Shown here: positions 1 through 52,879 of the stretch, one piece after another
Numbering within the stretch: position 1 is the stretch's first letter
How the letters are laid out: every line of letters starts with the position of its first letter
Assembly (NCBI GenBank): GCA_964405655.1
Contig: CAYOOO010000008.1
Location: forward strand, 1-52,879
Direction: 5' to 3'
Length of the DNA stretch: 52,879 nt
From: an uncultured Gammaproteobacteria bacterium
Lineage (GTDB): Bacteria; Patescibacteriota; Microgenomatia; Daviesbacterales; UBA10151
Program-made: the position numbers and the translations under genes
Notes under the pieces: generated by a model
Seen by the model: only the letters and a program-made list of their open reading frames with translations
Databases searched by the model: none
Told to the model about the DNA's origin: nothing

Positions 1-1169
1 CTGTCATACATCACCAAATCAGAATTATGCAACTTTCCTGAGACCCCAAACTCTGTAATAACACCATCAACTTTTCGCTCAAATGCTAATGCGCTTCCAC
101 AAAGCGGACAAAAGGTAATAGCAATTGGGTCACCGGCGATAGTATCATTGACAATCTCATGCCAATTTAAAATCCTTTGCGGATAAGCTCTTTGGATGCC
201 TTTATTCTGCGAAGCAGAAGAGCCTTTTGGCTCATAGTTAATTGCAAAAACCATATCTTCATCTTTTAACCAACTAGCATCATTTGCAGATTCGAACTTA
301 GGATTATCAATCGAAGGGATACAATCCTGGCTAAAACAGCCTTCTACAAGATCTTCTTTTTTAACTTTTGCTCCATTAAAGTCGTTTTGTAATGAAACTT
401 TTCGTACTTTTTGCTCTCCTCCTTTCAAACTCTGAAGTTGATTATCTACTTTGACACTTTTTTCGAAAGTTGTGGCAAGTTGTGTCCAAGACGCTGGTAA
501 GTTTGCCAATGTCCAAGCTTGCAAGACTCTGTCTGCACCTGTCCAAATAAATAATGCTGTTGCTAAAATAACGATCCCAAAAACTTGTCTGATTTTTTGG
601 TTCTCTGTTTTAAAAAAAGTTAATTTCTGCGAAGCTTTAGCTCCACCCTTTGCAATGAAATATAAAGGTACTGCAGTACCTAAAGCATAAGCAAAAGCAA
701 TAAGAACTGTTGTATAAGAAAAGTTGCTCACAGCAGCAAGGGTTGCCACCGCTGCCACAACAGGACCAATACAAGGGGTCCAAACAATCCCTAAACTTAC
801 TCCTGTTAAAAACCCTCCCCAAAAACCACTATCCTTGCTTTGTTTAGGCTGGAAATGCCAAAACTTTTCAATAAATACTTGAACTTTTTCCCAAATAATC
901 GGAAAAACTAAACTGAGGCCAAAAATTACCAGTAATCCAACTGCAAAAATCCTAATGGTGTCTGCAGGTATTCCTAAAACCCTTACAAGTGTTGCTAAAA
1001 GTAGAGAGGCAATAGTGAAGCTTATAACAAGTCCCGCAATCACACCCTTAATTCTTTTAGTGTTGCCGTCAATACCGCTTGCTAAAACAACTGGCAAAAT
1101 CGGAAGCACACAAGGAGAAAATACTGTTAAAATTCCGGATATAAAGGCAATTGGTATTAAAAATAACAT
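1..1169 (-). CDS. ccdA: CcdA/DsbD-type cytochrome c biogenesis membrane domain fused to a DUF3179 domain; 3' end runs off the window
   Basis: Not in the ORF track because there is no stop in the window. Translated by hand from ATG 1169: MLFLIPIAFISGILTVFSPCVLPILP...WTPCIGP (the two CcdA cysteine motifs). The frame stays open through the linker into GCFSQDCIPSIDNPKF...AYPQRILNWHEIVND...FCPLCGS...FGVSGKLHNSDLVMYD (DUF3179-like). Confidence 0.85.
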   Translation of the reverse strand, partial: MLFLIPIAFISGILTVFSPCVLPILPVVLASGIDGNTKRIKGVIAGLVISFTIASLLLATLVRVLGIPADTIRIFAVGLLVIFGLSLVFPIIWEKVQVFIEKFWHFQPKQSKDSGFWGGFLTGVSLGIVWTPCIGPVVAAVATLAAVSNFSYTTVLIAFAYALGTAVPLYFIAKGGAKASQKLTFFKTENQKIRQVFGIVILATALFIWTGADRVLQAWTLANLPASWTQLATTFEKSVKVDNQLQSLKGGEQKVRKVSLQNDFNGAKVKKEDLVEGCFSQDCIPSIDNPKFESANDASWLKDEDMVFAINYEPKGSSASQNKGIQRAYPQRILNWHEIVNDTIAGDPIAITFCPLCGSALAFERKVDGVITEFGVSGKLHNSDLVMYD

Positions 1170-1172
1170 AGT

Positions 1173-1613
1173 TTAATTAAGCTGCTGGGCAATTAACCAT
1201 ACCCCTCCTCCAATCCACTTTTTAATTTCATTACCATCCTTATCAACTAAAACTAAAGTATGCTGTTGGATTATTTTATATTTTTCTTTGAGCGCTTTTT
1301 CTTTATCGAAATCAGTTTTTATTAGGGTGACATCTTGTGGCAAAGAAAGACTGGTTGTTTTTAACTCTTTATCAAGTGCGTTACAGGTAGGACACCAATT
1401 AGCGTGGAAAAATAAAATTGCTCTACCATTTCTAGATACTTGTTTTAAATTTTCTTGAGAATAATCTATGTAGTTAATTTTTGATTCTTGCAGGATTTCT
1501 GAGGACTCAATATTACTGCCATCCCCTTTTTTTAAAAACCCATCCTTTAAAAAGATGAATCCTGCAAAAATTGATATTAAAGATAAAATGATAAAAATAT
1601 TAAACGGTTTCAT
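1173..1613 (-). CDS. Membrane-anchored thioredoxin-like protein
   Basis: N-terminal hydrophobic anchor and FHANWCPTC CxxC motif. Confidence 0.85.
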   Translation of the reverse strand: MKPFNIFIILSLISIFAGFIFLKDGFLKKGDGSNIESSEILQESKINYIDYSQENLKQVSRNGRAILFFHANWCPTCNALDKELKTTSLSLPQDVTLIKTDFDKEKALKEKYKIIQQHTLVLVDKDGNEIKKWIGGGVWLIAQQLN

Positions 1614-1683
1614 ATATAATTTGCTTACCTGGTATTAGGTGCATATAAGTTTTTCCAAAGGTTGCTCCTAATACCAGATTAAT

Positions 1684-2187
1684 TTATTTGAGATTAGCAA
1701 GAAGTGTTTTAATTCCCTCACCTCCGCTATTCCATTTAGTGATCTCCTGACCTTCTCTATCTACTTGAACCCATGTATCTTGCATTGTTATCCCATACTT
1801 AGCTTTTAGTTGGGTCGATGTATCGTAATCTGTTTTTAGAATCGTCACATCTGAGGGAACTTTGTCAAAATTTTCCATAAAATCTTTTTCTGCTGCCTGA
1901 CACATTGGGCACCAGCCAGCATGGAAAAATACAATGGCTTTGCCATTATTTTTTGTTGCTTTTTGCAAATTTTCATCTGAGTAGGCTATAAATCTTTGCG
2001 AAAAACCGGAATCTGTATTTTGTTCACTCACACCTTGAACATTTTGATTATCTGTTGGTGTTTGTACTGTTCCTGCTTGTTGAGATTGCTGATTGCTAGA
2101 AGAGTTTTGGGTAGATGTAAAAATAATACCTCCTAATATCAATATTGCAACAACAGCTATAACTCCATATACTTGTTTACTATTCAT
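1684..2187 (-). CDS. Membrane-anchored thioredoxin-like protein, paralog of 1173-1613
   Basis: TM anchor, Gln/Ser-rich linker and FHAGWCPMC. Shares DYS.ENL / KTD[YF]D...LK.KY.I..Q.T blocks with its neighbour. Confidence 0.85.
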   Translation of the reverse strand: MNSKQVYGVIAVVAILILGGIIFTSTQNSSSNQQSQQAGTVQTPTDNQNVQGVSEQNTDSGFSQRFIAYSDENLQKATKNNGKAIVFFHAGWCPMCQAAEKDFMENFDKVPSDVTILKTDYDTSTQLKAKYGITMQDTWVQVDREGQEITKWNSGGEGIKTLLANLK

Positions 2188-2203
2188 TTAACTCACCTCC
2201 TTT

Positions 2204-2596
2204 TTACTTAAACCGGTCAAAAAAACTTAAAAATTTACTTACGTAGTAAGGAGGCTTTGCTTCACTTTTCTTACCATTAACCAATGAATAACAAATAAGT
2301 TGACCGCATCTGTGTGATTCAACTAACCCTAGATTTTTAAGATCAGAAAGTGCATGAGAAACTGCAGATTGAGACATATTTAAGATTTGAGTTATATCTG
2401 TGACTGGAATTTCTTTTACTTTGTGCAGTAATAGATATATTCTAAGCTTTGTCGGATCTGATAAATTTTTAACTATCCGGAGTAACTTTTCTTCATCGCT
2501 TAAGAAACTAACTTTTTTTTGCAATGAAGCTACTTTAGAATCTGTAATATAGTGAGGATGTCCTTCATGCCCTTTAATATATGAACGATTGAACAT
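2204..2596 (-). CDS. ArsR/SmtB family transcriptional regulator
   Basis: LSDPTKLRIYLLL...SQSAVSHALSDLKNLGLV winged-helix pattern. Confidence 0.9.
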   Translation of the reverse strand: MFNRSYIKGHEGHPHYITDSKVASLQKKVSFLSDEEKLLRIVKNLSDPTKLRIYLLLHKVKEIPVTDITQILNMSQSAVSHALSDLKNLGLVESHRCGQLICYSLVNGKKSEAKPPYYVSKFLSFFDRFK

Positions 2597-2601
2597 ATAT
2601 T
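2576..2601. promoter_or_regulatory. SmtB/CzrA-type operator (inverted repeat) over the arsR start
   Basis: AATATATG-N10-CATATATT. The left arm TAATATATGAAC resembles known SmtB/CzrA operator half-sites. Confidence 0.6.
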
Positions 2602-2604
2602 TAT

Positions 2605-2633
2605 ATAATAATTTTTATATTCTTTTTTGTCAA
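2605..2633 (-). promoter_or_regulatory. Sigma70 promoter of the arsR-trx-trx-ccdA operon, near-leaderless
   Basis: TTGACA-17 bp-TATTAT, with the ATG 8 nt after the -10. Confidence 0.65.
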
Positions 2634-2763
2634 TAGCTAAAGGCGGGGTGCCATTTCCTTTTCGACTTGAAGCGAGTTCGGATTTTTCTGTAAAGGTCGA
2701 CAGAGATCTTACTAGGGTTTTCGGGAAAAGATGAGTTATCGAAGGTTGACTTCCTCGACTAAT

Positions 2764-3420
2764 TTAAAGAGGTTTAAAGGAGTTGACTATTGCTTCAAAC
2801 GTTGGTAAGTACTTATCCCAGATTGCTTTTTTGGAAGCTGGAACCAAAGCATAGAATTTATTTTCATCAACTATAATATAGAACCTGCTTTTGTACTCCT
2901 GCCCATTTTGAGTAATTTCATACTCATAATAATGAGCATCCAAGTTATCAATTTTCAAATCTTTCTCCTCTCCCAAAGTTGCCCCTACAAACTGCTTTTT
3001 AATCTGGACTCTATTTAGATCTACAATAGTTGCAAACTGTGCCTCTTTCATCTCTCCTAAAGGACCCGAGGTCAGAACTACTCCCGCCTCACTGCCTGCT
3101 GAAGAAGTAGATCCATCAGTTTTTGTATAAAGCGTTGGTGTTTTAGTTTGATCTAGACCCCAGTTGGTAGGGTATTTGATAGAAAAACCTAAGTTAGTAT
3201 CAGAATATGTCTCTGAAAGCTCAACTTGGGAAGGTTTTGGTGTAGGTTTAGGGTTTTCTGAGCTAGTATCTGATGAAGATTGTTTATTAGAGGGGGTATA
3301 TTTTATATAGCCAGAGAATTTAAGAGTTCCTGTAGCAATTAGTATAACTATTACAACAACTATTACTCCGGCAATCAGTAATAAGTTAACAGCTCCCCTT
3401 TGGGCAGGTTTATTTTTCAT
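2764..3420 (-). CDS. Exported PsbP/DcrB-like protein with a pilin-like N-terminus
   Basis: QRG|AVNLLLI hydrophobic leader, GFSIKYPTNW motif and WDKYLPTFEAIVNSFK end. Confidence 0.6.
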   Translation of the reverse strand: MKNKPAQRGAVNLLLIAGVIVVVIVILIATGTLKFSGYIKYTPSNKQSSSDTSSENPKPTPKPSQVELSETYSDTNLGFSIKYPTNWGLDQTKTPTLYTKTDGSTSSAGSEAGVVLTSGPLGEMKEAQFATIVDLNRVQIKKQFVGATLGEEKDLKIDNLDAHYYEYEITQNGQEYKSRFYIIVDENKFYALVPASKKAIWDKYLPTFEAIVNSFKPL

Positions 3421-3472
3421 CTATGTATTATTATTCTAATAATTTAACTCAGATGTCAAATACCAAAATTAA

Positions 3473-3946
3473 TTAATATTTATTCAAAAGCTTTCTGTCT
3501 TTATTAATAAGTATCAAGCCTAAAACATTACCTATTAAAACTAAAAATACCAAACCAATATTGGCTAAACTGACAACGGATGATCCTACTAGACTACTTA
3601 ACTTAATCATCGACAAAAAAATAATAAAGGTATTAATAAAATTTAACAGTACTACTAAATTTAAAAAGTGGTTGAATATAAGAGGCGGAAGTTGGAATAA
3701 GTTAATCAGAAAAAATATGTACAAAAGTGACTCGGGATAAGTTAGGGCGAGCTCAAATCCATTTCTTCCATCAAGTAAAAGTCTTTCCCAACCTAAAAAT
3801 CCTAAAAGAAGTTGGGAAAAGAGCAAAGCAACCCAAACTAACCTTATTCTTTGCTTAACTTTTTTTGATTGCTTGGAGGCAAGTAGCAGTACAAAGGGTG
3901 TTAAAAGGAAAACAACTACTAAAATAAGCAGATATGGGTTAACCAC
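3473..3946 (-). CDS. Hypothetical integral membrane protein
   Basis: 157 aa with several hydrophobic segments; coupled to the upstream gene by a TAATG overlap. Confidence 0.65.
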   Translation of the reverse strand: MVNPYLLILVVVFLLTPFVLLLASKQSKKVKQRIRLVWVALLFSQLLLGFLGWERLLLDGRNGFELALTYPESLLYIFFLINLFQLPPLIFNHFLNLVVLLNFINTFIIFLSMIKLSSLVGSSVVSLANIGLVFLVLIGNVLGLILINKDRKLLNKY

Positions 3947-4668
3947 TACTCAACAAAAGTAAAAGAGTTCATAGAAGCTTTAATAACTCCTGACCATTTT
4001 GACCAAGTTGAGTCAAGAGACGACCCGGCAACATGCACCCAATATGAATCTTTCACCAAATAATAATCATTTGTGTGGATCGTAACCCCCTGTTTTAAAG
4101 CTTTTGCCTCTATAAAAACACTGTCTAAACCTGCAAATTTAGTTTTTGTATCAGCCAAATACTCTACCTTCTCAAAAGTTTTTTCTGAAGAAGACTTAGC
4201 AACTTTCATAAGGTCATCTAGTGTCCCAGACTGGGGAGATTTGGCAAGGTAAACTGAAACTACAGGCTTGAGTCTTACTACCAAATTATCCTCTGCCTCT
4301 TCTTTATCTTCCTCCGGAGCTTCAAAAGTAACTACTTCATTTCCTTGAGTAGCTGATCTTTTATTCCAAGCAGATGGAGGATTAATAGTAAATTTTGGTG
4401 CTTTGACGTCTTGACCTAGCTTTTGTGGTTCATAAGTATATCTTGACTGGGCCAGTTCAATTTTTGGAGATGGTGACAAAGAAGGAAGGGCCAAGGGATT
4501 TGCTATCTGTTGCTTGACTTTTTTCTCATCAATTGCTGATTTGCCACTTTTTCCTGTTTTGATAAATTCATTTCTAATAATGTAGGTTCCACCAACTAAA
4601 AGTGCGATGCCAATTGCAATTAATACAAAAAGGGGGATGATCCCTTGCTGTTTTTTCAATATGGGCAT
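3946..4668 (-). CDS. Exported PsbP/DcrB-like protein with a pilin-like N-terminus
   Basis: QQG|IIPLFVLI leader, FTINPPSAW motif and WSKWSGVIKASMNSFTF end. Confidence 0.6.
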   Translation of the reverse strand: MPILKKQQGIIPLFVLIAIGIALLVGGTYIIRNEFIKTGKSGKSAIDEKKVKQQIANPLALPSLSPSPKIELAQSRYTYEPQKLGQDVKAPKFTINPPSAWNKRSATQGNEVVTFEAPEEDKEEAEDNLVVRLKPVVSVYLAKSPQSGTLDDLMKVAKSSSEKTFEKVEYLADTKTKFAGLDSVFIEAKALKQGVTIHTNDYYLVKDSYWVHVAGSSLDSTWSKWSGVIKASMNSFTFVE

Positions 4669-4675
4669 TAAATTA

Positions 4676-4745
4676 ACTGTAAATTAATGTAGACTGGTTG
4701 TCAATAAATCTAACTCTTGACTTAGGGTTTTCTTTGGGTTAAAAA
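4676..4745. promoter_or_regulatory. Divergent sigma70 promoter pair
   Basis: Minus: TTGACA(4704-4699)-17-TACAGT. Plus: TTGACT(4717)-17-TAAAAT(4740-4745). Both start codons lie 6-7 nt after the -10. Confidence 0.55.
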
Positions 4746-4751
4746 TAGTTT

Positions 4752-5918
4752 ATGCAAAGAGGAATTGCTACCTTTACCTTAGACTACGGAAGATGTCCCC
4801 CCTGGCTGTTTGAGCGGATGGTCAAACTTGGCAAAAGTATTACAGAAGTCTTAGTTGAAGAGTATGGGCCTGAGGAGTTTATTAAAAGAATTGCTGATCC
4901 TGTCTGGTTTCAGTCTTTGGGGACAGTCTTGGCTTTTGATTGGAATGCTTCTGGTCTAACTACTATTTTAACAGCTGCTTTAAAAGAGGCCATTAGATTT
5001 CAGGAAAAAGATTTGGGAATATTTATCTGTGGTGGTAAGGGTAAAACTTCCAGAAAAACTCCTGATGAAATTACTACCTGGGGACAAAGGTTAAATTTAC
5101 AACAGGCAAATATCAATCAGTTTATCTATAACTCTAAAATGTCTGCCAAGGTTGATAGTTCCCTAATTCAAGACTCATATCAAATTTATCACCATGCTTT
5201 TTTCTTTACCAGATCTGGGGCTTGGACAGTTGTCCAACAAGGTATGAACACAGATACCCAAACTGCCAGAAGATACCACTGGCACTCTAAAGATGTTAAG
5301 GATTTTATTACTGAACCCCATAGTGGTATTGCCTCCCAAATCACCCATCAATCAGTTTTAAATATGACAGACAAACAAAGTGCAAAAACTCAAACTGTTA
5401 GTATAGAACTTTTAAGGGAGGGTTTTAAACAGATCTGGCATGATTTAGAGCTTTTAGATAAACATCAAACAAAAGTCTCAAGAGTTGCTAGGGTTAAAAT
5501 TGATGGAGAACCTGTCACCTTAGCAGAATATAATGACAAGGACCACTTGATTGTAAACAACGCAGCTTGGGATAAACCAATTGGTTTTGAGGAATTTTTT
5601 AACAGTCCTTACTTAAAAAAGATTCTGGTAAAACTGGCTGAACAAAAACCTGAGGATTATGAAAGATTTTTGGCAACAGAGGGAGTTGGTCCAAAAACTG
5701 TCAGGGCTTTAGCATTGGTGGCAGAAGTTATCTATGGAGCAAAACCCTCTTATAATGATCCAGCTAGATATTCTTTTGCTCATGGAGGAAAAGATGCTAT
5801 CCCCTACCCGGTTGATCGACCAACATATGATGAAACCATAGAAATCTTAAAAGACATTGTCCAAAAGTCTAAAATAAATGTTGTAGAAAAAGATAAAATA
5901 CTAAAAAGACTAAGATGA
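4752..5918 (+). CDS. DUF763 domain-containing protein
   Basis: LDYGRCPPWLFERM, WNASGLTT, HHAFF...VVQQGMN, GVGPKTVRALAL (HhH-like) and RYSFAHGGKD are typical of the family. Confidence 0.85.
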   Translation: MQRGIATFTLDYGRCPPWLFERMVKLGKSITEVLVEEYGPEEFIKRIADPVWFQSLGTVLAFDWNASGLTTILTAALKEAIRFQEKDLGIFICGGKGKTSRKTPDEITTWGQRLNLQQANINQFIYNSKMSAKVDSSLIQDSYQIYHHAFFFTRSGAWTVVQQGMNTDTQTARRYHWHSKDVKDFITEPHSGIASQITHQSVLNMTDKQSAKTQTVSIELLREGFKQIWHDLELLDKHQTKVSRVARVKIDGEPVTLAEYNDKDHLIVNNAAWDKPIGFEEFFNSPYLKKILVKLAEQKPEDYERFLATEGVGPKTVRALALVAEVIYGAKPSYNDPARYSFAHGGKDAIPYPVDRPTYDETIEILKDIVQKSKINVVEKDKILKRLR

Positions 5919-6454
5919 GTATCTTGGAGCGAAAAATACTACCATCACATTTATTTAAACATTATGTAGAAGGAAGGACAAAGGCATATGCTGGTGGAGG
6001 AGAAGATGTTTATAATCCAGATCCAAATCTTTTGGGGTTTAAAGTATTTAGGTGGACAAATCCTGACCTACCTTATCACTTTGAAGACCATTATACAGAT
6101 AATCCTCAAAGACCAGGCAATTTTGGGGGATTTGAAATAAACAGGGAAAGCTCAGAATATGGTGGTGTTTTATCTTTTTATGATTATAATGGTGGTTTAA
6201 CAAATGACGGGATGAGATTAGGAGAAGTTATTATTTATCCAAGATTAATAAGATTTCTAGGAGAACATGTTGAGGTAGTTAGATTTGGCAAAAATGTAGT
6301 TTATACAATAGAAGATGAATCAGGCAATTGGGTTTATCAAGGTATAGGAGAAATAGAAGCATATGGTTGGTACGATGAAGAACTAATCACAAATAATGGT
6401 CTATTGGTCTATAAATTAAGAGGTAGCGGCATTTGTTTTATCCCAGAATCTTAA
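5915..6454 (+). CDS. Hypothetical protein, DUF5680-like
   Basis: KAYAGGG...EDHY...FGGFE...YNGG pattern; ATGA overlap with the upstream stop. Confidence 0.5.
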   Translation: MSILERKILPSHLFKHYVEGRTKAYAGGGEDVYNPDPNLLGFKVFRWTNPDLPYHFEDHYTDNPQRPGNFGGFEINRESSEYGGVLSFYDYNGGLTNDGMRLGEVIIYPRLIRFLGEHVEVVRFGKNVVYTIEDESGNWVYQGIGEIEAYGWYDEELITNNGLLVYKLRGSGICFIPES

Positions 6455-6458
6455 CAAA

Positions 6459-7004
6459 ATGAAAATTTTAGTATTTACAGAAGGAACAATCTTAATGCAC
6501 CAAGATGGAAAGGATTTGGATAGAGAAGACAGGGTTAGACAGTCCCATAAAGCAGGTATTCAAAGAGAAGAGAGATGGCAAAAGTTTGGCAAAGATGTAG
6601 AATACACTACACCAACCGGATCGGTTCATGATTATGCAAATTATATTCCGATTAATAAAGATGTCCAAAAACTAACCGAATGGAAAAACCAAGGAGCAAT
6701 AATACTTTATTTAACATCTAGAAGAATTGGAAAAGAGATCAAAGAAATTAAGAACGTTTTAGAAAGATATAATTTCCCTGACTCACAAAATCTTTATTTT
6801 AGAAAAGAAGGAGAAGATTATAAAGATGTTGCAGAAAAAATTAAACCAGATATATTAGTTGAAGATGATTGTGAAAGTATTGGCGGAGAAAAAGAGATGA
6901 CTTACCCCCACATCAGATCAGATCTTAGAAATAAAATTAAATCTGTAATAGTAAAGGAGTTTGAAGGTATCGATAAATTACCTGATAACATTTATGAATT
7001 TTAA
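6459..7004 (+). CDS. HAD-like protein with a degenerate motif I
   Basis: ILVFTEGT in place of DxDxT, YLTSRR (motif II) and DILVEDD (motif IV). Confidence 0.5.
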   Translation: MKILVFTEGTILMHQDGKDLDREDRVRQSHKAGIQREERWQKFGKDVEYTTPTGSVHDYANYIPINKDVQKLTEWKNQGAIILYLTSRRIGKEIKEIKNVLERYNFPDSQNLYFRKEGEDYKDVAEKIKPDILVEDDCESIGGEKEMTYPHIRSDLRNKIKSVIVKEFEGIDKLPDNIYEF

Positions 7005-7137
7005 AGGGGTGGTTATTGAAGAAAGTTTAAAAGATACTTCTGTATTGAAAGAAGCTAAAATACTAAGTACTAAGGTTGAGCTAGTTACCAAAAAGCACAA
7101 AACTCCTTGGCTTAAAAAATGGACAGACGAACAGTAA
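6994..7137 (+). pseudogene. Probable 3'-truncated remnant of a small conserved hypothetical gene
   Basis: 47-aa ORF MNFKGVVIEESLKDTSVLKEAKILSTKVELVTKKHKTPWLKKWTDEQ*. It resembles the N-terminal half of a longer CPR hypothetical family as I recall it; not search-verified. Confidence 0.5.
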
Positions 7138-7158
7138 CTTAGTTTTTTAGGAAAATTT

Positions 7159-7932
7159 ATGAAGCTGATTTCTCTTAACTGTTGGGGTGGTAAACTTTAT
7201 CGTCCTTTAACAAGCTTTTTAAAAGATTATTCGGAACAGGTAGATATCTTTTGCCTTCAAGAAGTCTTTAGTTCTCCTCAAAGAAAATTAAGTAGATTTG
7301 GCATGAGAACAAACCTACTTCAAGAACTAGAAAAGATTTTTCCAGACTTTAACAGTTTTTTTGCTCCTGTTAGTAAACACAACGATTTTGGTATACCTGT
7401 TGATCACGACTTAGAGTTTGGACAGGCAACTTTTGTTAGGAAAAATATTAAGGTTAATTCAAGCGGTGATATTTTTGTTTACTTAAAACTGGGCAGTCAA
7501 CCAAAAAAGTTATCAGAAGAATTTATTGAGTTACCAAAGACTCTGCAGTACTTAGAAATTGAGGAATCTAGAAAAAAATTTCTGATTACCAACTTTCATG
7601 GACTGGCTTTCCCTTTTTCTAAAGAGGATACCCCTGGAAGAATTAAACAATCACAAAGAATAATGAAATTCCTGCATAGTAAAAGTGACAAGAAAATTTT
7701 AACTGGAGACTTTAATTTAAATCCTGATACAAAGTCTATTACCCTACTTGAAAACTCTATGGTTAACTTGATTAAGAAATTTAAAGTTAAGAAAACTAGA
7801 AGCAGACTTTACAAAGGAGAACACTCTTTTGCAGATTATACTTTTGTAACACCTGATATAAAAGTTCTAGATTTTAAAACTATTAATGTGACAATTTCAG
7901 ATCATTTACCCTTATCTTTAGAATTTAACTAG
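7159..7932 (+). CDS. Endonuclease/exonuclease/phosphatase (EEP) family protein
   Basis: SLNCWGG, CLQEV, NFHG, GDFNL, DYTF and SDHLPL motifs. Confidence 0.9.
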   Translation: MKLISLNCWGGKLYRPLTSFLKDYSEQVDIFCLQEVFSSPQRKLSRFGMRTNLLQELEKIFPDFNSFFAPVSKHNDFGIPVDHDLEFGQATFVRKNIKVNSSGDIFVYLKLGSQPKKLSEEFIELPKTLQYLEIEESRKKFLITNFHGLAFPFSKEDTPGRIKQSQRIMKFLHSKSDKKILTGDFNLNPDTKSITLLENSMVNLIKKFKVKKTRSRLYKGEHSFADYTFVTPDIKVLDFKTINVTISDHLPLSLEFN

Positions 7933-7961
7933 TTGACAACTTTTAAAATTTTTTTTAGTAT
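7933..7961 (+). promoter_or_regulatory. Sigma70 promoter of the metK leader
   Basis: TTGACA-17 bp-TAGTAT. Confidence 0.65.
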
Positions 7962-8013
7962 CGTTTATAGGTTTTAGTTTTAGGTAAGGCTTGTAAATTT
8001 AAATACTATTTAA

Positions 8014-8173
8014 ATTTATCAAGAGCGACGGGGACCCCACTTCGTCTTAAAGGACTACGAGGGGTGGCGCGAAGCTTTATGCGAAGTGCCAGAGAATTGG
8101 CTCAATGATCCGTCCAACAACCTCCGCCTGGGGCGGGAAGGTGCTAAATCCAATCCCATAGCGGAAAGATAAG
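8014..8173 (+). ncRNA. SAM-I (S-box) riboswitch with a 57-nt two-hairpin insertion in P2
   Basis: P1 UUUAUC/GAUAAG, AUCAAGAG start, P2a GACGG/CCGUC, P2b GAG/CUC with UUGG loop, CAACC...GGUGCUAAAUCC, GAAAGAU end; directly upstream of metK. Confidence 0.9.
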
Positions 8174-8181
8174 AATCATCT

Positions 8182-8208
8182 AATCTTCCCTTTTGGGGAA
8201 GATTTTTT
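8182..8208 (+). terminator. Intrinsic terminator, expression platform of the riboswitch
   Basis: AATCTTCCC-TTTTG-GGGAAGATT followed by a T-run. The 5' arm can alternatively pair with GGAAAGATAAG (P1 3' strand) as an antiterminator. Confidence 0.8.
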
Positions 8209-8215
8209 AAGGAAA

Positions 8216-9268
8216 ATGTTGTATACACCAAAAATTCACACTGCAGAGTCTGTGACTTCGGGACACCCAGATAAAGTTTGCGACCAAGTTTCTGATGCAA
8301 TTTTAGATGAATGCTTAAGGCAAGATCCTAAATCCAGGGTGGCAATTGAAACATTCGGATGCCACGGACTATTGGTTATTGGCGGGGAGATCACCACCAG
8401 AGCTGAACTTGACTCAGTTAAAATTGCCCGGGAGGTTTACTCAGGTATTGGCTATAAAGACAATTTGGAAATTTTAACAAGAGTTGTTAAACAATCTCCT
8501 GATATAGCTCAAGGAGTGGATACTGGTGGAGCAGGTGACCAGGGAATAATGTATGGATACGCCACAGATGAAACACCTCAACTTTTACCTAAGGCAATAG
8601 TGCTGGCCCATCAGTTAACCAGAGGTTTACAAGAGCTTCGTGAAAGCGGTGAGGTCCCTTGGTTAAAACCTGATGGAAAATCTCAGGTTACTATTGAAGG
8701 TGAAAAGATTAAAACTATTTTAATTAGCGTCCAACACGATGAAAAAATTAGCCAACCCAAAATTAAAAAAATCCTGACAGATAAATTAATTAAGCTGCTG
8801 GTAGGTAATATTAAAGGGGTTGAGATTTTAGTTAACCCGACCGGAATATTTACAGTCGGCGGCTTTGCAGCCGATACTGGTTTGACTGGTAGAAAAATTA
8901 TTGTAGATACTTACGGTGGAGTGGTTCCTCATGGAGGAGGTGCTTTTTCTGGTAAAGATCCGACCAAGGTTGATCGGTCAGCTGCCTACATGTGCCGGTT
9001 TGTGGCTAAAAATATCGTTGCCAATAAACTTGCCAAAAAATGTTTAGTTTCAGTTGCCTATGCAATTGGCCGGGCTGAACCGCTTATGGTCGAGGTAGTT
9101 GATGAAAATGGCAAAAGCTTGGCATATTTAATTAATAAAAAATTTGATTTTCGGCCAAAGGCAATTATTGAAAGACTGGATTTGAGAAAACCAATTTATA
9201 TGCAAACAGCCTCTTATGGCCATTTCTCCCGCTCAGATTTCTCCTGGGAACAGATTATCAAACTCTAA
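8216..9268 (+). CDS. metK: S-adenosylmethionine synthetase
   Basis: AESVTSGHPDKVCDQ, GAGDQG and GGGAFSGKDPTKVDRS motifs. Confidence 0.98.
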   Translation: MLYTPKIHTAESVTSGHPDKVCDQVSDAILDECLRQDPKSRVAIETFGCHGLLVIGGEITTRAELDSVKIAREVYSGIGYKDNLEILTRVVKQSPDIAQGVDTGGAGDQGIMYGYATDETPQLLPKAIVLAHQLTRGLQELRESGEVPWLKPDGKSQVTIEGEKIKTILISVQHDEKISQPKIKKILTDKLIKLLVGNIKGVEILVNPTGIFTVGGFAADTGLTGRKIIVDTYGGVVPHGGGAFSGKDPTKVDRSAAYMCRFVAKNIVANKLAKKCLVSVAYAIGRAEPLMVEVVDENGKSLAYLINKKFDFRPKAIIERLDLRKPIYMQTASYGHFSRSDFSWEQIIKL

Positions 9269-10144
9269 ATGAAAATCACAGTTATTGGTAAAGGAGTTTT
9301 TGGTAAGGCCCTTGGCTCGCTACTTGAGGAAAATAGTGTCAAATTTTCCTACGTTGATATAGACTTACCGATGAGGGAAGTCTCAGATCTGGTTTTTCTA
9401 ACTGTTCCCACCCAGTTTTTAAGAGTAGCTTTAAAAGAAAATAAAAAATTTTTCAAAAAGGAAACTGTCTTTATCAATTGTTCAAAAGGGATTGAGGAAA
9501 AAACTCATCAACTCCCCTTTCAAATTTTTAAAAAAGAACTGAATTATAAAAATTATTACACTTTAGCTGGTCCATCATTTGCTCAAGAAATTATGGAGAA
9601 AAATCCCACTCTGGTAAGTCTTGGTCACAACAGTAGTAAATATGTTTATCAGATTAAAAAACTTGTTCAGACAAACTACTTCAGGATCAAAGAGACTGAG
9701 GGGTTGGAAGCTTTAGAGTTGGCTGCAGCTTTTAAAAATGTTTATGCAATACTCTGCGGTTATATTGACGGACTGGGATATAAAATTAATACCCGGGCCA
9801 AAATTATCACATTAGCTCTTTGGGAATTTGCCGAGCTTGCCAAGAAAATTGGTTTTAAATACCGCTCTTTGGCAGAACCTGCAATTGCTGGAGATCTAAT
9901 TTTGACCTGTTCATCACAGGAAAGTAGAAACTATAGATTTGGTTTCTATCTTGCTAAGATGTCCTCAAAAGAAGCGCTGGAAAAAGTTGCATCAACTGTC
10001 GAAGGGTTTTATACCAGTAGATCAATTCAGGCAATTTCCAAAAAATACAAAGCTTCACTACCTATTGCCCTGCTGACTCACTACATTATTAATAAAGGTA
10101 ACTCTGCCCTACCCTATTTCCATAAAGTTATCTCAAAAGTATAA
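9269..10144 (+). CDS. gpsA: NAD(P)H-dependent glycerol-3-phosphate dehydrogenase
   Basis: GKGVFG Rossmann motif, SKGIE, AGPSFA, FKNVYAI and GDLILTC...SRN. Confidence 0.9.
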   Translation: MKITVIGKGVFGKALGSLLEENSVKFSYVDIDLPMREVSDLVFLTVPTQFLRVALKENKKFFKKETVFINCSKGIEEKTHQLPFQIFKKELNYKNYYTLAGPSFAQEIMEKNPTLVSLGHNSSKYVYQIKKLVQTNYFRIKETEGLEALELAAAFKNVYAILCGYIDGLGYKINTRAKIITLALWEFAELAKKIGFKYRSLAEPAIAGDLILTCSSQESRNYRFGFYLAKMSSKEALEKVASTVEGFYTSRSIQAISKKYKASLPIALLTHYIINKGNSALPYFHKVISKV

Positions 10145-10189
10145 ACTCTGGACAATTTTGGGAAACTGATATATTCTAAACACGAAAAT

Positions 10190-10678
10190 ATGCCAAGACA
10201 AAAGTCACAACCTAAGGATTCCAAAATTATTACCTTTCCCAGGCTTTATCGTTCAGAAACAGATAGAATATTAGGAGGAGTCTGTGGGGGTTTGGGAGAA
10301 TATTTTAATTTGGATCCAACCTTACTCAGAATTATTTTTGTTTTATTGGCTCTTTTTGGTGGATCAGGAATTTTACTCTACCTAGTACTATGGTTGATTG
10401 TTCCGACCCAATCCAGTAGCAGAATTTTGACTGAGGAAAGTATTAAGGAAAATGTTGAAGATATCAAAAATAGGGCAGAAAAATTTGCCCATGATATTAG
10501 AGTTTCCAGGGAAAAAAGAGGCAATGAAAACAGGATGTGGTTCGGGTTTTTAATATTTTTAGCAGGAGTATTATTTCTTTTGAGTAATTATGGAATATAT
10601 GATATAGGGGAACTGCGCCGCCTCTGGCCCCTGCTGATTATCCTCCTCGGGCTTTTTATCATTATTAGAAAAAGCTAA
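10190..10678 (+). CDS. PspC domain membrane protein with a LiaF-like C-terminal TM region
   Basis: LYRSETDRILGGVCGGLGEYF (PspC) and WPLLIILLG. Confidence 0.85.
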   Translation: MPRQKSQPKDSKIITFPRLYRSETDRILGGVCGGLGEYFNLDPTLLRIIFVLLALFGGSGILLYLVLWLIVPTQSSSRILTEESIKENVEDIKNRAEKFAHDIRVSREKRGNENRMWFGFLIFLAGVLFLLSNYGIYDIGELRRLWPLLIILLGLFIIIRKS

Positions 10679-10698
10679 ATTTAGTTATCTAACAAATA

Positions 10699-10728
10699 CA
10701 GCCCATCAGAATATCTCCCAATGGGCTG
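10699..10728. terminator. Hairpin between convergent genes, possible bidirectional terminator
   Basis: CAGCCCAT-N14-ATGGGCTG. Confidence 0.45.
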
Positions 10729-10749
10729 ATAGGGATTTTTAAAATCTGC

Positions 10750-11163
10750 TTAAGGCCAGACTGCTAAAATTGCCCCAATTGCTACCATCTCTACTAAATG
10801 ATACCCAACATCAATTAAATACAAATTAGTAGGTTTATTGGTAAATAGGTAATGAGGCAAGGTGGTAGTGGCAACCAGACCAAACCAAAGAATAAAACCT
10901 GTTTGAGCGCCTGCTAAAATTGTATCTGCTCCCATTAATTTAACCAAGTTGGCCAAAGCCCAAGACAGGACAAAGGCTGCCACAGCCACTGTTAAATAAA
11001 CTTTGGGCATATCCTCTTTTTTCATATCCTTGAGATTAACACCGGAAAGTTTCATCCAAGGCTTACCAAAACCCGTCATAGAATACCAAAAAGAGCCTAT
11101 GACCATGCTAGCAGCAGTTGAAGCTATCACCGCCAACCAATTAACATCAAACAAACTACTCAC
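10750..11163 (-). CDS. DUF1761 family membrane protein
   Basis: VNWLAV...IGSFWYS...FGKPWMKLSG and IDVGYHLV. Confidence 0.8.
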   Translation of the reverse strand: MSSLFDVNWLAVIASTAASMVIGSFWYSMTGFGKPWMKLSGVNLKDMKKEDMPKVYLTVAVAAFVLSWALANLVKLMGADTILAGAQTGFILWFGLVATTTLPHYLFTNKPTNLYLIDVGYHLVEMVAIGAILAVWP

Positions 11164-11221
11164 CTCCTTTTTTATTATGTTATATAATTAACTCCATCTT
11201 TACAATACAAAACTCTAGGCT

Positions 11222-11944
11222 ATGAACCCTTCTAAAGTTAAGTTAATAGATAAAGAAGAGATTGCTCAAGGGACAATGTCTTTTTACTTTGAAAAGCCTC
11301 AAGAATTTGATTTTAAAGCTGGCCAGTATGTTAATCTTAGACTGATTAATCCTGAAGAAACTGATGAGGAAGGCACCAGAAGATTTTTCTCTCTCGCTTC
11401 AGCTCCTTTTGAGAAAGATTTAATGATTGCCACCAGAATGAGGGATACAGCTTTTAAAAGGATCTTAGGTAAGATGCCTCTAGGTAGGGAGGTTGAGTTG
11501 TTTGGGCCTTCAGGTTCGCTAGTTTTACCTAATGATAGTTCAATACCTGCAGTTTTCTTATCGGGCGGAATTGGTATCACTCCGTTTAGAAGCATGATCC
11601 TTCAATCTACCCATGATAACTCTGCCCAAAAAATTTATCTCTTTTTTTCCAACCGCCGACCTGAGGACAGTGCTTTCTTGGACGAGTTGATCTCTAGCCA
11701 AAACCAAAATCCTAACTTTAAACTAATTGCCACTATGACCCAGATGACTGAGTCTAAACAAGCTTGGAGTGGTGAGACAGGCTTTGTTAATAAAACCATG
11801 CTTGAAAAGTACTTACCAAATTTATTAGAGCCTACTTACTATACTGCTGGGCCACCTCAAATGGTTGAAGCAATGGAGAAACTAATGAAAGAGTCTGGTG
11901 TCCCCGAGGAGAGAATCAAATCAGAAAACTTCACAGGCTACTGA
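11222..11944 (+). CDS. Ferredoxin-NADP reductase-like FAD/NAD(P) oxidoreductase
   Basis: FKAGQY, RFFSLAS, GPSG, GGIGITP and AGPPQMV. Confidence 0.9.
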   Translation: MNPSKVKLIDKEEIAQGTMSFYFEKPQEFDFKAGQYVNLRLINPEETDEEGTRRFFSLASAPFEKDLMIATRMRDTAFKRILGKMPLGREVELFGPSGSLVLPNDSSIPAVFLSGGIGITPFRSMILQSTHDNSAQKIYLFFSNRRPEDSAFLDELISSQNQNPNFKLIATMTQMTESKQAWSGETGFVNKTMLEKYLPNLLEPTYYTAGPPQMVEAMEKLMKESGVPEERIKSENFTGY

Positions 11945-11965
11945 TTTTATCCTATAATATCCTCC

Positions 11966-12544
11966 ATGCAAAAAATAAAAGATATAGTTAAAAGCTTAAA
12001 AGCTGGTGGAGTTGGGGTAATCCCAACTGACACAATTTATGGAATAGTCTGTTCTGTATCCAACAAAACTGCTGTAGAGAGAATCTATCAGTTAAGGAGA
12101 AGATCACCCAATAAACCATCTATTATTTTAATTTCCTCATTAGAAGATCTAAATGAATTTAATATAGTTTTGACAGATCAAACAAAAAGATTTCTTAAGA
12201 AAGTTTGGCCAAATCCAGTAAGTGTTGTTTTACCTTGTTTGAATAAGGAGCTTGAATACTTACACAGAGGCACCAACACCTTAGCTTTTAGAATCCCCAG
12301 TAATAAGTTTTTACAAAAGCTATTGAAATTATCAGGACCATTAATTGCACCAAGCGCTAATTTTGAAGGACAAAAACCGGCTGAAACAATAGAGGAAGCT
12401 TTTAATTATTTTAAAGAGAATTTAGATTTCTATATTAATGGAGGAAAAATCAAAGGTCAACCATCAACAGTAGTCGAAATAAAAGATAACCAGATTCGTG
12501 TCCTCCGCCAAGGTGTAGTCAAAGTTAATCCTTCATTATTGTAG
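11966..12544 (+). CDS. tsaC: L-threonylcarbamoyladenylate synthase (YrdC/TsaC)
   Basis: PTDTIYG, APSAN, PSTVV and LRQG motifs. Confidence 0.9.
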   Translation: MQKIKDIVKSLKAGGVGVIPTDTIYGIVCSVSNKTAVERIYQLRRRSPNKPSIILISSLEDLNEFNIVLTDQTKRFLKKVWPNPVSVVLPCLNKELEYLHRGTNTLAFRIPSNKFLQKLLKLSGPLIAPSANFEGQKPAETIEEAFNYFKENLDFYINGGKIKGQPSTVVEIKDNQIRVLRQGVVKVNPSLL

Positions 12545-12643
12545 ATACAACTAGTCGCTATAGCGATTTATTGTCCCAAATATAAAGTTAGTACTTTTAA
12601 ACCAGTTAATAGCAAATATTTTTGGTAAGAAAAAAACTTGACT

Positions 12644-13042
12644 TTACCTCTTTGGAGATTGTTTTTTAGCTCGGGCTTTGTGAGCCAAACCATATTTTCT
12701 TCTCTCTTTAACTCTTGCGTCTCTGGTCAAAAGCCCAGCAGGTTTTAATAGTACACGGAAGTTTTCCTTATCAATACCAGCTAAAGCTCTAGCAATCCCA
12801 TGAACTGTAGCATCAAGCTGAGAAGCAATTCCTCCTCCTAAAACTTTAACTGTTCCAGTATATTTACCTAAAGTTTTTGTCAGCTCAAAAGGTTTTTGAT
12901 ATTCTTTTTGGAAAATAGGACCTTTAAAATATTCTGAGATTGGTTTGCCGTTAACTGTTAATTGTCCTTGTCCCTCAAACAGCCTAACTCTGGCAATAGC
13001 TTCTTTCCTTCTACCAACTGCGCCATGATAACTGCTATTCAT
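12644..13042 (-). CDS. rpsI: 30S ribosomal protein S9
   Basis: GRRKEAIARV...LTRDARVKERRKYGL...QSPKR. Confidence 0.98.
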   Translation of the reverse strand: MNSSYHGAVGRRKEAIARVRLFEGQGQLTVNGKPISEYFKGPIFQKEYQKPFELTKTLGKYTGTVKVLGGGIASQLDATVHGIARALAGIDKENFRVLLKPAGLLTRDARVKERRKYGLAHKARAKKQSPKR

Positions 13043-13467
13043 TATTTTTCCTCTACTCCCAGTTGTTTCTTAAAAGGATGGTCTGATCCGGCAAAAACAT
13101 GAAGTTTTTTGATCATTTTGACGCCTAATCTATTTTTGGGTAACATTCCCTTGACTGCATGGCGGATAATCTCCTCAGGTCTTCTAACTTGCAACTTTGA
13201 GAAAGTTTCAACTTTTAAACCACCAGGATAACCTGAGTGTCTGACATATTTTTTCTGCTCCATCTTTCTACCAGTGACTTTAATATCTTTGGCATTAGTC
13301 ACTACCACAAAATCACCTGTATCTAAATAAGGAACATATTGAGCTTTCTTTTTACCAGATAGAATAGTCGCAATTTCTGTTGCCACCCGACCTAAGATTT
13401 TTCCTTTAACATCGACTAAATGCCAGTTTCTTTTTATATCTTTAGCTGACAAGACATTGGTACTCAT
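13042..13467 (-). CDS. rplM: 50S ribosomal protein L13
   Basis: [19 protein letters not shown] and HSGYPGGLK. Confidence 0.98.
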
Positions 13468-13470
13468 AAA

Positions 13471-13944
13471 TTACTTAGTTTCCTTGTTAGCTGTTTTTGG
13501 TTTCGGTTTTTCTGTAGCTGCTGCTTTTCTGGTCCCAGCTTTTGCAGTTGTTTCTTGTGTCTTTATTGATCTGACAGACTTTACTGGGGCTGCCGATTCT
13601 ACTAACAAACTCATCTGGACAACCATGGCTCCATCTCCTTGTCTTCTACCCAGCTTAACAACAGAGGTATAACCCGAGGTGCGGCTTTTTAGTCTGGGTA
13701 AAAGATCTTTAATTAACTTATCAGTTACTTCTTTTTTAGTTAAGAATTGACTGACTAATCTTCGAGTCTGAGGGGATTTGGCCTGATTTACTATCTTATC
13801 AACTAGTCCTTTAATAGCTTTGGCTTTAGGTTCTGTGGTTTTGATTGACTCGGATAAAAAGAGGGATTGCACTAAGTTTTTAAAAAGTGCTTTTCGTTCA
13901 TCTTTATTTCTTCCCAAGTGTTTACCATATACTTTATGTCTCAC
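13471..13944 (-). CDS. rplQ: 50S ribosomal protein L17 with a C-terminal extension
   Basis: MRH...LGR...R.ALF, IKTTEPKAK, GYTSVVKLGRRQGDGA; GTG start. Confidence 0.97.
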   Translation of the reverse strand: MRHKVYGKHLGRNKDERKALFKNLVQSLFLSESIKTTEPKAKAIKGLVDKIVNQAKSPQTRRLVSQFLTKKEVTDKLIKDLLPRLKSRTSGYTSVVKLGRRQGDGAMVVQMSLLVESAAPVKSVRSIKTQETTAKAGTRKAAATEKPKPKTANKETK

Positions 13945-14851
13945 CTAGACTCAGCCCCCTCTCTGCAAGCTTTTCAGATATCAAGTTTAAGGATTTTGCT
14001 CCCAGATTCTTAGCTTTAAGTAAAGTTGAAGGAGCAATATTTATAAGCTTACCAATTGTGTCTATATCGATAGCCTTTAGAGCATTAGTAATTCTAACTG
14101 GTAGATCTAACTCTTCAACTGAAGATTTCATCAAATCATCTGATAAGAAGGAGGGTGTTTGTGTCTCTTCTATCTCTTCTTCCTCAACTGGTTCATAAAC
14201 TTGTTTAAAGTAGTTGGTCAAAATCTCAGCCGCCTTCATAACAGCCTCATAAGGAGTGATTGTTCCATCAGTTGTTACCTCAAGAGTCAACTTATCAAAA
14301 TCAGTTCTTCTACCAACACGGGTTTGATCAACAGTGTAGTTTACTGAAATGACTGGAGTATAGATTGCATCAACCGGAATTAAACCAATCTCTGCGCTTT
14401 TGCGCTCATCTGCTCCAACATAACCCACACCAGTCTCAGCATTCATATCCATTGATAACTTAGCTTTTGGATCAGTCAAAGTAGCAATATGTTGATCTGG
14501 GTTAACGATCTCGCCTAAGCCTCCGGTATCAATATCTCCGGCTTTTACCTCACCTTTACCTGTTTTAGAAAGACTTAGATGAATTGGTTTATCGCCATAG
14601 ATTTTGATTCTAATTTTCTTTAAGTTTAGAATAATTTCAATAACATCCTCAACTGTGCCAGAGATTGTCGAGAATTGATGAGAAACACCAGAAATCTTAA
14701 CTGAAGTAATAGCAGCACCAGTTAGTGAAGTCAGCATACATCGGCGCAAACTATTACCCAATGTGTGACCATAACCTTGTTCCAAAGGCTCAATTACTAT
14801 TTTGGCCAAATTTCCTTTTTCTTCTTCTGTTTTAACTTTAAATCTAAGCAT
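13934..14851 (-). CDS. rpoA: RNA polymerase alpha subunit
   Basis: EPLEQGYGHTLGNSLRR, DFDKLTLEV and alpha-CTD LPVRITNAL. Confidence 0.98.
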   Translation of the reverse strand: MLRFKVKTEEEKGNLAKIVIEPLEQGYGHTLGNSLRRCMLTSLTGAAITSVKISGVSHQFSTISGTVEDVIEIILNLKKIRIKIYGDKPIHLSLSKTGKGEVKAGDIDTGGLGEIVNPDQHIATLTDPKAKLSMDMNAETGVGYVGADERKSAEIGLIPVDAIYTPVISVNYTVDQTRVGRRTDFDKLTLEVTTDGTITPYEAVMKAAEILTNYFKQVYEPVEEEEIEETQTPSFLSDDLMKSSVEELDLPVRITNALKAIDIDTIGKLINIAPSTLLKAKNLGAKSLNLISEKLAERGLSLGET

Positions 14852-14929
14852 ACCGGAGCGACTGCATTATGCCTTGATCCAGTCGCTAGATCGCTTGCAA
14901 ATTGCGAAGCAATTTGACAAGGGCATCAT
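14844..14929 (-). other. Hairpin-rich rpsD-rpoA spacer with two coupled mini-ORFs
   Basis: MMPLSNCFAICKRSSDWIKA* (14929-14867) joined by TAATG to MQSLRYA* (14867-14844). Hairpins TTG(T)CAAATTGC-TTCG-CAATTTGCAA and AGCGACTG-N15-CAGTCGCT. Confidence 0.4.
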
Positions 14930-14936
14930 TATAAAA

Positions 14937-15539
14937 TTACCTGCTGTAGAACTCAACTATTAACTGCTCTTCAACTGCTTGTTCCATTTCCTCCCTATTT
15001 GGAACTCTTAAAACCTTGCCTACTGTGGCTTTCCTGTCAAGCCATTCCGGCAAGGTTTGATTTTCATCCAAACTCTTTTTAACCTGTGTATTATCTACGA
15101 ATTTGGGATCAATTGCAACTATTGAGTTTGCTTTAACCCTAAATGACGCAACATTAACCTTCTTACCATCAACCGTGACATGCCTATGACTAACAAGCTG
15201 TCTGGCTGCTGGCCGAGATTTGGCAAAACCTAACCTGTAAACTACATTATCTAATCTCATCTCCAAAAGTTCAAGCAATCTTTGACCTGTTGCTCCTTTG
15301 GTTTTGGCAGCTTCTTCAAAGGTATTTCTAAACTGTTTCTCTGATAATCCAAACATCCTCTTAGTCTTCTGTTTCTCTCTTAGTTGAAGACCATATTCTG
15401 AGGTTCTGGGTCTAATTTTAGTACCTCTCATTCCAGGTGGAACAGCTCCTTTTCTCTCTAGTGCTTTTACATCCTTAGGAAAAAGGGCAACGCCCTCTCT
15501 TCTGGATAATCTTCTTTTTGGTCCAGTATACCTGCCCAT
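14937..15539 (-). CDS. rpsD: 30S ribosomal protein S4
   Basis: SEYGLQLREKQK and LEMRLDNVVYRLGFA. Confidence 0.98.
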   Translation of the reverse strand: MGRYTGPKRRLSRREGVALFPKDVKALERKGAVPPGMRGTKIRPRTSEYGLQLREKQKTKRMFGLSEKQFRNTFEEAAKTKGATGQRLLELLEMRLDNVVYRLGFAKSRPAARQLVSHRHVTVDGKKVNVASFRVKANSIVAIDPKFVDNTQVKKSLDENQTLPEWLDRKATVGKVLRVPNREEMEQAVEEQLIVEFYSR

Positions 15540-15931
15540 TAAACTCTTCTCCTTTTCTTGGCTCGAGGTCCGTTGTGAGGAATAGGGGTGACATCAGCAA
15601 TCATGGTGATATTCATACCAGCATTCCTTAATGCCCTAATTGAGGCATCCCTACCAGGGCCTGGACCTTTGATAAAAACCTCAACATTTTGGACCCCTAC
15701 TTCTTTACCTATTTTGGCAACTTTTTCAACTGCACTGATGGCTGCAAAAGGGGTGGCTTTTCTGGCTCCCTTAAAACCAGCATTACCTGAAGAACTCCAA
15801 GCTAAAGTTTGACCGTTTTGGTCAGTTAAGCTGACCAAAGTATTATTAAATGTAGCTGTCACATAAAGCCGCGCAGATGTGACATTTTTTGGAGTAGTAG
15901 TTTTTTTCTTAACTATTGTTTTTTTAGCCAT
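15539..15931 (-). CDS. rpsK: 30S ribosomal protein S11
   Basis: ATFNNT, GFKGARKATPFAA and DVTPIPHNG. Confidence 0.98.
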   Translation of the reverse strand: MAKKTIVKKKTTTPKNVTSARLYVTATFNNTLVSLTDQNGQTLAWSSSGNAGFKGARKATPFAAISAVEKVAKIGKEVGVQNVEVFIKGPGPGRDASIRALRNAGMNITMIADVTPIPHNGPRAKKRRRV

Positions 15932-15936
15932 AATCT

Positions 15937-16347
15937 TTATTTAGGTGGAGGTGTAGTAGTACCTCCTGTTTTAGTCACAACTTCCTTCCTAATTGTTCCA
16001 ACTGTTTTTCTCTTACCTTTTCTAGTTCGAGCATTTGAGCGGGTTCTTTGACCTCTAACAGGTAAACCTCTTCTGTGTCTTAGTCCTCGATAGGTATTGA
16101 TATCTTCAAGTCTTCTGATGTTTTGCTGAACCTCTCTTCTTAAGTCACCCTCTATTACCATACCCTCAACTGCTTTTTGCAATCTATTTACCTCATCCTC
16201 GCTTAAATCTTTAACCCTCTTGGCAGGGTCAACCTTGGCTTTTCCAAGGATTTCTACAACATTTGATCTACCTATGCCATAGATATAAGTCAAACTAATA
16301 TCTATTCTTTTTTCATTTGGTAAATCTACACCTGCAATTCTAGCCAT
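15937..16347 (-). CDS. rpsM: 30S ribosomal protein S13
   Basis: [10 protein letters not shown] and [18 protein letters not shown]. Confidence 0.98.
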
Positions 16348-16354
16348 TTTTATA

Positions 16355-16471
16355 TTATCCCTGACGTTGTTTATGCTTAGGGTCGCGTGGACATATCACA
16401 AACAAAACGCCTTCGCGCCTAACAAACTTACAAAATTTACATCTTAATTTAACTGAAGCCTGTACTTTCAT
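16355..16471 (-). CDS. rpmJ: 50S ribosomal protein L36 (zinc type)
   Basis: Below the ORF-track cutoff. Translated by hand: [38 protein letters not shown]. Confidence 0.97.
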
Positions 16472-16480
16472 AAATTAATT

Positions 16481-16500
16481 GATAACTGTTAACAGTTATC
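16481..16500. repeat. 20-bp perfect loopless palindrome over the infA stop codon
   Basis: GATAACTGTT|AACAGTTATC. Confidence 0.9.
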
Positions 16501-16747
16501 TCAACCTAAATGTTATTCTGCCTTTATCCAGATCATATTTTGGACTCATCTCAACCTCAACTCTATCTCCTGCCATCAGCCTAATATAATGCTTTCGCAT
16601 TTTACCTGAAATGTGACATAAAATCACTCTACCGATCAGTTCTGGAACCTCATCTGAACGTTCAATCTCTACCCTAAAAAGGGTATTAGGCAGTACCTCT
16701 ATAACTTTTCCCGATACTTTAATTAGATCTGGAACCATTTTTGACAA
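16496..16747 (-). CDS. infA: Translation initiation factor IF-1
   Basis: [14 protein letters not shown]...[31 protein letters not shown]. Confidence 0.96.
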
Positions 16748-16793
16748 CCTTCAAATTTTATCAGACTTAGCCTCAAAAAACAACCCATAGCAT

Positions 16794-17570
16794 TCATACT
16801 TTTCTCCAATCAGTTATAACCTCAGCTTTATCTTTTCCTACTATCACACTCATCTCAAATAATCCTCCTAAACTACCATCTTTGGTAGTATATGTCCAAC
16901 CATCATCAGATAAGTACACATCAGCATTTTTAGCTGCATAAATTACCTCAATTGCCAAAGTCATTCCCTCCTCGAGTATTAGTCCAACTCCTCTTTGCCC
17001 ATAGCCTGGGATATCCGGTTTCTCATGGAGTGCTTTACCTACTCCATGGCCAATCAGAGTTTTTGAGATGCTATAACCTGCTTTCTCGACTACTGTCTGG
17101 ATAGCATTTGAGATATCCCCAACCGTATTACCCGCAACAGCCTGATTAATTCCAGTCCATAGTGCCTTCTCCCCAACCTTTAAAAATCTAGTTTTCTCCT
17201 TTAGTTGCTCTTTGTCTTTTTCCTGTCCAACTATAATACTCCAGGCTGTATCTGTATGCCAACCCTCAAACAGAGCTCCGACATCTATACTCAAAAGATC
17301 CCCATCCTTAAGCTTGATATCCCTGGGTATTCCATGAACCAGTTCATCGTTAACTGTCAAACAAGTTGCCCATTTGTAGCCTGGTGCACTCAAGAATGAT
17401 AGCTTGGCTCCATTTTTTTTAATCTCAGAGGCTGCAACATCTTCAATCTCAAGCAAACTAACACCCGATTTTGCAGACTTTAGAGCTTTTTTGAGGGCTT
17501 TAGCGCTTATTTGGCCGCTTAGTCTCATCAGTTTAAGCTCTTTTTGACTGCGAGGTTTGACTAAGCTCAT
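16794..17570 (-). CDS. map: Methionine aminopeptidase type I
   Basis: VHGIP, SIDVG, HTDTA, GHGVG and LAIE metal-binding motifs. Confidence 0.96.
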   Translation of the reverse strand: MSLVKPRSQKELKLMRLSGQISAKALKKALKSAKSGVSLLEIEDVAASEIKKNGAKLSFLSAPGYKWATCLTVNDELVHGIPRDIKLKDGDLLSIDVGALFEGWHTDTAWSIIVGQEKDKEQLKEKTRFLKVGEKALWTGINQAVAGNTVGDISNAIQTVVEKAGYSISKTLIGHGVGKALHEKPDIPGYGQRGVGLILEEGMTLAIEVIYAAKNADVYLSDDGWTYTTKDGSLGGLFEMSVIVGKDKAEVITDWRKV

Positions 17571-18091
17571 AGACTCTTTTTTATTTGACGATGAACCTCC
17601 TCAATGCTTTGCTCACCATCTATCTCGATTAATTTATTAATTGAGATATAGTAATTTAAAAGCATAACAATTCTTCTTTTTTGGGCTTTAAATCTAGTTG
17701 CAATAATCCTATCCTTATCATCTAATCTGCCTCGGGAAAGCATCCTTTTAGTTGCCTTCTCTTCTGAAACATTTAAATGAATAACATAGTCAAACTTTGG
17801 ATCAAATAAATGAATTTGAGCCAGAGATCTGGGATATCCATCAATCACAAAACCATACTGACAATCTGGTTGCTTCAGTCTGTCTTTAATAATTTGAGCT
17901 ACTAGCTCATCCTCGACTAAAAAACCTTTTTCAACCTTTTCCTTTATTTTTTTTCCTAAAGGACCATCAGCTGCGATCATCTCTCTTAATATTTGACCAA
18001 AGTTTATAAAACAAATTTTTAAATCTTCGGCTATTTTTTTTGCTTGTGTGGTTTTTCCGCTTCCTGGTAACCCCAAAATAAGGATCTTCAT
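17567..18091 (-). CDS. adk: Adenylate kinase, short-LID type
   Basis: GLPGSGKTTQA, DGYPRS and RGRLDD; located between secY and map. Confidence 0.93.
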   Translation of the reverse strand: MKILILGLPGSGKTTQAKKIAEDLKICFINFGQILREMIAADGPLGKKIKEKVEKGFLVEDELVAQIIKDRLKQPDCQYGFVIDGYPRSLAQIHLFDPKFDYVIHLNVSEEKATKRMLSRGRLDDKDRIIATRFKAQKRRIVMLLNYYISINKLIEIDGEQSIEEVHRQIKKSL

Positions 18092-18168
18092 TGGAAATTT
18101 TCCTTATCTTTTTTAAAATTTCCTCCGAAGAACCTCGTCTTCGCCTTCGGCGAACGTAAAATCTTCAC
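18088..18168 (-). other. 26-aa mini-ORF bridging secY and adk, repeating the adk start (MKIL)
   Basis: GTG overlaps the secY TGA (GTGA) and its TGA overlaps the adk ATG (ATGA). Peptide [26 protein letters not shown]; contains TTCGCC-GAA-GGCGAA. Confidence 0.55.
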
Positions 18169-19460
18169 CGTCTTAGAAATCCTTCGTAATTTCTCTCTAT
18201 TAACTTACTTTCAAACTGTTTGGCAGTATCTAAGACAACAGACACAACAATTAAGATTGATGTTCCACCAATTACCAAGGTTGTAATGTTAGTAAACTGA
18301 GAAATTATTGAAGGTAAAATTGCTATTAATCCTAAAAAGATTGCTCCTGCTAGAGTAATTCTTAAAAGAATATAGTTTAAGTAACTGGCTGTAGCGCTAC
18401 CAGGTCTAATCCCCGGGATAAAACCTCCGTATTTTTTTATCTCATCAGCGATCTTAGTTGGATTAAAAATAACAGCAGTATAAAAATAAGTAAAACCAAT
18501 TACTAGTAAAAAGTAGCTTAGGTTATAAATTATAGAGTTGGGATTAAAATTAGTTGCTAACCAGTAGCCGATATTTCTTAGAGGAACAGAACTCATCTGA
18601 GATAAAAACTGGCCTGCAAACGAAGGCAGTAGCACCAACGAGACAGCAAAAATTATTGGAATTACTCCTGCTTGGTTAACTCTTAAGGGAAGATAGGTAT
18701 GGTTGCCTCCTCCAACTGCTTGTCTGTTGCCAATAAACCTTCGGGCATATTGAACCAGAATCTGTCTCCTTCCTTCATTGACAAAAACAATTCCAGCTGT
18801 CACCATTATCCCAACAGCGATAAAGATTAGTAAATTAATTAGCTGCTGCTGATCAACGATTGAGGCAGTTTGGAAAAGAACAACTGGCGCTCTGGCAACA
18901 ATTCCAACAAAGATCAAAACCGAAATCCCGTTACCGATTCCGTACTCACTCATCAGTTCCCCTAACCACATGATAAAGACTGTTCCAGCAGTCATTCCGA
19001 CTATAATTGCCAGAATCTCAAGCGGTGTGCCTGCCTCTATTAATCCCTGTCTTTTCAAAAGGGTGAACATCCCAATTCCCTGTAAGACAGCCAGCGGGAC
19101 AGTTAAGTATCTAGTATATTGATTAATCTTCATTCTACCTTGTTCCCCCTCTTTTGAAAGTTCCTCAAGTTTAGGGAAAACCATGGTTAAAAGCTGGATA
19201 ATAATCGAGGCGTTAATATAAGGATTTAAACCTAAAGCAATGACTGAAAAATTAGCTAAAGTTCCTCCAGAAAATATATCCAAAAGCCCAAGCAGTTGAT
19301 TACTTTGGAATAAGTTTCTTAAGCCTTCTAAATCCACACCGCCTATTGGTATATGAGCAGCTATTCTGAAAATTATCAGTATTAGGATAGTAATAAGTAT
19401 CTTTCTTCTAAGCTCAGGGATACTAAAGGCATCAATGAAGGGTTTGATTATGCTATACAA
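18165..19460 (-). CDS. secY: Preprotein translocase SecY
   Basis: [31 protein letters not shown] and GGTSILIVV. Confidence 0.98.
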
Positions 19461-19902
19461 CTACTTTACCTCCTGCTTTCTCTATCTCATCTTTGACCTT
19501 TTTGGAAACAGGCAGATGGACATTCAAAGAAACCTTAAGATCTTCATCAAACAATACTTTAACTCCCTTCACCTTGACAGCTGAGGGTTTGACTAAATTT
19601 AGCTTGACTAACATCTCTAAATCAACTTCACTTTTGGCTTTTAGCTTATTTAATTGTGAGGTTTTGATGATGACTGATTTGGCAGACCTGACTGAATTGC
19701 CTCCTCTTCTACTCCATCCTCTTCGATAAGGAAGTTTCCTGTAAAGAGGTAGTGACCCACCAATAAACCCTGCTGGAATTTTACCTCTGGCTTTTTGACC
19801 TTTGGTACCTCTTGAGCTAGTTTTTCCTTTTCCAGAACCAATTCCCCGACCAACCCTTTTCTTTTCCTTAAGTTTTAATCTAGGTAAGTTACTTAGTTTC
19901 AT
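19453..19902 (-). CDS. rplO: 50S ribosomal protein L15
   Basis: [24 protein letters not shown] and IEKAGG. Confidence 0.97.
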
Positions 19903-20495
19903 TCTTTTTTATCCTCTTTTGATTTGACTTTTTTACCCGTCTCTACTTTTAGATTACCCTTTCCATTAATATTTTTTAGATTTTTCAGAGCTTCTAAAGC
20001 TGCATAAACATTTGAAGCCTGATTGCTAGTACCTAAAACCTTTGAGACAATATCTCTAATTCCGGCTGCTTCTACTACTACTCTGACAGCCCCCCCAGCA
20101 ATTACTCCTGTCCCAGCTGGTGCAGGCTTAAGCAAAACCTTGGCAGCACCTAGCTTTAGCAGTACTTCATGAGGGATAGTCCGATTATCCTTTAGCGGAA
20201 CTGTAATTAAATGCTTTTTTCCGTAGCTGCTGGCTTTTCTAACAGCTGATTGAACATCCGCAGCCTTGCCCAGTCCAACTCCGACTTTTCCCTGTCGGTC
20301 CCCAACTACCACCAAAACAGAAAGGGAACGCTTATCTCCCCCTTTTGTCTTTTTTGACACCCGATTAACCTGGACAACCTTTTCATAAAATTGATCAGTA
20401 TTGTCAGAAGAAAATCTAGGTCGATTAAATCCACCTCTTTGGCCGCCTTGTCCAAATCCTCTATTTTGATTTTGTTTTTTAGTTTCTTCGTTCAT
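19899..20495 (-). CDS. rpsE: 30S ribosomal protein S5
   Basis: VNRVSKKTKGG and PAPAGTGVIAGG; directly abuts rplO with no rpmD. Confidence 0.98.
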   Translation of the reverse strand: MNEETKKQNQNRGFGQGGQRGGFNRPRFSSDNTDQFYEKVVQVNRVSKKTKGGDKRSLSVLVVVGDRQGKVGVGLGKAADVQSAVRKASSYGKKHLITVPLKDNRTIPHEVLLKLGAAKVLLKPAPAGTGVIAGGAVRVVVEAAGIRDIVSKVLGTSNQASNVYAALEALKNLKNINGKGNLKVETGKKVKSKEDKKE

Positions 20496-20497
20496 AT

Positions 20498-20833
20498 TTA
20501 AAATTCCAAGCCCCCTTTTCTTGCTCCCTCTGCCAGTGCAATCAATCTTCCTTGATAAGGGTAGCCCCCTCGATCAAAAACTACTTTCTTGATTTTTCCT
20601 TTGACTGCCTTTTTAGCCAAATTTTCTCCAACTTGTGAAGCCTTAACTTTCTTACTACCTTCATTAATTTTTAAGTCAGATTCTGCTACTAAGGTTTTGC
20701 CCTGACTATCATCAATGATTTGAGCATAGATATGCTGACCAGAGCGAAAAACTGACAGCCTTGGTCTATCTTTTGTACCAAAAATCTTTTTTCTAATTTT
20801 TTTATGCCTATTTTGTCTTGAAACTTTATACAT
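20498..20833 (-). CDS. rplR: 50S ribosomal protein L18
   Basis: [18 protein letters not shown] and VVFDRGG. Confidence 0.98.
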
Positions 20834-20886
20834 AATCTTACGTTTTTAAAACTCCATTCAAAAATGCTGCCAAAACATCATAATCC

Positions 20887-21444
20887 TTACTTGGCTCCTC
20901 CAACTACTGCTTTGCCAGCTTTACCAGCTTTTCTTCTAACGTATTCTCCTTCATAACGGATGCCTTTACCTTTATAAACCTCTGGTGGTTTGACAGCTCT
21001 AATATTAGCAGCAACTTGTCCAACTAGATGTTTATCAATTCCACTGACAGTAATTTTAGTGTTATCACTAACTGTAAAGTTAATTCCCTCGGGAGCCTTA
21101 AAATTAACTGGGTGTGAATAACCAACGTTTAGAGTTAGACTGTCTCCCCCGCCTGAAGCTCTATAACCAACTCCAACCATTTCTAATTTTTTATCCCAGC
21201 CACTGCTTACTCCTAAAACCATATTGTTTAAAAGTGCTCGGGTTAAACCGTGAACCGACCTGCTTAACCGATCTTCTTTCTTTCGAGAAACAACCAGCTG
21301 GTTGTCTTTAACTTCGGCGCGAACGAGAGGGTTTAAATTAAGTTCCAAACTACCCTTTGGACCTTTAGCTAAAACCTTACTCCCTTCTATCAGGACCTCA
21401 ACGCTACTTGGTATATTAATAGGGTTATTACCAACTCTACTCAT
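20887..21444 (-). CDS. rplF: 50S ribosomal protein L6
   Basis: MSRVG..PI, GVGYRA and PPEVYKGKGIRY. Confidence 0.98.
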   Translation of the reverse strand: MSRVGNNPINIPSSVEVLIEGSKVLAKGPKGSLELNLNPLVRAEVKDNQLVVSRKKEDRLSRSVHGLTRALLNNMVLGVSSGWDKKLEMVGVGYRASGGGDSLTLNVGYSHPVNFKAPEGINFTVSDNTKITVSGIDKHLVGQVAANIRAVKPPEVYKGKGIRYEGEYVRRKAGKAGKAVVGGAK

Positions 21445-21447
21445 TTT

Positions 21448-21501
21448 TTACCAAATGTAAGCGAAGCTTGCCTTTGGTGACTCGAGTCACCAAACGTAGG
21501 C
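21448..21501 (-). repeat. Imperfect direct repeat of the rpsH 3' end around a 22-bp perfect palindrome
   Basis: GCCTACGTTTGGTGA and GCTTACATTTGGTAA, 39 nt apart (12/15 identical). Palindrome TTTGGTGACTC|GAGTCACCAAA at 21473-21494. Confidence 0.75.
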
Positions 21502-21906
21502 TAAAACTTCTCCACCTACACCCTCCTTTCTAGCTTCTTTATCAGTCATGACGCCTTTAGGGGTGGAGATAATCGCTACTCCTAAACCATTTAAAACTCT
21601 AGGCAGAGCTTTTTGACCTCTGTAAATACGCAAACCCGGTTTGGAAATACGCCTGACTTCAGTAATTGCTGGCTTTCTTTTGGATGAGGAACTAAATTCA
21701 TTCTCATACTTTAAGACCACCTTAATCTTTCTAAAAGGAGAGTTTTCATCTTTGAACTCCTCTAATTTAGATATATAGCTTTCTCTCTCTAAAACTTTAC
21801 AGATACTAAAGACCAGGTTTGAGTATGGTAACCACACCTCTGTCTTTAAGGCCTTATATCCATTTTTGATTCTTATTAATGCATCTGCAACAGTATCTGT
21901 AACCAT
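21487..21906 (-). CDS. rpsH: 30S ribosomal protein S8
   Basis: DTVADALIRIKN, RISKPGLRIY, STPKGVMT and GGEVLAYVW. Confidence 0.98.
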   Translation of the reverse strand: MVTDTVADALIRIKNGYKALKTEVWLPYSNLVFSICKVLERESYISKLEEFKDENSPFRKIKVVLKYENEFSSSSKRKPAITEVRRISKPGLRIYRGQKALPRVLNGLGVAIISTPKGVMTDKEARKEGVGGEVLAYVW

Positions 21907-21910
21907 ATTT

Positions 21911-22090
21911 TTACCAACTCGATTTCTTTACACCTGGTAAGTAACCCTTGTATACCAGTTCTCTAAAACAAATCCGACATATCCCAAAGCGGCGTAAATA
22001 ACCGCGAGACCTACCGCACCTACTACAACGGTTTACTCTTTGAACTTCGTATTTAACTTTCTTTTTTACAATATTTGAAACTTTGGCCAT
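21911..22090 (-). CDS. rpsN: 30S ribosomal protein S14 type Z
   Basis: Not in the track. 59 aa by hand: MAKVSN...RCSRCGR...[25 protein letters not shown]. Confidence 0.97.
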
Positions 22091-22105
22091 TTTTATTTCT
22101 CCTTA

Positions 22106-22645
22106 TTACTTTGCAAAAGGCATCCCTAAAAGCTCTAGTAACCTTTTGCCTTGTTCAACATTTTTTGCTGTTGTATTGATAGTGATCTGTAAACCTCTAG
22201 CTTTGTCAATGTTTTTATAGTCAGTCTCTGGGAATATTAACTGTTCCCGCAGTCCTAAGTTAAAGTTTCCCTGAGGATCAAAAGATTTAGAAGAAACTCC
22301 TCTAAAATCTCTAACCTTAGGTAGGACTATATTGATCAATTTTTCCAAAAAAGCGTACATCTTCTGACCACGCAAGGTTACCATTAAGCCAATTGGTGCA
22401 TTCTTAGTCAACTTAAAACTCGAGATTGACTTTTTAGCTTTGGTGACAATTGGCTTTTGACCAGCTATCAAACTGAGATTATCCCGAGCCTTATCTAAAA
22501 CTCCTTCATTATCTTTAGCGTCTGCAATACCTATATTTATTACTACTTTAGATAACCTTGGTGCTGCCAGGCCATTTTTAATATTGAACTCTTCCATTAA
22601 TTTAGATTTCACTTCTTGATAATATTTGTCTTTTAAAACACTCAT
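22106..22645 (-). CDS. rplE: 50S ribosomal protein L5
   Basis: PRLSKVVINIG, LPKVRDFRG and GNFNLG. Confidence 0.98.
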   Translation of the reverse strand: MSVLKDKYYQEVKSKLMEEFNIKNGLAAPRLSKVVINIGIADAKDNEGVLDKARDNLSLIAGQKPIVTKAKKSISSFKLTKNAPIGLMVTLRGQKMYAFLEKLINIVLPKVRDFRGVSSKSFDPQGNFNLGLREQLIFPETDYKNIDKARGLQITINTTAKNVEQGKRLLELLGMPFAK

Positions 22646-22657
22646 AACTGATTTCTC

Positions 22658-22972
22658 CTATATAGCTTTCTTGCATTTTCTGCAAATTCTGACTTTGCTA
22701 TCTCCTTTCACTTCATATCCTACTCGAGTTGGTTTTTTACAGTTAGGACAAATCAAAGAAACATTAGAGATATCAACTGGTTTGACAATATCAATAATTC
22801 CACCTTCAATATCCCGATATTTCCTAACATGTCTTTTGGCGATATTAACCCCAGCTACAATCAGTTGTCCTTTTTTACCCAGAACTTTTTCAACTTGGCC
22901 AGTTTTACCTCTGTCTTTACCGAGTAAAACTAAAACATTGTCACCTTTTTTTATTCTGGTCATTTCTACCAT
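22658..22972 (-). CDS. rplX: 50S ribosomal protein L24
   Basis: IKKGD.V.V..GKDRGK.G and CPNCKKPTRVG. Confidence 0.98.
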   Translation of the reverse strand: MVEMTRIKKGDNVLVLLGKDRGKTGQVEKVLGKKGQLIVAGVNIAKRHVRKYRDIEGGIIDIVKPVDISNVSLICPNCKKPTRVGYEVKGDSKVRICRKCKKAI

Positions 22973-23061
22973 CCTCCTATTGTTAACTTAGTCACGTTAC
23001 CGAAATGGCCACTACACGGCTCTATCGTGCTATTTTTCTTAATTTTAAATTCACAATTCAT
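22966..23061 (-). other. 31-aa mini-ORF in the rplN-rplX spacer with an L24-like start
   Basis: GGAG SD upstream. MNCEFKIKKNSTIEPCSGHFGNVTKLTIGGW* overlaps the rplX ATG. Its 5' part lies in a degenerate heptamer tandem repeat (23041-23075). Confidence 0.4.
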
Positions 23062-23076
23062 AATTCTAGATTCTCC

Positions 23077-23445
23077 TCACCATACCTCTTGCGCTAAAGA
23101 AACTATTTTGCTAAAACCTGCATCTCTGACTTCCCTGGCAATAGGTCCGAAAATTCTGGTTGCCCGCAAATTATCATCTTTATCCACAATTACCGCTGCA
23201 TTATCATCAAACTTAATGTAAGAACCATCTTCCCTTCGATATTCTTTTTTGGCCCTGACTAAAACTGCTCTAACTATCTCACCATTTTTGACTTGTCCGT
23301 TCGGATCAGCCCCTTTGACAACAGAGATCATTACTTCACCCAGTCTGCCAAAACGTTTGCCTGAGCCTCCCAAGGGTTGGATTACTTGGAGCCTTTTAGC
23401 CCCCGAATTATCAGCTACGTTTAATATTGATCTGTGTTGTACCAT
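23077..23445 (-). CDS. rplN: 50S ribosomal protein L14
   Basis: [15 protein letters not shown] and [10 protein letters not shown]. Confidence 0.98.
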
Positions 23446-23451
23446 CTTATT

Positions 23452-23509
23452 AAGACAGATTTGGACATAGATTCGATTGATCTAGCAGTTAAACTGCCAA
23501 ATCGTCTGC
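23452..23509 (-). repeat. Palindromic element copy C (rpsQ-rplN spacer)
   Basis: AGACGATTTGG-CAGTTTAACTG...CCAAATCTGTCT; shares both arms with copy B. Confidence 0.7.
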
Positions 23510-23510
23510 T

Positions 23511-23963
23511 CTATGCCTTTTTCTGTTCTGCTTTTCCTTTCTTTTCTTTAATTGAAGTCCTCTTAGCTGATTGTTTTACCCGATTTTCTTTTTTGTTGGC
23601 TTTTTTAGTTTCTTTTTCTTCTTTAGTTTTTACCTCAGCTTCTAGAGCTGCTTCCTCTTTCTTCTCTTCTTCTTCAGGTAAAACTTCCTCAATTGCCTCT
23701 TTTGCCTCTTCTTTAAGTTGCTCAGTTCCTAAAGCCACAATATCTTTACCTAAGACTTTTTTAACCTGATAGTGTTTTCTTTTAGAAATTGGTCTAACTT
23801 TTTCAATCACCACAATGTCTCCTAGACTCACGCCAATTGGATCATCAGCTAAATATTTTTTAGTCCAAGCATAAGACTTTTTATAAACTGGGTGAGTCTT
23901 CCGTTGCTCAACCAGCACTGAAACTGTCTTTTGCATCTTTGTTGATACCACCCTACCAATCAT
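23511..23963 (-). CDS. rpsQ: 30S ribosomal protein S17 with a long charged C-terminal tail
   Basis: GRVVSTKMQKTV and GDIVVIEKVRPISKRK. Confidence 0.97.
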   Translation of the reverse strand: MIGRVVSTKMQKTVSVLVEQRKTHPVYKKSYAWTKKYLADDPIGVSLGDIVVIEKVRPISKRKHYQVKKVLGKDIVALGTEQLKEEAKEAIEEVLPEEEEKKEEAALEAEVKTKEEKETKKANKKENRVKQSAKRTSIKEKKGKAEQKKA

Positions 23964-23965
23964 GT

Positions 23966-24046
23966 TTATTTGGACAAATTTGGACGTGACCTTTTGTTTT
24001 CAATTGGCTTTTTACTGCCGAATTGTCCATCACGACCTTTCGTCAA
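23966..24046 (-). repeat. Palindromic element copy B, in frame in the L29 tail
   Basis: AAAGGTCGTGA-TGGACAATTCGG-CAGT...CCAAATTTGTCCA-AATAA. Confidence 0.7.
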
Positions 24047-24304
24047 CCTCCCTTCTTCTTCTTTTATTTCTTCTGTTGTCTGTTGACTCTTAACTGTTAA
24101 CTCTTCTAACAGCTGTTTTTGCCTTAAAACTGTTAAAACTTGAGCTAAGTCTTTTCTCTTTTTAGAGACTACTTTAATATCTTTTACCTTACTCATGTTT
24201 TTATCCATGATCAGATTATTAATCTCTGTTTTTAAACCTTTAGCTTTAGCTATTAAATCAACAATACTCAAAGTTTTTACTTGTGTTAAATCTTTACTAC
24301 GCAT
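23966..24304 (-). CDS. rpmC: 50S ribosomal protein L29 with a C-terminal extension
   Basis: Sits between rplP and rpsQ; [14 protein letters not shown] motif. The likely start is ATG 24304, overlapping the rplP stop. Confidence 0.88.
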
Positions 24305-24722
24305 GTTCAAACTCCTTAGTGACAAATCTTGTTTTTAAAGGTAGTTTATGGGATGCCAGTCTCATTGCCTCTCGGGCTATATCTTCAGCCACTGCACCCA
24401 TTTCAAAAAGAATATTGCCTGGCCTAACTACTGCCACGTACCCTTCTACATCCCCTTTTCCAGAACCCATTCTAGATTCAGCTGGGTGCTTGGTAATCGG
24501 TTTATCAGGAAAAATCCTAATCCAAATACGTCCACCACGCTGGGTGTAACGAGTCATTGCACGTCTTGCTGCCTCTATTTGACGTGAGGAAATCCAACCT
24601 TCTTCTTCGGTCTTGAGAGCAAAATTGCCAAAGGCGATCCGGTTATTGCGAGTAGCAATACCTTTTCTGCGACCTCGGAATGCTTTTCGATATTTAACTC
24701 GTTTTGGAACTAAAAGTGCCAT
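24297..24722 (-). CDS. rplP: 50S ribosomal protein L16
   Basis: [17 protein letters not shown] and RMGSGKG. Confidence 0.98.
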
Positions 24723-24723
24723 G

Positions 24724-25365
24724 TTAAATTTTTGCCTCCCCTTTGTTAATCCAAACCTTTACACCAACATAACCTGATTTGGTTAAAGCTGGATAAACTG
24801 CAAAATCAATATCAGCTCTTAAAGTATGTAAAGGTATTGAACCGAAAAACTTTGATTCTCTTCTTGCTATCTCTGCTCCACCTATTCGTCCTGATAAAAC
24901 AACTTTGACTCCTTTTGCCCCAGCTCGCATCACTCGATCAATAGTCTGGTTCATTACCCTAGCAGCAGGCATTCTTCTAACAAGTTGGTCAGCAATGCTT
25001 TGAGCAACCAAATAAGCTGACAAATCAGGTATTTTCATATCCATAGGAACTATTTCTAAGGCATTTTCATCCTTAAGATTGAGCTCCCTCATCAAAAATT
25101 TCTTCAACTCTAATAATCCTGTTCCACCTCGGCCTATTAAAATACCAGGTCTTGAGACAAAAATAATGATTTTTATCTTGTTAATTGCTCTTTCTATCTC
25201 TATCTTGGAAATACCAGCTGTCTTGAGTCTCTTCATTAAAATTTCTCTGATTTTCATATCCTCTTTGAGAAACTGCTGATATTTTTTGCTACTGGCAAAC
25301 CACCTGGATTCCCAGGGCGATACTATTCCTAACCTAAAACCAATTGGATTTATCTTTTGGCCCAT
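24724..25365 (-). CDS. rpsC: 30S ribosomal protein S3
   Basis: [13 protein letters not shown] start (track start at 25464 is over-extended); [11 protein letters not shown] and [11 protein letters not shown]. Confidence 0.97.
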
Positions 25366-25367
25366 CT

Positions 25368-25453
25368 TTTTACTTGGACGATCCTGTCCTACCTCCTTTT
25401 GCTGATTCAGTCGCGTTACTGGATCGTCCATTACGATCTTTGGTCTCGCTGAC
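25368..25453 (-). repeat. Palindromic element copy A, in frame in the L22 tail
   Basis: AAAGATCGTAA-TGGACGATCC...GGATCGTCCA-AGTAA, a 10-bp perfect stem. Confidence 0.7.
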
Positions 25454-25825
25454 CTTATTTTCATTTATGTTCTGTTTAGCTTTTGATTCTTTCTTATTTA
25501 TCATTTCGTCTGTTAGGACGATTTTGATATGACTCCACCTTCTTCGATAAGGCCTACCTCTGCCCCGACCAGCTGTACCAACCCGGTATCTTTTTAGCTT
25601 CATTCCCTCATTAATCTCCAGCTTTTTAAAGAATAAATTAGCTGATCCTTTAGCATTGGCCATGGCTGTTTTAATTGCTTTGGCCAAAGGTAGTGAAGCT
25701 GCTTTGTTGGTAAACTGCAAAACTTCTAATGCTTGATCTGGATTCATCTCTCGAATCATCTCAGCTACTAACCTCAGTTTACGAGGTGAGGTGGTCACGT
25801 TTTTTTGTATAGTAATATATTCCAT
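25370..25825 (-). CDS. rplV: 50S ribosomal protein L22 with a C-terminal extension
   Basis: SPRKLRLVA.MIR and RGRPYRRRWSHIKIVL. Confidence 0.97.
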   Translation of the reverse strand: MEYITIQKNVTTSPRKLRLVAEMIREMNPDQALEVLQFTNKAASLPLAKAIKTAMANAKGSANLFFKKLEINEGMKLKRYRVGTAGRGRGRPYRRRWSHIKIVLTDEMINKKESKAKQNINENKVSETKDRNGRSSNATESAKGGRTGSSK

Positions 25826-25840
25826 ACTTTAAATTTTCTC

Positions 25841-26125
25841 TTATGTTTTTGATGTACTCTTTTCAGTCATCTTTCCGTGAGATCTAAAAGTTCTGGTTGG
25901 AGCAAACTCTCCAAGTCTGTGTCCTACCATAGCCTCAACCACATAAACTGTTATAAAGTTCTTGCCTTGATGAACTAAAAAAGTGTGACCAACAAACTCC
26001 GGTGGAATTTGGCAGTTCCTAGCCCAAGTTTTAATCGGTGATTTCTGTCCAGACTCCTTCTGGACTTGCACTTTTTTCATTAATTTCTGATCTATATATG
26101 GTCCTTTGTATGATGATCTACTCAT
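25841..26125 (-). CDS. rpsS: 30S ribosomal protein S19
   Basis: IKTWAR, VHQGK and [13 protein letters not shown]. Confidence 0.98.
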
Positions 26126-26137
26126 AATTTATATTTA

Positions 26138-26253
26138 TTAATGATCTAAAAGATCTTCATAGAGGGCTTGTCCCTCATACAAGCTTCTTCCCATTATTTA
26201 GTAATCCTTTCTGAAGCGAGTACAGGCTTCGCCTGATATGTACTTCTTGACAT
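26138..26253 (-). other. Two coupled mini-ORFs, each starting with an S19-like N-terminus
   Basis: MSRSTYQAKPVLASERITK* (26253-26194) joined by TAATG to MGRSLYEGQALYEDLLDH* (26194-26138). rpsS starts MSRSSYKG. Confidence 0.6.
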
Positions 26254-26277
26254 AATTGTTTTTCTATTAACTATTGG

Positions 26278-27093
26278 TTATCTTCTCCTTTTTAAAATAT
26301 ATTTACTTGTCCATTTATTTTTCTTCCTGGTATTACCAACGGCTTTCTTACCATATTTAGTCATTGGACTTTTTCGACCTACGCCGGACCTTGCTTCTCC
26401 TCCTCCATGAGGGTGAGACCTGGGATCTTGGGCTGTACCCCTCACTGTTGGCCTAATACCCATTCTTCTCTTTCTACCTGCTTTACCAAAGACAATATTT
26501 TTAAAGTCCGCATTTCCTAACACTCCAACTGTAGCCATAGACTCAAGTGATACTTTTCTAATCTCGCCTGATGGCATTTTAAGATGAGCAAAACCACCCT
26601 CTTTTGCCTGAATAATAATTGAGGTCCCAGCACTTCTACCTAATTGTCCTCCTAAGGAAGGAGTTAGCTCGACGTTGTGAACTACTGTTCCAACTGGGAA
26701 GTTTTTTAACTGACTAGCATTACCAGTCTTGATCTCAACTCTTTGAGCAGATATTACTGTATCCCCAACTGTCAAGCCTTCAGGACAAAGAATATATCTT
26801 TTCTCACCATCTGGGTAAGTTATCAAAGCAATATTGACATTGCGGTTTGGATCATATTCAATTGCCTCAACCTGACCCTCAACATCCCTCTTGTCCCTTT
26901 TGAAATCAATTATCCGATAATATCTTTTATGCCTTCCACCTTGATGTCTGACTGTGACTTTACCACCAGAGCGACCGGATTTTTTAGGTAAAATTATCAG
27001 AAGTCCTTTTGGGCTCAAGCTAGTCTTTCTAGGTTTATTGATCTTGGTAGCAAATCTTCTGGTTGGTGTCTTCTCTTTATAATTTATGAGCAT
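26278..27093 (-). CDS. rplB: 50S ribosomal protein L2
   Basis: RHQGGRHKRYYRIIDF, EYDPNR, GRSAG and HPHGGGE. Confidence 0.98.
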   Translation of the reverse strand: MLINYKEKTPTRRFATKINKPRKTSLSPKGLLIILPKKSGRSGGKVTVRHQGGRHKRYYRIIDFKRDKRDVEGQVEAIEYDPNRNVNIALITYPDGEKRYILCPEGLTVGDTVISAQRVEIKTGNASQLKNFPVGTVVHNVELTPSLGGQLGRSAGTSIIIQAKEGGFAHLKMPSGEIRKVSLESMATVGVLGNADFKNIVFGKAGRKRRMGIRPTVRGTAQDPRSHPHGGGEARSGVGRKSPMTKYGKKAVGNTRKKNKWTSKYILKRRR

Positions 27094-27098
27094 AATTT

Positions 27099-27560
27099 TT
27101 AATTCTCACCTTTCTTCTTTTCTTCTTGATGAGACTTCTTTAGATCTTCTTGACCTCTGGTCATCTCCTCTATTTTGACCCTAGTACCTCTTAACAAACT
27201 TTTTTTCTCTTTGGTTTTGGCAATTGTTTCTCCTTCAGCAGTTCTAACCTCTACCTCCTCTTTTTTCTCCTCAGGCACTGATTCAAAGATTGCTATCTTT
27301 TGACCCTTTTTAACTTTGACTATGGCTTTTTTAAAACCTTGGGTCAGGTAGTAACCTCTTCTGCTTCTTTGAGTCTTTGATTTCTTTGGTAGATTGATTA
27401 TATTAACAGAGACAACCTCAACTTTAAACTGATCAGCAACTGCTTTCCCAACCTGGTTTTTAGTAACTTCTTTACCTACCTCAAAAGTATAGAAACTATT
27501 TTTAATAAGGCCCATTGATTTTTCATTAATCATTGGTCTGATCAAAACAAGATTACTCAT
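27099..27560 (-). CDS. rplW: 50S ribosomal protein L23 with a C-terminal extension
   Basis: RPMINEKS, YTFEV and KKAIVKVK.GQKI. Confidence 0.96.
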   Translation of the reverse strand: MSNLVLIRPMINEKSMGLIKNSFYTFEVGKEVTKNQVGKAVADQFKVEVVSVNIINLPKKSKTQRSRRGYYLTQGFKKAIVKVKKGQKIAIFESVPEEKKEEVEVRTAEGETIAKTKEKKSLLRGTRVKIEEMTRGQEDLKKSHQEEKKKGEN

Positions 27561-28336
27561 TTACTAGCCCTCCTTGAAGTTTTAGGCTTTGATTCCTCAG
27601 TTTCTTTTGATATCTTTTCCTTTTTCGTTAGCCTCATTTGCAGCTTCTCAACTGCTTCACGAGTCAAAATCAGACTTTGATGCTTAATAACCTCATAAGC
27701 GTTCAGCTGATTCTCTGTTAAAAGCTCAACTCCCTTTAAGTTCCTGACTGCCCGAGAAGATTGATCTTTTTTCTGATCTGCTACAATCAGAGCGCTCTTT
27801 TTACCAATCTTTTGGATAAATTGAGCTACTTCTTTAGTTTTTCCAGTCATTTTTTCAAGTCCGCTGATAGCTAAAACTTCATTGTCCTTCATTTTTTGAG
27901 ATAAAGCTGAAATTAAAGCTTTAGTTTTCATCTTTTTAGGAAGATCTAAAATAACTTTTCTTGATTTGGGACCAAGAGCGATTCCTCCACCAACAAAAAT
28001 TGGTGCTCTAACAGCACCATGCCTGGCTCTACCTGTTCCTTTTTGTCTAAAGATTTTTCTAGTTGATCCTTCCACTTCAGCTCTAGTCTTAGTGTGGGAA
28101 AAATGCCCTTTTTGATTGGCTAAATAAACCCTCATTGCCTGAGCTAGTAAAGAACTATTAACATCTGCACCAAATATCTCTTTAGGTAAATTTAAGGTTC
28201 CTGCTGCACGACCAGCTAAGGAAAAAACTGGCACTGACAAAGCAGTTCTGGCTGTTTTGACTGCAGATTTTACTTCAATCTTTGGTTTAACCTTAGTAAC
28301 CATGGGCTTGGTTTCTGTAGTCTTTTTAGTTGGCAT
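27557..28336 (-). CDS. rplD: 50S ribosomal protein L4 with an N-terminal extension
   Basis: TKTRAEV.GSTRK..RQKGTGRARHG. Confidence 0.98.
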   Translation of the reverse strand: MPTKKTTETKPMVTKVKPKIEVKSAVKTARTALSVPVFSLAGRAAGTLNLPKEIFGADVNSSLLAQAMRVYLANQKGHFSHTKTRAEVEGSTRKIFRQKGTGRARHGAVRAPIFVGGGIALGPKSRKVILDLPKKMKTKALISALSQKMKDNEVLAISGLEKMTGKTKEVAQFIQKIGKKSALIVADQKKDQSSRAVRNLKGVELLTENQLNAYEVIKHQSLILTREAVEKLQMRLTKKEKISKETEESKPKTSRRASK

Positions 28337-29117
28337 CTTCTTTTTCTCCTTTCTCAGTAGACTCAGTATTATCGGTAGGTTCAGTACTGTCGGTACTTTC
28401 TGTCTTTTCTGGCTCTACTGAACTTACTGATTCACTGGCCTCTTCTTCCTCATCAGGTTTTTCTTCTGGTGGTGGGGTATAACCGCGAGTCTTGCCTTGT
28501 TTTTCTATGATCACCATCTGACCGACTGGTCCTGGCAGCGCACCTTTGACAGTCAAGAGATTTTTTGCCTGATCAACAGCAATTACTTCCAAACCCCTAA
28601 CACTGACTGTTCTTACTCCCATATGTCCAGCCATTTTTTTACCTTTGAAAACCCGGCCAGGGGTTGTCCCAGAACCGATTGAACCTGGAGCACGGTGCCT
28701 ATCAGATTGACCATGGGTCTTTGGTCCGCCATGAAAACCATATCTTTTGACCCCTCCGGCAAAACCTCTGCCCTTAGAAACGCCAGTTACTTTGACACTG
28801 TCACCAATAAAAAAAACTTGGCCTATGCTTATCTGTTGGCCAAGTTCTAATCCTTCCCTGTCGCCCTTAACTTCTTTAAACCATTTAATCCTTTGGTCTA
28901 GTCCTATCTTTTTAAGATGGCCGGCTTGGGGCTTTTTTATTGACTTTTTGTTGCCCATCCCAATCTGGACTGCATTATAGCCATCTTTATTTTCCAAAGA
29001 TCTAATTTGGGTGACAAAATTAGGTTGTATCTCAACCACAGTTGCTCCCACCCTTCTACCACGAGCATCATAAGTACTAGTCATCTGTTGCTTAACTCCA
29101 AGTAGCGTGTTAATCAT
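28326..29117 (-). CDS. rplC: 50S ribosomal protein L3 with an acidic repeat tail
   Basis: DGYNAVQIG, SKGRGFAG and HRAPGSIG; likely start MINTLLG at 29117. Confidence 0.97.
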   Translation of the reverse strand: MINTLLGVKQQMTSTYDARGRRVGATVVEIQPNFVTQIRSLENKDGYNAVQIGMGNKKSIKKPQAGHLKKIGLDQRIKWFKEVKGDREGLELGQQISIGQVFFIGDSVKVTGVSKGRGFAGGVKRYGFHGGPKTHGQSDRHRAPGSIGSGTTPGRVFKGKKMAGHMGVRTVSVRGLEVIAVDQAKNLLTVKGALPGPVGQMVIIEKQGKTRGYTPPPEEKPDEEEEASESVSSVEPEKTESTDSTEPTDNTESTEKGEKEDAN

Positions 29118-29127
29118 TTTTTTGACA

Positions 29128-29222
29128 AGAAAAAGAGTGATCACGCCAGCTGGCGGATCACTCAGTAATTGTGCCTTACTTCAATTGTCGTATCAGGCAA
29201 AGCCTGACGCACAATTTACTGA
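29128..29222 (-). promoter_or_regulatory. Structured rplC leader: long hairpin followed by a terminator-like hairpin
   Basis: TCAGTAAATTGTGC...GCACAATTACTGA, then GAGTGATC-CGCCAGCTGGCG-T-GATCACTC-TTTTTCTT, ending about 10 nt before the ATG. Confidence 0.6.
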
Positions 29223-29277
29223 TAGAAATTCAAGTTGTAAAAAATTAACCTGATTTAAACATCAGTTTCTTAGGGGA

Positions 29278-29307
29278 ATTTTAACACAGGCTCAGCCACA
29301 TTTGCAA
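29278..29307 (-). promoter_or_regulatory. Internal promoter between rpsJ and rplC
   Basis: TTGCAA-18 bp-TAAAAT with an extended TGn motif. Confidence 0.55.
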
Positions 29308-29324
29308 GCTGCTGCAAAGCTGCA

Positions 29325-29447
29325 GTCCTGAACGAAGTGATGGAATTAATAAAATTTTCTAACCCAACTTTCAGAGATTTATCAGGAGATCTGGCACTCG
29401 CCAGAGATCCTTCACTATGCTCAGGATGATCCGCCATTGGCGGATCA
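29325..29447. repeat. REP-like inverted pair with flanking GC hairpins
   Basis: TCCTGAACGAAGTGA (29326-29340, plus) and TCATCCTGAGCATAGTGAAGGATCTC (29429-29404, minus). Hairpins GATCTGGC-ACTC-GCCAGAGATC and TGATCCGCC-ATT-GGCGGATCA. Confidence 0.65.
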
Positions 29448-29478
29448 CACGGCTACCATCAAAACGTTTCGAGACAAA

Positions 29479-29787
29479 CTACATTTTAACCTCTATGTCT
29501 ACTCCCGCTGGTAATTCAAGATGCATCAGTGAATCGATCGTCTTATCAGTAGGCTCAACAATATCAACCACTCTTTTGTGTACCTTAATTTCAAATGTTT
29601 CTTGGGAATTTTTATCTGTAAAGGGGGAACGGGGAACAGTAATTCTTGAACGTTTAGTAGGCAGGGGAATTGGACCAACAATCTTGGCACCTGTACGTAG
29701 GGCAGTATCAAGAAGCTGCTCACAGGTAGCATCTAAAACTCGATGATCGTATGATTTTAGTCTGACTCTTATTCTGCCTTTAGCCAT
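29479..29787 (-). CDS. rpsJ: 30S ribosomal protein S10
   Basis: IRVRLKSYDHR.LD, GPIPLPT and LELPAGVDIEVK. Confidence 0.98.
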   Translation of the reverse strand: MAKGRIRVRLKSYDHRVLDATCEQLLDTALRTGAKIVGPIPLPTKRSRITVPRSPFTDKNSQETFEIKVHKRVVDIVEPTDKTIDSLMHLELPAGVDIEVKM

Positions 29788-29830
29788 TTTTTATTCCCCT
29801 GTCAAAGTACAATTATATACCTTATCCACT

Positions 29831-29850
29831 AAAAAAGGGCCTTGCGGCCC
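29831..29850 (-). terminator. Intrinsic terminator after tuf
   Basis: GGGCC-GCAA-GGCCC-TTTTTT. Confidence 0.85.
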
Positions 29851-29867
29851 AATTTCTATCTAAAATC

Positions 29868-31046
29868 TTAAGCAATTATCTTAGTGATAACTCCTGCACC
29901 AACAGTTTTACCACCTTCTCTAATTGCAAAACGAAGCCCTTCTTCCATAGCAACTGGAGTAATGAGTTTTGCAGAAATTTTTACTGTGTCTCCAGGCATA
30001 GCCATCTCAACACCTTCTGGTAATATAACTTCACCTGTCACATCTGTAGTTCTGACATAAAATTGTGGTCTGTACCCTTTGAAAAATGGTGTGTGTCTTC
30101 CTCCCTCTTCTTTTGAAAGTACATAAATTTCTGCTTCAAACTCAGCATGTGGAGTTATTGAGCCGGGTTTGGCAAGAACCTGTCCACGCTCTACATCATC
30201 TTTTTCAATTCCTCTAAGTAAAACTCCTGCATTATCTCCAGCTTCACCTTGGTCTAATAATTTATGAAACATTTCAATTCCAGTAACAACGCTCTTTTTA
30301 GTTGGCCTGATTCCCACAATTTCGACCTCTTCGTTGACTTTGACTACACCTCTTTCAATTCTTCCTGTAACCACGGTTCCTCGACCTTTAATTGAGAAAA
30401 CATCCTCAACAGCCATCAAAAATGGTTTATCTTTATCCCGGGTTGGAGTTGGGATCCATTCGTCAACAGCCTTCATCAACTCTTCAACAGATTTAACCGC
30501 TTCCGCATCACCTTCTAAAGCCTTCTTGGCGCTACCTCGGATAATTGGTGATTGAGGATCAAATTCATACTTTTTCAGCAGGTCTCTCACTTCTTCTTCA
30601 ACCAAATCCAAAAGTTCTGGGTCATCAACCATATCTATTTTATTTAGATAAACTACAATTGCTGGTACTCCAACCTGTCTAGCCAGCAGCAAATGTTCTC
30701 TGGTTTGAGGCATTGGACCATCTGGAGCAGATACAACTAAAATGGCGCCATCTGTTTGAGCGGCGCCGGTAATCATGTTTTTAATATAATCAGCATGTCC
30801 TGGCATGTCGATGTGAGCATAATGCCTTTTTTCAGTCTCGTATTCTTGGTGGGAGATATTAATGGTAATTCCGCGGGCTTTTTCTTCAGGAGCTGCATCA
30901 ATCTGGTCAACTGTTCTAACCTCAGCCATCCCCTTGTCAGCTAAAACTTTAGTGATAGCTGCTGTTAAGGTTGTTTTACCATGGTCAACGTGACCCATGG
31001 TACCAATATTGACGTGTGGTTTAGTTCTTTCAAATTTTCCAGCCAT
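29868..31046 (-). CDS. tuf: Elongation factor Tu
   Basis: [23 protein letters not shown] and NKID. Confidence 0.99.
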
Positions 31047-31051
31047 AGTTT

Positions 31052-31130
31052 AAAAAAGTTTTAGCTACCGAATTGTCCATCCCAAGCTAAAACTGTTCTA
31101 TATTTTAAATTTAAATCAAGTAAAAAGCAA
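31052..31130 (-). promoter_or_regulatory. tuf promoter and leader hairpin with a U-tract
   Basis: TTGCTT-17-TAAAAT (31130-31102), then GTTTTAGCT-N18-AGCTAAAAC-TTTTTT, 5 nt before the ATG. Confidence 0.6.
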
Positions 31131-31261
31131 GCATTGCTTTTTAAGGCATTAAAATCCAGCTTTTCCAAAGCTGGTTGAATGAAAATATACAATAACTGCC
31201 TTAGAATTGCAATAGCTAAAATCTTTATTCTTTTTTATCACAATTTATGTTCTGGAAAAGT

Positions 31262-31561
31262 TTATTCAGGTTGATCAAGCAAATCCCTCTCCCATCTAAC
31301 AATGCCTCCTGTAATATCGTTAAGATTAATTCGCCTAGCAATCAGAGGACGTGGATCTTCAATGAGATTAACCCCATTAGTGGCAGCTAACATCACTTTA
31401 TTTGAAGTTGCTACTCTGAAAATAATCTCCCTAACTTCGCTACTAACAACCACAGTTCTACCAGTACTAATCCACTCAAAGGGATCATCTCTTGTACCAC
31501 TATGAGGCAACAAAACTCGTTTACTCTCAGGTTGTTCAGATTCTATTTTATAAATAGCCAC
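31262..31561 (-). CDS. Hypothetical protein between fusA and tuf
   Basis: 99-aa ORF with a GTG start, AAGGAG upstream and its own promoter TTGATT-17-TATAAT (31618-31590). Confidence 0.65.
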   Translation of the reverse strand: MAIYKIESEQPESKRVLLPHSGTRDDPFEWISTGRTVVVSSEVREIIFRVATSNKVMLAATNGVNLIEDPRPLIARRINLNDITGGIVRWERDLLDQPE

Positions 31562-31620
31562 CTTAAAAGCTCCTTAAAACTAATGAGTAATTATAGACTA
31601 TGGGATAGATATAATCAAGA

Positions 31621-33762
31621 TTACTGTTGTTCAACTCTACCTGTGAAGCCTGAGGATGCAACAATTTTTTGGGCAATATTTTGTGGTACTGGCTCGTAAT
31701 GAGAGGGCTCAATATAAGCTGAAGCTCTGCCTTGAGACATAGACCTAATAGTTGTGATATACCCTCCCAGTTCAGCCAGAGGCACCAAAGCATTGATTAC
31801 AGAGTGATTACCTCTTTTTTCTGTTCCTAAAATCTGAGCTCTTTTAGCAGATAGATCTCCAATTAAATCTCCCATAAATTCCTCTGGAGTAGTCACCTCA
31901 ATCTTCATGATTGGCTCAAGCAGGATCATATCTGCTCTTGAGGCAGCATCAGACAAACCTAAGGAGCCAGCAATCTTAAAAGCCATCTCAGAGGAATCAA
32001 CATCATGGAAAGAACCATCATAAACAGCTACTTTGATATCTGTGACTGGGAAACCTGCCAAAATACCCGTATCTTCTTTTTCTAAAACTCCTTTTTCAAT
32101 AGCTGGGATAAACTCCCGAGGAATTGCGCCTCCCACAATCTCAGATTCAAATTCTCTACCTTGACCTCTAGGGAGTGGTTCGATTCTAAGCAAACAGTGT
32201 CCGTATTGACCACGGCCACCAGTCTGGCGGATATATTTACCCTCACCTTGAGCAATTTTGGTAATAGTCTCCTTATATGCCACCTGTGGCTGACCTACAT
32301 TAGCTTCAACTTTAAACTCTCTTTTCATTCGATCAACAATAATCTCAAGGTGTAACTCACCCATTCCAGAAATAATTGTCTGACCTGTTTCAGGATTAGA
32401 CTTGACCCTAAAAGTTGGATCTTCTTCAGCTAGACGCTGCAGTGCATAGCCTAATTTTTCCTGGTCTGATTTAGTTTTAGGCTCAATTGCCAAGGAAATG
32501 ACTGGTTCGGCAAAGGTGATAGATTCTAAAATAATTGGGGCTGTCTCATCACACAAAGTATCACCAGTTACACTATCTTTAAGACCAACTACCCCAACTA
32601 TCTCTCCAGCAAAAGCTTCTTCAATTTCTTCCCGGTCATTGGCATGCATTAGTAAAACCCGACCAATTCTTTCTTTAACTTGCTTGGTTGAGTTATAAAC
32701 ATATGATCCGCTTTTTAAAGTTCCAGAATAAACCCTGACATAAGTTAGTCTGCCAACATGGGGATCAACCTGGATTTTAAAAGCCAGAGCTGCCAAGGGT
32801 GATTCTTTAACCTGGGAACGAGTTTCTTCATCGTCTGTTTTAGGATTTTTACCAGTAATTTGAGCAATGTCTTGGGGTGAGGGAAGATACTCAATCACTG
32901 CATCAAGCATCGGCTGAACACCCTTGTTTCTAAGAGATGAGCCTGCCATGACTGGAACAATTTTTTTAGCAATAATTGCTTTTCTTAAGGCCAACTTTAA
33001 GTCATTAATTTCAAGCTGCTCTCCGTTTAGGTACTTCTCAAGCAGTGTCTCATCAGTCGAGGCAATCTCCTCGATTAATTTCTCGCGGTACTCTTTTACT
33101 TGATCAACCATGTCTGAAGGAATCTCGTGCTCACTAAACTTGGCGCCGGTTTCATCACCTTCCCAAATTAAAGCTTTTTGAGTTAGCAGATCAACCACTC
33201 CTTTAAAATTATTTTCAGTCCCAATAGGTAAGTTGTAAGCAACAGCATTTGCTCCCAATCTATCTCTGGCTGACTGGATTGTGCCCAAAAAATCTGCTCC
33301 AACCACATCCATCTTATTAGCAAAAGCAATCAACGGGACTCCGTACTTATCAGCCTGTCTCCAAACAGTTTCTGTTTGGGACTGAACACCTGATGAGGCA
33401 TCCAAAACTATCACTCCTCCATCTAAAACTCTTAGGGATCTTTCAACCTCAACAGTAAAATCAACGTGACCTGGGGTATCGATTAAGTTAATTCTGGCTT
33501 CCTGATCTTTAAAGGGTCCTTCTTTTGGAGTCCAAAATGTAGTAACGGCAGCGGAGACAATAGTGATCCCACGCTCTTTTTCCTGCTCCATCCAGTCAGT
33601 AGTGGTTGTTCCCTCGTCAATATCACCAATTTTGTAAGTCCTGCCGGTGTAATAAAGGATTCGTTCAGTAGTAGTAGTTTTTCCTGCATCAATATGGGCA
33701 ATAATACCCATGTTTCTAATTCTATCTAGCGGGAAGTCTCTTTTAGTCTTTGTTGTAGCCAC
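31621..33762 (-). CDS. fusA: Elongation factor G
   Basis: [28 protein letters not shown] and GMGELHLE. Confidence 0.99.
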
Positions 33763-33766
33763 AATA

Positions 33767-33985
33767 TTAATTATTTTCTAGTTTGCTAATGATTTTTTGT
33801 ATCTCTGAGATTCTCACTCTTAAAGTTTCAGCTTCCTCTAAGGCCATCTTATAAGCTGCATTTTCTGATAAATCTCCCATTGCTGCTGCTTCGCCTTTTT
33901 GCTGCATAACAACCTGAAGCTGTGTCTCAAGCTCACCAAGTTTCTTATTCCAAACAGCAATTTTTTCTTTCTTTATATTATCCAT
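33767..33985 (-). CDS. Gre-factor N-terminal coiled-coil only (72 aa)
   Basis: [14 protein letters not shown] matches the Gre tip motif GDLxENaeY; the C-terminal domain is absent. Confidence 0.8.
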
Positions 33986-33990
33986 GAATC

Positions 33991-34061
33991 AAAAAAAATA
34001 CCTCCTCTCAAAAAGGAGGTTTCTAAATGCAAATATTAACTATTTTAATCTCAAAAGTCAA
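33991..34061 (-). promoter_or_regulatory. Promoter and promoter-proximal terminator-like hairpin before the gre-like gene and fusA
   Basis: TTGACT-17-TAATAT (34061-34033), then ACCTCC-N9-GGAGGT-ATTTTTTTT. Confidence 0.6.
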
Positions 34062-34090
34062 CTTCATCTATGTTAAAATTACAACTTTAT

Positions 34091-34573
34091 ATGCAGAGAG
34101 AAATAGTTGGCAGAGGTATTGAGCATATTGTTTGGCGAGATCCTTCTGATCCAAATTATGTCTATAAAAAACCAACCTTAACTCAGCACATATTTCTAAT
34201 CTTGGCCGGGGTAGATGCAAATGCTATTGTAGATGAGATTGAATACTCGAAGGGTTTAGTTAGAAATACTGGTTTAGTTATTCCTGAAACTACTGTAGTG
34301 ATTGAAAGGAATCGTTTTGATTACCGAATCAGACAGAGATTTATCGAGAAAGATAGCCATACCCCAGATTTAGCTTTATTCTTGAGAGAGCAAGGAACAC
34401 CTTTCTTTGTTGATAAATATCTTTTAAAGCCCCAAAACTTTATTTGGAATCAAGGTGTTTTGTACTGGGTAGATCCAACTAGGGGATTCTATCGGATTCT
34501 AACAAATCGGGCCCATATTCCTTGGGAAAAACAAATTCAAATCATGGCCAGATTGATAAGAATTAGCCTATAA
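34091..34573 (+). CDS. Hypothetical protein with degenerate protein-kinase-like motifs, antisense within the str cluster
   Basis: GRGIEHIVW (Gly-loop-like), YVYKKP and LKPQNF...YWVD; likely start is ATG 34091. Confidence 0.55.
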   Translation: MQREIVGRGIEHIVWRDPSDPNYVYKKPTLTQHIFLILAGVDANAIVDEIEYSKGLVRNTGLVIPETTVVIERNRFDYRIRQRFIEKDSHTPDLALFLREQGTPFFVDKYLLKPQNFIWNQGVLYWVDPTRGFYRILTNRAHIPWEKQIQIMARLIRISL

Positions 34574-34687
34574 TCAATCTACCGAAGACTGACTAAACTT
34601 AGCACTATTTATTGCTATCGCAATTTTTTGTGCAACCTATAGGGTAAGATTAAACTTATATGAGAAGGTTTCTTTCTCTCAACCATA

Positions 34688-35161
34688 TTACCACCTAAAG
34701 TGGGAAAATGCCTTATTTGCTTCTGCCATGCGAAGAGTATCCTCTTTCTTCTTAATGGCAACTCCTGCATTATTTGCAGCGTCCATCAACTCTTGAGCTA
34801 GTTTCTCGGAAAAAGAGTGAAACTCTCTATTAGATCTGGACCTGGCAGCAGCAATTAACCATCTGATAGCTAAAGCCTCTCTTCTGTCTCCTCTAACCTC
34901 AACAGGAACCTGGTAGGAAGCTCCTCCAACTCTTCTTGGCCTAACCTCCATTTTTGGAGCGACATTGGCAATAGCTGTTTCAAAAATAGATAGAGGATTT
35001 TTACCCTGTTTCTCTATTCCAGCCAGAGCTTCATAAACCAGCTTTTGGGCAATACCCTTTTTACCATCCTCCATAACTTTATTGATAAACCTGGCTACTA
35101 ACCTAGAGTTATAGATTGGATCTGGGAGTAGTTTTCTCTTGGGTACCCGACCTGACCGCAT
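34688..35161 (-). CDS. rpsG: 30S ribosomal protein S7
   Basis: [14 protein letters not shown] and [13 protein letters not shown]. Confidence 0.99.
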
Positions 35162-35164
35162 GAA

Positions 35165-35635
35165 TTATGTTCCTCCTTCTGGTGCAGGAGTTGGGGCTGC
35201 TGGGGCAGCAGTTCTAGGCGCTGGACCACCAGACTTTTTGCTACCATACTTGCTTCTAGAACTTTTTCTACCAGACACACCTGTCAAATCAAGCTTACCC
35301 CGAACCAGGTGGTATTTAACTCCTGGTAAATCCCTGACTCTGCCGCCTCTAACTAAAACAATTCCATGCTCAGCCAGATCATGACCAATTCCCTGAATGT
35401 AGGCTGTGACTTCAGTTCTATTGGAGAGTCTAACTCTAGCTACTTTTCTTAAAGCTGAATTTGGTTTTTTAGGAGTCATTGTTCGAACCAAAGTAACTAC
35501 CCCTCTTTTTTGAGGGTTAGTATTGACAACATATCTCCTGTCTTTGGCGTTATAAGAGCGACGCAAAGCTGTAGCTTTAACTTTCTTAGCTACGCTTTTT
35601 CTGCCTTTTCTAACTAACTGATTTATAGTTGGCAT
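35165..35635 (-). CDS. rpsL: 30S ribosomal protein S12
   Basis: [20 protein letters not shown] and RVRDLPGV; Pro/Ala-rich tail. Confidence 0.99.
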
Positions 35636-35762
35636 AAATTTATTTATGACTACTAGAGCTTTAGCTCATTGTAGGCACAAAATTCCTTTCTGGAAACAAG
35701 TAAAAAGTTCAGAGAGATCTTAAACCCGCTAACCTGTTTCCTTCACCCCGATTAAATCGGGA

Positions 35763-38700
35763 TTACTCAAGTTTAGCCCGTTCGGGACTGGTTGGTATGA
35801 GTCGGCCAATAATAACATTTTCTTTAAGCCCAAGCAAGTTGTCTTTTTTGCCAACTGAGGCTGCATCAGCCAAAACAGTGGTAGTTTCCTGAAATGAAGC
35901 AGCAGATAAGAAGCTCTCTGTTTGCAAGGAGGCTCTGGTAATTCCCAAAATAATAACCCCAGCAGTTGAGGGTTCTCCACCTTCTGCCAAAACCCTAGTA
36001 TTTTCTTCCTCAAACCTGTTTCTATCAACTATCTCTCCAGGAAGTAAAACTGTATCACCTTGAGACTCAATTCTTACCTTATCAGACATCTTTCTAACAA
36101 TCACCTCAAAGTGTTTCTCATTTAGCTGAACACCTTGTGACTCATAAACTTTTCTGGCCTCCTCAACAATATATCTTTGAGCCTCTTGTAAACCTTTAAT
36201 CCTCAGGACTTCAGTAATATCTAAGTGACCTGAGGCTAGGGGTGAGCCAGCTGAAATTAGATCACCATCTTCAACCAAAATATCAGAGGTGGCAGAGATG
36301 AGATACTCTCTTTCTTCGTGTGGTTTGGAAACAGTCCTGACTCTGATAACCCTTCCCTGATCAGTTTCTGAGACAGTTACCTTTCCAGCAATTTCTGAGA
36401 TGGGTGAGACTATTTTGGGAGTTCGAGCCTCAAATAACTCTTCAACACGAGGCAGACCTTGAGTAATATCCACACCAACGACTCCTCCAGAATGGAAAGT
36501 CCTCATCGAAAGCTGGGTACCTGGCTCACCAATAGCCTGAGCAGCAATAACTCCAACTGGTGTACCTATTGCGACTGGTTTTCGGTTGGACAGATCCAAA
36601 CCATAACAGCTGGAGCAGATTCCGAACTTAGCATTACAAGTTAAGGGTGAGGTAATAGCCACTTCTTTAATGCCACTTTTGACTATCGCCTGAGCTTCTG
36701 TTTCCTCAATAAAACCACCTTGGCCAACAATCACTTTTCTACTCTTAGGATCAACAACTTTATTAACAACTTTTCTGCCTAAAAATCTGGATAGGTTGGA
36801 ATTAAAGTTGTCAGCAATTATAGGTAAGATTAAACCCGAGGTTCCACCACAATCCTCTAATCTGATGATGACATCGTGTGAAACATCAACCAGTCTTCTG
36901 GTTAAATAGCCAGCATCGGCTGTTCTTAAAGATTTATCAGCCACACCTTTCCTAGCACCACGGCAAGAGGTGAAGTACTCAAATACGCCTAAACCTTCCC
37001 GGTAGTTTGATTTAGTTGGTAGTTCAACGATCTTCCCAGTTGGATCAACTGAGAAACCTCTCATTCCAGCTGTTTGGGCAATCTGTGCGGTAGTGGCTCT
37101 AGCACCACCTGAGTTAATAATGATTTGAATTGGGCTATCTGGCTCAATTGATGAGATAGTTTTTTTAACAATCTCATCACCCACTCTGGTCCAAACTTCC
37201 TGAGCTAAGGCTCTTCTTTCCTCATTAGTAATCAGACCCCTCTTAAGATTTTCCTCAATACCAGCTATCTCTTTATCACCATGCTCAATTAGTTTGGCTT
37301 TTTCCTCAATCATTCTGTTATCAGGGATAGATAAGGATAAGCCTGAAATTGTGGCTCCCCAGAAACCAAAATCTTTAATGCTGTCAATTAACTCCTCAAC
37401 TTTTTCCCTCTCAAATTTTTTAAAAGCATCCATCACAATTCTCCTAATTGTGACTGAGTTCATAGTTTCGTTAATAAAACGTAGCTCCTGGGGCAAGGCT
37501 TCATTAAAGAGGATTCGACCAACTGTAGTCTCAATCATCTCGTCGTTAATCTTAGCTTTCATTAGTCTTCTCAGCTCAAGCTTACCAGTTTGGTAGGCTA
37601 GAATTGCCTCTTCTTTGTAGAAAACTTTATCCAGCGCTTCTAATTTTTGATCGATTGAGGTGACATAGTAAGAACCCAAAGCCATCTCTCGGTTGGGCAC
37701 ATTGATTGGTGAAGAGTCAGAGGGTTTTAAGATATTTTCTTTGGCCATCATTAAACTAATAGCCTCTTGCATCGCTTTTTGGGAAAGTGGTACATGAACA
37801 GCCATCTGGTCTCCATCAAAGTCAGCATTAAAACCTGCACAAATACAGGGATGAATTTGGATAGCATTGCCATCTATTAAAATGGGAAAGAAAGCTTGAA
37901 TTCCCAATCTGTGTAGTGTCGGAGCCCGGTTGATCAAAACCGGGTGATTCTCAATCACCTCTTCTAAGATATCCCAAACCTCAGGTGGTCTAAACTCCAA
38001 AACATTTTTAGCGCCCTTAACATTTGAGGATAAACCTCTGGAAATTAACTCTCTTAAGATAAAGGGTTTAAACATCTCCAGAGCCATCTCTTTAGGCAAA
38101 CCAACCTGGTGAAGCTTAAGTTTAGGACCAACAATAATAACTGAGCGACCTGAGTAATCAACTCTTTTACCCAAAAGATTTTGTCTGAATCTACCCTGTT
38201 TTCCTCTTAACATATCAGATAAGGATCTAAGTTGGTGACTACCAACGGTTCTGCGGGCAGTTCTGGTATTTGAATCAATCAAAGAGTCAACTGCCTCTTG
38301 AAGCATTCTCTTTTCATTTCTTAAGATTATCTCTGGAGCACCTAACTCAATTAACCTCTTAAGACGGTTATTTCGATTGATAACCCTTCTGTATAAATCA
38401 TTTAAGTCAGAGGTTGCAAATCTACCTCCAGGAAGCTGGACCATTGGTCTAAGATCAGGTGGCAGAACTGGTAAAACAGTCATAATCATCCAAGCAGGAT
38501 TGATCTTTGACTGTCTCATCCCCTCAACCAGTCTTAATCTTTTGGTAGCTTTAATATGTCGCTGACCGCTAGTTTTGGAAACCTCAACTCTTAAATCTGC
38601 AGCCAGTTTATCAAGATCAATCTTTTGTAAAACCTCAAGTAAAGCCTCTGCTCCCATGCCGACTTTAACAAAGTCAACAACCTGATATTCTTCTAACTTA

Positions 38701-39464
38701 TAGAACTCATCCTCAGAAAGAAGTCTTAAGGGGACAATATTTTTAACCAGATCTGAAACTGTTTTATAGATCTCCTCAAGTTGAGATAGCTCAACCTGAT
38801 TAGCTTCTCTTAGCTTAGCAATCTCCTGCCTGTGTTGTAGCTCCAAATCCTGAGCAGCCAGTTCTAGTTTCTCATCGGGCTCCTTTTTGCTACCTGACTT
38901 TAGTTTCTTCTTCAGCTCAGTTAGTTTTTCTTTTAACTCTTTCTCTTTCTCTGAAACAGCTTTGTCTAAGCTTGCCTGCGAATCTTTTTTCTTCTGTTCT
39001 AACTGTTTATTTAGCTTATCTAAAGCTGCACTCTTTTTCTCAGGATCAATCTCTATAACAAGATAAGAGGCAAAGTAGATAACAGCCTCCAGATTTTTCA
39101 TTGTTAGATCCAAAACTAGAGATAGCTTGGAAGGAGCTCCTTTAACAAACCAAATATGAGCAACAGGTGAAGCCAGGGAAATATGACCCATTCTCTCTCT
39201 TCTAACCTTAGATTGGGTAACCTCAACTCCACATTTATCACAGATTACTCCACGGTAACGGATTCTTTTATATTTACCACAGTAACACTCATAGTCCTTA
39301 GTTGGACCAAAAATATTTTCTGAAAAAAGACCATCTTTTTCTGCCTTTAAGGTGCGATAATTAATTGTCTCAGGCTTGGTAACCTCGCCAAAAGACCATC
39401 CTCTAATAACCTCAGGTGAGGCAATCGAGACTCTTAAAGCTTCAAAATCTAGTAAATCATTCAT
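35763..39464 (-). CDS. rpoC: RNA polymerase beta' subunit
   Basis: CYCGKYK...CDKC zinc finger, NADFDGDQMAV catalytic motif and GEPGTQLSMRTFH. Confidence 0.99.
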   Translation of the reverse strand: MNDLLDFEALRVSIASPEVIRGWSFGEVTKPETINYRTLKAEKDGLFSENIFGPTKDYECYCGKYKRIRYRGVICDKCGVEVTQSKVRRERMGHISLASPVAHIWFVKGAPSKLSLVLDLTMKNLEAVIYFASYLVIEIDPEKKSAALDKLNKQLEQKKKDSQASLDKAVSEKEKELKEKLTELKKKLKSGSKKEPDEKLELAAQDLELQHRQEIAKLREANQVELSQLEEIYKTVSDLVKNIVPLRLLSEDEFYKLEEYQVVDFVKVGMGAEALLEVLQKIDLDKLAADLRVEVSKTSGQRHIKATKRLRLVEGMRQSKINPAWMIMTVLPVLPPDLRPMVQLPGGRFATSDLNDLYRRVINRNNRLKRLIELGAPEIILRNEKRMLQEAVDSLIDSNTRTARRTVGSHQLRSLSDMLRGKQGRFRQNLLGKRVDYSGRSVIIVGPKLKLHQVGLPKEMALEMFKPFILRELISRGLSSNVKGAKNVLEFRPPEVWDILEEVIENHPVLINRAPTLHRLGIQAFFPILIDGNAIQIHPCICAGFNADFDGDQMAVHVPLSQKAMQEAISLMMAKENILKPSDSSPINVPNREMALGSYYVTSIDQKLEALDKVFYKEEAILAYQTGKLELRRLMKAKINDEMIETTVGRILFNEALPQELRFINETMNSVTIRRIVMDAFKKFEREKVEELIDSIKDFGFWGATISGLSLSIPDNRMIEEKAKLIEHGDKEIAGIEENLKRGLITNEERRALAQEVWTRVGDEIVKKTISSIEPDSPIQIIINSGGARATTAQIAQTAGMRGFSVDPTGKIVELPTKSNYREGLGVFEYFTSCRGARKGVADKSLRTADAGYLTRRLVDVSHDVIIRLEDCGGTSGLILPIIADNFNSNLSRFLGRKVVNKVVDPKSRKVIVGQGGFIEETEAQAIVKSGIKEVAITSPLTCNAKFGICSSCYGLDLSNRKPVAIGTPVGVIAAQAIGEPGTQLSMRTFHSGGVVGVDITQGLPRVEELFEARTPKIVSPISEIAGKVTVSETDQGRVIRVRTVSKPHEEREYLISATSDILVEDGDLISAGSPLASGHLDITEVLRIKGLQEAQRYIVEEARKVYESQGVQLNEKHFEVIVRKMSDKVRIESQGDTVLLPGEIVDRNRFEEENTRVLAEGGEPSTAGVIILGITRASLQTESFLSAASFQETTTVLADAASVGKKDNLLGLKENVIIGRLIPTSPERAKLE

Positions 39465-39467
39465 CTT

Positions 39468-42400
39468 TTATTTTTCTTTACTTTCTTCTTCAGGCTGTTC
39501 ACCAAGGTCAACTATTTCCATTGGCCCTGACTGCGAAGTTAGTTCACTATTTAAACCAACATCTTTCATCTCTAAAGCCTCTTTAAATTCCTCTACCTCT
39601 TTTTTATCTGTTGATTCCTCTTCTCCCTCTGCCTGATTATCACTTGTGTCTGAGGCTTGGGGAACAGCTGGGGCGGACACCATCTGAACACCTAAAGGTT
39701 CAACATGAATAGAGAGTGATTGAAGTTCTTTACCTAAAACTTTAAAGCTTTCTGGAATTAAAGCCTGCGGAATTTCTGTTCCTTTAACAATTGCCTCAAA
39801 TGCTTTAGCCCGACCCACAACATCATCTGATTTAATAGTTAGCATCTCCTGTAAGATATTAGCCGCCCCATAAGCCTCAAGTGCCCAAACTTCCATCTCT
39901 CCCAATCTTTGTCCACCCATCTGGGCTTTTCCGCCCAGAGGCTGTTGAGTCACTAAAGAGTAAGGTCCAGTGCTTCTGGCGTGGGTTTTGTCCTCAACCA
40001 TGTGGATAAGTTTTAGAAAATAGGCAATTCCTACTACAACATCCTGATCAAAATACTCACCAGTTCGGCCATCAGTCAGTCTAGATTTGCCTGAGACTGG
40101 CAAGCCGGCTTTTTTGATCTCACCAAAGAGAATATCTTCAGGAATCTTTTCAAAAACAGGCGCAGCGACCTTATAACCTAATTTTCTGGCTGCAAAACCT
40201 AAATGAGCCTCAAGCAGTTGACCCAGATTCATACGGGATAAAACTGTGACTGAGGAGATAATAATATCAACTGGTGTCCCATCTTCAAGATGGGGCATAT
40301 CTTGGGTGGGGACAATCTTGGAGATAACTCCTTTATTACCATGTCTTCCAGCCAATTTATCACCAGCTGTCACTTTACGAAGCTGGGCAACTTTAATTTT
40401 AATTCTTTGTAAAACTCCTGCTCCCAAATCATCTCCAGCCTCACGGGATAAAATTTCAATTCCAATAATAGTGCCTCTTTCACCATGAGGCATTCTCAAA
40501 GAGGTATCCCGGACCTCTTTAGCCTTTTCTCCAAAGATAGCCCGCAGCAATCTCTCCTCAGCAGTTAACTCTGTTTCACCCTTAGGTTGAACTTTTCCAA
40601 CTAAGATATCTCCCGGACCTACCTCAGCACCAATCCTAACGATACCGCTTTCATCCAGATTAGCCAAATTCTCTTCTGAAACATTTGGGATATCAGCAGT
40701 CACCTCATCAGGCCCTAGTTTAGTCTCAACTACATCAGTTGAGTACTCCTCAATATGAATTGAGGTTAGGATATCTTGTTTGACTAATTTGTCTGAAATA
40801 ACAATCGCATCCTCGTAGCCCAGCCCATCATAGCTCATATAGGCAATTAACAGGTTTTGACCAAGAGCTAACTCTCCTTTTTGGGTAGAAGTTCCCTCAA
40901 CAATTAAATCTCCCTCTTGAATCTTTTGGCCTAAGCTAACTGCTGGTTTTTGGGAGTAACAGGTCATCGAAGGAGAGTTGACAAATTTTTGGATTTTGAA
41001 TTCTTGCTCGAGACCTTTTTTGCCAGACAAAACTATTTTTTCTCCATCAATATAGGTAATTGTTCCATCAAAAGGCGCTCTGACTGTTCGTCCCATATTA
41101 TCGGCAATAATCTCCTCCATGCCTGTTCCAATGATTGGAGACTCAGGCAAAAGTAGTGGGACTGCCTGACACTGCATGTGAGTACCCATTAAAGCCCTAT
41201 TTGCATCATCATGGGCCAAAAAGGGAATTAAGGAAGCTGAGGTTCCAACTATTTGCTGGGGAGAAACATCAATAAATCTGACTTGCTTACTATCTGCCTC
41301 AAAGAAGCTGCCTCCGAATCTGACCGGAACTCTTTTTGGCACTATAAAACCTTTATTATCAATCTCAACTGTGGCCTCAGTAATATAATGATCTTCCTCA
41401 TCATCAGCGGTCATATAAACTATCTCATTGGTCACTTTGGGCTTGCCGCCTCCTAAGACAACTTTTTTGTAGGGAGTCTCCAAAAAGCCATATTCATTAA
41501 TCCTGGCATAAAGAGCCAGGTAGGTAACAAGACCAATATTTTGTCCTTCAGGTGAGCGAATCGGGTCAATCCTGCCATATTGGGAGTGATTAATATCCCG
41601 AATTGAGAAGCTGGCTCGGTCTCTTGAGATACCTCCAGCTCCTGTGACAGATAGCCTTCTTAAGTGATCAACTTCAGATAGAGGGTTCGTTTGATCTAGA
41701 ATCTGGGACAGCTGGGATGATCGGAAAAACTCATTGATAGCTGCAATGACTGGACGGGCATTAACCAAACCAGCAGCAGTAATTTCTTGATCAATTGCCA
41801 AAAGACTCATTCTTTCCTTGATAACTCTTTCCAGTCTTTGCAAGCCAACCCAAAATGCGTTTTGAGCAACCAGTTCTCCCACCATCCTAACCCGACGATT
41901 GGCTAAATGGTCAATATCATCAATCTTACCGTTACCATTACTCAACCCAATCAAATATTTAAGGGTGGCAATAATATCTTCTTTAGTTAAAACCCAATTC
42001 TCGGGAGAATTGGGAATATCAAGACCTAGCCTTTTATTGATCTTATACCTACCGACTTTGGTTAAGTTATAGCGTCGGGAGTTGAAAAACATATTATTAA
42101 GCAAAGACTTGGCAGTTTCCAAAACTACTGGGTCACCCGGGCGCATCTTTCTAAAAATCTCAAGTAGCGCCTCATTTTGATCTTTTGTTAAGTCTTTATT
42201 GAGGGTAGATTCGATATAGTGATGATCTACATTTGTATCTACTTCTTTAAAAGCCTCAATGATCTCTTCTTCGCTAAAACCTAAAGCCCGAAGTAGGGTA
42301 GTGGCAGCAAATTTTCTTCTTCTGTCAATTTTGACAGTGATCACATCAGATCGGGAAACTGAAAATTCCAGCCAGGAACCGTGTTGGGGCCTTAGCTCTG

Positions 42401-42911
42401 CTCCATATAATCTGCGGCCAGTGATTGGATCATCTGCGGCGGAAAAAAAAACGCCCGGTGACCGGACGATTTGGTTAACGATGACCCTCTCGACACCGTT
42501 AATAATAAAGGTGCCTTTCTCGGTCATTTGAGGAACGTCTCCGAGGAAGGCTTCTTGTTTATATTGTTTGGAAGTTTGAAGGTGAGTTAAGGTAACTTTA
42601 ACTCTTAAGGGCGCATCATAGGATAAACCTTTGATAATACATTGGGCCGGAGTAAAACGGGATTTTCCAAAGAAGTATTCACCAAATTCCAGTTGCCAGT
42701 TTTTACCAGTAAAATCAACCACCGGTGAGATTTCATTAATCAGTTCGCCAATTGAGACTGTCAAAAATTTAGAGTAAGACTCTTTTTGAAGCTTAGTCAA
42801 GTCATTTTTTTTAAGCTCCAAATAAGACTGTTTCTTACCCCAATAGACTCTGCCGCTAGTGTTATTACCCAAAGTCCCCTGCATAAGTAGATGACTAATC
42901 TCAGATACCAA
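39468..42911 (-). CDS. rpoB: RNA polymerase beta subunit; start uncertain (TTG 42911 or ATG 42884)
   Basis: GDKLAGRHGNKGV, GGQRLGEMEVWALEAY and DHLANRR; acidic C-terminal tail. Confidence 0.98.
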   Translation of the reverse strand: MVSEISHLLMQGTLGNNTSGRVYWGKKQSYLELKKNDLTKLQKESYSKFLTVSIGELINEISPVVDFTGKNWQLEFGEYFFGKSRFTPAQCIIKGLSYDAPLRVKVTLTHLQTSKQYKQEAFLGDVPQMTEKGTFIINGVERVIVNQIVRSPGVFFSAADDPITGRRLYGAELRPQHGSWLEFSVSRSDVITVKIDRRRKFAATTLLRALGFSEEEIIEAFKEVDTNVDHHYIESTLNKDLTKDQNEALLEIFRKMRPGDPVVLETAKSLLNNMFFNSRRYNLTKVGRYKINKRLGLDIPNSPENWVLTKEDIIATLKYLIGLSNGNGKIDDIDHLANRRVRMVGELVAQNAFWVGLQRLERVIKERMSLLAIDQEITAAGLVNARPVIAAINEFFRSSQLSQILDQTNPLSEVDHLRRLSVTGAGGISRDRASFSIRDINHSQYGRIDPIRSPEGQNIGLVTYLALYARINEYGFLETPYKKVVLGGGKPKVTNEIVYMTADDEEDHYITEATVEIDNKGFIVPKRVPVRFGGSFFEADSKQVRFIDVSPQQIVGTSASLIPFLAHDDANRALMGTHMQCQAVPLLLPESPIIGTGMEEIIADNMGRTVRAPFDGTITYIDGEKIVLSGKKGLEQEFKIQKFVNSPSMTCYSQKPAVSLGQKIQEGDLIVEGTSTQKGELALGQNLLIAYMSYDGLGYEDAIVISDKLVKQDILTSIHIEEYSTDVVETKLGPDEVTADIPNVSEENLANLDESGIVRIGAEVGPGDILVGKVQPKGETELTAEERLLRAIFGEKAKEVRDTSLRMPHGERGTIIGIEILSREAGDDLGAGVLQRIKIKVAQLRKVTAGDKLAGRHGNKGVISKIVPTQDMPHLEDGTPVDIIISSVTVLSRMNLGQLLEAHLGFAARKLGYKVAAPVFEKIPEDILFGEIKKAGLPVSGKSRLTDGRTGEYFDQDVVVGIAYFLKLIHMVEDKTHARSTGPYSLVTQQPLGGKAQMGGQRLGEMEVWALEAYGAANILQEMLTIKSDDVVGRAKAFEAIVKGTEIPQALIPESFKVLGKELQSLSIHVEPLGVQMVSAPAVPQASDTSDNQAEGEEESTDKKEVEEFKEALEMKDVGLNSELTSQSGPMEIVDLGEQPEEESKEK

Positions 42912-43001
42912 AAAAAGTAAGCATACACCCCTGGTATGCCTACCATTGATATTAAAGACTAATTGAATCTATTTATAACACACTCTATCAAGATCTGTCA
43001 A
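42910..43001 (-). promoter_or_regulatory. rpoB promoter and leader hairpin with a U-tract
   Basis: TTGACA-18-TATAAA (43001-42972), then AGGCATAC-N7-GTATGCTT-ACTTTTTTT. Confidence 0.55.
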
Positions 43002-43018
43002 TCCTTAAGATTAAATCA

Positions 43019-44329
43019 TCAATCTAACCACTTCTTTTTGAGTTTGGCAAACTGGTTATCTAAAATTGACTGTCTGATTCTATCGACCAAATTTAAAACA
43101 AGGTAAACATTGTGGATTGAGGCTAGTCTATGATACAAAAGCTCAGATGAGATATAAAGATGCCTCAAGTATGCCCTGGAGAAGTTTTGGCAGGCGTAAC
43201 AAAGACAACCTGGATCAATTGGTTTTTTATCTGTTGCAAACTGGGCTCTTTGAATAGATAGGGTAAATTTGTTTCCTAGTCTCCCACCATTTTCAGGACT
43301 GATATATAGAGAGCCATTCCTGGCCCGTCTGGTTGGAGCCACACAATCAAACATATCTACTCCTCTTTCAATACACAAAAACAGATCTACTATCTCACCA
43401 ATTCCCAAAGCATGTCTTGGCCAATTCTCAGGCAAAAGGGGAGTAATCCATTCCATTGTCCGATCAATTGAGGTTGAATTTGCCCAATTCAATTTCTCAT
43501 CGCCCCAATACTCAGAAGTGCCAAATGATCCACCAATTGAGACTCCATCATATGATTGTTTGGCGATCCATTTAGCCTCATTTTGACGAATCTCTTGATC
43601 ATCAACCCCTTGCAAAATCCCAAAAATCTGAGCCTTGGGATTAATCCCCCTTTTGAGATTTTTAATGAAATATTGATAAGATCTTTGCTCCCATCGATGA
43701 GTTCTCTCTAGAGATTGTCCGACGTAGGTTTTATCATGAAGAGGGGATAAGAGTTCATCTAAAACCAAAACTATATCAGAACCCAAATCAAGCTGGACTT
43801 GGATAGACTTTTCTGGAGTTAGTAGGTGTTTGCTCCCATCTATATGAGACTTAAACTCTACTCCTGCCTCAGTTATCTTTGACAAAACTGTTCGGCTATC
43901 CCCTTCATTAACAGCAAGCTTTGGTTTTTTATTTAAAACTTCGACCGTGACTCGTCTAATAATTTTTTTATCTTTTTCCCGATAGACTTTTGGGCCAACT
44001 TTTTTGACCCCATGAGAGATGGCTGCGCCTAAGGAGAAGACTTGAAACCCGCCTGAGTCAGTTAGAATTGGTCTATCCCAATTCATAAACTTATGAAGCC
44101 CGCCCATTTTTTTAATCACTTTCGATCCAGGTCTAAGATAAAGATGATAAGTATTCCCTAAAATAACTTGAGCACCAGCCTCTTTTAAATCATCTGGAGA
44201 TAAGGCCTTAACAGAGCCTTGGGTACCAATTGGCATGAATACTGGAGTCTTAACTTCCCCATGAGCAGTCTTTAACACCCCAGCCCGAGCATTTTTATCT
44301 TTTCCTAAAACTTTAAAACTAGAAGACAT
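43019..44329 (-). CDS. tgt: tRNA-guanine transglycosylase with insertions
   Basis: TPVFMPIGT, NTYHL, TDSGGFQVFSL, MFDCVAPTR and CLCYAC...H zinc site. Confidence 0.95.
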   Translation of the reverse strand: MSSSFKVLGKDKNARAGVLKTAHGEVKTPVFMPIGTQGSVKALSPDDLKEAGAQVILGNTYHLYLRPGSKVIKKMGGLHKFMNWDRPILTDSGGFQVFSLGAAISHGVKKVGPKVYREKDKKIIRRVTVEVLNKKPKLAVNEGDSRTVLSKITEAGVEFKSHIDGSKHLLTPEKSIQVQLDLGSDIVLVLDELLSPLHDKTYVGQSLERTHRWEQRSYQYFIKNLKRGINPKAQIFGILQGVDDQEIRQNEAKWIAKQSYDGVSIGGSFGTSEYWGDEKLNWANSTSIDRTMEWITPLLPENWPRHALGIGEIVDLFLCIERGVDMFDCVAPTRRARNGSLYISPENGGRLGNKFTLSIQRAQFATDKKPIDPGCLCYACQNFSRAYLRHLYISSELLYHRLASIHNVYLVLNLVDRIRQSILDNQFAKLKKKWLD

Positions 44330-44384
44330 AGGTGAATATTTTATTGCTTAACTCTAAAAACTTCAAACATCGAAGTTGTTATAA

Positions 44385-45203
44385 TTGCTGTTAATGAAGA
44401 TTGATGCAAATAAATATAGGTCAATTATTTCTGATTACGATGGGACACTTGTTGGTTCTGATTTCCTAATATCAGAGAGTACTAAATTAGCAATTGATAA
44501 ATGGCGAAGTTCTGGAAAGTTTTTTTCAATAGCAACTGCCAAAGCATTTAACGGAGTAATCGAAAAAGCTTGTGATTTTTTAGACTTAACTGACCCTGTT
44601 ATTACTCATAACGGAGCTCAAATTATTAACCCAAAAACTAAAGAGATCATTAATGCAGAGTATATACCTAATAATGAAGTCCTAAAAATAATTGATATAC
44701 TTTCTAAAACTGGATATTTATATGAGGTACAAACTAAAGATGAAGCTTATGCATCAAGTAATAATTTACAAAAGCTGCAAACTCATAAAAAATACGAAAT
44801 TATCTCAAGCTTAAAAATAAATAAAATTTTTAAGGTCCGTCTGGTAACTACACTGAATGATCAACCGAAAGTAGAACAGTTTGTTAAAAAACTAAAAATA
44901 GAGTTTGATAATCTCCAAATAATACCAGGCGATACTCCCTATTCTAAAGGTTTTGATATAACCTCTGAGAAGGCTACTAAACACTTAGCTGTTTTATTGC
45001 TTGCAGAGTTTTTAGGAATTCAGCCAAAGGAAATTATAGGAATTGGGGATAGCTTAAATGATTACCCTCTTTTAACTGCTTGTGGGTTTAAAGTGGCTAT
45101 GAAAAATGCGCCCAAAGAGATTTTAGAAATCGCTGATTATACTATTGAAGATTATAGAAACGATGGCGTAGCAAAATTTATTAATATAGTTCTAAGGAGC
45201 TAA
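44385..45203 (+). CDS. Cof-type HAD-IIB hydrolase
   Basis: SDYDGTL, IATAK and IGDSLNDYPLL...AMKNA. Confidence 0.92.
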   Translation: MLLMKIDANKYRSIISDYDGTLVGSDFLISESTKLAIDKWRSSGKFFSIATAKAFNGVIEKACDFLDLTDPVITHNGAQIINPKTKEIINAEYIPNNEVLKIIDILSKTGYLYEVQTKDEAYASSNNLQKLQTHKKYEIISSLKINKIFKVRLVTTLNDQPKVEQFVKKLKIEFDNLQIIPGDTPYSKGFDITSEKATKHLAVLLLAEFLGIQPKEIIGIGDSLNDYPLLTACGFKVAMKNAPKEILEIADYTIEDYRNDGVAKFINIVLRS

Positions 45204-45214
45204 GGATTCATCGT

Positions 45215-47323
45215 CTAAAGCTCTAAATATTCTTTTAAGGAAGACTTATATTCTGCTTGAAAGGCTTTGTCTACTTTAGCAATGGGATCGGATCCCAAAA
45301 ACTTTAATAGATCATCTAGCTTTTGCTTTCTTTCTCCTTTATCCTCAATATCTTTAAGTTCTAGAATCTTCTCTTCTACCTCAAAGTATCTTAGTTTGTC
45401 TTGTAAGGGTAGCTGCCAAAAGAGAAGAAATCCTCTATCTGGAAAATCTATACCTAATATTCTATAACAAGCTTGTAGAATATCTTTTTCTAATTCCTGT
45501 CTTATTTCTTCTATATTATTTTTTACCTCTTCTAGCTTTTCTAATTCAAAAGGTTCACTACCTATTTCAAAATACATTTTGGTCTTTGGTTCTGTTCCCG
45601 AGGGCCTGATTGTAACTTTTATAGAAATAGTTCCAGTAACTGGCTCTAAGTAAAAAACTAAAACATTTTTAGAAGCATGGTCTGTTTCAGAAAGTATTGG
45701 TTTTCTATTCAAATAATCCTCAAATTTTTGAACACTAAATCTACCAAAAGACTTTGGGGGATTATTCCTTAGAGTTTCTTGTATTTTATCTATCTGGCCC
45801 TTACCCTCGGCACCTGGTAAACGAATCTCCGTTAAATAATTTCTAAAATAACCATACTTAGCATAAACTTCATTTAGATAGTCAATCAAGGTTTTGTCTT
45901 TCTTTTTCAATTCGGCGGCTAGTTCAGAGAATAAAACTGCTGCCGGAGCAGAATCCTTGTCTCTAGCATAGCTACCAGCTAAATAACCATGTGACTCTTC
46001 ACAACTAAAAAGTACATTATCTATTTTTCCCTCTTTTTCTAACCTGTTCATTTCTGCTCCTACATATTTATAGCCCACTAATAGATCTCCTATTACTTCT
46101 GTATTGTTATGCTTAGCAATTTCATCAATTAAATTAGTTGTCACTACAGTCTTAATAACTATTCCTAAGTTATCTCTGGTGGGCTTTCTTCTTTCTAATA
46201 CATAATTAGTTAGGATAGCAGCTATCTGGTTACCGTTTAGAAATGTCCATTGCCCCTGATGATTAATCATTGCACCAAATCTATCAGAATCAGGATCACT
46301 GCTTAATAGTAGATCCGCATTTACTTCCTTTGCATATATTAAAGGGGTCTCGAAAGATTGCTCTACTTCTGGGTTGGGGATATTAAAAGTTACATTTTCA
46401 AACTTACCAGAGGGGTTAGAAGTCTTAGGATCCTTCTCTACTGAAAATCCCAATGTCTCTAACGCTTTGTAGACATTTTGTAAACCAGTTCCATGCAAAG
46501 GCGTATAAACAATTTTTATATCCCTCTCTGAAGATAAAGACGTTTTAGAGACAGCTTCCAAATATTTTTTATCAACCTCTTCGCCTATCATTTCTATTAA
46601 TCCCTGAGATTTAGCTTCCTCAAAGTCTAGTTCTTCTATTTTTGAAACATGTTCAACCACTTCATTAACTAAATGCTCATCATCAGGAGGGATTAGTTGT
46701 CCACCGAACTCGTCAAAAACTTTTTGACCATTATGCTCAGGTGGATTATGGGAGGCTGAGAAAACATTTCCCCCTACACAATTCAAATGTCTAATAGTGA
46801 AAGAGAGTTCAGGGGTAGTTCTTATATCTTCAAATAGATAAACCTTGATTCCATTACCTGAGTAAACTTGTGCTGCTTGCTCTGCTAAATCCCTGCACTT
46901 TAAATTTTTGACTGGATTAGACAAACTATCGCTTAAATATTTATTCCCAAAAAACTCTCTAACATCATACGCCAATGCTATTCCCCTTTTTTTGGCATCT
47001 TCCCCGTAGTGCTTTAAGAGATACTGAGCATGACCTTGGCAGGCAGCCTTAACAGTATAAGGATTGATCCTATTGGGCCCTACTCCAACCTCTCCTCTCC
47101 TACCCCCTGTTCCAAAAGGAATTACTTGATAGAAAGAATCTAAAAGATAATCCCAATATTTATTCTCGATTAAGTGTTCTATTTGAGGGTGGTATTCACT
47201 GAATCGTTCATCATTTAACCACTGCTCGAGTAATTCCAGAACTTGGTTTTGGTATTTCTCGCTAACGCTTAAGGTTTTGAAACCATTTTTTGAGTCCGTG
47301 AGTAATTTAGAAGCATTAATCAT
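45215..47323 (-). CDS. Phosphohexomutase (PGM/PMM family) with a C-terminal extension
   Basis: FGTGGRRG, SASHNP, DPDSDR, CEESHG and IRPSGTEPK. Confidence 0.93.
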   Translation of the reverse strand: MINASKLLTDSKNGFKTLSVSEKYQNQVLELLEQWLNDERFSEYHPQIEHLIENKYWDYLLDSFYQVIPFGTGGRRGEVGVGPNRINPYTVKAACQGHAQYLLKHYGEDAKKRGIALAYDVREFFGNKYLSDSLSNPVKNLKCRDLAEQAAQVYSGNGIKVYLFEDIRTTPELSFTIRHLNCVGGNVFSASHNPPEHNGQKVFDEFGGQLIPPDDEHLVNEVVEHVSKIEELDFEEAKSQGLIEMIGEEVDKKYLEAVSKTSLSSERDIKIVYTPLHGTGLQNVYKALETLGFSVEKDPKTSNPSGKFENVTFNIPNPEVEQSFETPLIYAKEVNADLLLSSDPDSDRFGAMINHQGQWTFLNGNQIAAILTNYVLERRKPTRDNLGIVIKTVVTTNLIDEIAKHNNTEVIGDLLVGYKYVGAEMNRLEKEGKIDNVLFSCEESHGYLAGSYARDKDSAPAAVLFSELAAELKKKDKTLIDYLNEVYAKYGYFRNYLTEIRLPGAEGKGQIDKIQETLRNNPPKSFGRFSVQKFEDYLNRKPILSETDHASKNVLVFYLEPVTGTISIKVTIRPSGTEPKTKMYFEIGSEPFELEKLEEVKNNIEEIRQELEKDILQACYRILGIDFPDRGFLLFWQLPLQDKLRYFEVEEKILELKDIEDKGERKQKLDDLLKFLGSDPIAKVDKAFQAEYKSSLKEYLEL

Positions 47324-47327
47324 TAAA

Positions 47328-47879
47328 CTACTTAGAAGCCTTTATTGATTTTAACACATGGTTTAAAACTTGCTCAGGAGTGAGATTTGTAGTATCAATG
47401 ACCAGGTCAAACAGTTTTGGATCCAAATGATTCTTAACTCCATATAACCTGGCAAATTTTTCAGAATAGCTTTCTGAGCGCTTTTTAGCATGGCGCTTGG
47501 CCTCCTCAATAGTAATCCCATCCCTTCTACTTGCCCGATCCATCTTAACTTTCTCATCAGTTACGCAAAGGATCCTAAATACATCCTGAAAGTCTTTAGC
47601 TAACCAACCAGCCAAATGAGATTCAAAGATAATATTTTTTTCATCCTGCATCTTCTTTTGATAACCCATATCAATCTTTCGATCAAGCTCTTCTGGAATT
47701 CTTTCTGATTGGTCAAGTGGGATATGATTTTCCTGGTGCCAATGCCTGAAGAACTCGCCAGCGTGCAGATGCTTCCAGCCTAAAATATTTGCCAGATTTT
47801 TAGCTAGGGTAGTTTTACCAGTCCCAATATCTCCAGAGACAGTAATATTTTTTATTTTAGGGTTAACTTGAAAGTTCAT
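47328..47879 (-). CDS. cmk: Cytidylate kinase, archaeal type
   Basis: ITVSGDIGTGKTT, ESHLAGW and Y...FDLVIDT. Confidence 0.8.
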   Translation of the reverse strand: MNFQVNPKIKNITVSGDIGTGKTTLAKNLANILGWKHLHAGEFFRHWHQENHIPLDQSERIPEELDRKIDMGYQKKMQDEKNIIFESHLAGWLAKDFQDVFRILCVTDEKVKMDRASRRDGITIEEAKRHAKKRSESYSEKFARLYGVKNHLDPKLFDLVIDTTNLTPEQVLNHVLKSIKASK

Positions 47880-47951
47880 GATCTAACATTTTAGGCTGCA
47901 CTGATATTTTGATCAGTACAGCCACAAAGATCTAACTAAATTGGAGTTATT

Positions 47952-48827
47952 TTAAATCAAATTGCTGCTTTCTACAACATTAGTATCAATTCCCATTTTC
48001 TTTAACTCTTTAATAAACTCACTCTTTCTATCAGATTGACAAGCTCTGCAAAAATCTTTATTACAAAAAGAAACCTCAGAAACAGATAAAATTTTGATGA
48101 TCTTTTGCTTTAAAATACTCTCAAACTTAGCCACCTCACTAAGATCAAATTCCTCATAAAAGCTATTATCCAGTGGATCCTGCCAAAATCTAACTACAAA
48201 TCTAGCCTTGGAAAAGCCTAATTTGGCTAACTTATCAAGACAAAGTAAAACATAGACTTTTGGCATTAAATCCATATCCATATTATCTTTACCTTTTTCA
48301 ATATCCTCCCTAAATTTATAATCTACCACCTCGGCAGTTCCATCATCGCCTGCCTCAATTGCATCTGGTCCTCCCCAAATTTTCCAAACACCCTCATCTG
48401 ATTTAATTACCCATTCACAAAAACCGACTTCAGCAATGGCTGGTTTGATCCTTCTTCCCAATGTTTCATAGTAAGCTGTAAAAATTTCATAGGCCTTTTG
48501 ACAGAGATCATCGTTTAAAAATTTTTCTATTCCTGAATAAAAAGAAGGTCTTTTTTGATATTTCACCTTATCAATCATCTGTTTACAAGAAGCAGTAATT
48601 AAATTTTTTATATATTGGAGAGGTTGATTATAGGAGCGGGTTTTATGAAATAGTTTGATTGTCTCATCCAAAAGGGACCCTAAGGCCATATTATAGTTAC
48701 CTTCCTCTATTTCATATTTTTTTTCTAAATGGTGAGTGACAAAAAATCTAAACGGACAAAACTCAAAGGTATGAAAATCTGTTAGAGAGTAACAATTTAT
48801 TCTAGGGATCCCATCATTATATGGCAT
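47952..48827 (-). CDS. Solo PD-(D/E)XK nuclease (Cas4/AddB/RecB-like)
   Basis: FCPFRF, GGPDAI...VVDYKF and C-terminal CNKDFCRAC. Confidence 0.75.
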   Translation of the reverse strand: MPYNDGIPRINCYSLTDFHTFEFCPFRFFVTHHLEKKYEIEEGNYNMALGSLLDETIKLFHKTRSYNQPLQYIKNLITASCKQMIDKVKYQKRPSFYSGIEKFLNDDLCQKAYEIFTAYYETLGRRIKPAIAEVGFCEWVIKSDEGVWKIWGGPDAIEAGDDGTAEVVDYKFREDIEKGKDNMDMDLMPKVYVLLCLDKLAKLGFSKARFVVRFWQDPLDNSFYEEFDLSEVAKFESILKQKIIKILSVSEVSFCNKDFCRACQSDRKSEFIKELKKMGIDTNVVESSNLI

Positions 48828-48899
48828 GTGATTAAATTACTCTCTTTAAAGCTACTTGTAAAGAAAATTGCGTGTATTTTATTATGTTATATTTAGAGA

Positions 48900-49427
48900 A
48901 TGCGGAGACTTCTCCTGCCCTTTTTTTTAGTTCTGTTTTTTTTAGTCATAAGTTTTACATTATTAATTCATACCTCCTTTGCCAGAATTACACCTGAAGA
49001 TATAGTCAACCAGCAAAGAGAAGACTATCAATCCAAAGTGAATAAGTATTCTCAGTCAAATAGAAAAAAATTGGAGGATTTATCAGCTAAAATTGCCAGT
49101 CTTAATAAAAAAGCTACTGATCAGTATACCCAAGTTATGGACAATCAGGCTCTTATTTTAGACGAGTACCAGAAAAGACTTGGTGGAGGTTCTAATCAAG
49201 CAACTGAAAATGCCAGGTATTGGCTGACGTTTGCTCATGAGGCTGTGGCTTACCAAGCAGCCAAAATTTATATTTTTAGTCTGACAAATGAAACGAATCT
49301 AAAGGGTGATGCCAACTTATTAATCTCCCAACTTCAATCTGATATAAGTACTTTAAGAGGAAAAGTCATCAAGTCTCAAAATATCATAAGGAACCTTCTG
49401 CTCTCGTCTACCAATGGCGGACGTTAA
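48900..49427 (+). CDS. Exported helical hypothetical protein
   Basis: Signal peptide-like N-terminus (..SFA|R) and heptad-like helical body. Confidence 0.65.
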   Translation: MRRLLLPFFLVLFFLVISFTLLIHTSFARITPEDIVNQQREDYQSKVNKYSQSNRKKLEDLSAKIASLNKKATDQYTQVMDNQALILDEYQKRLGGGSNQATENARYWLTFAHEAVAYQAAKIYIFSLTNETNLKGDANLLISQLQSDISTLRGKVIKSQNIIRNLLLSSTNGGR

Positions 49428-49435
49428 ATCGCTAT

Positions 49436-49702
49436 ATGAATATAAAAAGTTTGACTTTATTAATAGCCGTTTCTATCTTAATAGGTTTTCTAATCTTTAA
49501 ACTAACTGGTAACAAATTTAGCCAGGTGGAACAAATTGTCACCAAAAAAATCATCAGGAACCAAATCTCAATTCCCTCCCCTTCTCCTACTTTAAAACCG
49601 CTTGAACAAAATTCAAACCTTGATGAGGAAATAAATAAACTATCCCCCGCTGATTTTTCAGAAGATTTTGCAGATTTAAGAAAACAGGTCTCTAATTTTT
49701 AG
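49436..49702 (+). CDS. Small membrane-anchored hypothetical protein
   Basis: N-terminal TM segment and a PSPSPT linker. Confidence 0.55.
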   Translation: MNIKSLTLLIAVSILIGFLIFKLTGNKFSQVEQIVTKKIIRNQISIPSPSPTLKPLEQNSNLDEEINKLSPADFSEDFADLRKQVSNF

Positions 49703-50169
49703 TCCCAACCTAAGCTTTTGATAGCTTCCTCCGAATAAAACTTGACTGCCTTAGATAAATTATATCTTTGACTGGCTAGCTCAGTTAGATCTACCCATCT
49801 AAGATCATTATGCTCAGTTTCAGCTCTTTTAATCTGATCAGTTTTGGATCTTATCAAATAGGTCAGGCCGATGTGCTGATGAGTATCGCTAATTTTATGA
49901 ATATCTAAATAAGTTGGGGCAATTAAGAATTTTGTCCCATCTGAATTAATATCTGGTTTATTACCCTCTACTTCTAAATCTTCTTTTCTTATTCCTGTCT
50001 CTTCTTCTACTTCTCGAAACAAAGCCTGGATTGGATCTTCAGTAAGTTCAATATGTCCCCCAACTGGTAACCACCTCTTAAGCTTAATATGATCTACTAG
50101 TAAAACACTTCTTTTATAAACTATAAAAGCGGCAACTGTAAAATCTATTGCTTGATGAATATGGGCCAT
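49699..50169 (-). CDS. Nudix hydrolase
   Basis: GGHIELTEDPIQALFREVEEETGI Nudix box. Confidence 0.93.
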   Translation of the reverse strand: MAHIHQAIDFTVAAFIVYKRSVLLVDHIKLKRWLPVGGHIELTEDPIQALFREVEEETGIRKEDLEVEGNKPDINSDGTKFLIAPTYLDIHKISDTHQHIGLTYLIRSKTDQIKRAETEHNDLRWVDLTELASQRYNLSKAVKFYSEEAIKSLGWD

Positions 50170-50172
50170 TTT

Positions 50173-51825
50173 TTATTTTGGATTAACTGCCCTTAAAATC
50201 TCTTTACCATTATATAGATAAAATCTTTGAACTATTTCTTCATCCTTGGCAGGCAGTACCCAAGGACTACCAATAAAAAGAATATCTTTTTTATCTTTAT
50301 CCACTGTCCAATCTATTCTTCGATAATCAAAGTTTTGATACCTTATCCCATATTTTCCATCTTGTAATCTTACTGGGCTATTTTGATAAGTATAGGGATC
50401 AATCTGTCCATAAAACAATAAATAGATATACGGAGTAACAATTGTATAGGGTCCAAGAGTACCGTAACGGGAATCTAGAATAACTTCCTTATATTTATCA
50501 TGATTATCAAGAGCATATAAAACTGCCTCTTTCCATCCATCCATATAAAACTCTGAATTGGTTACTTGATATTGAATAAAGTAAAGATCGCTCATATAAC
50601 TGACACTAAAGATTACAACTGTACTAAGCCCAACTAGTAAAATTCTTTTTTGCCAAAAGTTTTTTTTAATTTTTCCTAATGTATAGTAGAAGCCTGAACC
50701 AACTATCAGCTCAAGTGAGGGAATTAAGGTGAGGGATCTAAAGTGATGCTTGGCATTGTTTGCCAATGATGCAGCCAGTGGACCAATCAACAACCATACA
50801 ACCAAAAGGATCTTTTCCTCTTTTTTAAAGATAAGTTTCTTAACCCAAATAACATAAAGACCTATCAAAAAAAATGGTAGTTCAAAAAGATAAAGAAAAC
50901 CTATATCAGGTGCATTAGGTAGCGTATAACCCATACCGTTGACAAACAACAGATTAAAATCAAAATAATCTAGATATCTCTTTGACCAAAAATTAAAGGT
51001 CAGAAAAAAGTTATTATCAAAGATTTTTTGGGCTAAATTTAAATTTTCATTTTGTTGATGGAGTTGTCCGCTTATATCTATATCCTTTGTTAAAAATGTC
51101 ATATCTACTCTGGTACGTCCTTGGGGAGTTGAGATTATAAAAAGAAACGGAATAATAACAACTAAACCAACTAGACTGGCAAAAATTAATTCCCTTTTCC
51201 TTTTTAACAATTGTTTTCTATAGATTAAAAATAGGCTTATTAGCAAAAGCGGGGTAAAAACTTTTTGTGCATGGTAGGCATAAAATGTTAAACCAAAAAC
51301 AACGGCTGATAACCAAAATATTTTTTTGTTGGCTTTTAAGGCAATAAAAAATAGTAGAGTACCAAGTAAAACTAAAAATAACCCAAGAGTTACATCATGA
51401 GACAGGCGGGAGGGTTTAAGATGCCAGGGTGAAATCGCTAAAGAAAAAGATGCCACTAAAGCAATTAGATTGTTATTTGTTAAAAGTTTAGTCAGAAAGA
51501 AAACTACAACAATCGTTAGTGCTCCAATTAGAGCAACAGTAATTCTGATTCCAAATTCATTTAAACCAAATACTGCAATAGCAGGAACCATTAGATAAAT
51601 TAACAGCGGGGACTTATAATCACCTGTTGAGCGAAAAGATAACGGCCAGGCTGTTCCGTACTCATCCTTTCCTGTTTTTAAAATCGAGTAAGCATTGTAT
51701 CCCTCAGCTGCCTCATCCATTGATAAAGAGATATTGGCTTTTGGAAGATTGATTACTCTAAAAATTAGACCAATTAGAAAAACTATTAAAATTAAAATAA
51801 CTACCAGACGGTTACTAATCTGCAT
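50173..51825 (-). CDS. GT-C fold glycosyltransferase (PMT/ArnT-like)
   Basis: Multi-TM protein with DEAAEGYNAYSILKTGKDEYG, DYKSP and ISPWH. Confidence 0.85.
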   Translation of the reverse strand: MQISNRLVVILILIVFLIGLIFRVINLPKANISLSMDEAAEGYNAYSILKTGKDEYGTAWPLSFRSTGDYKSPLLIYLMVPAIAVFGLNEFGIRITVALIGALTIVVVFFLTKLLTNNNLIALVASFSLAISPWHLKPSRLSHDVTLGLFLVLLGTLLFFIALKANKKIFWLSAVVFGLTFYAYHAQKVFTPLLLISLFLIYRKQLLKRKRELIFASLVGLVVIIPFLFIISTPQGRTRVDMTFLTKDIDISGQLHQQNENLNLAQKIFDNNFFLTFNFWSKRYLDYFDFNLLFVNGMGYTLPNAPDIGFLYLFELPFFLIGLYVIWVKKLIFKKEEKILLVVWLLIGPLAASLANNAKHHFRSLTLIPSLELIVGSGFYYTLGKIKKNFWQKRILLVGLSTVVIFSVSYMSDLYFIQYQVTNSEFYMDGWKEAVLYALDNHDKYKEVILDSRYGTLGPYTIVTPYIYLLFYGQIDPYTYQNSPVRLQDGKYGIRYQNFDYRRIDWTVDKDKKDILFIGSPWVLPAKDEEIVQRFYLYNGKEILRAVNPK

Positions 51826-52879
51826 AAACTACCTCCAAGATACTAAACTCTCCCCTATCTTGGTTATCTTTTTTTTCAATTAACTTATTTTTTAGGAAAT
51901 ATTTTTCTTCTTTTTTGTCAACAACATAAATATCAAATGGATGCTTGACGACCTCTAAGTTAGACAATTTTTGCTTTTCTTCTAAATACTTAAACCATTT
52001 ATCCTTTGCCAAACGGACATCTTTTAAATCACCAATGGTGACATTGTTAAACTGATTTAACCAAGCCCGGTAGAAATCAGATCTTTTTCGAGAAAGATTG
52101 GTTTGATTAAAGGGAACATTTAAATAATAAGTTATGGTCGGACCAGGGTTTGGTCTATTCGAATCAGATACCCAAATTTTTTTATCAGGATTTTTTTTAA
52201 TAAACTCTGCTATCTGATAATTCTCTTCTTGCCAAGTTAGATAAGATCTATTTTTTTCTTTGGCTAAAATATCAAATACTACCAAACTAAAATTTAGAGT
52301 TATCAGTAAAACTAATAAAATCTTAAGCCAAGCTCTTTTAACCTTAATTAAAGAAAAAGAAGAGAAAATAGAAATTGCAAAAAGACCTGGCAAAAAACGA
52401 TTTGTCTGGGGAGCCATCGATAAGAATACTCCTGGGAGAGTCGAGACCAACAAAAGAATAAAAATAAACAGGACCCCAATTGAAAAGTTTTGCCAAGCCA
52501 GTATCAACCCTATTACTGTAAATGGAAAAAATATCAGTAAGATAGGTCCAAAATTGCTAGGATTTTGTAAAGACTGAGAATCACCTCTGGTAAATAAAAA
52601 ACTTGGATTGATGTAACTTAAGAAATTTTCAACTATTTTAGTTAAGTAGTAAGACTTGTTAAAAAATATTGTTCCTAAATATTTATTACCCTTCTCTCTT
52701 TCCTGACCTCTCAACAAATTAACATTGGCCAAAAAATCACTTTTATAAAAAAGCGATAAATCATTTTCTTTGATACTTTGCCAACCAGCTGGGGTTTTTA
52801 TAATTAATAATAAAATTATTGCAAAGAAAGTTAAAACAGTTATTAAAACAGATCGTTTAACTTTCAATAAATTATGGAA
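51815..52879 (-). CDS. GT-C fold glycosyltransferase paralog; 5' end outside the window
   Basis: The frame is open to the window edge. It resembles the C-terminal half of the neighbour (SYINPSFLFTRGD vs DYFDFNLLFVNG; RFLP vs RSLT). Confidence 0.7.
   Translation of the reverse strand, partial: FHNLLKVKRSVLITVLTFFAIILLLIIKTPAGWQSIKENDLSLFYKSDFLANVNLLRGQEREKGNKYLGTIFFNKSYYLTKIVENFLSYINPSFLFTRGDSQSLQNPSNFGPILLIFFPFTVIGLILAWQNFSIGVLFIFILLLVSTLPGVFLSMAPQTNRFLPGLFAISIFSSFSLIKVKRAWLKILLVLLITLNFSLVVFDILAKEKNRSYLTWQEENYQIAEFIKKNPDKKIWVSDSNRPNPGPTITYYLNVPFNQTNLSRKRSDFYRAWLNQFNNVTIGDLKDVRLAKDKWFKYLEEKQKLSNLEVVKHPFDIYVVDKKEEKYFLKNKLIEKKDNQDRGEFSILEVVYAD

Follow-up and report, generated by a model that had tools for sequence, protein, structure and literature searches.

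A SAM-I riboswitch aptamer upstream of metK in a CPR bacterium, with two extra hairpins at its P2 kink-turn

The metK leader in the DNA analysed here (the window, a single stretch of 52,879 nt) carries a SAM-I riboswitch aptamer whose P2 helix contains, at the site of the kink-turn (K-turn), an insert of 57 nt that folds as two closed hairpins. Extra helices recur at this site in the aptamers of related CPR bacteria, and both hairpins belong to a hairpin family whose members are distributed sporadically among CPR loci and phage contigs. Studies of how a kink-turn shapes a ligand pocket use the SAM-I K-turn as their standard system. We consider the leader to be a probably functional SAM-I (S-box) OFF-switch that acts on metK by transcription termination, with a peripheral and possibly mobile hairpin insertion.

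The first-pass annotation placed a SAM-I aptamer upstream of metK, and this is borne out by a full-length cmscan match and by the Pfam domains of the gene starting at 8216. The leader consists of the following features.

7933..7961, + strand: promoter-like site TTGACA-17 nt-TAGTAT, with 10/12 consensus matches; a consensus match only, its use by the cell being putative
8013-8175, + strand: SAM-I aptamer (Rfam RF00162), from cmscan over the whole SAM model, positions 1-108
8015..8020, + strand: P1 5′ strand UUUAUC, pairing with 8168-8173 (cmscan alignment, MFE fold)
8021..8026, + strand: J1/2 AAGAGC, conserved SAM-I core, fitting the AAGAG consensus
8027..8031, + strand: P2a 5′ strand GACGG, the NC helix of the K-turn, pairing with 8110-8114 (folds)
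8032..8034, + strand: K-turn non-bulged strand G8032(3n) G8033(2n) A8034(1n) (sequence reading)
8035..8065, + strand: hairpin A, CCCC/GGGG stem, core CUUCG-UCUUAAAGGA-CUACG, with a possible extra pair A8034-U8065 (MFE fold)
8066..8090, + strand: hairpin B, GGCGC/GUGCC stem, GAAxGAA internal loop, GC/GC, UUUAU loop (MFE fold)
8091..8091, + strand: single-A linker, which becomes A1n when 8034-8090 is taken as the insert (sequence ambiguity)
8092..8103, + strand: P2b (C helix), GAG 8092-8094 / CUC 8101-8103, loop AAUUGG (folds)
8097-8100, + strand: pseudoknot strand UUGG in the P2 loop, complementary to CCAA 8150-8153
8104..8109, + strand: K-turn bulged strand, L1-L3 AAU 8104-8106, then G8107(1b) A8108(2b) U8109(3b), as in the xxxGAx consensus of relatives
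8110..8114, + strand: P2a 3′ strand CCGUC (folds)
8116..8145, + strand: P3 AACAACC...GGUGCU, with one A8117.C8144 mismatch (cmscan alignment)
8146..8153, + strand: J3/4 AAAUCCAA, of which CCAA 8150-8153 pairs with the P2 loop (cmscan alignment, complementarity)
8154..8165, + strand: P4, short (UCC/GGA, 3 pairs, 6-nt loop), from sequence and cmscan, with non-canonical pairs flagged there
8166..8187, + strand: antiterminator hairpin, P1 3′ strand with the terminator 5′ arm (MFE of the leader folded to 8192 only)
8168..8173, + strand: P1 3′ strand GAUAAG (cmscan alignment, MFE fold)
8182..8208, + strand: intrinsic terminator, 10-pair stem followed by UUUUUU (MFE fold, sequence)
8216..9268, + strand: metK (SAM synthetase, 350 aa), the regulated gene, with three S-AdoMet_synt Pfam domains (E 1e-30 to 1e-58)

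The cmscan match scores 31.7 bits (E = 2.2e-5 over a 401-nt stretch, 0.0029 over the whole window) and so lies below the RF00162 gathering score of 44.4, although the alignment is full length. The deficit arises because 72 nt, which stand in place of 12 model positions within P2, are taken as a local end, and the 12 consensus positions, including P2b, are dropped. The gathering threshold is an operational cut-off and describes no structural feature. A default Rfam scan at this threshold gives zero matches in all 52,879 bases, as foreseen in the earlier remark that standard covariance models may miss the aptamer. A permissive scan of the window finds a single element, SAM (RF00162) at 8013-8175 on the + strand, and no tRNA, rRNA or other Rfam family is detected in window positions 1-52879 even at E 0.05.

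In its architecture the aptamer is like other members of RF00162, with the four-way junction of P1-P4, a core formed by J1/2, P3, J3/4 and J4/1, the P2 K-turn, the pseudoknot, a terminator/antiterminator platform and a position upstream of metK; it differs in its low score, to which the default scan is blind, in its short P4 and in the single A.C mismatch of P3. The segments UUAUCAAGAG, AUGA, CAACC, AAGGUGCUAAAUCC and AAAGAUAA all align to the RF00162 consensus, and the AUCAAGAG motif of J1/2 is present in nearly all related aptamers. The MFE fold of the leader contains P1, P2a, P2b and the terminator; P3 and the weak 3-pair P4 were located with the cmscan alignment and by inspection of the sequence. 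At the sequence level P2 has the 3-nt bulge of a K-turn followed by tandem G.A/A.G positions (G8033 A8034 opposite A8108 G8107, i.e. 2n.2b and 1n.1b). The three nucleotides after P2a read xGA in most related aptamers, and position 3n, which is G in 95% of SAM-I K-turns, is likewise G in the window (PMC4382518). With UUGG and CCAA available for pairing between the P2 loop and J3/4, and the terminator recovered at 8182-8208, the pseudoknot partners, P1 and the terminator are intact, as had been claimed.

The expression platform comprises the terminator, a competing antiterminator and, downstream, a SAM-related gene. When a related antiterminator pairing (8163-8170 with 8183-8189) is enforced, the predicted energy is -62.1 kcal/mol, versus -63.8 kcal/mol for P1 plus terminator, and such a near-balance, as modelled, is a property that an OFF switch requires. 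Within hairpin B, the loop CUUUAU (8075-8080) repeats the P1 5′ strand UUUAU (8015-8019), and weak competition of this loop for the P1 3′ strand is conceivable.

The source organism is a Patescibacteria/CPR bacterium (ultra-small). The matches of its MetK, at 55-81% identity, all come from CPR MAGs, the best of those named being Daviesbacteria, and the window is low in GC (0.31-0.42), with a GC skew that is strongly negative from ~12 kb onward. On its upstream side metK is flanked by an Exo_endo_phos protein and a DUF763 protein, and on its downstream side by gpsA, a PspC-domain protein, an FAD/NAD oxidoreductase and Sua5/YrdC.

P2 of the window reads GACGG-G8032 G8033 A8034-[57 nt]-GAG-AAUUGG-CUC-AAU-GAU-CCGUC (8027-8114). 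As an A flanks both ends, the insert can be taken as 8034-8090 or equally as 8035-8091. The first-pass placement between the G and the A of the non-bulged strand is therefore one of two equivalents; the alternative, after A1n, is more likely, because it leaves the tandem G.A contiguous and because eight relatives with a single hairpin (see below) show the same placement. MFE folds of the leader and of P2 alone agree with each other, and with the earlier reading of the insert as two closed hairpins, in giving P2a, hairpin A (8034-8065), hairpin B (8066-8090) and P2b. The insert folds with -21.5 kcal/mol, compared with -14.4 +/- 3.0 for shuffled sequences (z ~ -2.4; 6 of 500 shuffles as stable), and hairpins A and B taken singly each have a z of about -2.8 against shuffles. 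One long hairpin, with A paired to B, is possible but reaches only -15.1 kcal/mol, ~6 worse than the two hairpins, and was not adopted.

The insert is a fixed, single-copy feature of the sampled population. Four Logan run assemblies, from four groundwater samples, reproduce positions 7850-8450 with 0 differences and 0 gaps at depths of 7-25; no insert-less joint occurs in these assemblies, and in each run one contig matches 8028-8096 at a likeness of at least 80%. In freshwater run X5, from a different study, a 151-nt contig equals window positions 8091-8240 but for one extra T in the U-tract. This contig spans three-quarters of the aptamer, on its 3′ side, and runs on through the terminator into the start of metK; the part with the insert is unassembled there, and the neighbouring metK sequence in the run is only ~91% identical to the window.

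Relatives were surveyed at 166 metK loci from genomes and metagenomes, plus the contigs of the closest proteins; loci and contigs are referred to by L numbers. The nearest SAM-I relatives, L165 (MetK 80% identical) and L161 (81%), have a canonical P2 with no insert and score 46.1 and 53.8 bits, respectively, with the Rfam SAM-I model. P2 of L165 reads GGUGG-GGA-AAG-AAUUGG-CUU-UUU-GAU-CCACC, which is that of the window minus the insert, base for base, with compensatory changes in P2a (two, giving GGUGG/CCACC) and in P2b, so that removal of the insert indeed restores a canonical P2, as first proposed. A freshwater-run aptamer with 33 nt identical to 8091-8123 (P2b-P3) and with GACGG also has no insert. 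The doublet itself is known from a single genotype and is without covariation inside the window's own lineage.

Extra helices at the K-turn are not restricted to the window. A covariance model (R1) was built from 20 CPR aptamers and used to align 78 aptamers, in 68 of which P2 is 24-34 nt long. Seven (L022, L025, L111, L103, L108, L096 and L104) carry one extra closed hairpin of 12-60 nt right after the A of the non-bulged strand, and L192, added to the survey later, is an eighth CPR metK aptamer with a single hairpin after this A. No extra P2 hairpin occurs in the 24 non-CPR aptamers. Single-hairpin P2 segments fold unaided as P2a, hairpin and P2b, with the exception of L192, in whose P2 MFE structure the P2a strands are paired differently. 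Complementarity of the P2 loop and J3/4 is retained in all eight, and is complete in 54 of 67 related aptamers. The pseudoknot pairing covaries (CUGG/CCAG in 21 aptamers, UUGG/CCAA in 7, CUAG/CUAG in 6, CAGG/CCUG in 5, and others), UUGG/CCAA, the type of the window, being the second commonest class. Retention and covariation of the pseudoknot in the presence of an added helix suggest that the kink-dependent fold is still under selection with a helix at the K-turn site, and a k-junction-like P2 thus appears to be a recurrent and tolerated architecture in CPR SAM-I aptamers. In the best metagenome relative, L081:811-960 (MetK 71%), an extra 23-nt hairpin lies on the bulged (3′) strand of P2, where it replaces the K-turn bulge and the G.A pairs.

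All ten Rfam-scanned aptamers with an extra P2 hairpin (nine with the hairpin on the non-bulged strand, the window included, plus L081; L192 is not in the set) are absent at, or fall below, the gathering threshold. L096, L104 and L108 give no match, and the other relatives with an extra P2 hairpin score 30.6-39.9 bits. Censuses of CPR riboswitches are for this reason likely to under-count extra-hairpin aptamers.

It had been pointed out that extra helices at this position are how k-junctions are built, and the window does fit the published definition of a k-junction (PMC4005666) at the level of secondary structure, the closed hairpins of 8035-8091 lying between A8034 and G8092. Known k-junctions have exactly one T helix and are three-way, whereas the window has two hairpins and, at the level of predicted secondary structure, is a four-way junction. 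The three-way form with a single T helix, as in known k-junctions, is found in the eight CPR relatives (L022, L025, L111, L103, L104, L192, L096 and L108). In the searchable literature TPP riboswitches and DUF-3268 are the only RNAs with described k-junctions, and no paper connects these with SAM-I. The window resembles the k-junctions of TPP riboswitches (Arabidopsis, E. coli) and DUF-3268 RNA in keeping the nucleotides that form the G.A/A.G pairs (PMC4005666, PMC10573300), and resembles TPP riboswitches in that the kink positions helices and makes no ligand contact. Natural SAM-I aptamers with one or two helices at the K-turn would constitute a second riboswitch class tying k-junction folding to ligand binding, and the window would be the first natural four-helix version within that set.

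In the mechanism we propose, the doublet would fold in the RNA as two separate closed hairpins and turn the two-helix K-turn into a four-helix junction. The insert would lie on the outer face of the kink, where the K-turn could still form and the hairpins could project away from the core in the manner of a T helix. In natural k-junctions the third helix (T) is on the outer face, stacks on the C helix and points off the core (PMC4005666, PMC10573300), and on this basis the extra hairpins are expected to be structurally peripheral, so that the switch most likely still works. The K-turn in P2 would let the P2 loop pair with J3/4, and SAM, by stabilising P1, would cause the terminator to form and metK transcription to stop. 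All parts for this known mechanism are present (P1, J1/2, the P2 K-turn, P3, a short P4, and an antiterminator and a terminator that exclude each other). Weighing against a functional switch are the sub-threshold Rfam score, the 3-pair P4 and the A.C mismatch in P3. A four-helix junction also corresponds to no described k-junction, and the two hairpins could clash or misfold, for instance into the long A-B hairpin.

As judged from their sequences, hairpins A and B appear to be inverted copies of one hairpin module of ~30 nt with the core CUUCGCAUAAAGCUUCG. In L104, whose MetK is 65% identical to that of the window, the extra hairpin follows the same ACGGGGA and has the apex CUUCGCAUAAAGCUUCG; window 8070-8086, which forms the core of hairpin B, is exactly the reverse complement of this apex. 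These positions are likewise the exact reverse complement of a 17-mer, CTTCGCATAAAGCTTCG, found in L104 and in phage contigs. Hairpin A has the same motif in forward orientation in a diverged form, and its apex is 3 nt longer than that of the module. The module was defined from an alignment (A4) and the model derived with it (R2) as a stem, a UUCxUUC internal loop, GC/GC, a 5-nt loop and the core CUUCG-N7-CU(U/A)CG, a description that both window hairpins fit. R2 scores hairpin B, a member of its training set, at 37.9 bits on the - strand, and hairpin A, which is outside the training set, at 17.8 bits (8032-8067, + strand, E 0.015 window-wide). That R2 recovers hairpin A without having been trained on it lends weight to the suggestion of the first-pass annotation that the motif common to both hairpins reflects repeat insertion.

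Across the 52.9 kb window R2 matches only hairpins A and B; a dispersed repeat within the window was sought by exact and 3-mismatch search, blastn-short and covariance model, and none was found. Across 232 kb of CPR loci the model matches only L104, L109, L102 and L192. In the 16-member module alignment 96% of cells are paired and 5 of 8 pairs show compensatory changes, a level not attained by any of 500 shuffles. The 17-mer, exact or in closely similar form, occurs at the P4 apex of L109 (in reverse), downstream of metK in L102 and in IMG/VR phage contigs. In L109 the module (L109:750-782, - strand) forms the P4 apex within the SAM-I aptamer L109:647-800, and L196, 85% identical to L109, has a plain P4, CCC-GCAA-GGG, and thereby an empty site. 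L192 (89% MetK identity to L104), where the module was recognised independently, carries it at the K-turn with a compensatory change of the inner helix from GC..GC to GU..AC; L193-195 (83-79%), relatives of L104 and L192, have a plain P2.

None of the next relatives of the carriers (L161/L165, L193-195 and L196) has the module. Since these near relatives have a plain P2 or P4, the module appears to have been gained sporadically, at three sites, or at four if the window and L104/L192 represent separate events. On the transcript it is in reverse orientation in hairpin B and L109, and forward in hairpin A, L104 and L192. Sporadic gain, the use of both orientations and the presence of one inverted doublet resemble the behaviour of a small insertion element that persists only at places where a closed hairpin is tolerated.

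REP/REPIN sequences and other miniature hairpin repeats are short imperfect-palindrome units that occur in non-coding DNA in both orientations. The module is like them in forming an inverted doublet here, in occurring in both orientations and in its sporadic, lineage-specific presence, with an empty site in close relatives (window versus L161/L165, L104/L192 versus L193-195, L109 versus L196). It differs from REP/MITE elements, which have many copies, in being present at one locus in 52.9 kb and on one contig per metagenome. It also differs from REPs in that its conserved part is the apical core and not the stem, and in that so wide a spread of one core, over distant CPR lineages and phages, would be unusual in a REP. 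At the ends of the insert there is no clear target-site duplication beyond a single A.

Copies of the module in phage contigs are as follows.

L173:1317-1349, phage module copy (IMG/VR), intergenic
L180:3209-3241, phage module copy (IMG/VR), intergenic
L187:758-790, phage module copy (IMG/VR), intergenic
L172:3773-3805, phage module copy (IMG/VR), intergenic
L183:4026-4058, - strand, phage module copy (IMG/VR), intergenic
L167:1084-1116, - strand, phage module copy (IMG/VR), intergenic
L185, L186, L189 and L190, phage module copies (IMG/VR), by contig, intergenic

These copies form the apex of hairpins of the type (U/C)CCU(A/C)C...G(U/G)AGG(A/G), in contigs with a GC content of 0.34 to 0.67, and are mostly sense with the flanking genes; that of L173 is 19 nt upstream of a P22-like portal gene. 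The raw count of pattern matches in the phage collection is, by a rough estimate, about that expected by chance. However, 11 of the 15 matches to a pattern with a free centre in this collection share features that the pattern did not require, namely C-N5-G at the centre, complementarity of the M/K positions, one more complementary pair beyond the pattern and a trailing CA(A/G)G. Pattern matches in the GC-rich phage contigs L182, L181, L184, L188, L170, L171 and L177-179 are chance-like or coding-like and were left out of the family. No Rfam family is found at the phage module sites within 40 kb of scanned phage contigs, and the module core sequence occurs in no paper. The module is a widely shared element that connects CPR genomes with phage contigs. 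The unusually conserved core, together with the sense orientation of most phage copies between genes, argues against a purely selfish reading.

Judged by the leaders compared, the control of metK is evolutionarily labile in the window's clade, with rapid turnover. L162-164 (L162:664-785) and L166 (L166:710-825) have a SAM-I/IV-type aptamer (RF01725; 44.8 and 37.6 bits, respectively), and in L175 and L176 (MetK 75%) the gap separating metK from the gene before it is only 33-53 nt, which leaves no riboswitch at all. RF01725 is of the same clan as SAM-I, has the same ligand pocket and lies upstream of metK in these close relatives, but its P2 is a plain hairpin without a K-turn and its pseudoknot is a different one, whereas the window keeps the SAM-I K-turn and P4.

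Given this lability, it is conceivable that the riboswitch is dead or decaying, the insertion having broken the K-turn-dependent fold and left the leader as a constitutive terminator, or as read-through, awaiting loss. The low Rfam score, weak P4 and P3 mismatch would fit such a history, as would the relatives that lost the leader (L175, L176) or swapped the aptamer type (L162, L166). We nevertheless think it unlikely, as the conserved core positions, K-turn consensus, pseudoknot, P1, antiterminator and terminator are all intact, and nine aptamers from several lineages tolerate a helix at exactly this site with the pseudoknot kept. The A.C feature is also found in P3 of L081, which has the identical CAACAACC/GGUGCU with its unusual start, and a constitutive terminator before an essential single-copy metK would presumably be strongly deleterious. 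It is scarcely credible that the insert stems from an assembly error or a chimera, or that it arose when the 5′ end of the riboswitch was partly duplicated in tandem. The artefact concern, raised with the first-pass annotation, was checked against the four independent assemblies, and because these are identical, with no alternative joint, the insert was retained. In favour of such an origin is that R1 preferred an alignment beginning inside hairpin B (8074-8175, 46.7 bits). This register was rejected, as it deletes the J1/2 core and leaves no P2a partner; it is a by-product of avoiding the long insertion, to which the model is led because the hairpin B loop CUUUAU mimics the P1 5′ strand. Moreover, unrelated DNA contains other members of the family to which both hairpins belong.

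Another explanation concerns the module and not the switch, namely that it is a functional RNA element (a protein-binding site, or a tertiary-contact, folding or stability module) that has been repeatedly recruited and adds an input or property to the riboswitch. Consistent with this, the 17-nt core is identical in the window, L104 and several phage contigs, despite the 65% MetK identity, while stems change with compensation; the module is kept at the K-turn in both L104 and L192 along with the inner-helix change; the sense phage copies are often just upstream of a ribosome-binding site; and the G.U pairs of hairpin B and L109 exist in the transcribed orientation only. An RNA-level motif, however, should not tolerate both orientations on the transcript, and the absence of the module from the nearest relatives of every carrier, of Rfam matches at the phage sites and of the core from the literature also speak against it, so that we find this explanation improbable. 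More tentatively than the reading we prefer, that of a working OFF-switch with peripheral hairpins, we suggest as a possibility that these aptamers form an undescribed CPR SAM-I subclass whose P2 K-turn takes the form of a k-junction bearing one extra helix or, as here, two. At least some of these helices would derive from a phage-shared element colonising tolerant positions in RNA, perhaps with a function at the RNA level as a protein handle or as a stability or folding module.

Two further CPR loci bear on metK and on riboswitch detection. The SAM-I aptamer of a Lloydbacteria MAG (L007:1195-1402) has a 117-nt insertion in P3 and scores 42.2 bits, just under the gathering score, and is thus a further CPR aptamer that default scans miss. 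In a Kaiserbacteria MAG metK is followed directly by a glmS ribozyme (L011:2689-2882, 52.6 bits).

Follow-up and report, generated by a model that had tools for sequence, protein, structure and literature searches.

Gene-end echoes in ribosomal-operon spacers of a Daviesbacteria genome, with two conserved S19-like leader reading frames before rpsS

The ribosomal-protein operon analysed here lies on the minus strand of a 52.9-kb stretch of DNA (the window, meaning the whole of that stretch) from a genome of Candidatus Daviesbacteria, a groundwater CPR bacterium. The coordinates and sequences given in the original prediction were verified on this strand, and the spacers are identical in independent assemblies from four runs, which rules out an assembly artefact. 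Across the clade the operons have a median spacer of −11 to +7 nt at 28 of 31 junctions, the exceptions being rpsJ-rplC, map-infA and rpsD-rpoA, and the classic −4 and −1 overlaps are ancestral junctions. The ancestral state of the Daviesbacteria ribosomal-protein genes is overlapping or abutting, and the long spacers are sporadic insertions. A 4-mer SD core precedes only 23 of the 65 genes in the window.

One such spacer (26126..26277; this and all other features are on the minus strand) separates rplB, encoding L2 (26278..27093), from rpsS, encoding S19 (25841..26125). It is 152 nt long, compared with a clade median of 2 nt at this junction. An SD-like AAGGAG lies within the last codons of rplB, AAAAGGAGAAGATAA; in relatives whose junction is compact, this motif serves the start of rpsS. 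In the window the real rpsS has its own ATG and conserved N-terminus, with no SD-like motif upstream. The spacer holds two mini-ORFs: echo 1 (26194..26253), reading MSRSTYQAKPVLASERITK and a stop, and echo 2 (26138..26194), reading MGRSLYEGQALYEDLLDH and a stop. The TAA of the first overlaps the ATG of the second (TAATG), an SD-like AGAAAGGAT (26204..26212) stands 9 nt before the echo 2 ATG, and the second stop falls 12 nt upstream of the rpsS ATG. The two peptides, the pair of echoes that the original prediction named for this gene, begin MSRSTYQ… and MGRSLYEG…, compared with MSRSSYKG… in S19, and four of the seven residues after Met match in each. Both leaders share a layout in which S19-like codons 1–6 are followed at codons 7–11 by a 5-bp stem-loop, and each stop lies at the next start or at most 12 nt away. 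Stem-loop 1, read directly from the sequence, is CAGGC-GAA-GCCTG (26223..26235); stem-loop 2, GAGGG-ACAAG-CCCTC (26162..26176), lies inside a 21-nt core, TATGAGGGACAAGCCCTCTAT.

Each echo recurs at the same rplB-rpsS junction in one other deeply diverged genome, so that two genomes represent each leader type: the window and L165 for echo 1, the window and L170 for echo 2. The L165 homologue, MSRSTHEAKLLLALRKDK and a stop, is identical to echo 1 at 48 of 66 nt. Its stem-loop, GAAGC-AAA-GCTTC, has two base pairs changed on both sides, so the pairing survives two double changes, and the SD-like AGAAAGGAT is kept, there 10 nt upstream of the real rpsS ATG. The L170 homologue, MSRSSYEGQALYKLLIIGKELNV and a stop, is identical to echo 2 at 36 of 45 nt and throughout the core (21/21, an identity for which recent lateral transfer could be an alternative explanation); it opens 2 nt past the L2 stop, ends in an ATGA overlapping rpsS and matches the S19 start at six of seven residues. 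In all four leader copies the small stem-loop sits at a fixed +19 from the ATG. None of the stem-loops stands out thermodynamically (z = −0.7 to −1.7, with only −1.5 for the rpsS spacer of the window), and the minimum-free-energy fold in L165 is different.

The leader frames are open through to the next start, with indels that net to a multiple of three. Their serine codons swap family (AGT/TCA) while the residue remains serine, and the residues in their N-termini are drawn from the same set as those of real S19 N-termini. The leaders are 73–80% identical in nucleotides, although the four-fold degenerate sites of the flanking rplB and rpsS are saturated, at only 0.29–0.48 identity. On this comparison the two rpsS echoes are evidently selected elements that have persisted through long evolution as very short leader frames, rather than decaying scars.

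Two further junctions carry echoes, and neither echo has a homologue at any other locus compared. At secY-adk, a single ORF (18088..18168; MKILRSP…) crosses the whole spacer (18092-18164): it opens with a GTG that overlaps the stop of secY as GTGA and closes with a TGA that overlaps the start of adk as ATGA. The MKIL match to the adk start covers three of seven residues and is not significant alone; however, GTGAAGATTTTA in this spacer matches the overlapping adk start of the relatives L093 and L082 at 11 of 12 bases. The adk echo, the first 12 nt of the ORF, appears to be the ancestral overlapping adk start left in place. The insert contains a stem-loop, TTCGCC-GAA-GGCGAA (18140..18154), and a second stem of 9 bp (18115-18123 paired with 18093-18101), and the spacer has a hairpin z of −2.4. 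At rpsH-rplF, where the spacer coordinates (21445-21486) were verified, a C-terminal echo, GCTTACATTTGGTAA (AYIW and a stop; 21448..21462), in frame with rpsH, repeats the S8 end GCCTACGTTTGGTGA. It lies at the ancestral junction with rplF (TGGTAAAAAATG), matching at 16 of 24 bases where 0.78 such cases are expected in 226 spacers, and retains TGGTAA and AAA(A/T)ATG as L084 does. This echo is, by its sequence, apparently the ancestral stop junction left in place. A perfect 22-nt palindrome, TTTGGTGACTCGAGTCACCAAA (21473..21494), spans the S8 stop; in it the final rpsH codons and the stop pair with their own inverted copy (spacer z = −2.6). The adk and rpsH echoes are probably relics of the same kind as the rpsS echoes, without sign of selection.

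The claim of one architecture in five spacers was overstated. Start-matching, proposed as the signal, held for rpsS, adk and rpsH; the KIKK echo claimed for rplX (spacer rplN-rplX, 22964..23076) matches at 14 of 24 bases, with about nine such cases expected, and the MLR echo claimed for rpoA (spacer rpsD-rpoA, 14852..14936) at two of seven residues, the null level; neither is supported. The accompanying hairpins are likewise borne out at rpsH and adk, less so at rpsS, and not at rplN-rplX, which gives no fold signal (z = 0.0); this last spacer is also found, with five substitutions, in a ~95% identical strain (run X5), whose reads do not cover the rpsS spacer. The rpsD-rpoA spacer has an 8-bp GC-TTC-GC stem-loop, and a promoter-like TTGAGT-17-TATAAT lies at 14956-14928. 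The strongest hairpin (z = −5.0) is in the rpsQ-rplN spacer (23446..23510), which has no echo; there the outer stem is formed by the region of the S17 stop and an inverted copy of it. Among the relatives, the same architecture occurs in L081, where the start of L22 is echoed over 30 nt, and in L086, where the end of S14 is echoed in frame over 38 nt, with five differences, all synonymous. The L086 insert, between rpsN and rpsH, begins with an inverted copy of the gene end that forms a perfect stem.

Clade-wide, the residues after Met of 486 mini-ORFs, from 217 spacers in ~85 related operons, were compared with the first seven of the downstream gene in real and shuffled gene pairings. Matches of at least 4/7 numbered three, compared with 0.27 expected, in agreement with the signal anticipated for mini-ORF starts; two of the three are the window's rpsS mini-ORFs, and none was found among 1925 mini-ORFs in 80 non-CPR operons. 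Long spacers mostly lack an echo (those with p ≤ 0.05 make up 7.5–8.4%). Spacer comparison does not support a single tandem duplication as the source of both echo types. In all six cases the echo-started ORF ends −13 to +12 nt from the next start (shuffle probabilities 0.07–0.63 per case, product 6e-5). Relay chains number 32–33 across the clade, compared with 21 (shuffle), 19 (reverse complement) and 14 (reversed), and the window alone shows no enrichment (3 of 8, 1.9 expected).

It is in our view unlikely that duplication and insertion events simply left the echoes as neutral scars, decaying and translated to no effect. It would suit the adk and rpsH echoes, the absence of echoes from most spacers, the weak rpsS hairpin scores and the relay count in the window; the preservation of the rpsS leaders beside saturated sites, their open frames and the covariation of stem 1 argue against it. 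A regulatory leader, one of the options raised originally, is compatible with this conservation. In one form a protein, for instance a ribosomal protein, would bind the stem-loop just downstream of the retained S19-type start, a proposal we regard as rather unlikely; it is equally doubtful that such binding would repress the leader and, by way of coupling, rpsS and the genes beyond it. E. coli provides the precedent inside its spc operon, where S8 acts at the start of rplE. The fixed +19 position with its compensatory changes, and the internal operon position, at which relatives also place hairpins, are what an operator would lead one to expect, and autogenous ribosomal-protein leaders are lineage-specific and often missing from Rfam (Fu et al. 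2013, PMC3616713; Eckert & Weinberg 2020, PMC7247131). The rpsS element resembles these in being conserved at an internal ribosomal-protein gene start of the S10-spc cluster. It differs in its 5-bp stem, in a frame copied from the regulated gene and in matching no Rfam family at a threshold as loose as E ≤ 5. Mimicry of rRNA was not identified, and three different stems and loops (GAA, AAA, ACAAG) speak against sequence-specific recognition. No rpsS leader is listed in PMC7247131, where the nearest entry is the L2 leader upstream of rplB in Alphaproteobacteria.

It is improbable that a small, laterally moving hairpin cassette inserts after rpsS codon 6 and at other gene ends, duplicating its target. 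The echo 2 core is the same in the window and L170 though the flanking codons differ, codons 1–5 of the two echoes each look like a different natural allele of the S19 start, and GCGAAG/CTTCGC hairpin tips are strongly enriched in the spacers of this genome. Yet a second copy of either core is absent from the window, the Daviesbacteria-like loci L081–L172 and viral contigs; terminal inverted repeats were not seen, nor was a transposase gene noticed close to the spacers; the length of the duplication varies (12–38 nt); and the changes in the echo 1 hairpin are compensated, in the way vertical descent predicts. Integrative elements duplicate their attachment site and so restore the end of the target gene, and here too the insert stands between an intact gene end and a partial copy; in contrast, these inserts are 27–85 nt long, with no integrase gene or sign of a site-specific core, and the copies differ at many positions. 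The proposal of insertion scars fits the origin, with compact relatives and echoes at ancestral junctions, but no feature indicates a mobile element. Programmed bypassing or RNA excision between matched codons, with the echo supplying the protein N-terminus, is extremely improbable. As in phage T4 gene 60, a stem-loop directly follows a codon that recurs downstream: similarity stops at Tyr6 (TAT), and in the window and L170 a Tyr6 codon (TAC or TAT) is present in the real gene too. Unlike in gene 60, the putative take-off codon is not followed by a stop, L165 carries CAT (His) there and its codons are unmatched, and every real gene has its own ATG and full conserved N-terminus. The nascent chain would be only six residues, no intron-like or known RNA family was detected, and a joined form interpretable as excision was seen in none of the four runs.

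We give about even odds to a different account, in which each echo is a copy of an original gene end that stayed in place as compact junctions were split, and the rpsS copies now likely serve as relay cistrons. A compact junction has no neutral place for an insertion, so that only insertions that also duplicate the 12–38 nt between the break and the gene end would survive; the old start or stop would remain at the old junction and the duplicate would serve the gene. As some of the hairpins consist of inverted gene-end copies, local template switching or slippage would seem a likelier source than a mobile element. Template-switch and quasi-palindrome mutations create hairpins (Löytynoja & Goldman 2017, PMC5453318; Mönttinen & Löytynoja 2022, PMC8794818), and the inverted copies here likewise adjoin their source in perfect stems (rpsH 21473-21494; L086 rpsN-rpsH). 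They differ in being accompanied by direct duplication of the terminus and net insertion, and the mechanism is suggested by anatomy only.

Coupling by relay, also among the original options, receives moderate support from the stop placement and the clade-wide chains. Termination-reinitiation operates at overlapping gene pairs, ATGA or TGATG (Huber et al. 2019, PMC6728339; 2023, PMC10666635), and is almost lost at an intergenic distance of ~20 nt (PMC10666635). The mini-ORFs are similarly joined by GTGA, ATGA or TAATG overlaps or gaps of 3–12 nt, but here an extra short cistron, taken from the downstream gene's start, bridges an insert of 60–150 nt. The distance of echo 1 from the L2 stop, 24 nt in the window and 119 nt in L165, exceeds the tolerated range and speaks against a relay. 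Against the account stands also that substitutions between echo 1 and L165 have no excess at third positions. At rplB-rpsS, the old starts would have been retained as one or two short leader cistrons, which are probably translated. Ribosomes would load at the retained start, using the SD embedded in L2 (L170) or the AGAAAGGAT before echo 2 (window), cross the insert by translating it and then reinitiate at the start of rpsS itself, which is SD-less in this genome. Most likely, then, the rpsS leaders would act as a relay that hands ribosomes on to the real gene.

The SecY protein encoded in the window is 73-80% identical to proteins named Candidatus Daviesbacteria, and the window comes from a Candidatus Daviesbacteria genome, within the Microgenomates of the CPR. 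The S10-spc-alpha cluster is encoded on the minus strand and extends from rpsJ (29479-29787) as far as rpsI (12644-13042); the majority of its junctions overlap or span 1-15 nt. Seven minus-strand junctions are long: rplB-rpsS (152 nt), rpsQ-rplN (65 nt, 23446-23510), rplN-rplX (104-113 nt), rpsH-rplF (42 nt, 21445-21486), rplF-rplR (53 nt), secY-adk (73 nt, 18092-18164) and rpsD-rpoA (85 nt). The long spacers occur with zero differences in contigs from four independent public runs and are therefore not assembly artefacts; the rplN-rplX spacer, the sole one covered in a ~95% identical strain present at low coverage in run X5, carries five substitutions. For comparison, the operon was annotated in ~85 related loci, drawn from NCBI genome assemblies, from Logan contigs found through SecY hits and from metagenome contigs. 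The median spacer in this clade is -11 to +7 nt at 28 of 31 junctions, the exceptions being rpsJ-rplC, map-infA and rpsD-rpoA, and spacers of 40-400 nt are sporadic, appearing in single genomes at almost any junction.

Several other features of the region are recorded here. The rpsJ-rplC spacer (29118-29478) measures 361 nt, and almost every relative also has a long spacer at this junction (median 190 nt); the one in the window contains a 55-aa ORF without a Pfam match (29270-29437, …HPEHSEGS…) and may be a conserved leader or repeat element. The rpmD gene (L30) is absent between rpsE and rplO (19899-20495 and 19453-19902), and L22, S17, L23 and L29 bear long charged C-terminal tails. Between tuf and rpsJ, a terminator-like hairpin, GGGCC-GCAA-GGCCC followed by TTTTTT, occupies 29837-29850 on the minus strand. 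Between fusA and tuf (31047-31620) are a 99-aa ORF without a Pfam match (31262-31561) and a 215 nt spacer, this interval being ~1 kb in the related locus L165, and a 72-aa ORF directly upstream of fusA (33767-33985) matches the GreA/GreB N-terminal domain alone (E = 1.5e-10). A tRNA scan of the window found no tRNA gene.

Some of the long spacers contain echoes, short copies of the end of a neighbouring gene. Two consecutive mini-ORFs in the rplB-rpsS spacer echo rpsS. Echo 1 (26194-26253) reads ATG TCA AGA AGT ACA TAT CAG… and encodes MSRSTYQAKPVLASERITK up to its stop; echo 2 (26138-26194) reads ATG GGA AGA AGC TTG TAT GAG GGA…, encodes MGRSLYEGQALYEDLLDH up to its stop, and lies 12 nt ahead of S19. 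The stop of echo 1 is joined to the start of echo 2 by TAATG. The secY-adk spacer is a single ORF that starts MKIL, as Adk does, its GTG overlapping the secY stop and its TGA overlapping the adk ATG. In the rpsH-rplF spacer, GCTTACATTTGGTAA follows the S8 end, GCCTACGTTTGGTGA, in frame; the S8 stop itself lies within a perfect 22-nt palindrome. The original prediction had placed echoes at rpsS, adk, rplX, rpsH and, weakly, rpoA. Those at rpsS hold up as strong and conserved, and those at adk and rpsH as relics of an ancestral junction; the rplX (KIKK) and rpoA resemblances are short, have no anchoring to the gene start, and fall at null level in the start-match and junction tests. The rpsD-rpoA spacer has a simpler reading in a promoter-like site, TTGAGT-17-TATAAT (10 of 12 matches), which spans the rpsD end and the spacer (14928-14956) and may be an internal promoter for rpoA.

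The start-match test scored agreement at no fewer than four of seven residues (at least 4/7) between a mini-ORF and the downstream N-terminus, with pairings to other genes of the same locus as the null. Among 486 mini-ORFs in 217 spacers, three such matches were observed against 0.27 expected, so that the shuffled-pairing check proposed with the original prediction gives a rate above that of shuffled pairs. Two of the three are the rpsS echoes of the window; the third is independent, in the related locus L081, where MEYLTIQKNV precedes L22 (MEFVSIQKNV) through a 30-nt duplication. A control set of 80 non-CPR operons from distant phyla, among the matches listed in a genome-collection scan with L5, gave no start match of at least 4/7 among 1925 mini-ORFs (0.5 expected). 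The S8 echo matches at 16 of 24 positions at its junction, a score expected in 0.78 cases among 226 spacers, and the MKIL match of the adk spacer is without significance on its own. A nucleotide-level echo scan of the clade's spacers returned few clear cases, the majority being echo-free. Spacers with both an N-terminal and a C-terminal echo, as a single tandem duplication would leave, are not enriched (5 against 3.6). A mosaic or recombination test based on the nearest neighbour of each gene was uninformative, the relatives all being ~70% identical.

Comparison with two related loci shows that the rpsS echoes are conserved. In L165 (GCA_040960095.1; S19 89% identical to that of the window), a homologue of echo 1, ATG AGT AGA TCA ACA CAT GAA GCA AAG CTT CTG CTC GCT TTA AGA AAG GAT AAA TAA, encoding MSRSTHEAKLLLALRKDK before its stop, lies just upstream of rpsS and stops 3 nt before the rpsS ATG. 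The two versions of echo 1 are identical at 48 of 66 nt and have in common the context from -14 to -1 and the tail CTCGCTT…AGAAAGGAT…AAATAA; they are separated by +1 and -4 nt indels, and the same stop stays in frame. In their stem, CAGGC/GCCTG in the window is GAAGC/GCTTC in L165, two pairs being changed on both sides. The Logan contig L170, whose S19 is 84% identical, carries a homologue of echo 2, MSRSSYEGQALYKLLIIGKELNV up to its stop. This reading frame opens 2 nt beyond the L2 stop and closes in an ATGA overlap with the start of rpsS; over the 21-nt core of echo 2, TATGAGGGACAAGCCCTCTAT, L170 and the window are identical. Four-fold degenerate sites of rplB and rpsS are only 29-48% identical between the three genomes, a distance at which neutral sequence would be unrecognisable. 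The window carries both leader types in tandem, and the positional counterpart of its echo 2 in L165 is the real rpsS start. The N-termini of the leaders, M-S/G-R-S-S/T/L-Y/H, draw on both serine codon families and sample residues as the clade's real S19 N-termini do, which suggests either peptide-level constraint or that the gene has repeatedly served as template for rewriting them; the pattern at third positions does not discriminate between the two. As a generic leader-RNA structure, the leaders show two compensatory pairs in a 5-bp stem in two genomes, a third stem variant in the other leader type, and weak fold z-scores; stem base pairs were counted by eye, MAFFT having misaligned the 5' arms of the two leader types.

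Many Daviesbacteria have a 79-139 aa ORF between rplB and rpsS, at the position that the leaders occupy in the window: L081 3184-3534, L084 2970-3341, L168 698-1036, L169 110-403, L171 2388-2807, L172 125-490 and L173 846-1235, all operon loci of the comparison set. These ORFs have no Pfam match. Weak common motifs, Y.LGP(S/T)L and (T/S)(V/I)W.G, suggest one candidate small-protein family embedded in the S10 operon.

The remaining echoes point to how the spacers arose. About a third of the relatives have overlapping secY and adk genes, reading (A/G)TGA then AA(A/G)ATTTTA, and GTGAAGATTTTA at the secY stop of the window agrees with this junction in 11 of 12 bases, which identifies the adk echo as the old start, left where it was. 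S8 in relatives ends …TGGTAA, with 2-6 nt before the rplF ATG, and the S8 echo keeps exactly this junction (TGGTAAAAAATG), the functional S8 end being the upstream copy. The echoes thus mark insertions into the first or last few codons of a gene, with those codons duplicated. We infer that in an operon of overlapping genes no other type of insertion would leave both genes intact. There is good support for an origin in which a compact junction received an insertion together with a duplicated gene end. The duplicated stretches measure 12, about 16, about 22-25, 30 and 38 nt; a transposable element or MITE with target-site duplication was rejected on these varied lengths (12-38 nt), no shared termini being seen. 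Another relative, L086 (7435-7677), repeats 38 nt of the S14 C-terminus 62 nt beyond the real end. The copy differs from its source at five synonymous sites alone and forms the in-frame end of a 33-aa mini-ORF, which starts at ATGGTAA on the S14 stop.

In relatives, spacers frequently take the form of hairpins in which the terminus of the adjacent gene is repeated in tandem and in inverted copies. Against shuffles, the fold z-scores in the window are -5.0 for rpsQ-rplN, -2.6 for rpsH-rplF, -2.4 for secY-adk, -1.5 for rplB-rpsS, -1.4 for rpoA, -0.9 for rplF-rplR and 0.0 for rplN-rplX; thermodynamic support for the rpsS stem-loops is weak. At rpsQ-rplN the outer stem pairs the S17 stop region with its inverted copy (GGCATAGA with TCTATGTCC), at rpsH the gene end pairs likewise (TTTGGTGAC with GTCACCAAA), and in L086 the insert after S14 begins with ATATCCCTT, the inverse of AAGGGATAT, and the two pair. 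In all three the inverted copy adjoins its source, as in the quasi-palindromes of template switching. The presumed event is slippage or template switching acting locally, known from other genomes (PMC5453318, PMC8794818), and the anatomy is consistent with it. Hairpin tips of the form GC-GAA-GC/GC-TTC-GC are ~90-fold enriched in the operon spacers of this genome, where they number 5.6 per kb compared with 0.06 per kb in coding sequence. Of 16 GCGAAG/CTTCGC copies, 9 fall in intergenic DNA, which makes up roughly 8% of the window, and both orientations with respect to transcription are seen; such tips occur at 209, 629, 8069, 8081, 14904, 18139, 21461 and 26227. AT-rich hairpins of stop-rich tandem heptamers (TAACTAA, TTAATCG, CTAGCTA), often seeded by the terminal bases, last or first, of the gene alongside, are also frequent in relatives, for example at L090 3199-3275, L087 7455-7513, L161 1085-1157, and L165 8572-8628 and 10791-10854.

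All six echo-started ORFs (echo 1, echo 2 and the adk ORF of the window, and those of L165, L170 and L081) stop within -13 to +12 nt of the next start. Shuffles give each of them a probability of 0.07-0.63; multiplied together, these come to 6e-5, or to about 1e-3 with homologous pairs counted once. The distances are -1 from echo 1 to echo 2, +12 from echo 2 to rpsS, -4 at both ends of the adk spacer ORF, +2 and -4 in L170, and +3 from the L165 echo to rpsS. These resemble termination-reinitiation coupling, in which a stop overlaps the next start or is separated from it by no more than about 10-20 nt; the exception is the stretch between the L2 stop and echo 1, which measures +24 in the window and +119 in L165. 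In experiments in E. coli and Haloferax, reinitiation is almost lost at ~20 nt (PMC10666635); a bridging cistron is therefore a plausible means of keeping coupling, and by the same rule both gaps before echo 1 are too long. Across 175-179 spacers, 32-33 mini-ORF chains run from upstream stop to downstream start, compared with 21.4 ± 4.0 in shuffles, 19 in the reverse complement and 14 in reversed sequence; in the window alone, 3 of 8 against 1.9 expected is not significant. The SD of rpsS lies within the last L2 codons in compact relatives. In the window, where 23 of 65 genes have a 4-mer SD core, the conserved AGAAAGGAT precedes echo 2 and the real rpsS start has no SD.

Other accounts of the echoes differ in how far they reach. 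That they are pure scars of insertion fits the adk and rpsH echoes but is at odds with the conserved rpsS leaders. A protein-binding operator at the leader stem-loop is possible, and has a precedent in the E. coli spc operon, where S8 acts at the rplE start; three different stems and loops nevertheless argue against specific recognition. Unlike the Rfam r-protein leader RNAs, the spacers match no curated covariance model, a scan of the window giving no hits at the gathering score and none relevant at E <= 5, and a published list of 20 new r-protein leaders includes none for rpsS (PMC7247131). A trpL-type attenuator was set aside, as no terminator-like site (terminator hairpin plus T-run, with antiterminator) lies in the echo spacers.

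The 21/21 identity of the core between the window and L170 suggests a mobile cassette, but further copies, termini and an enzyme were not found and the duplication lengths vary. A search of the 52.9-kb window and of the fetched loci placed the core sequences at rplB-rpsS of the window, L165 and L170 and nowhere else, and viral contigs contained none. Ribosomal bypassing or RNA excision between matched codons, an option raised in the original prediction, is contradicted: the real genes have intact starts, each with an ATG and a conserved N-terminus, in place of the startless downstream segment of T4 gene 60, and the take-off codon is followed by CAG, GAG or GAA instead of a stop. Take-off and landing codons are TAT and TAC in the window, TAT and TAT in L170, and CAT and TAT in L165, not uniformly the identical pair of gene 60.

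At rpsS the mechanism with the best support is a relay or leader function, as judged from geometry and from conservation in a few genomes. Overlaps of 4 nt and 1 nt couple translation and are generally considered to set ribosomal-protein stoichiometry, and this coupling collapses once genes are about 20 nt apart. After insertion into a coupled junction, the old start would be kept under selection as a ribosome-loading site; it might then evolve under the constraint of the real N-terminus, with serine codon-family switches, or be repeatedly rewritten from that N-terminus, and the small stem-loop at +19 might position or gate ribosomes. It is conceivable, though we think it rather unlikely, that duplication-born relay cistrons are a general way in which overlapping, coupled genomes tolerate junction insertions, with the Daviesbacteria rplB-rpsS leaders as the first conserved example and as a new r-protein leader class containing a copy of the start of the regulated gene.

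The system is a variation on known themes (translational coupling, leader cistrons and template-switch hairpins) and is not categorically new. The locus shows how a very compact operon can still gain spacers, a gene end being duplicated and the old start kept as a tiny cistron, at least at rpsS. Annotators should be aware that short ORFs resembling the end of a neighbouring gene are not necessarily errors or pseudogenes. Should the relay prove real, it would provide a testable rule for how coupling survives insertions, and a leader type without previous listing in CPR bacteria.

What the first reader, a model, noticed from the sequence alone, without database searches (positions are those of the whole stretch)
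18088..18168. Mini-ORF that exactly bridges secY to adk and repeats the adk start
Its GTG overlaps the secY stop and its TGA overlaps the adk ATG, so translation can be handed on at both ends. It begins GTG AAG ATT TTA (MKIL), against adk ATG AAG ATC CTT (MKIL). The interior holds a TTCGCC-GAA-GGCGAA hairpin. This looks like an insertion just after the old adk start that left a duplicated start and kept coupling intact.
Basis: partly seen in the sequence, partly recalled or inferred. Interest (0 to 1): 0.65.

Follow-up and report, generated by a model that had tools for sequence, protein, structure and literature searches.

The report
Insertion-made relay mini-ORF between secY and adk
In an uncultured groundwater bacterium, about 70 bases were inserted where the secY and adk genes used to overlap, leaving the old adk start as a 26-codon reading frame that probably passes ribosomes on to the new adk start; it is a tidy evolutionary footprint, not a new kind of system.

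Summary
The mini-ORF runs 18168 to 18088. Its GTG overlaps the secY TGA, and its TGA overlaps the adk ATG. It starts GTG AAG ATT TTA, against ATG AAG ATC CTT for adk.

Relatives support the insertion reading. In Candidatus Daviesbacteria genomes with 77-81% SecY identity, secY and adk mostly overlap or abut. One, also assembled from the window's own sample, reads aaGTGAAAATTTTA. That is a literal GTGA empty site, 11 of 12 bases identical to the mini-ORF start.

The window therefore carries a lineage-specific 77-nt step: a 70-nt insert plus a 7-nt direct repeat, TGAAGAT. The insert matches nothing else. It is single-copy in the window and in the metagenome contigs.

It buries the new adk AUG.

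Best reading: the orphaned old adk start site drives a relay ORF. Ribosomes on it open the hairpin and reinitiate at adk. This works like mycobacterial MIRUs.

Translation and coupling are untested. An open, in-frame bridge would arise by chance in about 4-10% of such insertions. Interest is moderate to low.

The parts
18165..19460 (-). secY, ending ...YEGFLRR-TGA. The stop TGA is at 18165-18167.
   Evidence: Pfam SecY E 2e-105. The C-terminus aligns with relatives that end at the same residue with TAA, TAG or TGA.
18180..18185 (-). GAAGGA inside the conserved secY codons E-G (YEGFL), 11 nt before the GTG. It is the likely Shine-Dalgarno of the ancestral adk start and now serves the mini-ORF.
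   Evidence: The same GAAGGN lies 11 nt before the adk start codon in the -4 overlap relatives shown (L007, L009, L090, L094). Its function as an SD is inferred.
18088..18168 (-). 26-codon bridging mini-ORF (GTG...TGA): the relic of the ancestral adk start (first 12 nt) followed by insert sequence.
   Evidence: The first 12 nt are 11/12 identical to the adk start of L094. No Pfam match. The peptide is not in the protein collection.
18161..18167 (-). Upstream copy of the 7-nt direct repeat TGAAGAT (secY stop plus the old adk codons 2-3).
   Evidence: the repeat finder D3, spacing 77; base rate.
18091..18160 (-). The 70-nt insert proper, lying between the two repeat copies. The boundary can slide within the repeat. 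Origin unknown.
   Evidence: No similarity to the adk 5' or secY 3' regions of the window or of 7 relatives. No other copy in the window. Read depth over the insert equals single-genome depth in the metagenome contigs. Only runs of one study hold it.
18140..18154 (-).
   Evidence: Present in the centroid fold, but competes with a CGGUGAA/UUCGCCG pairing; z -1.5.
18080..18136 (-). Main hairpin. The insert arm GAGG-U-UCUUCG-GA-GGAAAUUUU pairs with AAAAUUUCC-AA-UGAAGA-U-CCUU, which holds the adk AUG and codons 2-4. The loop is 13 nt.
   Evidence: -18.9 kcal/mol, 63% of the ensemble, z -3.08, 0 of 200 shuffles. Inverted repeat of 21 nt, 81% complementary.
18101..18105 (-). AAGGA, the new Shine-Dalgarno-like motif for adk, 9 nt before the ATG. 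It lies mostly in the hairpin loop.
   Evidence: Read directly from the sequence. A 9-nt spacing is the modal SD spacing in this window.
18084..18090 (-). Downstream copy of TGAAGAT (bases 2-3 of the adk ATG plus codons 2-3). Its TGA is the mini-ORF stop.
17567..18091 (-). adk (174 aa). The true start is the ATG at 18091, since MKILILGLPGSGKT aligns residue for residue with relatives. Its stop overlaps the map start (ATGA).
   Evidence: Pfam ADK E 1e-35; N-terminal alignment with relatives.

Best explanation
The ancestor of this Candidatus Daviesbacteria lineage had secY and adk fused in the common -4 arrangement. The secY TGA was overlapped by the adk start, (G/A)TG AAR ATT TTA, and the Shine-Dalgarno sat in the secY codons for YEGFL.

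About 70 nt of unrelated sequence was then inserted at the adk start. A 7-nt direct repeat, TGAAGAT, was created, and adk moved 77 nt downstream.

The old initiation site was left behind intact: the SD-like GAAGGA, the GTG overlapping the secY stop, and codons MKIL. It now opens a 26-codon frame. Because 77 is 2 mod 3 and no stop intervenes, that frame ends at the TGA inherited in the downstream repeat copy, overlapping the new adk ATG.

The 3' half of the insert pairs with the adk AUG and its first codons in a -18.9 kcal/mol hairpin.

Proposed mechanism:
1. Ribosomes finishing secY, or loading at the old SD, translate the mini-ORF.
2. They melt the hairpin.
3. They terminate on AUGA and reinitiate adk, helped by the new AAGGA 9 nt upstream.

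The peptide itself is a by-product.

Shown: the anatomy, the empty sites in relatives, the single-copy status and the predicted structure. Inferred: translation of the mini-ORF, dependence of adk on it, and how the insertion happened.
For: - Anatomy.
- Empty sites in relatives. GTGA: L094, L095. ATGA: L007, L008, L009, L090 and the X3 contig. TAATG or 1-4 nt gaps: L006, L091, L092, L096.
- Wider survey of 90 loci held (80 of them from the metagenome scan). -4 overlap in 20 loci, -1 in 1, and 1-30 nt gaps in 35. The tight junction is therefore the likely ancestral state.
- The repeat at the two functional positions is not chance (about 2e-4 per position).
- The old SD-like GAAGGN is kept at the same 11-nt distance as in the overlap relatives.
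- The hairpin over the adk AUG is significant.
- There is no promoter-like or terminator-like site on the coding strand in the spacer.
- The neighbouring junctions of secY and adk are tightly coupled: rpsE/rplO overlap by 4 nt, rplO/secY by 8 nt and adk/map by 4 nt.
- Both RNA-unfolding and reinitiation coupling are established mechanisms. Coupling efficiency falls quickly with stop-start distance, so a bridging ORF would restore what the 73-nt gap costs (review PMC12548453).
Against: - There is no expression evidence. No RNA runs hold the region.
- No diverged homologue of the insert exists, so neither frame conservation nor hairpin covariation can be tested.
- An open in-frame bridge is expected by chance in about 4-10% of such insertions. 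The secY frame is also open through the spacer.
- adk has its own SD-like motif at the modal spacing, with its core in the hairpin loop. Independent initiation is therefore possible.
- 14 related loci have 54-153-nt secY-adk spacers with no full bridging ORF. adk in this group does not generally need a relay.
- SD-like motifs precede only 15 of 58 genes here.
Confidence: 0.55

Rival explanations
1. The insertion is real but the bridge is incidental. The mini-ORF is open and in frame by luck, is translated weakly or not at all, and adk initiates on its own from the AAGGA motif. The spacer is simply one more hairpin-bearing intergenic spacer.
For: - The chance of an open, in-frame bridge is 0.04-0.10.
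- The NTGA geometry at both ends is inherited automatically once an NTGA junction is duplicated.
- adk has an SD-like motif at the modal spacing, lying in the hairpin loop.
- 14 related spacers of 54-153 nt, several with long inverted repeats, have no full bridge.
Against: - The old initiation site (SD-like motif, spacing, start codon, first four codons) is retained almost unchanged, while the rest of the insert is unrecognisable.
- Ribosomes ending secY arrive exactly at a start codon, so some translation of the mini-ORF is hard to avoid.
- A significant hairpin covers the adk AUG.
Confidence: 0.3
2. The insert is a copy of a small mobile, MIRU-like or MITE-like element. Such an element targets start codons or NTGA junctions, makes a target-site duplication and carries a bridging ORF so that it is tolerated inside operons.
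For: - The insert is flanked by a 7-nt direct repeat.
- The 77-nt period has the same arithmetic (2 mod 3) as the 77- and 53-bp MIRUs.
- MIRUs are described as inserting at start codons with a -4 coupled ORF.
- In relatives this junction repeatedly holds palindromic inserts. One example is L049, where a palindromic insert of about 140 nt sits between two TATG copies, the downstream one being the adk start.
- A second near-bridging ORF with a perfect 16-nt palindrome lies at the rpsH/rplF junction.
Against: - There is no second copy in the 52.9-kb window.
- Depth over the insert equals single-genome depth in four metagenome runs at 80% or higher likeness.
- The word index finds the insert only in the same study.
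- The insert ends carry no terminal inverted repeats.
- The spacers of relatives are unrelated in sequence.
Confidence: 0.1
3. The origin was a tandem duplication of the first 77 nt of adk. The upstream copy then decayed, except for the start region.
For: - The direct repeat includes the start, and the four differing positions in the first 12 nt are all synonymous.
- A relative (L059) appears to carry an extra adk-like ORF between secY and adk (not verified).
Against: Beyond the first 12 nt there is no similarity between the insert and the adk 5' region of the window or of 7 relatives (z 0.1 to 1.4; p 0.10 or higher). Decay that complete should also have erased the first 12 nt, unless they are under selection.
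Confidence: 0.12
4. The 26-residue basic peptide is itself a functional micro-protein.
For: It is an intact ORF with a plausible initiation site.
Against: - It has no homologue, no domain and no hydrophobic segment.
- It arose by frame-shifted read-through of inserted sequence.
- It is confined to one species-level lineage.
Confidence: 0.03

Closest known systems
Mycobacterial interspersed repetitive units (MIRUs), e.g. the 77-bp and 53-bp units between senX3 and regX3
   Same: - A short insert sits between two genes of an operon.
- It carries an ORF coupled at -4 to the gene at whose start it sits (review PMC12548453). The matching overlap with the upstream stop is from my own knowledge of Supply et al. 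1997, which was not read here.
- The unit length is 77 bp, which is 2 mod 3 (PMC4716278).
- The presumed effect is insertion with minimal damage to downstream expression.
   Different: - MIRUs are multi-copy, often tandem (VNTR), GC-rich and mycobacterial.
- This insert is single-copy as far as could be tested, AT-rich and in a Patescibacteria (CPR) genome.
- Sequence relatedness was not tested and is not expected.
Translational coupling by RNA unfolding and termination-reinitiation (NTGA junctions; rpmI-rplT; MS2 coat-lysis)
   Same: There are NTGA overlaps at both ends of the mini-ORF. The downstream start is buried in a hairpin that an upstream ribosome must melt (review).
   Different: Here the 'upstream gene' of the second junction is a 26-codon ORF with no likely function of its own, created by an insertion. 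Nothing has been measured.
Leader-peptide relays of plasmid replication genes (tap-repA of R1; repY-repZ of ColIb-P9). From my own knowledge; no paper was read here.
   Same: A short ORF has translation and termination next to the start of the main gene, and this is needed to open the structure over the main gene's initiation site.
   Different: Those systems are regulatory and controlled by antisense RNA. No antisense element or regulator is evident here.
MITE- or IS-type insertions with target-site duplication
   Same: A short direct repeat flanks foreign sequence. Palindromic inserts sit at the same junction in relatives.
   Different: There are no terminal inverted repeats at the insert ends and no other copies.
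Translational bypassing elements (T4 gene 60; mitochondrial byps). From my own knowledge.
   Same: Matched codons sit at both ends of a non-coding gap (AAG and AUU/AUC). A hairpin can form at the upstream site.
   Different: No stop follows the take-off codon. A 2-4 residue nascent chain cannot provide the peptide signal. adk has its own ATG and SD, so bypassing is unnecessary.

Membership tests
MIRU (mycobacterial interspersed repetitive unit) | Lies between two co-oriented genes of one operon | tested here: met
   It lies between secY and adk within the rplO-secY-adk-map-infA string.
MIRU (mycobacterial interspersed repetitive unit) | Carries an ORF whose start overlaps the upstream stop and whose stop overlaps the downstream start (-4 / -4) | tested here: met
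   GTGA at 18165-18168 and ATGA at 18088-18091.
MIRU (mycobacterial interspersed repetitive unit) | Repeated: dispersed copies in the genome and/or tandem copies at a locus | tested here: not met
   There is one copy at the locus. No other copy was found in the window or in the metagenome contigs at 80% or higher likeness. The whole genome of the organism was not available as such.
MIRU (mycobacterial interspersed repetitive unit) | Sequence related to the MIRU consensus; mycobacterial host | not tested
   No MIRU sequence was compared. The host is Cand. Daviesbacteria by SecY and adk relatives.
MITE / transposon footprint | Target-site duplication | tested here: met
   Exact 7-nt repeat TGAAGAT, spacing 77.
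MITE / transposon footprint | Terminal inverted repeats at the ends of the inserted segment | tested here: not met
   The only long inverted repeat (18081-18101 with 18115-18135) pairs interior insert sequence with the adk start, not the two insert ends.
MITE / transposon footprint | Multiple copies | tested here: not met
Translationally coupled gene pair (RNA-unfolding / reinitiation) | Stop and start overlap or lie within a few nt (NTGA) | tested here: met
   True at both ends of the mini-ORF.
Translationally coupled gene pair (RNA-unfolding / reinitiation) | Downstream initiation region sequestered in secondary structure | tested here: met
   Prediction only: -18.9 kcal/mol, z -3.08.
Translationally coupled gene pair (RNA-unfolding / reinitiation) | Downstream translation depends on upstream translation | not testable with these tools
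   Needs reporter or ribosome-profiling data. No RNA runs hold the region.
Described RNA families (Rfam 15) | Match at or near a family's gathering score | tested here: not met
   No match in the window at gathering thresholds. Only chance-level hits (E above 2) appear in 17900-18400.
Translational bypass element (gene 60 type) | Stop codon directly after the take-off codon, plus a nascent-peptide signal | tested here: not met
   The frame stays open after MKIL, and only 2-4 residues precede the putative take-off site.

The most novel reading that the evidence does not exclude
Patescibacteria (CPR) harbour a counterpart of mycobacterial MIRUs. These would be small inserts that land on NTGA gene junctions or start codons in essential operons. 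They would persist because they duplicate the start context and carry a frame that relays ribosomes across the insert. The secY-adk insert, and perhaps the palindrome-bearing rpsH-rplF spacer, would be members. The many unrelated hairpin spacers at this junction in relatives would be the unsuccessful or decayed versions.
Probability: 0.1. Interest if true: 0.6.

Novelty: new variant of a known kind. Interest (0 to 1): 0.35.

Why it matters
If the relay works, this is a natural, datable example of how an essential, tightly coupled ribosomal-protein operon tolerates an insertion. The orphaned start site is reused to carry ribosomes across the new spacer. That is the same logic as mycobacterial MIRUs and as synthetic 'bicistronic design' cassettes, but in a distant, uncultured phylum.

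It is also a practical annotation point. Gene callers skip this 26-codon ORF; it is not called on L003-L005.

The finding does not open a new field. It is one locus in one species-level lineage, without expression data.

Tried and rejected
- **Tandem duplication of adk 5' or secY 3'.** Global and local alignments with shuffles show nothing beyond the first 8-12 nt.
- **Other copies of the insert.** blastn-short against the window finds only A-rich matches of 16 nt or less. Depth over the insert in the metagenome contigs equals single-genome depth. The word index finds the insert only in the same study.
- **Empty-site allele within the population.** Contigs of seven runs show no joint that removes the insert and no variant inside it. 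Contigs drop rare variants, so absence is not proven.
- **Known RNA family.** None found.
- **Promoter or terminator in the spacer.** None on the coding strand.
- **Peptide search.** The homology tool refuses queries under 40 aa. The exact peptide is not in the collection, as expected because gene callers did not call it. There is no Pfam hit.
- **RNA evidence.** No run available.
- **14-nt similarity** between CGGTGAAGATTTTA and CGGAGGAAATTTTA inside the insert (D1). By my estimate about one such match is expected by chance in a region this size, so I did not use it.
- **TGA recoding.** Rejected because relatives end secY at the same residue with TAA or TAG.
- **Translational bypass.** Rejected; see the membership test.
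- **Contigs of P0104 and P0108.** Their SecY is 79-80% identical to the window's (P0108 is 90% identical to P0104) and they have 68- and 182-nt spacers. These could be the most informative relatives, but no DNA was served.

Full report
**What is there**

The locus is on the minus strand, inside a ribosomal-protein (spc/alpha-type) gene string. The order is rplO (19453-19902), secY (18165-19460), mini-ORF (18088-18168), adk (17567-18091), map (16794-17570), infA, rpmJ, rpsM.

The minus strand reads ...GAA GGA TTT CTA AGA CGG TGA for the end of secY. The GTG that shares two bases with that TGA opens GTG AAG ATT TTA CGT ... TTC CAA TGA. That final TGA shares two bases with the adk ATG.

The repeat finder independently reports the exact 7-nt direct repeat TGAAGAT at 18161-18167 and 18084-18090, spaced 77 nt.

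**Is it real and more than chance?**

- Three contigs assembled independently from three runs are identical across the junction, and a further run of the same study also holds the insert.
- A contig from a different groundwater study covers 18129-18282 at about 97% identity, so the upstream part of the insert is present there too.
- TGAAGAT occurs 24 times on both strands of the window, about 2e-4 per position. Its recurrence exactly at the secY stop and at the adk start is therefore not chance.
- The open bridging frame is much less remarkable. Once an NTGA junction is duplicated, both overlaps are inherited automatically.
- What remains is the frame condition (1/3) and the absence of stops (0.13 by shuffling, 0.29 for random window 69-mers). 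Together these give 0.04-0.10.
- The secY reading frame is also stop-free through the spacer.
- Among 20 same-strand spacers of 21-250 nt in the window, only this one is fully bridged. There is one near case at rpsH/rplF.

**Relatives**

The organism is a Candidatus Daviesbacteria (Patescibacteria/CPR). Its nearest SecY relatives are 77-81% identical and its nearest adk relatives about 53%. No closer genome other than the same species was found.

Junctions in the nearest relatives:

| Locus | Junction |
|---|---|
| L090 | aaggtATGAggatactt (-4) |
| L007, L008, L009 | agaagATGAagatatta (-4) |
| L094, L095 | aaaaaGTGAaaattttaatc (-4) |
| L006, L091 | TAATG (-1) |
| L092 | 1-nt gap |
| L096 | 4-nt gap |
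| L093 | 35-nt gap |

L094 is an NCBI Daviesbacteria genome. L095 is the same junction assembled from the very sample that yielded the window's organism. Their adk starts GTG AAA ATT TTA on top of the secY TGA.

A low-depth contig in run X3 shares 32 of 33 bases of the secY tail with the window. It continues ...AAAGGAAATGAAGATCTTAATT, which is again a direct ATGA overlap.

Across the 90 loci held at that point (80 of them from the metagenome scan), the junction classes are:
- -4 overlap: 20 loci
- -1 overlap: 1 locus
- 1-30 nt gap: 35 loci
- 54-153 nt spacer: 14 loci
- more than 250 nt, with extra genes: 8 loci

A tight junction is thus the likely ancestral state, and the window's 73-nt spacer is derived.

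**What the insert is**

After the first 12 nt, the 65 remaining bases resemble neither the adk 5' region nor the secY 3' region, in the window or in seven relatives. A decayed tandem duplication therefore cannot be shown.

The insert has no terminal inverted repeats and no other copy in the window. Read depth over it in four metagenome runs equals the single-genome depth, while the flanking secY bins rise ten- to a hundred-fold from other CPR genomes. It matches no Rfam family, and no promoter- or terminator-like site lies on the coding strand.

Its origin stays open. It could be a footprint of a transposition-type event with a 7-8-nt target duplication, an illegitimate recombination at microhomology, or an old duplication.

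This junction is variable in the wider group. Several of the 54-153-nt spacers of relatives carry long inverted repeats and are unrelated to each other. In L049, a palindromic insert of about 140 nt sits between two TATG copies, the second being the adk start. That is an independent case of a start codon duplicated by an insertion, there without a bridge.

**How it most likely works**

The old adk initiation region is retained upstream:
- The SD-like GAAGGA lies inside the conserved YEGFL codons of secY.
- It sits 11 nt before the start, as in the -4 overlap relatives shown (L007, L009, L090, L094).
- The GTG overlaps the stop, and codons MKIL follow.

Ribosomes ending secY therefore stand on a start codon, and some translation of the mini-ORF is hard to avoid.

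The 3' half of the insert pairs with the new adk start. GAGG-U-UCUUCG-GA-GGAAAUUUU pairs with AAAAUUUCC-AA-UGAAGA-U-CCUU across a 13-nt loop, spanning 18080-18136. The hairpin has -18.9 kcal/mol, takes 63% of the ensemble, and scores z -3.08 with 0 of 200 shuffles as stable. The new SD-like AAGGA (18101-18105, 9 nt before the ATG) is mostly in the loop. The AUG and the next codons are in the stem.

The best-supported reading is a relay. The mini-ORF carries ribosomes through the hairpin, they stop on AUGA, and adk is initiated by reinitiation and/or on the unfolded site. Both mechanisms, and the steep loss of coupling with distance, are established (review PMC12548453).

This is inference. No RNA or ribosome data exist, and no diverged copy allows a covariation or frame-conservation test. 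Relatives with long unbridged spacers show that adk can do without a relay.

I put the insertion-plus-relic part at about 0.9 and the functional relay at about 0.55.

**Comparison with the known**

The closest described thing is the mycobacterial MIRU. [quoted passage not shown] The senX3-regX3 units are 77 and 53 bp, both 2 mod 3, like the 77-nt step here.

This locus works like a MIRU but fails the defining feature of being repeated, and it is in an unrelated phylum. I do not file it as a member.

It also resembles leader-peptide relays such as tap-repA (from my own knowledge), but shows no sign of a regulator. Translational bypassing was considered because of the matched codons at both ends. 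I rejected it because there is no stop after the take-off codon, no room for a nascent-peptide signal, and no need for it.

**Verdict**

The feature is a lineage-specific insertion that created a bridging mini-ORF, most likely acting as a ribosome relay. It is a new variant of a known kind and of moderate-to-low interest (0.35).

Noticed in passing
window 21444-21490 (minus strand), rpsH/rplF junction: A second near-bridging mini-ORF lies in the same operon. Its GTG overlaps the rpsH TGA (tGGTGA). It runs 17 codons and ends at a TAG 5 nt inside rplF (ATGAGTAG, a -8 overlap). The 42-nt spacer begins with a perfect 16-nt palindrome, GGTGACTCGAGTCACC.
   Followed up: partly
L087:2745-3025: In one relative, a 57-aa cysteine-rich, very basic ORF (MAKKGSRILIGLICEVCKSLNYVVEKNK...) sits between secY and adk. 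It looks like ribosomal protein L33, but no family search was run.
   Followed up: no
L014, L028, L039, L059, L063, L065, L078 (between secY and adk): Whole genes are inserted at this junction in relatives. By eye they look like a purD-like ligase (L028), a GIY-YIG-type nuclease plus a small protein (L039), a NUDIX-like protein (L063, L065), a formyltransferase-like protein (L078) and a second adk-like ORF (L059). None was checked against a family library. The junction appears to be an insertion hot spot.
   Followed up: no
L049:2788-2937: A palindromic insert of about 140 nt (23-nt arms, 87% complementary) lies between two copies of TATG. The downstream copy is the adk start. This is an independent case of a start codon duplicated by an insertion, here with a 16-codon orphan ORF that does not reach adk.
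   Followed up: partly
window 18034 (A8/T8 run, adk codons 17-20): The contig of run X4 lacks one base of the 8-base homopolymer inside adk, which would shift the adk frame. This is probably an assembly or sequencing error, or a minor variant.
   Followed up: no
window-wide: SD-like motifs lie 3-13 nt upstream of only 15 of 58 long ORFs, against a 10% background. Starts were taken as the first start codon of each ORF, so this is a lower bound. Twelve of 51 same-strand neighbouring ORF pairs overlap.
   Followed up: partly
window 18114-18127 and 18157-18170: The insert holds CGGAGGAAATTTTA, which matches the junction CGGTGAAGATTTTA at 11 of 14 positions. By my estimate this is at chance level for a region this size, but it would fit a two-step (43 + 34 nt) origin.
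   Followed up: partly

Follow-up and report, generated by a model that had tools for sequence, protein, structure and literature searches.

A structured, probably mobile repeat family at stop-start junctions of Daviesbacteria ribosomal operons

The analysis of a 52,879-nt stretch of DNA (contig CAYOOO010000008.1 of assembly GCA_964405655.1; hereafter the window, W) and of loci from its relatives (labeled L followed by three digits) outlined a family of structured repeats whose habitat is the junction between co-directional genes, chiefly within the tuf/S10/spc/alpha ribosomal cluster. The reading that we favor, with a probability of roughly 0.55, is that of a Daviesbacteria-specific, probably mobile structured repeat that colonizes stop-start junctions and displaces the Shine-Dalgarno (SD) sequence, with upstream open reading frames (ORFs) extending into it. 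Few regions of bacterial genomes are as conserved and tightly packed as ribosomal-protein operons, and the junctions analyzed here house a structured repeat that takes the SD from essential genes (S3, S17, L14 and tuf). The S10/spc operon lies on the minus strand of the window, and the copies of the repeat, their components and the genes that they adjoin are as follows.

25366..25458, minus strand: element A, subfamily 1, in the L22 tail and directly 5' of S3
25441-25422, minus strand: element A word AAAGATCGTAATGGACGATC, within the L22 tail
25430-25421 and 25384-25375, minus strand: inverted repeat forming the element A stem, 5' arm TGGACGATCC and 3' arm GGATCGTCCA
25396-25392, minus strand: SD-like GGAGG in the element A loop
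25372-25370 and 25365-25363, minus strand: L22 stop codon TAA and S3 ATG, flanking element A
23962..24056, minus strand: element B, subfamily 2, in the L29 tail and directly 5' of S17
24040-24021, minus strand: element B word AAAGGTCGTGATGGACAATT, within the L29 tail
24029-24018 and 23983-23971, minus strand: element B stem, 5' arm TGGACAATTCGG and 3' arm CCAAATTTGTCCA
24037-24030 and 23989-23982, minus strand: alternative helix of element B in the predicted fold, GGTCGTGA with TCACGTCC
24008-24001, minus strand: inner partner GCCAATTG in the predicted fold of element B
24052-24047, minus strand: GGGAGG, 5' of the element B stem
23968-23966 and 23963-23961, minus strand: L29 stop codon and S17 ATG, flanking element B
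23443..23535, minus strand: element C, untranslated, in the 65-nt S17-L14 spacer
23506-23493 and 23466-23447, minus strand: element C words GACGATTTGGCAGT and GTCCAAATCTGTCTTAATAA
23508-23497 and 23464-23452, minus strand: element C stem, 5' arm CAGACGATTTGG and 3' arm CCAAATCTGTCTT
23517-23510 and 23471-23463, minus strand: compensated helix of element C, GGCATAGA with TCTATGTCC
23513-23511 and 23445-23443, minus strand: S17 stop codon TAG and L14 ATG, flanking element C
31050..31097, minus strand: shortened copy consisting of the 5' half only, containing GAACAGTTTTAGCTTGGGATGGACAATTCGGTAGC, in the tuf 5' leader (tuf ATG at 31046)
22961..23015, minus strand: tentative, degenerate subfamily-1-like hairpin in the L14-L24 spacer, TGGCCATTTC...AGGAGG...GAAATGACTA
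25370..25825, minus strand: rplV (L22), 151 aa, last ~24-28 residues from element A (compared with PF00237 homologues)
23966..24304, minus strand: rpmC (L29), 112 aa, last ~30 residues from element B (compared with relatives by tblastn)
24724..25365, minus strand: rpsC (S3), starting after element A, no SD within 20 nt of its ATG
23511..23963, minus strand: rpsQ (S17), starting after element B, its stop 3 nt before the 5' arm of element C
23077..23445, minus strand: rplN (L14), starting after element C, no SD within 20 nt of its ATG

The first-pass annotation of this region had described elements A, B and C as a dispersed palindromic family, and their places and sequences, all on the minus strand, were borne out. 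Since pattern and repeat counts made within the window are post hoc and weak, they were replaced by an nhmmer profile built solely from copies in other genomes and run against the 52.9-kb window. This leave-out profile, all of whose matches fell on the minus strand, recovered element B (E 1.1e-15), element C (2.1e-5), the tuf-leader copy (4.6e-4, the copy having also been matched in an nhmmer search at E 0.0017) and element A (9.9e-4), with no further significant match anywhere in the 52.9 kb. The hairpin in the L14-L24 spacer was only marginal in the same search (E 0.11), and sequence comparison identified it as orthologous to a clearer copy in L003 (10383-10445). Scanning with a covariance model (CM), as the annotation had proposed, yielded 26 copies at E<=0.05 from 13 Daviesbacteria sources, every one of them on the sense strand, and zero copies in non-Daviesbacteria loci. 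Within the window, the CM matched elements A (25.8 bits, E 0.005), B (81.1 bits) and C (65.8 bits). The element C subtype was also detected 5' of S3 in L090 and L091, and L091 presents a full-length copy at the same place 5' of tuf as the shortened window copy.

The repeat unit spans ~75-95 nt, and the junctions that it occupies (tuf, S3, L16, S17, L14, L24, L5, L36 and S11) differ from genome to genome, with a few copies lying outside ribosomal operons. This census carries a sampling bias, most loci having been retrieved via S3 or L22; the unbiased samples comprise only the window and a metagenome pattern scan with six true matches. Short words are common by chance in 53 kb, where an exact 13-mer common to two sites is by estimate a chance expectation, and a fortuitous likeness among AT-rich, lysine-codon-rich gene ends might thus be put forward for the window copies. 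Leave-out E-values reaching 1e-15 and 26 CM matches at homologous positions with covariation already refute this explanation, which can be practically dismissed. Searches of the whole window against 4227 Rfam models at gathering thresholds returned no matches, and a relaxed search of positions 22900-25600 returned just two chance-level matches to eukaryotic families (E up to 5). Literature searches found no earlier description of the repeat. A scan of viral contigs with a 23-nt pattern returned no matches, and a phage origin is hence not indicated by these sequence searches.

All copies of the repeat present a long-range stem, in which a 5' TGGAC followed by 5-7 variable nt pairs with a 3' arm composed of their complement and GTCCA, often with one bulged base. 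The stem is AT-rich, comprises 12 bp and encloses a loop of 35-45 nt; an A-rich stretch of 0-10 nt follows the 3' arm and leads into the next ATG. Across the 26 copies, the 12-bp stem is 97.7% paired, with changes on both sides at 9 of the 12 pairs (49 cells), a level of covariation reached by none of 500 shuffles, and slid controls attained at most 51.5% pairing. The alignment of the 26 copies was made with the CM and therefore favors the modeled stem, but a MAFFT alignment of 10 copies gave the same covariation result. The folding of all copies is better than that of their shuffles (z -1.9 to -6.2; MFE -26.2 kcal/mol and z -3.3 for element A, -28.5 kcal/mol and z -5.7 for element C), and the antisense strand folds less well than the sense strand in 12 of 16 copies. 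The hairpin previously assigned to element A was correct as to its existence, but not as to its pairing: it is the long-range TGGACGATCC/GGATCGTCCA stem that is conserved, rather than a local GATCGT/ACGATC stem.

In subfamily 2, predicted folds extend into rods of ~25-28 bp with internal loops. The nested rod is only 51% paired on the 26-copy alignment, which is not clearly above controls, and RNAalifold recovers the long stem alone; the rod was accordingly rejected as a family consensus. An H-type pseudoknot formed by helix a:a' together with the long stem was likewise rejected on geometry, because its connecting loops would measure 1 and 0 nt. Predictions of intrinsic terminators and sigma-70 promoters returned none at elements A, B and C, with counts at or below shuffle expectation. 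The TGGACA sequence was considered as a -35 box and discarded, its only fit being to an unrelated site, outside the elements, that precedes the gene at 10190.

About half of the copies are translated, always as the C-terminal end of an ORF, and the upstream stop codon may fall before, inside or after the element. The first-pass annotation had noted from the ORF list that elements A and B share a reading frame (TKDRNGR and TKGRDGQ), and this was confirmed. This GRDGQFG-type reading is found at the S3 and S17 junctions of the window and in L084, whereas L003, L005, L007 and L012 and the proteins P0002, P0004, P0105 and P0112 present a DDSAEK-type reading, and the copies before L14 in the window, S17 in L005, L5, L16 and L24 in L003 and those of L085 are untranslated. 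The tails could in principle be selected protein features of the CPR ribosome, the nucleotide likeness then reflecting a shared peptide motif, and the common frame of A and B and the GRSGQFGRKS terminus of the L084 protein, in that same frame, agree with such a reading. It is nonetheless very improbable, given that copies in the DDSAEK or DDLAVK frame and untranslated copies show equal nucleotide conservation, that changes compensate for base pairing and that the tails of 120 L22 homologues are hypervariable in both length and sequence. Because frames differ, some copies are untranslated and L22 tails are hypervariable, conservation is placed by these comparisons at the nucleotide level, with the tails being incidental.

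The first-pass annotation had named two refuting conditions, an absence of further copies and tails conserved as protein independently of the hairpin, and on examination neither was observed. L22 proteins mostly measure 112-129 aa without the element and 144-163 aa with it, and L29 proteins mostly 72-90 aa versus 112 aa, although the L29 proteins of L004 and L007 have long tails without any element. In contrast to the earlier analogy with elements that insert into coding sequence, the repeats do not look like such insertions and sit between the 3' end of the upstream gene and the next ATG; the only candidate for an in-frame internal copy is a weak match in L084 (E 0.22) that resembles native coding sequence. 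Extension of the ORF into an intercistronic element is, from these sequence comparisons, more likely than insertion into a coding region. The proposal that such elements are a source of the terminal extensions of CPR ribosomal proteins stands for some tails and for a minority of proteins, with element-coded peptides in only ~7 of the 120 L22 homologues; as all copies came from Daviesbacteria, the family is not shown to supply CPR extensions in general. In practical terms, the element causes gene callers to extend or mis-start ribosomal-protein genes that serve as phylogenetic markers. Two further coding features were tried and rejected. A mini-ORF of 9-10 codons (GTG/ATG GAC AAT ... TAA) occurs in 3-4 copies only and is not conserved, and T(A/G)A before GGTCGT was discarded as a general coupling signal acting as the upstream functional stop, because it is in frame in one copy only (L005 S17).

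The position of the repeat relative to start codons is highly constrained. Of the 26 CM copies, 25 end 0-10 nt before a start codon, the exception being the L084 copy, and the stem covers about -20 to -8 relative to the downstream start. The element thereby occupies the usual SD position: an SD-like motif within 20 nt of the ATG is present at 2 of 16 element junctions, versus 46 of 59 compact junctions (Fisher p 2.7e-6). Neither the association with start codons nor the displacement of the SD had been foreseen in the first-pass annotation.

Under the favored reading, the element would arrive in the short spacer between the SD or stop codon and the ATG, leaving the upstream stop free to drift, and the ORF would often run through the element to a TAA beside the ATG. 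The outcome would be an incidental, presumably disordered C-terminal tail on L22, L29 or S17, in whichever frame applies. Since the stem covers about -20 to -8, de novo initiation at the downstream gene would be SD-independent and probably damped. In translated copies, where the stop lies 0-4 nt from the ATG, the downstream gene may then rely on ribosomes arriving from the upstream ORF through termination-reinitiation. In one subfamily, the predicted nested rod would place the upstream GGAGG ~8-11 unpaired nt from the ATG, creating a split ribosome-binding site (RBS); as the rod is not clearly above controls, this arrangement applies at best to that subfamily. Across the copies, the predicted rod leaves 6-11 unpaired nt between GGAGG and AUG in five cases.

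A more functional version of these ideas envisages a mobile translation-initiation cassette, in which a bistable RNA, alternating between the long stem and a rod with GGUCGUA/UACG-U-ACC pairing, would replace the SD, operate through coupling or a split RBS, and spread between junctions. We regard this model as tentative and less likely than not. The GGTCGTA sequence may resemble the 3' region of 16S (AAGUCGUAACAAGG). Ribosomes on a heavily translated mRNA would melt the stem in translated copies, so that an RNA-level function common to all copies is not obvious. If the repeat is functional, it would provide a portable module of natural origin for translation that is coupled or SD-independent, and a handle on the balance of ribosomal-protein synthesis in uncultured bacteria; should the cassette model be true, the stoichiometric control of ribosomal proteins would have been rewired in a CPR lineage, with new tails as a by-product.

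Intercistronic REP hairpins and the RNase III sites of T7 early transcripts are known to cut or protect transcripts, and the repeat might similarly be an mRNA processing or stability module, providing an RNase III-type site or an exonuclease block that segments or protects the ribosomal polycistron. The intercistronic location and sense-strand folding are compatible with such a module, as are the predicted ~25-28 bp rods of subfamily 2, the AU-rich GAATTA repeats found 5' of several copies, which are possible cleavage sites, and the L084 copy, which closes one of two convergent genes, a place for which a 3' hairpin would be of use. We nevertheless consider it rather improbable, as the well-supported stem has just 12 bp, short for RNase III, the rod lacks covariation support and no terminator-like U tract was detected at the elements. 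The mobile family itself could also act at the RNA level in this way.

In its behavior, and by analogy only, the repeat resembles the RPE, REP and ERIC elements. RPEs measure ~100-150 bp and lie internally in many kinds of genes. The comparison with RPEs drawn in the first-pass annotation captures the behavior of the repeat, as both are short dispersed palindromes of reduced genomes, patchy among relatives. RPEs within an ORF can be translated while the host protein stays intact, and the translated copies of the repeat form C-terminal ends of ORFs. The comparison does not extend to size and position, the repeat described here being ~75-95 nt long, located at the 3' extreme of ORFs or between ORFs, abutting a start codon and hosted by CPR bacteria, with many copies untranslated. 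ERIC/IRU elements and Correia-type MITEs are non-autonomous imperfect palindromes of ~100 nt in transcribed intergenic regions, which fold in the mRNA and can alter the stability or translation of neighboring cistrons. Like them, the repeat is an imperfect palindrome transcribed within operons. Those elements present terminal inverted repeats, target-site duplications and both orientations, whereas the repeat is strictly sense, fixed in place relative to the ATG and had no duplication found beside it, and its inverted arms, though present, covary instead of keeping a single consensus.

REP/BIME sequences share with the repeat their hairpin structure, a first description as intercistronic repeats in operons, co-transcription with genes and compensatory changes that keep pairing. 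As described in PMC2817692, REPs are GC-rich extragenic palindromes of 20-40 nt with loops of 2-5 nt; they number more than 100 per genome, often alternate in orientation and flank a RAYT gene. The repeat analyzed here has an AT-rich stem and a 35-45-nt loop within a 75-95-nt unit, translation runs through half of its copies, its tandem copies point in the same direction and no RAYT was detected in the scanned window ORFs. The GT(A/G)G head of REPs has a counterpart in 5 of the first 10 subfamily-2 copies, which have a GTAG 1 nt before the stem, and the REP combination of head and palindrome was not found.

Hairpins located between or beside the SD and AUG, such as the split RBS of T4 genes 25 and 38 and the coupling hairpins of MS2 and IF3-L35-L20, set the SD-AUG spacing or tie downstream initiation to upstream translation. 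As in the T4 split RBS, removal of the predicted rod restores an SD-AUG spacing of 8-11 nt in five copies of the repeat. Unlike the repeat family, these are single, locus-specific structures, and the corresponding geometry is here a predicted fold without covariation support. The ribosomal-protein leaders in Rfam are also structured RNAs 5' of ribosomal-protein cistrons, but none matched the repeat, which is found at many cistrons and outside ribosomal operons.

An alternative is that the repeat is a vertically inherited, seldom duplicated cis-regulatory RNA, acting as a translational operator or autoregulatory rRNA mimic for S3, S17, L14 and others, to which a ribosomal protein or some other RNA-binding protein would bind. 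The strong covariation of the stem, the strictly sense orientation and fixed place just 5' of start codons, sequence conservation beyond synonymous sites and the enrichment at translation genes, including tuf, rpmJ and rpsK, would all fit an operator. Moreover, the L24 leader of L003 and the L14-L24 spacer hairpin of the window have the classical layout of an operator, with the SD placed in the loop and the ATG within the 3' arm. This alternative is nonetheless considered unlikely. Nine of 15 relatives lack the element at the same junction and use an ordinary SD there, with 6 of 15 unbiased genomes carrying the element in the ribosomal region, and copies group across junctions and genomes rather than by junction: the nearest neighbor of the S17 copy in L005 is the S3 copy of L083 (80%), and that of the window S17 copy is the S3 copy of L003 (68%). 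Further copies lie at the 3' end of one of two convergent genes, which encodes a 305-aa membrane protein (L084), in tandem and in the same orientation before a 48-aa zinc-ribbon gene (L085) and, on one contig, next to a tRNA gene (a contig comparison with element B showed copies in other organisms). Half of the copies are translated through, and no Rfam family, candidate binding protein or rRNA look-alike was found.

The distribution of copies is the basis, and the only one, on which the repeat is judged to be probably mobile. L005 and L086, whose S3 proteins are 93% identical, have different junctions filled, with a different subfamily, and one relative presents TAATG at the S17/L14 junction in place of element C. 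In genomes with saturated synonymous sites (four-fold-site identity between genomes 30-59%), element copies are 76-80% identical, versus 68-73% for the S3 gene. A mobile repeat would presumably spread by copy and paste between junctions, with hairpin-dependent single-strand transposition of the REP/RAYT or IS200 type, or microhomology-mediated conversion at GGAGG...ATG, as possible routes. No target-site duplication was seen on comparing filled and empty junctions of L005 and L086, the flanks of which are too diverged for exact boundaries. A search of public runs returned DNA contigs and no RNA; the contigs over the region, mostly from other CPR species, yielded no clean empty/filled joint, and no empty/filled pair was found between near-identical strains. 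Among 20 of the ~25 non-ribosomal window ORFs scanned with Pfam (those at 47952-52867 being left out), no transposase, including Y1, was detected, and 5 of the 20 matched no Pfam family. If mobile, the repeat would be a rare documented repeat family in streamlined CPR genomes, and would offer a concrete route to lineage-specific C-terminal extensions of ribosomal proteins, through ORFs running into an intercistronic element.

The ribosomal junctions of the relatives also house several other families of short inserts.

The window represents one contig from a Candidatus Daviesbacteria bacterium (Microgenomates, CPR), and the closest relatives of its L22 and S3 proteins are found in Daviesbacteria MAGs. 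A tuf/S10/spc/alpha ribosomal cluster occupies its minus strand, including the following genes:

25370-25825, minus strand, L22
24724-25365, minus strand, S3
24297-24722, minus strand, L16
23966-24304, minus strand, L29
23511-23963, minus strand, S17
23077-23445, minus strand, L14
29868-31046, minus strand, tuf

The three hairpin sequences reported by the first-pass annotation are present at the positions it gave. Element A lies within the L22 tail, the TAA of which is 4 nt upstream of the S3 ATG, and element B within the L29 tail, with its TAA 2 nt upstream of the S17 ATG; element C occupies the 65-nt S17-L14 spacer. The shared reading frame of A and B is likewise borne out in the window genome. 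An exact 13-mer common to two sites in 53 kb is, by our estimate, expected by chance, and counting motifs with words taken out of the copies themselves constitutes an unfair test. Copies were therefore sought elsewhere, and an nhmmer profile using only copies from other genomes was then run against the window. This leave-out profile recovered B (E 1.1e-15), C (2.1e-5), the tuf leader (4.6e-4) and A (9.9e-4), with a marginal match in the L24 leader (E 0.11); all matches were on the minus strand and the remainder had E>0.7. The proposed relatedness of A, B and C is thus confirmed, and the notion of chance similarity is contradicted by the data. A belongs to a more divergent subfamily (subfamily 1, as opposed to the B-like subfamily 2), and the copy in the tuf leader, detected by nhmmer and by a covariance model of the element (R1), is truncated. 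A sequence at 10146-10189 on the plus strand (TGGACAATTTTGGGAAAC), 40 nt upstream of a PspC-domain gene, looks like a 5' arm; it is missed by the profiles and is a better fit to a -35/-10 promoter (TGGACA, 17 nt, TATTCT).

A scan with the S3 protein, using one genome per species, yielded 14 Daviesbacteria loci (L001-L014; S3 identity 71-81%) and more distant Microgenomates. Comparison of the 110 nt upstream of the S3, S17, L14 and tuf starts in 15 genomes revealed that the element occupies varying junctions, and that it is absent from the surveyed region in nine of them. Copies were identified before S3 in L003, L005, L007 and L012, with a decayed copy in L004. L005 carries two more: an untranslated one before S17, where the L29 stop falls 72 nt earlier, and one before L14 inside the S17 tail. 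In L003, nhmmer and R1 detected further copies before L16, L24 and L5, and one more was recognized before L18 by eye only. No copies were detected by nhmmer and R1 in the non-Daviesbacteria loci. A metagenome scan with a 23-nt pattern returned six true matches, five of them distinct: one of S17 type in two identical contigs, two before S3, one (L084) at the 3' end of the gene for a 305-aa membrane protein in a convergent pair, translated as ...GRSGQFGRKS*, and one (L085) before a 48-aa zinc-ribbon gene, with a second tandem copy just upstream. Four additional loci, retrieved via L22 proteins with element-like tails, presented copies before tuf, S3, L16, L14 and rpmJ (L091), S3 and rpsK (L088), S3 (L090), and S3 and L14 (L092). 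Metagenome contigs aligned to element B provided further copies in other organisms; one of these copies adjoins a tRNA gene at the 3' end of that gene, and the 3' arm of a different copy stands ahead of it.

Scanning of the window and its relatives by profile and covariance model hence provided the copies beyond A-C that the first-pass annotation had called for, with R1 identifying 26 at E<=0.05 in 13 sources (E-values are rough, owing to a shortened calibration). All 26 share the coding strand with the neighbouring genes, and an ATG follows the end of the copy by 0-10 nt in all but the L084 instance. Because most loci were retrieved via S3 or L22, the enrichment at ribosomal junctions is partly due to ascertainment; the unbiased samples (the window and the five distinct metagenome matches, 3/5 of them ribosomal) also favour ribosomal junctions.

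The conserved core of the element is a long-range stem. Its 5' arm comprises TGGAC and 5-7 variable bases (GGACAATTYGG, GGACGATCC, AGCCGATTCGG, AGACTTTTCGG, AGATGATTCAG and others), and the complementary 3' arm ends in GTCCA, with one bulged base in many copies; the 35-45 nt loop starts with CAGT or CAGA. Across the 26 copies, the 12 pairs of the stem are 97.7% paired, with changes on both sides at 9 of the 12 (49 cells); none of 500 shuffles matched this value, and slid registers reached at most 51.5%. This alignment is model-fitted; a MAFFT alignment of 10 copies gave 95.8% pairing, and RNAalifold yields the same long stem. Every copy folds better than its shuffles, and in 12 of 16 copies folding is better for the sense strand than for its antisense. 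The elements overlap no predicted promoter or terminator and match no Rfam family. A less favoured rival reading, an RNase III or stability module, could represent an RNA-level role of this same family.

For subfamily 2, ViennaRNA favours a nested rod, 3-15 kcal/mol more stable than the long stem, in which an inner repeat is the partner of the 5' arm (AUUUGGCA/UGCCAAAU) and a helix joins GGUCGUA to UACG-U-ACC; some copies have, in addition, an upstream AAACAGAYU paired to the 3' arm. Manual inspection shows the GGUCGUA helix retained in about 12 of 14 subfamily-2 copies, and element C presents a fully compensated version of it (GGCAUAGA/UCUAUGUCC). The long stem crosses this helix, leaving connecting loops of 1 and 0 nt, so the two should be mutually exclusive, an arrangement suggestive of a bistable RNA. 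The whole rod is 51% paired in the 26-copy alignment, not clearly above controls, and is a prediction for subfamily 2 only.

Upstream reading frames behave in four ways. They read through the entire element and terminate -1 to +4 nt from the ATG (S3 and S17 in the window genome, S3 in L003, L004, L005, L007 and L012, and L14 in L005), stop inside the element (L083, L084), stop at its 5' edge (S17 in L005, L14 in the window genome), or stop 110-125 nt upstream (three L003 copies). At the 5' arm, translated copies are read in either of two different phases (GGA-CAA-TTC... or GAC-GAT-TYG...). In 120 L22 homologues, tail length varies between 7 and about 85 residues and a shared motif is lacking; about 7 of these proteins contain element-coded peptides (PDDSAEK, TDDLAVK, LDDSAVK and others). 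The element encodes approximately the last 24-30 residues of each of the window L22 and L29 tails, and the rest is ordinary variable tail, rich in lysine and glutamate. Given the differing phases and stops and the motif-less L22 tails, the window tails are extensions of reading frames into an intercistronic element. Its translation is incidental: the data contradict a selected peptide, and the tails do not show the hairpin-independent protein conservation that the first-pass annotation had named as part of its refuting case. An ATG within element A (ATGGACGATCC; 25431-25363, minus strand) is in frame with S3 (ORF 24724-25464) and could make gene callers add 22 N-terminal residues; such an extended S3 is probably an artefact of the element.

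Of 59 insert-free junctions, 46 have a Shine-Dalgarno (SD)-like motif no more than 20 nt from the ATG, versus 2 of 16 element junctions (Fisher p 2.7e-6); these two belong to the L24-leader type, in which the loop contains the SD. The element hence stands in the place of the SD. In L005, compared with its close relative L086 (S3 93% identical), the L14-junction copy sits between the native GAGG/GGGGG and AAATAAGT-ATG. With the predicted rod removed, 6-11 unpaired nt separate an upstream GGAGG from the AUG in five subfamily-2 copies, a spacing reminiscent of the split ribosome-binding sites known from T4 genes 25 and 38. Among ribosomal junctions of the window genome, L001-L014 and L083, spacers longer than 12 nt with different insert families presented no SD-like motif within 20 nt (0/23, versus 46/59); any intercistronic insert accompanies SD-less initiation in this lineage.

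Identity at four-fold-degenerate sites of S3 is 30-59% between genomes, at or near saturation, and S3 nucleotide identity is 67-85% (68-73% for the genome pairs in the element comparison). The copies before S3 in L083, L086 and L007 and before S17 in L005 share 76-80% identity. Nearest neighbours cross junctions and genomes, pairing the S17 copy of L005 with the S3 copy of L083, and the S17 copy of the window with the S3 copy of L003; the C-type copy precedes L14 in the window and S3 in L090 and L091. The set of filled junctions, and the subfamily that fills them, vary between close relatives: L005 carries subfamily 1 at S3, 2 at S17 and 1 at L14, and L086 carries subfamily 2 at S3 only. Identity above neutral sites, cross-junction neighbours and differing occupancy together point to repeated copying of a constrained sequence between junctions or genomes, and are an ill fit to a single ancient insertion that has decayed where it stood. 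Another less favoured rival, a regulatory operator inherited purely vertically, could likewise describe an RNA-level role of the family.

The data show a lineage-specific, structured, junction-dwelling repeat with a compensated stem, a displaced SD and a patchy, incongruent distribution. The element would be mobile, now or formerly, by a route that is probably hairpin-dependent or microhomology-driven; no target duplication is detectable. Once it had arrived between the SD or stop and the ATG, a loss of the former stop would allow the reading frame to run to the TAA beside the ATG, an arrangement that would favour termination-reinitiation, and the stem over -20 to -8 would damp independent initiation. 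More speculatively, the rod, where formed, may restore SD-AUG proximity. In behaviour, the element resembles RPEs, as palindromic repeats that are translated, and also the coupling hairpins or split ribosome-binding sites described at single loci. It further resembles REP/BIME and ERIC/Correia sequences as co-transcribed intercistronic hairpin repeats, but departs from REP, which is defined by a short GC-rich palindrome, an extragenic position and alternating clusters (PMC2817692): here the stem is AT-rich, many copies lie within genes, and the tandem copies observed share one orientation. No prior description was found in the literature searched; a study of CPR ribosomes reports lineage-specific added regions in ribosomal proteins and mentions no such element (PMC9297842).

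Other repeats were observed at these junctions. A second family of junction repeats is a CTAG-rich leader poor in G (tcctagactctagcgactagtcactaaYtt), which immediately precedes the ATG, with no SD, and recurs at several ribosomal junctions within and between genomes (L010 ~7960-8000, before S3; L010 before S17 and L22; L004 before S17; L001 before L15). A telomere-like run, cccttaacccttaaccctaac, fills the spacer before the start codon of S3 in L008 and of L14 in L003 (~9915-9942). A third family, in the L008 spacers before L22, L29 and L5, consists of a perfect 13-bp hairpin (GATGACAATTTGAAT...ATTCAAATTGTC) followed by AAATCGGC(A/T)AG and the ATG; its arms are similar to the GACAATTTG/CAAATTGTC arms of the element, of which it may be a compact relative. 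AT-rich GAATTAnGAATTA(AGA) repeats lie upstream of hairpin copies in several spacers (window ~22990-23070, minus strand; L003 8643-8680 and 10312-10350; the L005 L2-S19 spacer) and could be RNase cleavage sites or UP-like elements.

In the window, S10 is separated from the called start of L3 by 334 nt (29145-29478, minus strand), an interval that holds two GC-rich palindromes (GATCCGCC...GGCGGATC). L004 and L009 conserve the ACTGAGTGATCCGCC motif that precedes L3, L010 and L012 carry variants of it, and L3 probably begins at the ATG at ~29117 rather than at the called start. The L2-S19 spacer (26126-26277, minus strand) is 152 nt long and structured (MFE -28 kcal/mol); at the rplB-rpsS position, several relatives carry an extra 92-123-aa ORF with no Pfam match (L088 3942-4292, L089, L090 68-346, L091 9265-9636). 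Lastly, at the S8-L6 spacer, the stop codon of S8 falls within a perfect 16-nt palindrome (GGTGACTCGAGTCACC; ~21446-21465, minus strand), after which comes a second hairpin ending in ATTTGGTAAAAAATG.

Follow-up and report, generated by a model that had tools for sequence, protein, structure and literature searches.

Why does the beginning of an essential ribosomal-protein gene appear three times in succession within one operon? The question is raised by the junction between rplB and rpsS in a window of 52,879 nucleotides, which is the whole stretch of DNA analysed here. In front of rpsS, two mini-ORFs open with codons resembling those of rpsS itself, and the initial annotation of the locus read this triplication as conservation of a peptide rather than duplication of DNA. 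The comparisons described below favor a different answer, with a probability of roughly 0.6: the spacer would be a stack of two start-displacement units, and its mini-ORFs would be fossil or alternative rpsS starts, possibly still relaying ribosomes. As part of this joint reading, the mini-ORF peptides would probably not be under selection, and the ORFs would be by-products, an evolutionary scar.

Locus and Spacer

The S10–spc ribosomal-protein operon lies on the minus strand of the window, and the genome belongs to the Patescibacteria (CPR). The gene rplB (uL2, 271 aa; 26278..27093, minus strand), taken from the ORF list, has homologues with Pfam Ribosomal_L2_N/C and named Daviesbacteria L2 proteins. 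The best named relatives of the window L2 are Candidatus Daviesbacteria, the closest non-self L2 being only 79% identical; in that closest relative, the rplB–rpsS spacer is 112 nt long and unrelated to the spacer of the window. The last rplB codons, AAA AGG AGA AGA TAA (stop at 26280..26278), include a Shine–Dalgarno (SD)-like AAGGAG, which serves rpsS in compact relatives. The gene rpsS (uS19, 94 aa; 25841..26125, minus strand; also from the ORF list) has its own complete start, and an SD is absent from the 25 nt upstream of its ATG at 26125. The genome is SD-poor, with an SD before 16 of the 59 ORF starts in the window.

Between the TAA at 26278 and the ATG at 26125 lies a spacer of 152 nt. 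The other cluster junctions read in this stretch are at most a few tens of nucleotides long, with the exception of the rpsJ–rplC spacer, which is expanded too. The rplB–rpsS spacer is no assembly artefact: its sequence is identical, without variant, in contigs from at least six independent runs of a single groundwater study, where the depth reached 34x. Exact-protein look-ups of the window L2 and S19 returned the same strain only, and the runs matching the window sequence are DNA metagenomes, with no RNA run among them. Scans of the locus gave no promoter-like or terminator-like sites. Rfam gave no relevant match at gathering score in the whole window or at E ≤ 1 at the locus, where a search of 25950..26450 returned only a spurious lncRNA match (E 0.29). 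Tandem Repeats Finder reported nothing at the locus at a score of at least 30, and a generic repeat finder reported only chance repeats of 8–9 nt there. As a whole, the spacer folds no more stably than shuffled sequences (z -1.1). Its first part, between the rplB stop and the first mini-ORF, is the AT-rich, stop-rich stretch CCAATAGTTAATAGAAAAACAATT (26254..26277, minus strand), which is homologous to part of a heptamer-repeat spacer in a relative (L019) and also occurs in the sister strain described below.

Displaced Starts in the Spacer

On reading the sequence, the first mini-ORF (ORF1; 26253..26194, minus strand) encodes MSRSTYQAKPVLASERITK in 19 codons followed by TAA, and the second (ORF2; 26194..26138, minus strand) encodes MGRSLYEGQALYEDLLDH in 18 codons followed by TAA TAA. 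The stop of ORF1 and the start of ORF2 share TAATG, as the initial annotation had seen. ORF2 is in the frame of rpsS, and its stop lies 12 nt from the rpsS ATG in the sequence TAA TAA ATA TAA ATT ATG, so that a further in-frame TAA stands 6 nt before the gene. The first echo of the rpsS start, ATG TCA AGA AGT ACA TA (MSRSTY; 26237..26253, minus strand), is identical at 16 of 18 positions to real rpsS starts of relatives, for instance L010. The second, ATG GGA AGA AGC TTG TA (26178..26194, minus strand), is the functional rpsS start in the sister strain. The present rpsS start reads ATG AGT AGA TCA TCA TA. Both mini-ORFs begin in an S19-like manner, M-S/G-R-S-x-Y, with M1, R3, S4 and Y6 common to the three starts.

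The start echoes lie far beyond chance, which upholds the triplicated S19 N-terminus of the initial annotation. The codon pattern ATG-(S/G/A)-R-S-x-Y occurs three times on both strands of the 52.9-kb window, always at this locus; in 500 composition-preserving shuffles, its mean count was 0.07, and none of the 500 reached three. A profile of the S19 N-terminus (16 residues, from 77 distinct S19 N-termini) was also run over about 140 related loci. Among 1.05 million non-S19 scoring windows, ORF2 was the sole one with a score of at least 4, and ORF1 was in the top 35.

One explanation of these echoes is that they are conserved leader peptides (M-S/G-R-S-x-Y...), whose selected sequence would regulate S19 as coupled uORFs. 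It draws on the four residues kept in three starts with different serine codons, and the initial annotation took the switch between TCN and AGY as a hint of peptide conservation. This argument fails, since many relatives have real rpsS genes that begin ATG TCA AGA AGT/AGC TCA TAT, with the codons and DNA of the echoes. It is therefore the echoes that match typical rpsS 5' DNA, and the window's own rpsS is the deviant one of the three.

ORF1 as a whole is a chimera of S19 codons 1–6, a hairpin core and an end resembling the tail of rplB (E-R-I-T-K-stop). This tail, GAA AGG ATT ACT AAA TAA TG, is like the AAA AGG AGA AAG AAA TAA TG of compact relatives; the likeness is to the rplB end plus the TAATG overlap known from about 20 of them. 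The TAATG formed by the ORF1 stop and the next ATG resembles the ancestral overlap of the rplB stop with the rpsS start.

An Allele without the Second Unit

A sister-strain allele was found in groundwater run X5, from a study other than the source, as one contig of 181 nt at depth 2. It differs from the window at 4 of 88 nt in unit 1 (the unit with ORF1) and at 5 of 311 nt in rplB. The contig joins 26108 straight to 26178, skipping 69 nt with a 2-nt microhomology, and reads ...ATGGGAAGAAGCTTGTA|CAAAGGACCATATATAGATCAG across the joint. On the coding strand, its 5' part comprises the rplB end, TAA, TTAATAGTTAATAG... and ORF1, and its 3' part reads ATG GGA AGA AGC TTG TA|C AAA GGA CCA TAT ATA GAT CAG AAA TTA AT. 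The ATG of ORF2 is the rpsS start in this strain, where MGRSLY is joined to S19 and the first 17 nt of ORF2 constitute that start.

The 69-nt block that is absent from the sister strain, as delimited by the joint in the X5 contig (26109..26177, minus strand), contains the hairpin of unit 2 (the unit with ORF2, nearest rpsS), the anti-start arm, an AT-rich leader and the start that rpsS now uses. Its place is within Tyr codon 6 of rpsS, the ends sharing TA microhomology, and it is fixed in four runs of the source study. Unit 2 is not a recent copy of unit 1: the cores of the two units are about 60–65% alike, and the new and the displaced start disagree at 8 of 17 nt, the two strains being only about 2–5% apart. 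The 69-nt difference therefore reflects either an old unit that was precisely deleted in the sister strain or an allele that was imported into the window lineage.

This allele also bears on the leader-peptide explanation. The start of ORF2 is a genuine rpsS start in the sister strain, and the two visible strain differences within ORF1 are both nonsynonymous: Ala->Thr by GCG->ACG, with the loss of a stem pair, and Leu->Pro by CTC->CCC.

The Junction in Related Bacteria

Loci around S19 homologues were compared in 67 genome and 80 metagenome sequences, together with look-ups of close relatives. As the initial annotation had stated, rplB and rpsS do normally lie close together: about 100 of 140 loci form a compact class with a junction of at most 30 nt, many with a TAATG overlap. 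About 20 Daviesbacteria-type loci carry fillers of 57–175 nt, consisting of mutually unrelated palindromes and stop-rich short repeats, and about 20 loci have a whole ORF of 87–179 aa in the junction. These extra ORFs matched no Pfam family and showed no similarity to one another. Since even relatives of L017 with 94% identical L22 have different fillers, the rplB–rpsS junction of Daviesbacteria is a hypervariable slot. The idea that the window spacer is a remnant of such an extra ORF was dropped, no evidence supporting it.

The element described here is common to three lineages only, namely the window with its sister strain, L016 and L017. These carriers do not form a clade; they are sporadic, and the close relatives of each have compact or unrelated junctions. 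For instance, L014 and L018, sister species of L016 with 88% identity over S19, L22 and S3, have junctions of 3–5 nt.

In L017, the layout is [extra ORF]-TAG|ATG AGT CGT AGC TCA AGT TAT GAG GCA AAG CCT CTA CTC GCT ACT TTT TAT CGG AAA GAA ATT AAA TAA|ATG-rpsS. Its mini-ORF, MSRSSSYEAKPLLATFYRKEIK, is preceded by a good SD (AAGGAG) 8 nt upstream, and stop and start codons abut both at the beginning of the mini-ORF (TAG|ATG) and at the rpsS start (TAA|ATG). Over its first 14 nt, the echo is identical to the start of rpsS in L017 itself, down to the rare CGT codon. L016 has a single 64-nt unit, ...TAG AAG GAA CGA AGT GGT TAT GAG GCA AAG CCT CTA TTC GCT TCT..., in which AAG replaces ATG and a 1-nt frame change occurs near the end; in another frame, an ORF has its stop 3 nt ahead of the rpsS ATG. 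Six independent samples show no variation in the L016 unit. A 26-nt core, TAT-SAGGC-RAA-GCCTS-TAY-TCGCT, or in pattern form TATSAGGC-N3-GCCTSTAYTCGCT, is 85–92% identical among the carrier lineages; the third codon positions of rpsS are only 48% identical between the window and L016. The tails of the mini-ORFs differ among window unit 1, window unit 2 and L017.

When all other expanded spacers were searched for echoes, using the S19 N-terminal profile and DNA identity to the respective rpsS start, only L017 gave a clear case; the N-terminus of the extra ORF in L008 was weak, and L077 was doubtful. Four whole metagenome contig sets holding the genome at 4–34x yielded no further copy of the unit at 80% likeness or more, a search in which the 26-nt core alone may fall below the minimum length of the aligner. 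No further copies were found in 0.57 Mb of related loci either. A covariance model of the two-tier hairpin added no new members from 152 related loci and gave one marginal match in the window. A literature search found no description of this arrangement.

With these relatives, the leader-peptide explanation can be weighed in full. It gains from the intact L017 mini-ORF with an SD of its own and from the residues Y-(E/Q)-A-K-P-(L/V)-(L/F)-A, which are common to window unit 1, L016 and L017. Those shared residues coincide with the base-paired hairpin, an equally good explanation of their likeness; L016 lacks the ATG and is shifted in frame, yet it is invariant in its six samples, and the distribution of carriers is sporadic. 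Peptide-level conservation in place of DNA duplication, as originally proposed, is not sustained by the sister-strain start, the nonsynonymous changes, L016, the 14-nt identity of the L017 echo to its own rpsS start or the scattered carriers. The leader-peptide explanation is already largely refuted and must be regarded as very unlikely. The associated expectation, that relatives with the same spacer would keep its frames and start codons, held only in part, because of the evidence from the sister strain, L016, L017 and the sporadic carriers: the L017 mini-ORF is intact, and L016 has AAG for ATG and a shifted frame.

Hairpins and Antisense Arms

Each echo was originally described as running into a hairpin, and all three hairpins named at that time are present; the hairpin of the units is conserved with compensatory changes. 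The two-tier hairpin of unit 1 (26213..26246, minus strand) has a fold energy of -11.6 kcal/mol and a covariance model match of 58 bits. Its outer stem pairs GAAGT (26242-26246) with GCTTC (26213-26217), and its inner stem is CAGGC-GAA-GCCTG (26235..26223). The inner hairpin of unit 2, GAGGG-ACAAG-CCCTC (26162..26176, minus strand), agrees with the L016/L017 core in 18 of 21 columns, with two gaps, and shows compensation in a stem of its own; the alternative pairing GCTTGT-N7-ACAAGC is also present. In the general plan, the outer stem joins echo codons 3–4 (GAAGY or GTAGC) to GCTTC or GCTAC, and the inner stem joins SAGGS to SCCTS. The units (window units 1 and 2, L016, L017 and unit 1 of the sister strain were aligned) have fold energies from -11.6 to -18.4 kcal/mol, with z -3.3 for L016.

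In a stem alignment of four homologous units with 10 pairs, 39 of 40 cells are paired (97.5%); when the partners are slid by 1–3 columns as a control, only 25–45% are. Compensatory double changes occur in two of the 10 stem pairs (A-U to U-A and C-G to G-C), though four sequences do not suffice for a statistical proof.

The 3' arms are antisense-like to nucleotides ~8–25 of the next start in all four units. The 3' half of unit 1 matches nt 8–19 of the ORF2, or sister-strain, start at 10 of 12 positions, and the corresponding values are 9/11 in L016 and 8/10 in L017. The anti-start arm of unit 2, TATGAAGATCT (26151..26161, minus strand), is complementary at 10 of 11 positions to nt 7–17 of the present rpsS (26109-26119), with a shuffle p of ~0.03. 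Its pairing is predicted to enclose the rpsS AUG, weakly (-9.5 kcal/mol, z -0.8). With the echo region masked to mimic a bound ribosome, the prediction pairs the antisense arm with +7..+20 of the next start and encloses the AUG, an alternative topology that recurs in the predictions for all five units. Both echo:anti and anti:start pairings come out as predicted alternatives in every unit, the latter no better than in shuffles; predicted structures around the real start are likewise no more stable than shuffles (z -0.1 to -1.0).

These features could suggest a cis-acting RNA switch, in which the antisense arm pairs with either the upstream echo or +7..+20 of the real start, the level of S19 translation is set by ribosome traffic on the mini-ORF or by the binding of a protein, for example S19, and the hairpin is the selected part. 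The compensatory changes, a core more conserved than the rpsS third positions, anti-start arms that match the current downstream start in both window units and the same AUG-enclosing topology in five units are all consistent with it. Nevertheless, such a switch is unlikely: the structures at the real start do no better than shuffles, the element is missing from most close relatives and sisters of each carrier, the sister strain has a stem-breaking change, and there is no Rfam family. Moreover, complementarity follows automatically from a duplication that is both direct and inverted.

A possibly related two-tier palindrome, with the inner stem TATCAGGC-AAA-GCCTGA, lies at 29181..29219 in the expanded rpsJ–rplC spacer. 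It gave a blastn match of 15/16 and a marginal covariance model match (R1, 17.3 bits, E ~0.07).

Origin of the Units

In the preferred reading, each unit would have arisen from a duplication of the rpsS 5' end at the TA of Tyr codon 6. A unit consists of three parts. The first is the old start, that is, ATG, five codons and TA. The second is an antisense-like copy of nt ~8–25 of the start region, folding back on the old start as the two-tier hairpin; the 5' half of the core continues the rpsS reading (TAT-GAG-G.. vs TAT-AAA-GGA). The third would be a copied junction of rplB tail, stop and rpsS start, the source of the next start. The older unit would thereby have produced ORF1 and the unit nearest rpsS would have produced ORF2, the sister strain having the first unit only. 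Because the local sequence has a direct–inverted–direct architecture and no other copy was found in the four metagenome contig sets or in 0.57 Mb of related loci, the units probably originated by local duplication, both direct and inverted, through template switching. Later gain and loss of units would have occurred by recombination or allele exchange between the repeated start modules.

Could the units have come from elsewhere? A site-specific mobile mini-element (MITE/REP-like and mobilised in trans) might have entered the TA of rpsS codon 6 with its own replacement start and spread horizontally among Daviesbacteria. This would account for three non-sister lineages with an identical site and cores that are 85–92% identical, for the TA microhomology at the borders of the indel, and for a unit-2 start so unlike the displaced one, as if from outside. 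The similar hairpin at 29181..29219 also speaks for it, and so do known repeat families with a ribosome-binding site (RBS) and ATG, such as Neisseria REP2 (PMC3184786). On the other hand, that hairpin match is marginal, no transposase or integrase is linked to the units, and the flanking repeats in L017 are host-specific, which indicates target duplication and not carried sequence. Since no other copy was found in the four contig sets or in 0.57 Mb of related loci, a local origin is favored over a dispersed repeat. A dispersed MITE/REP family would fit less well than local duplication, and we regard a mobile element as improbable.

Two further candidates were set aside. CRISPR-like ectopic spacer integration was rejected given that the inserts are mutually homologous and made of local sequence, and BHB-type introns were rejected on the same grounds, no splicing being needed.

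Local duplication of the start is not free of difficulties. A core identity of 85–92% across carriers that are not a clade is less easily explained by a neutral scar than by strong constraint or horizontal spread, and the identical insertion site in all carriers, together with the marginally similar hairpin in the rpsJ–rplC spacer, points the same way; the sister-strain evidence is a single shallow contig. A tentative and rather improbable extension would be a start-regenerating insertion of an undescribed kind. The first codons of an essential gene would be entered by a small element, or by a template-switch product that arises recurrently; the insert would supply a new start downstream and fold back on the old one. 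The arm pairing the old or the new start would then form, with the relic mini-ORF, a selected ribosome-traffic gate on S19. If true, this would explain both why the core is so alike in distant lineages and why the stems show compensatory changes.

Passage of Ribosomes through the Spacer

S19 has its own complete start at 26125, the third of the series, from which it is probably made. How, then, would ribosomes pass from rplB to rpsS? In programmed translational bypassing, they would initiate at an upstream ATG, leave the message at the Tyr codon that precedes the hairpin and resume at a downstream Tyr codon, and a TAT does stand directly before each hairpin, with a matching TAT or TAC in the next unit. 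This can practically be discounted: neither a start nor an N-terminus is missing from rpsS, the gaps of 59–69 nt hold several stops and a start, no nascent-peptide signal is conserved, and the sister strain works without unit 2.

Under the displaced-start reading, ribosomes leaving rplB or initiating on the native-like echoes would translate the mini-ORFs, opening the hairpins on the way, and would begin anew at each following ATG until they reached rpsS. Some coupling of L2 to S19 would thus be preserved, and insertions would be tolerable in an essential and normally tightly coupled pair. Each mini-ORF stops at the next ATG or no more than 12 nt short of it, as a result of the copying of the ancestral TAATG junction. 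Coupled translation of the mini-ORFs, as proposed in the initial annotation, appears physically plausible, given that their stops overlap or closely precede the next ATG.

Such a relay by termination and reinitiation may operate. It is suggested by the overlap of ORF1 with ORF2 and the stop-rich run before rpsS in the window, by the two stop/start abutments and the upstream SD in L017, and by the other-frame ORF in L016, which still stops just short of rpsS. Several points weigh against it. With SDs at so few starts, rpsS may initiate unaided on its AT-rich leader; a stable hairpin from +8 of the echo should hinder initiation on the mini-ORF; predicted pairing at the real start does no better than in shuffles; promoter-like and terminator-like sites are absent; and L016 has lost its echo ATG.

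Implications

The locus indicates that an essential, tightly coupled pair of ribosomal-protein genes can absorb insertions in the first codons without losing function. The route of survival would be duplication of the start, the displaced start persisting as a mini-ORF whose end coincides with the beginning of the next start. This also calls for caution in reading genomes: peptide-like echoes with switched synonymous codons can be fossil starts and not selected peptides. Additionally, a hypervariable slot is exposed inside the most conserved operon of the cell, with hairpins, stop-rich repeats and orphan ORFs of 87–179 aa. A hairpin/mini-ORF gate on S19 translation, if true, would represent a new and evolutionarily young translational control in CPR bacteria.

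Comparison with Known Systems

Leader-peptide attenuators and regulatory uORFs (trpL, ermCL, tnaC, secM) likewise place a short ORF and hairpins upstream of a gene; they differ in having a conserved peptide or codon signal, a terminator, conservation across relatives or an Rfam match, which this locus lacks. A conserved peptide with mostly synonymous change, as membership of that class implies, is contradicted by the sister strain, L016 and the differing tails of the mini-ORFs. An assignment to the Rfam ribosomal-protein leaders finds no covariance match at gathering score in the window. Simple slippage would leave tandem repeats, whereas the units here measure 59 and 69 nt, have cores only about 60–65% alike and give an empty Tandem Repeats Finder result. 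The Tyr codons match those expected of bypass elements (T4 gene 60, mitochondrial byp elements), but rpsS possesses an ATG and a full N-terminus, stops interrupt the gaps, and the sister strain lacks unit 2.

As regards origin, direct–inverted template-switch duplications (quasipalindrome or fold-back) share with the units the succession of direct, inverted and direct copies of adjacent sequence, with microhomology at the junction. They differ in that the mechanism would here be read from anatomy only, and the arms have since diverged with compensatory changes. Integrative elements that duplicate the end of their target gene (e.g., at tRNA 3' ends, with attL/attR) also heal an insertion by a second copy of the gene end and leave the displaced copy as a direct repeat; the present units, in contrast, are 59–69 nt long, have no recombinase or cargo and duplicate the 5' end instead of the 3' end.

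As an object, the unit is most like small palindromic insertions that supply a start. These include REP/BIME sequences, MITEs, Rickettsia palindromic elements, Neisseria REP2 and Borrelia repeats; the Neisseria REP2 and Borrelia inverted repeats carry an RBS and an ATG (reviewed in PMC3184786). Like them, the unit is a short GC-rich hairpin in an operon spacer or gene end that provides a start codon downstream, and it is sporadic and tolerated inside essential genes. Of the palindrome or terminal inverted repeats and the target-site duplication expected of such elements, the unit shows a palindromic two-tier hairpin; the indel borders have only TA in common, and the long flanking direct repeats are host rpsS starts. 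The unit differs in that it consists of direct and inverted copies of its target's own 5' end and always sits at one site, rpsS codon 6; the four contig sets held none of the several copies at different sites expected of a dispersed repeat.

In its working, the arrangement would be most like translational coupling through overlapping stop and start signals. Termination–reinitiation coupling at UAAUG or AUGA overlaps, found in ribosomal-protein and other operons, differs in joining whole genes, whereas the upstream cistrons here are relics of the downstream gene's start, 18–19 codons long; the coupling would moreover operate in a genome that often initiates without an SD anyway. The two systems share the TAATG of ORF1 and ORF2 and the ORF2 stop 12 nt before the rpsS ATG, a proximity of stop and start that is typical of coupled cistrons and is seen at ORF1/ORF2, at ORF2/rpsS and in L017. 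They also share a downstream start without an SD and a structure at the next start that an upstream ribosome could melt.

Additional Open Reading Frames between rplB and rpsS

The rplB–rpsS junction is an orphan-gene slot within the S10 operon. In many Daviesbacteria, this junction holds a whole additional ORF of 87–179 aa, found among the collected relatives' loci in L008, L010, L022/L092/L093, L024, L029, L078, L081, L086, L096, L101 and L117/L121, while partial ORFs are present in L017 (L017:1-204), L076, L107 and L124. The extra ORF usually starts at the position expected for the rpsS start and usually carries an SD sequence for rpsS at its end. No Pfam match was obtained for these ORFs, and no mutual similarity among them was detectable.

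Many of the expanded rplB–rpsS spacers also contain short degenerate repeats immediately 3' of the rplB stop, in which stop codons are frequent in several frames (for example, TTAATAG, TAGCG.TAG and TTAATCRG). Such repeats occur in the window (26254..26277) and in the spacers of L019, L053, L103, L156, L158 and L023/L104. The first 24 nt of the window spacer are homologous to part of the L019 spacer.

Gene Models and Translation Starts

In L023/L104, the last ~28 codons of L2 were recovered as a separate tblastn piece at the 3' end of rplB, and therefore the rplB stop had initially been set 86 nt too early; a frameshift or an assembly error in rplB of this organism is possible. An intact rpsS, lacking a gene call in the gene table, lies between rplB and rplV in L156 (CAZCAT010000020.1, 2214..2501).

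AT-rich leaders without an SD sequence are the norm in the window genome, with only 16 of 59 ORF starts across the whole window having GGAG, GAGG or AGGA at −22 to −5. The rplC ORF was called mechanically from a GTG at 29144 (window 29117..29144); the conserved N-terminus of L3 (MINTLLGVKQQMT...) suggests that the real start is the ATG at 29117.

Palindromes in Operon Spacers

The rpsJ–rplC spacer of the window (29145..29478) is likewise expanded, to about 330 nt, and palindromes are abundant in it. A two-tier hairpin at 29181..29219 shares its inner stem with unit 1, the older of the two start-displacement units in the rplB–rpsS spacer; further palindromes are GTGATCCGCCAGCTGGCGTGATCAC (29136-29160) and GATCCGCCAATGGCGGATCATCCTGAGCATAGTGAAGGATCTC (near 29400-29450).

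A palindrome following the general pattern (G)TCATCCTGAGG...GAAGGATCT recurs in operon spacers of several Daviesbacteria, namely in the rplB–rpsS spacers of L029, L079 and L086 and at ~29400-29450 of the window, with a related form in the L009 rplB–rpsS spacer. Its occurrences look like a dispersed family of small repeats, separate from the rpsS units.
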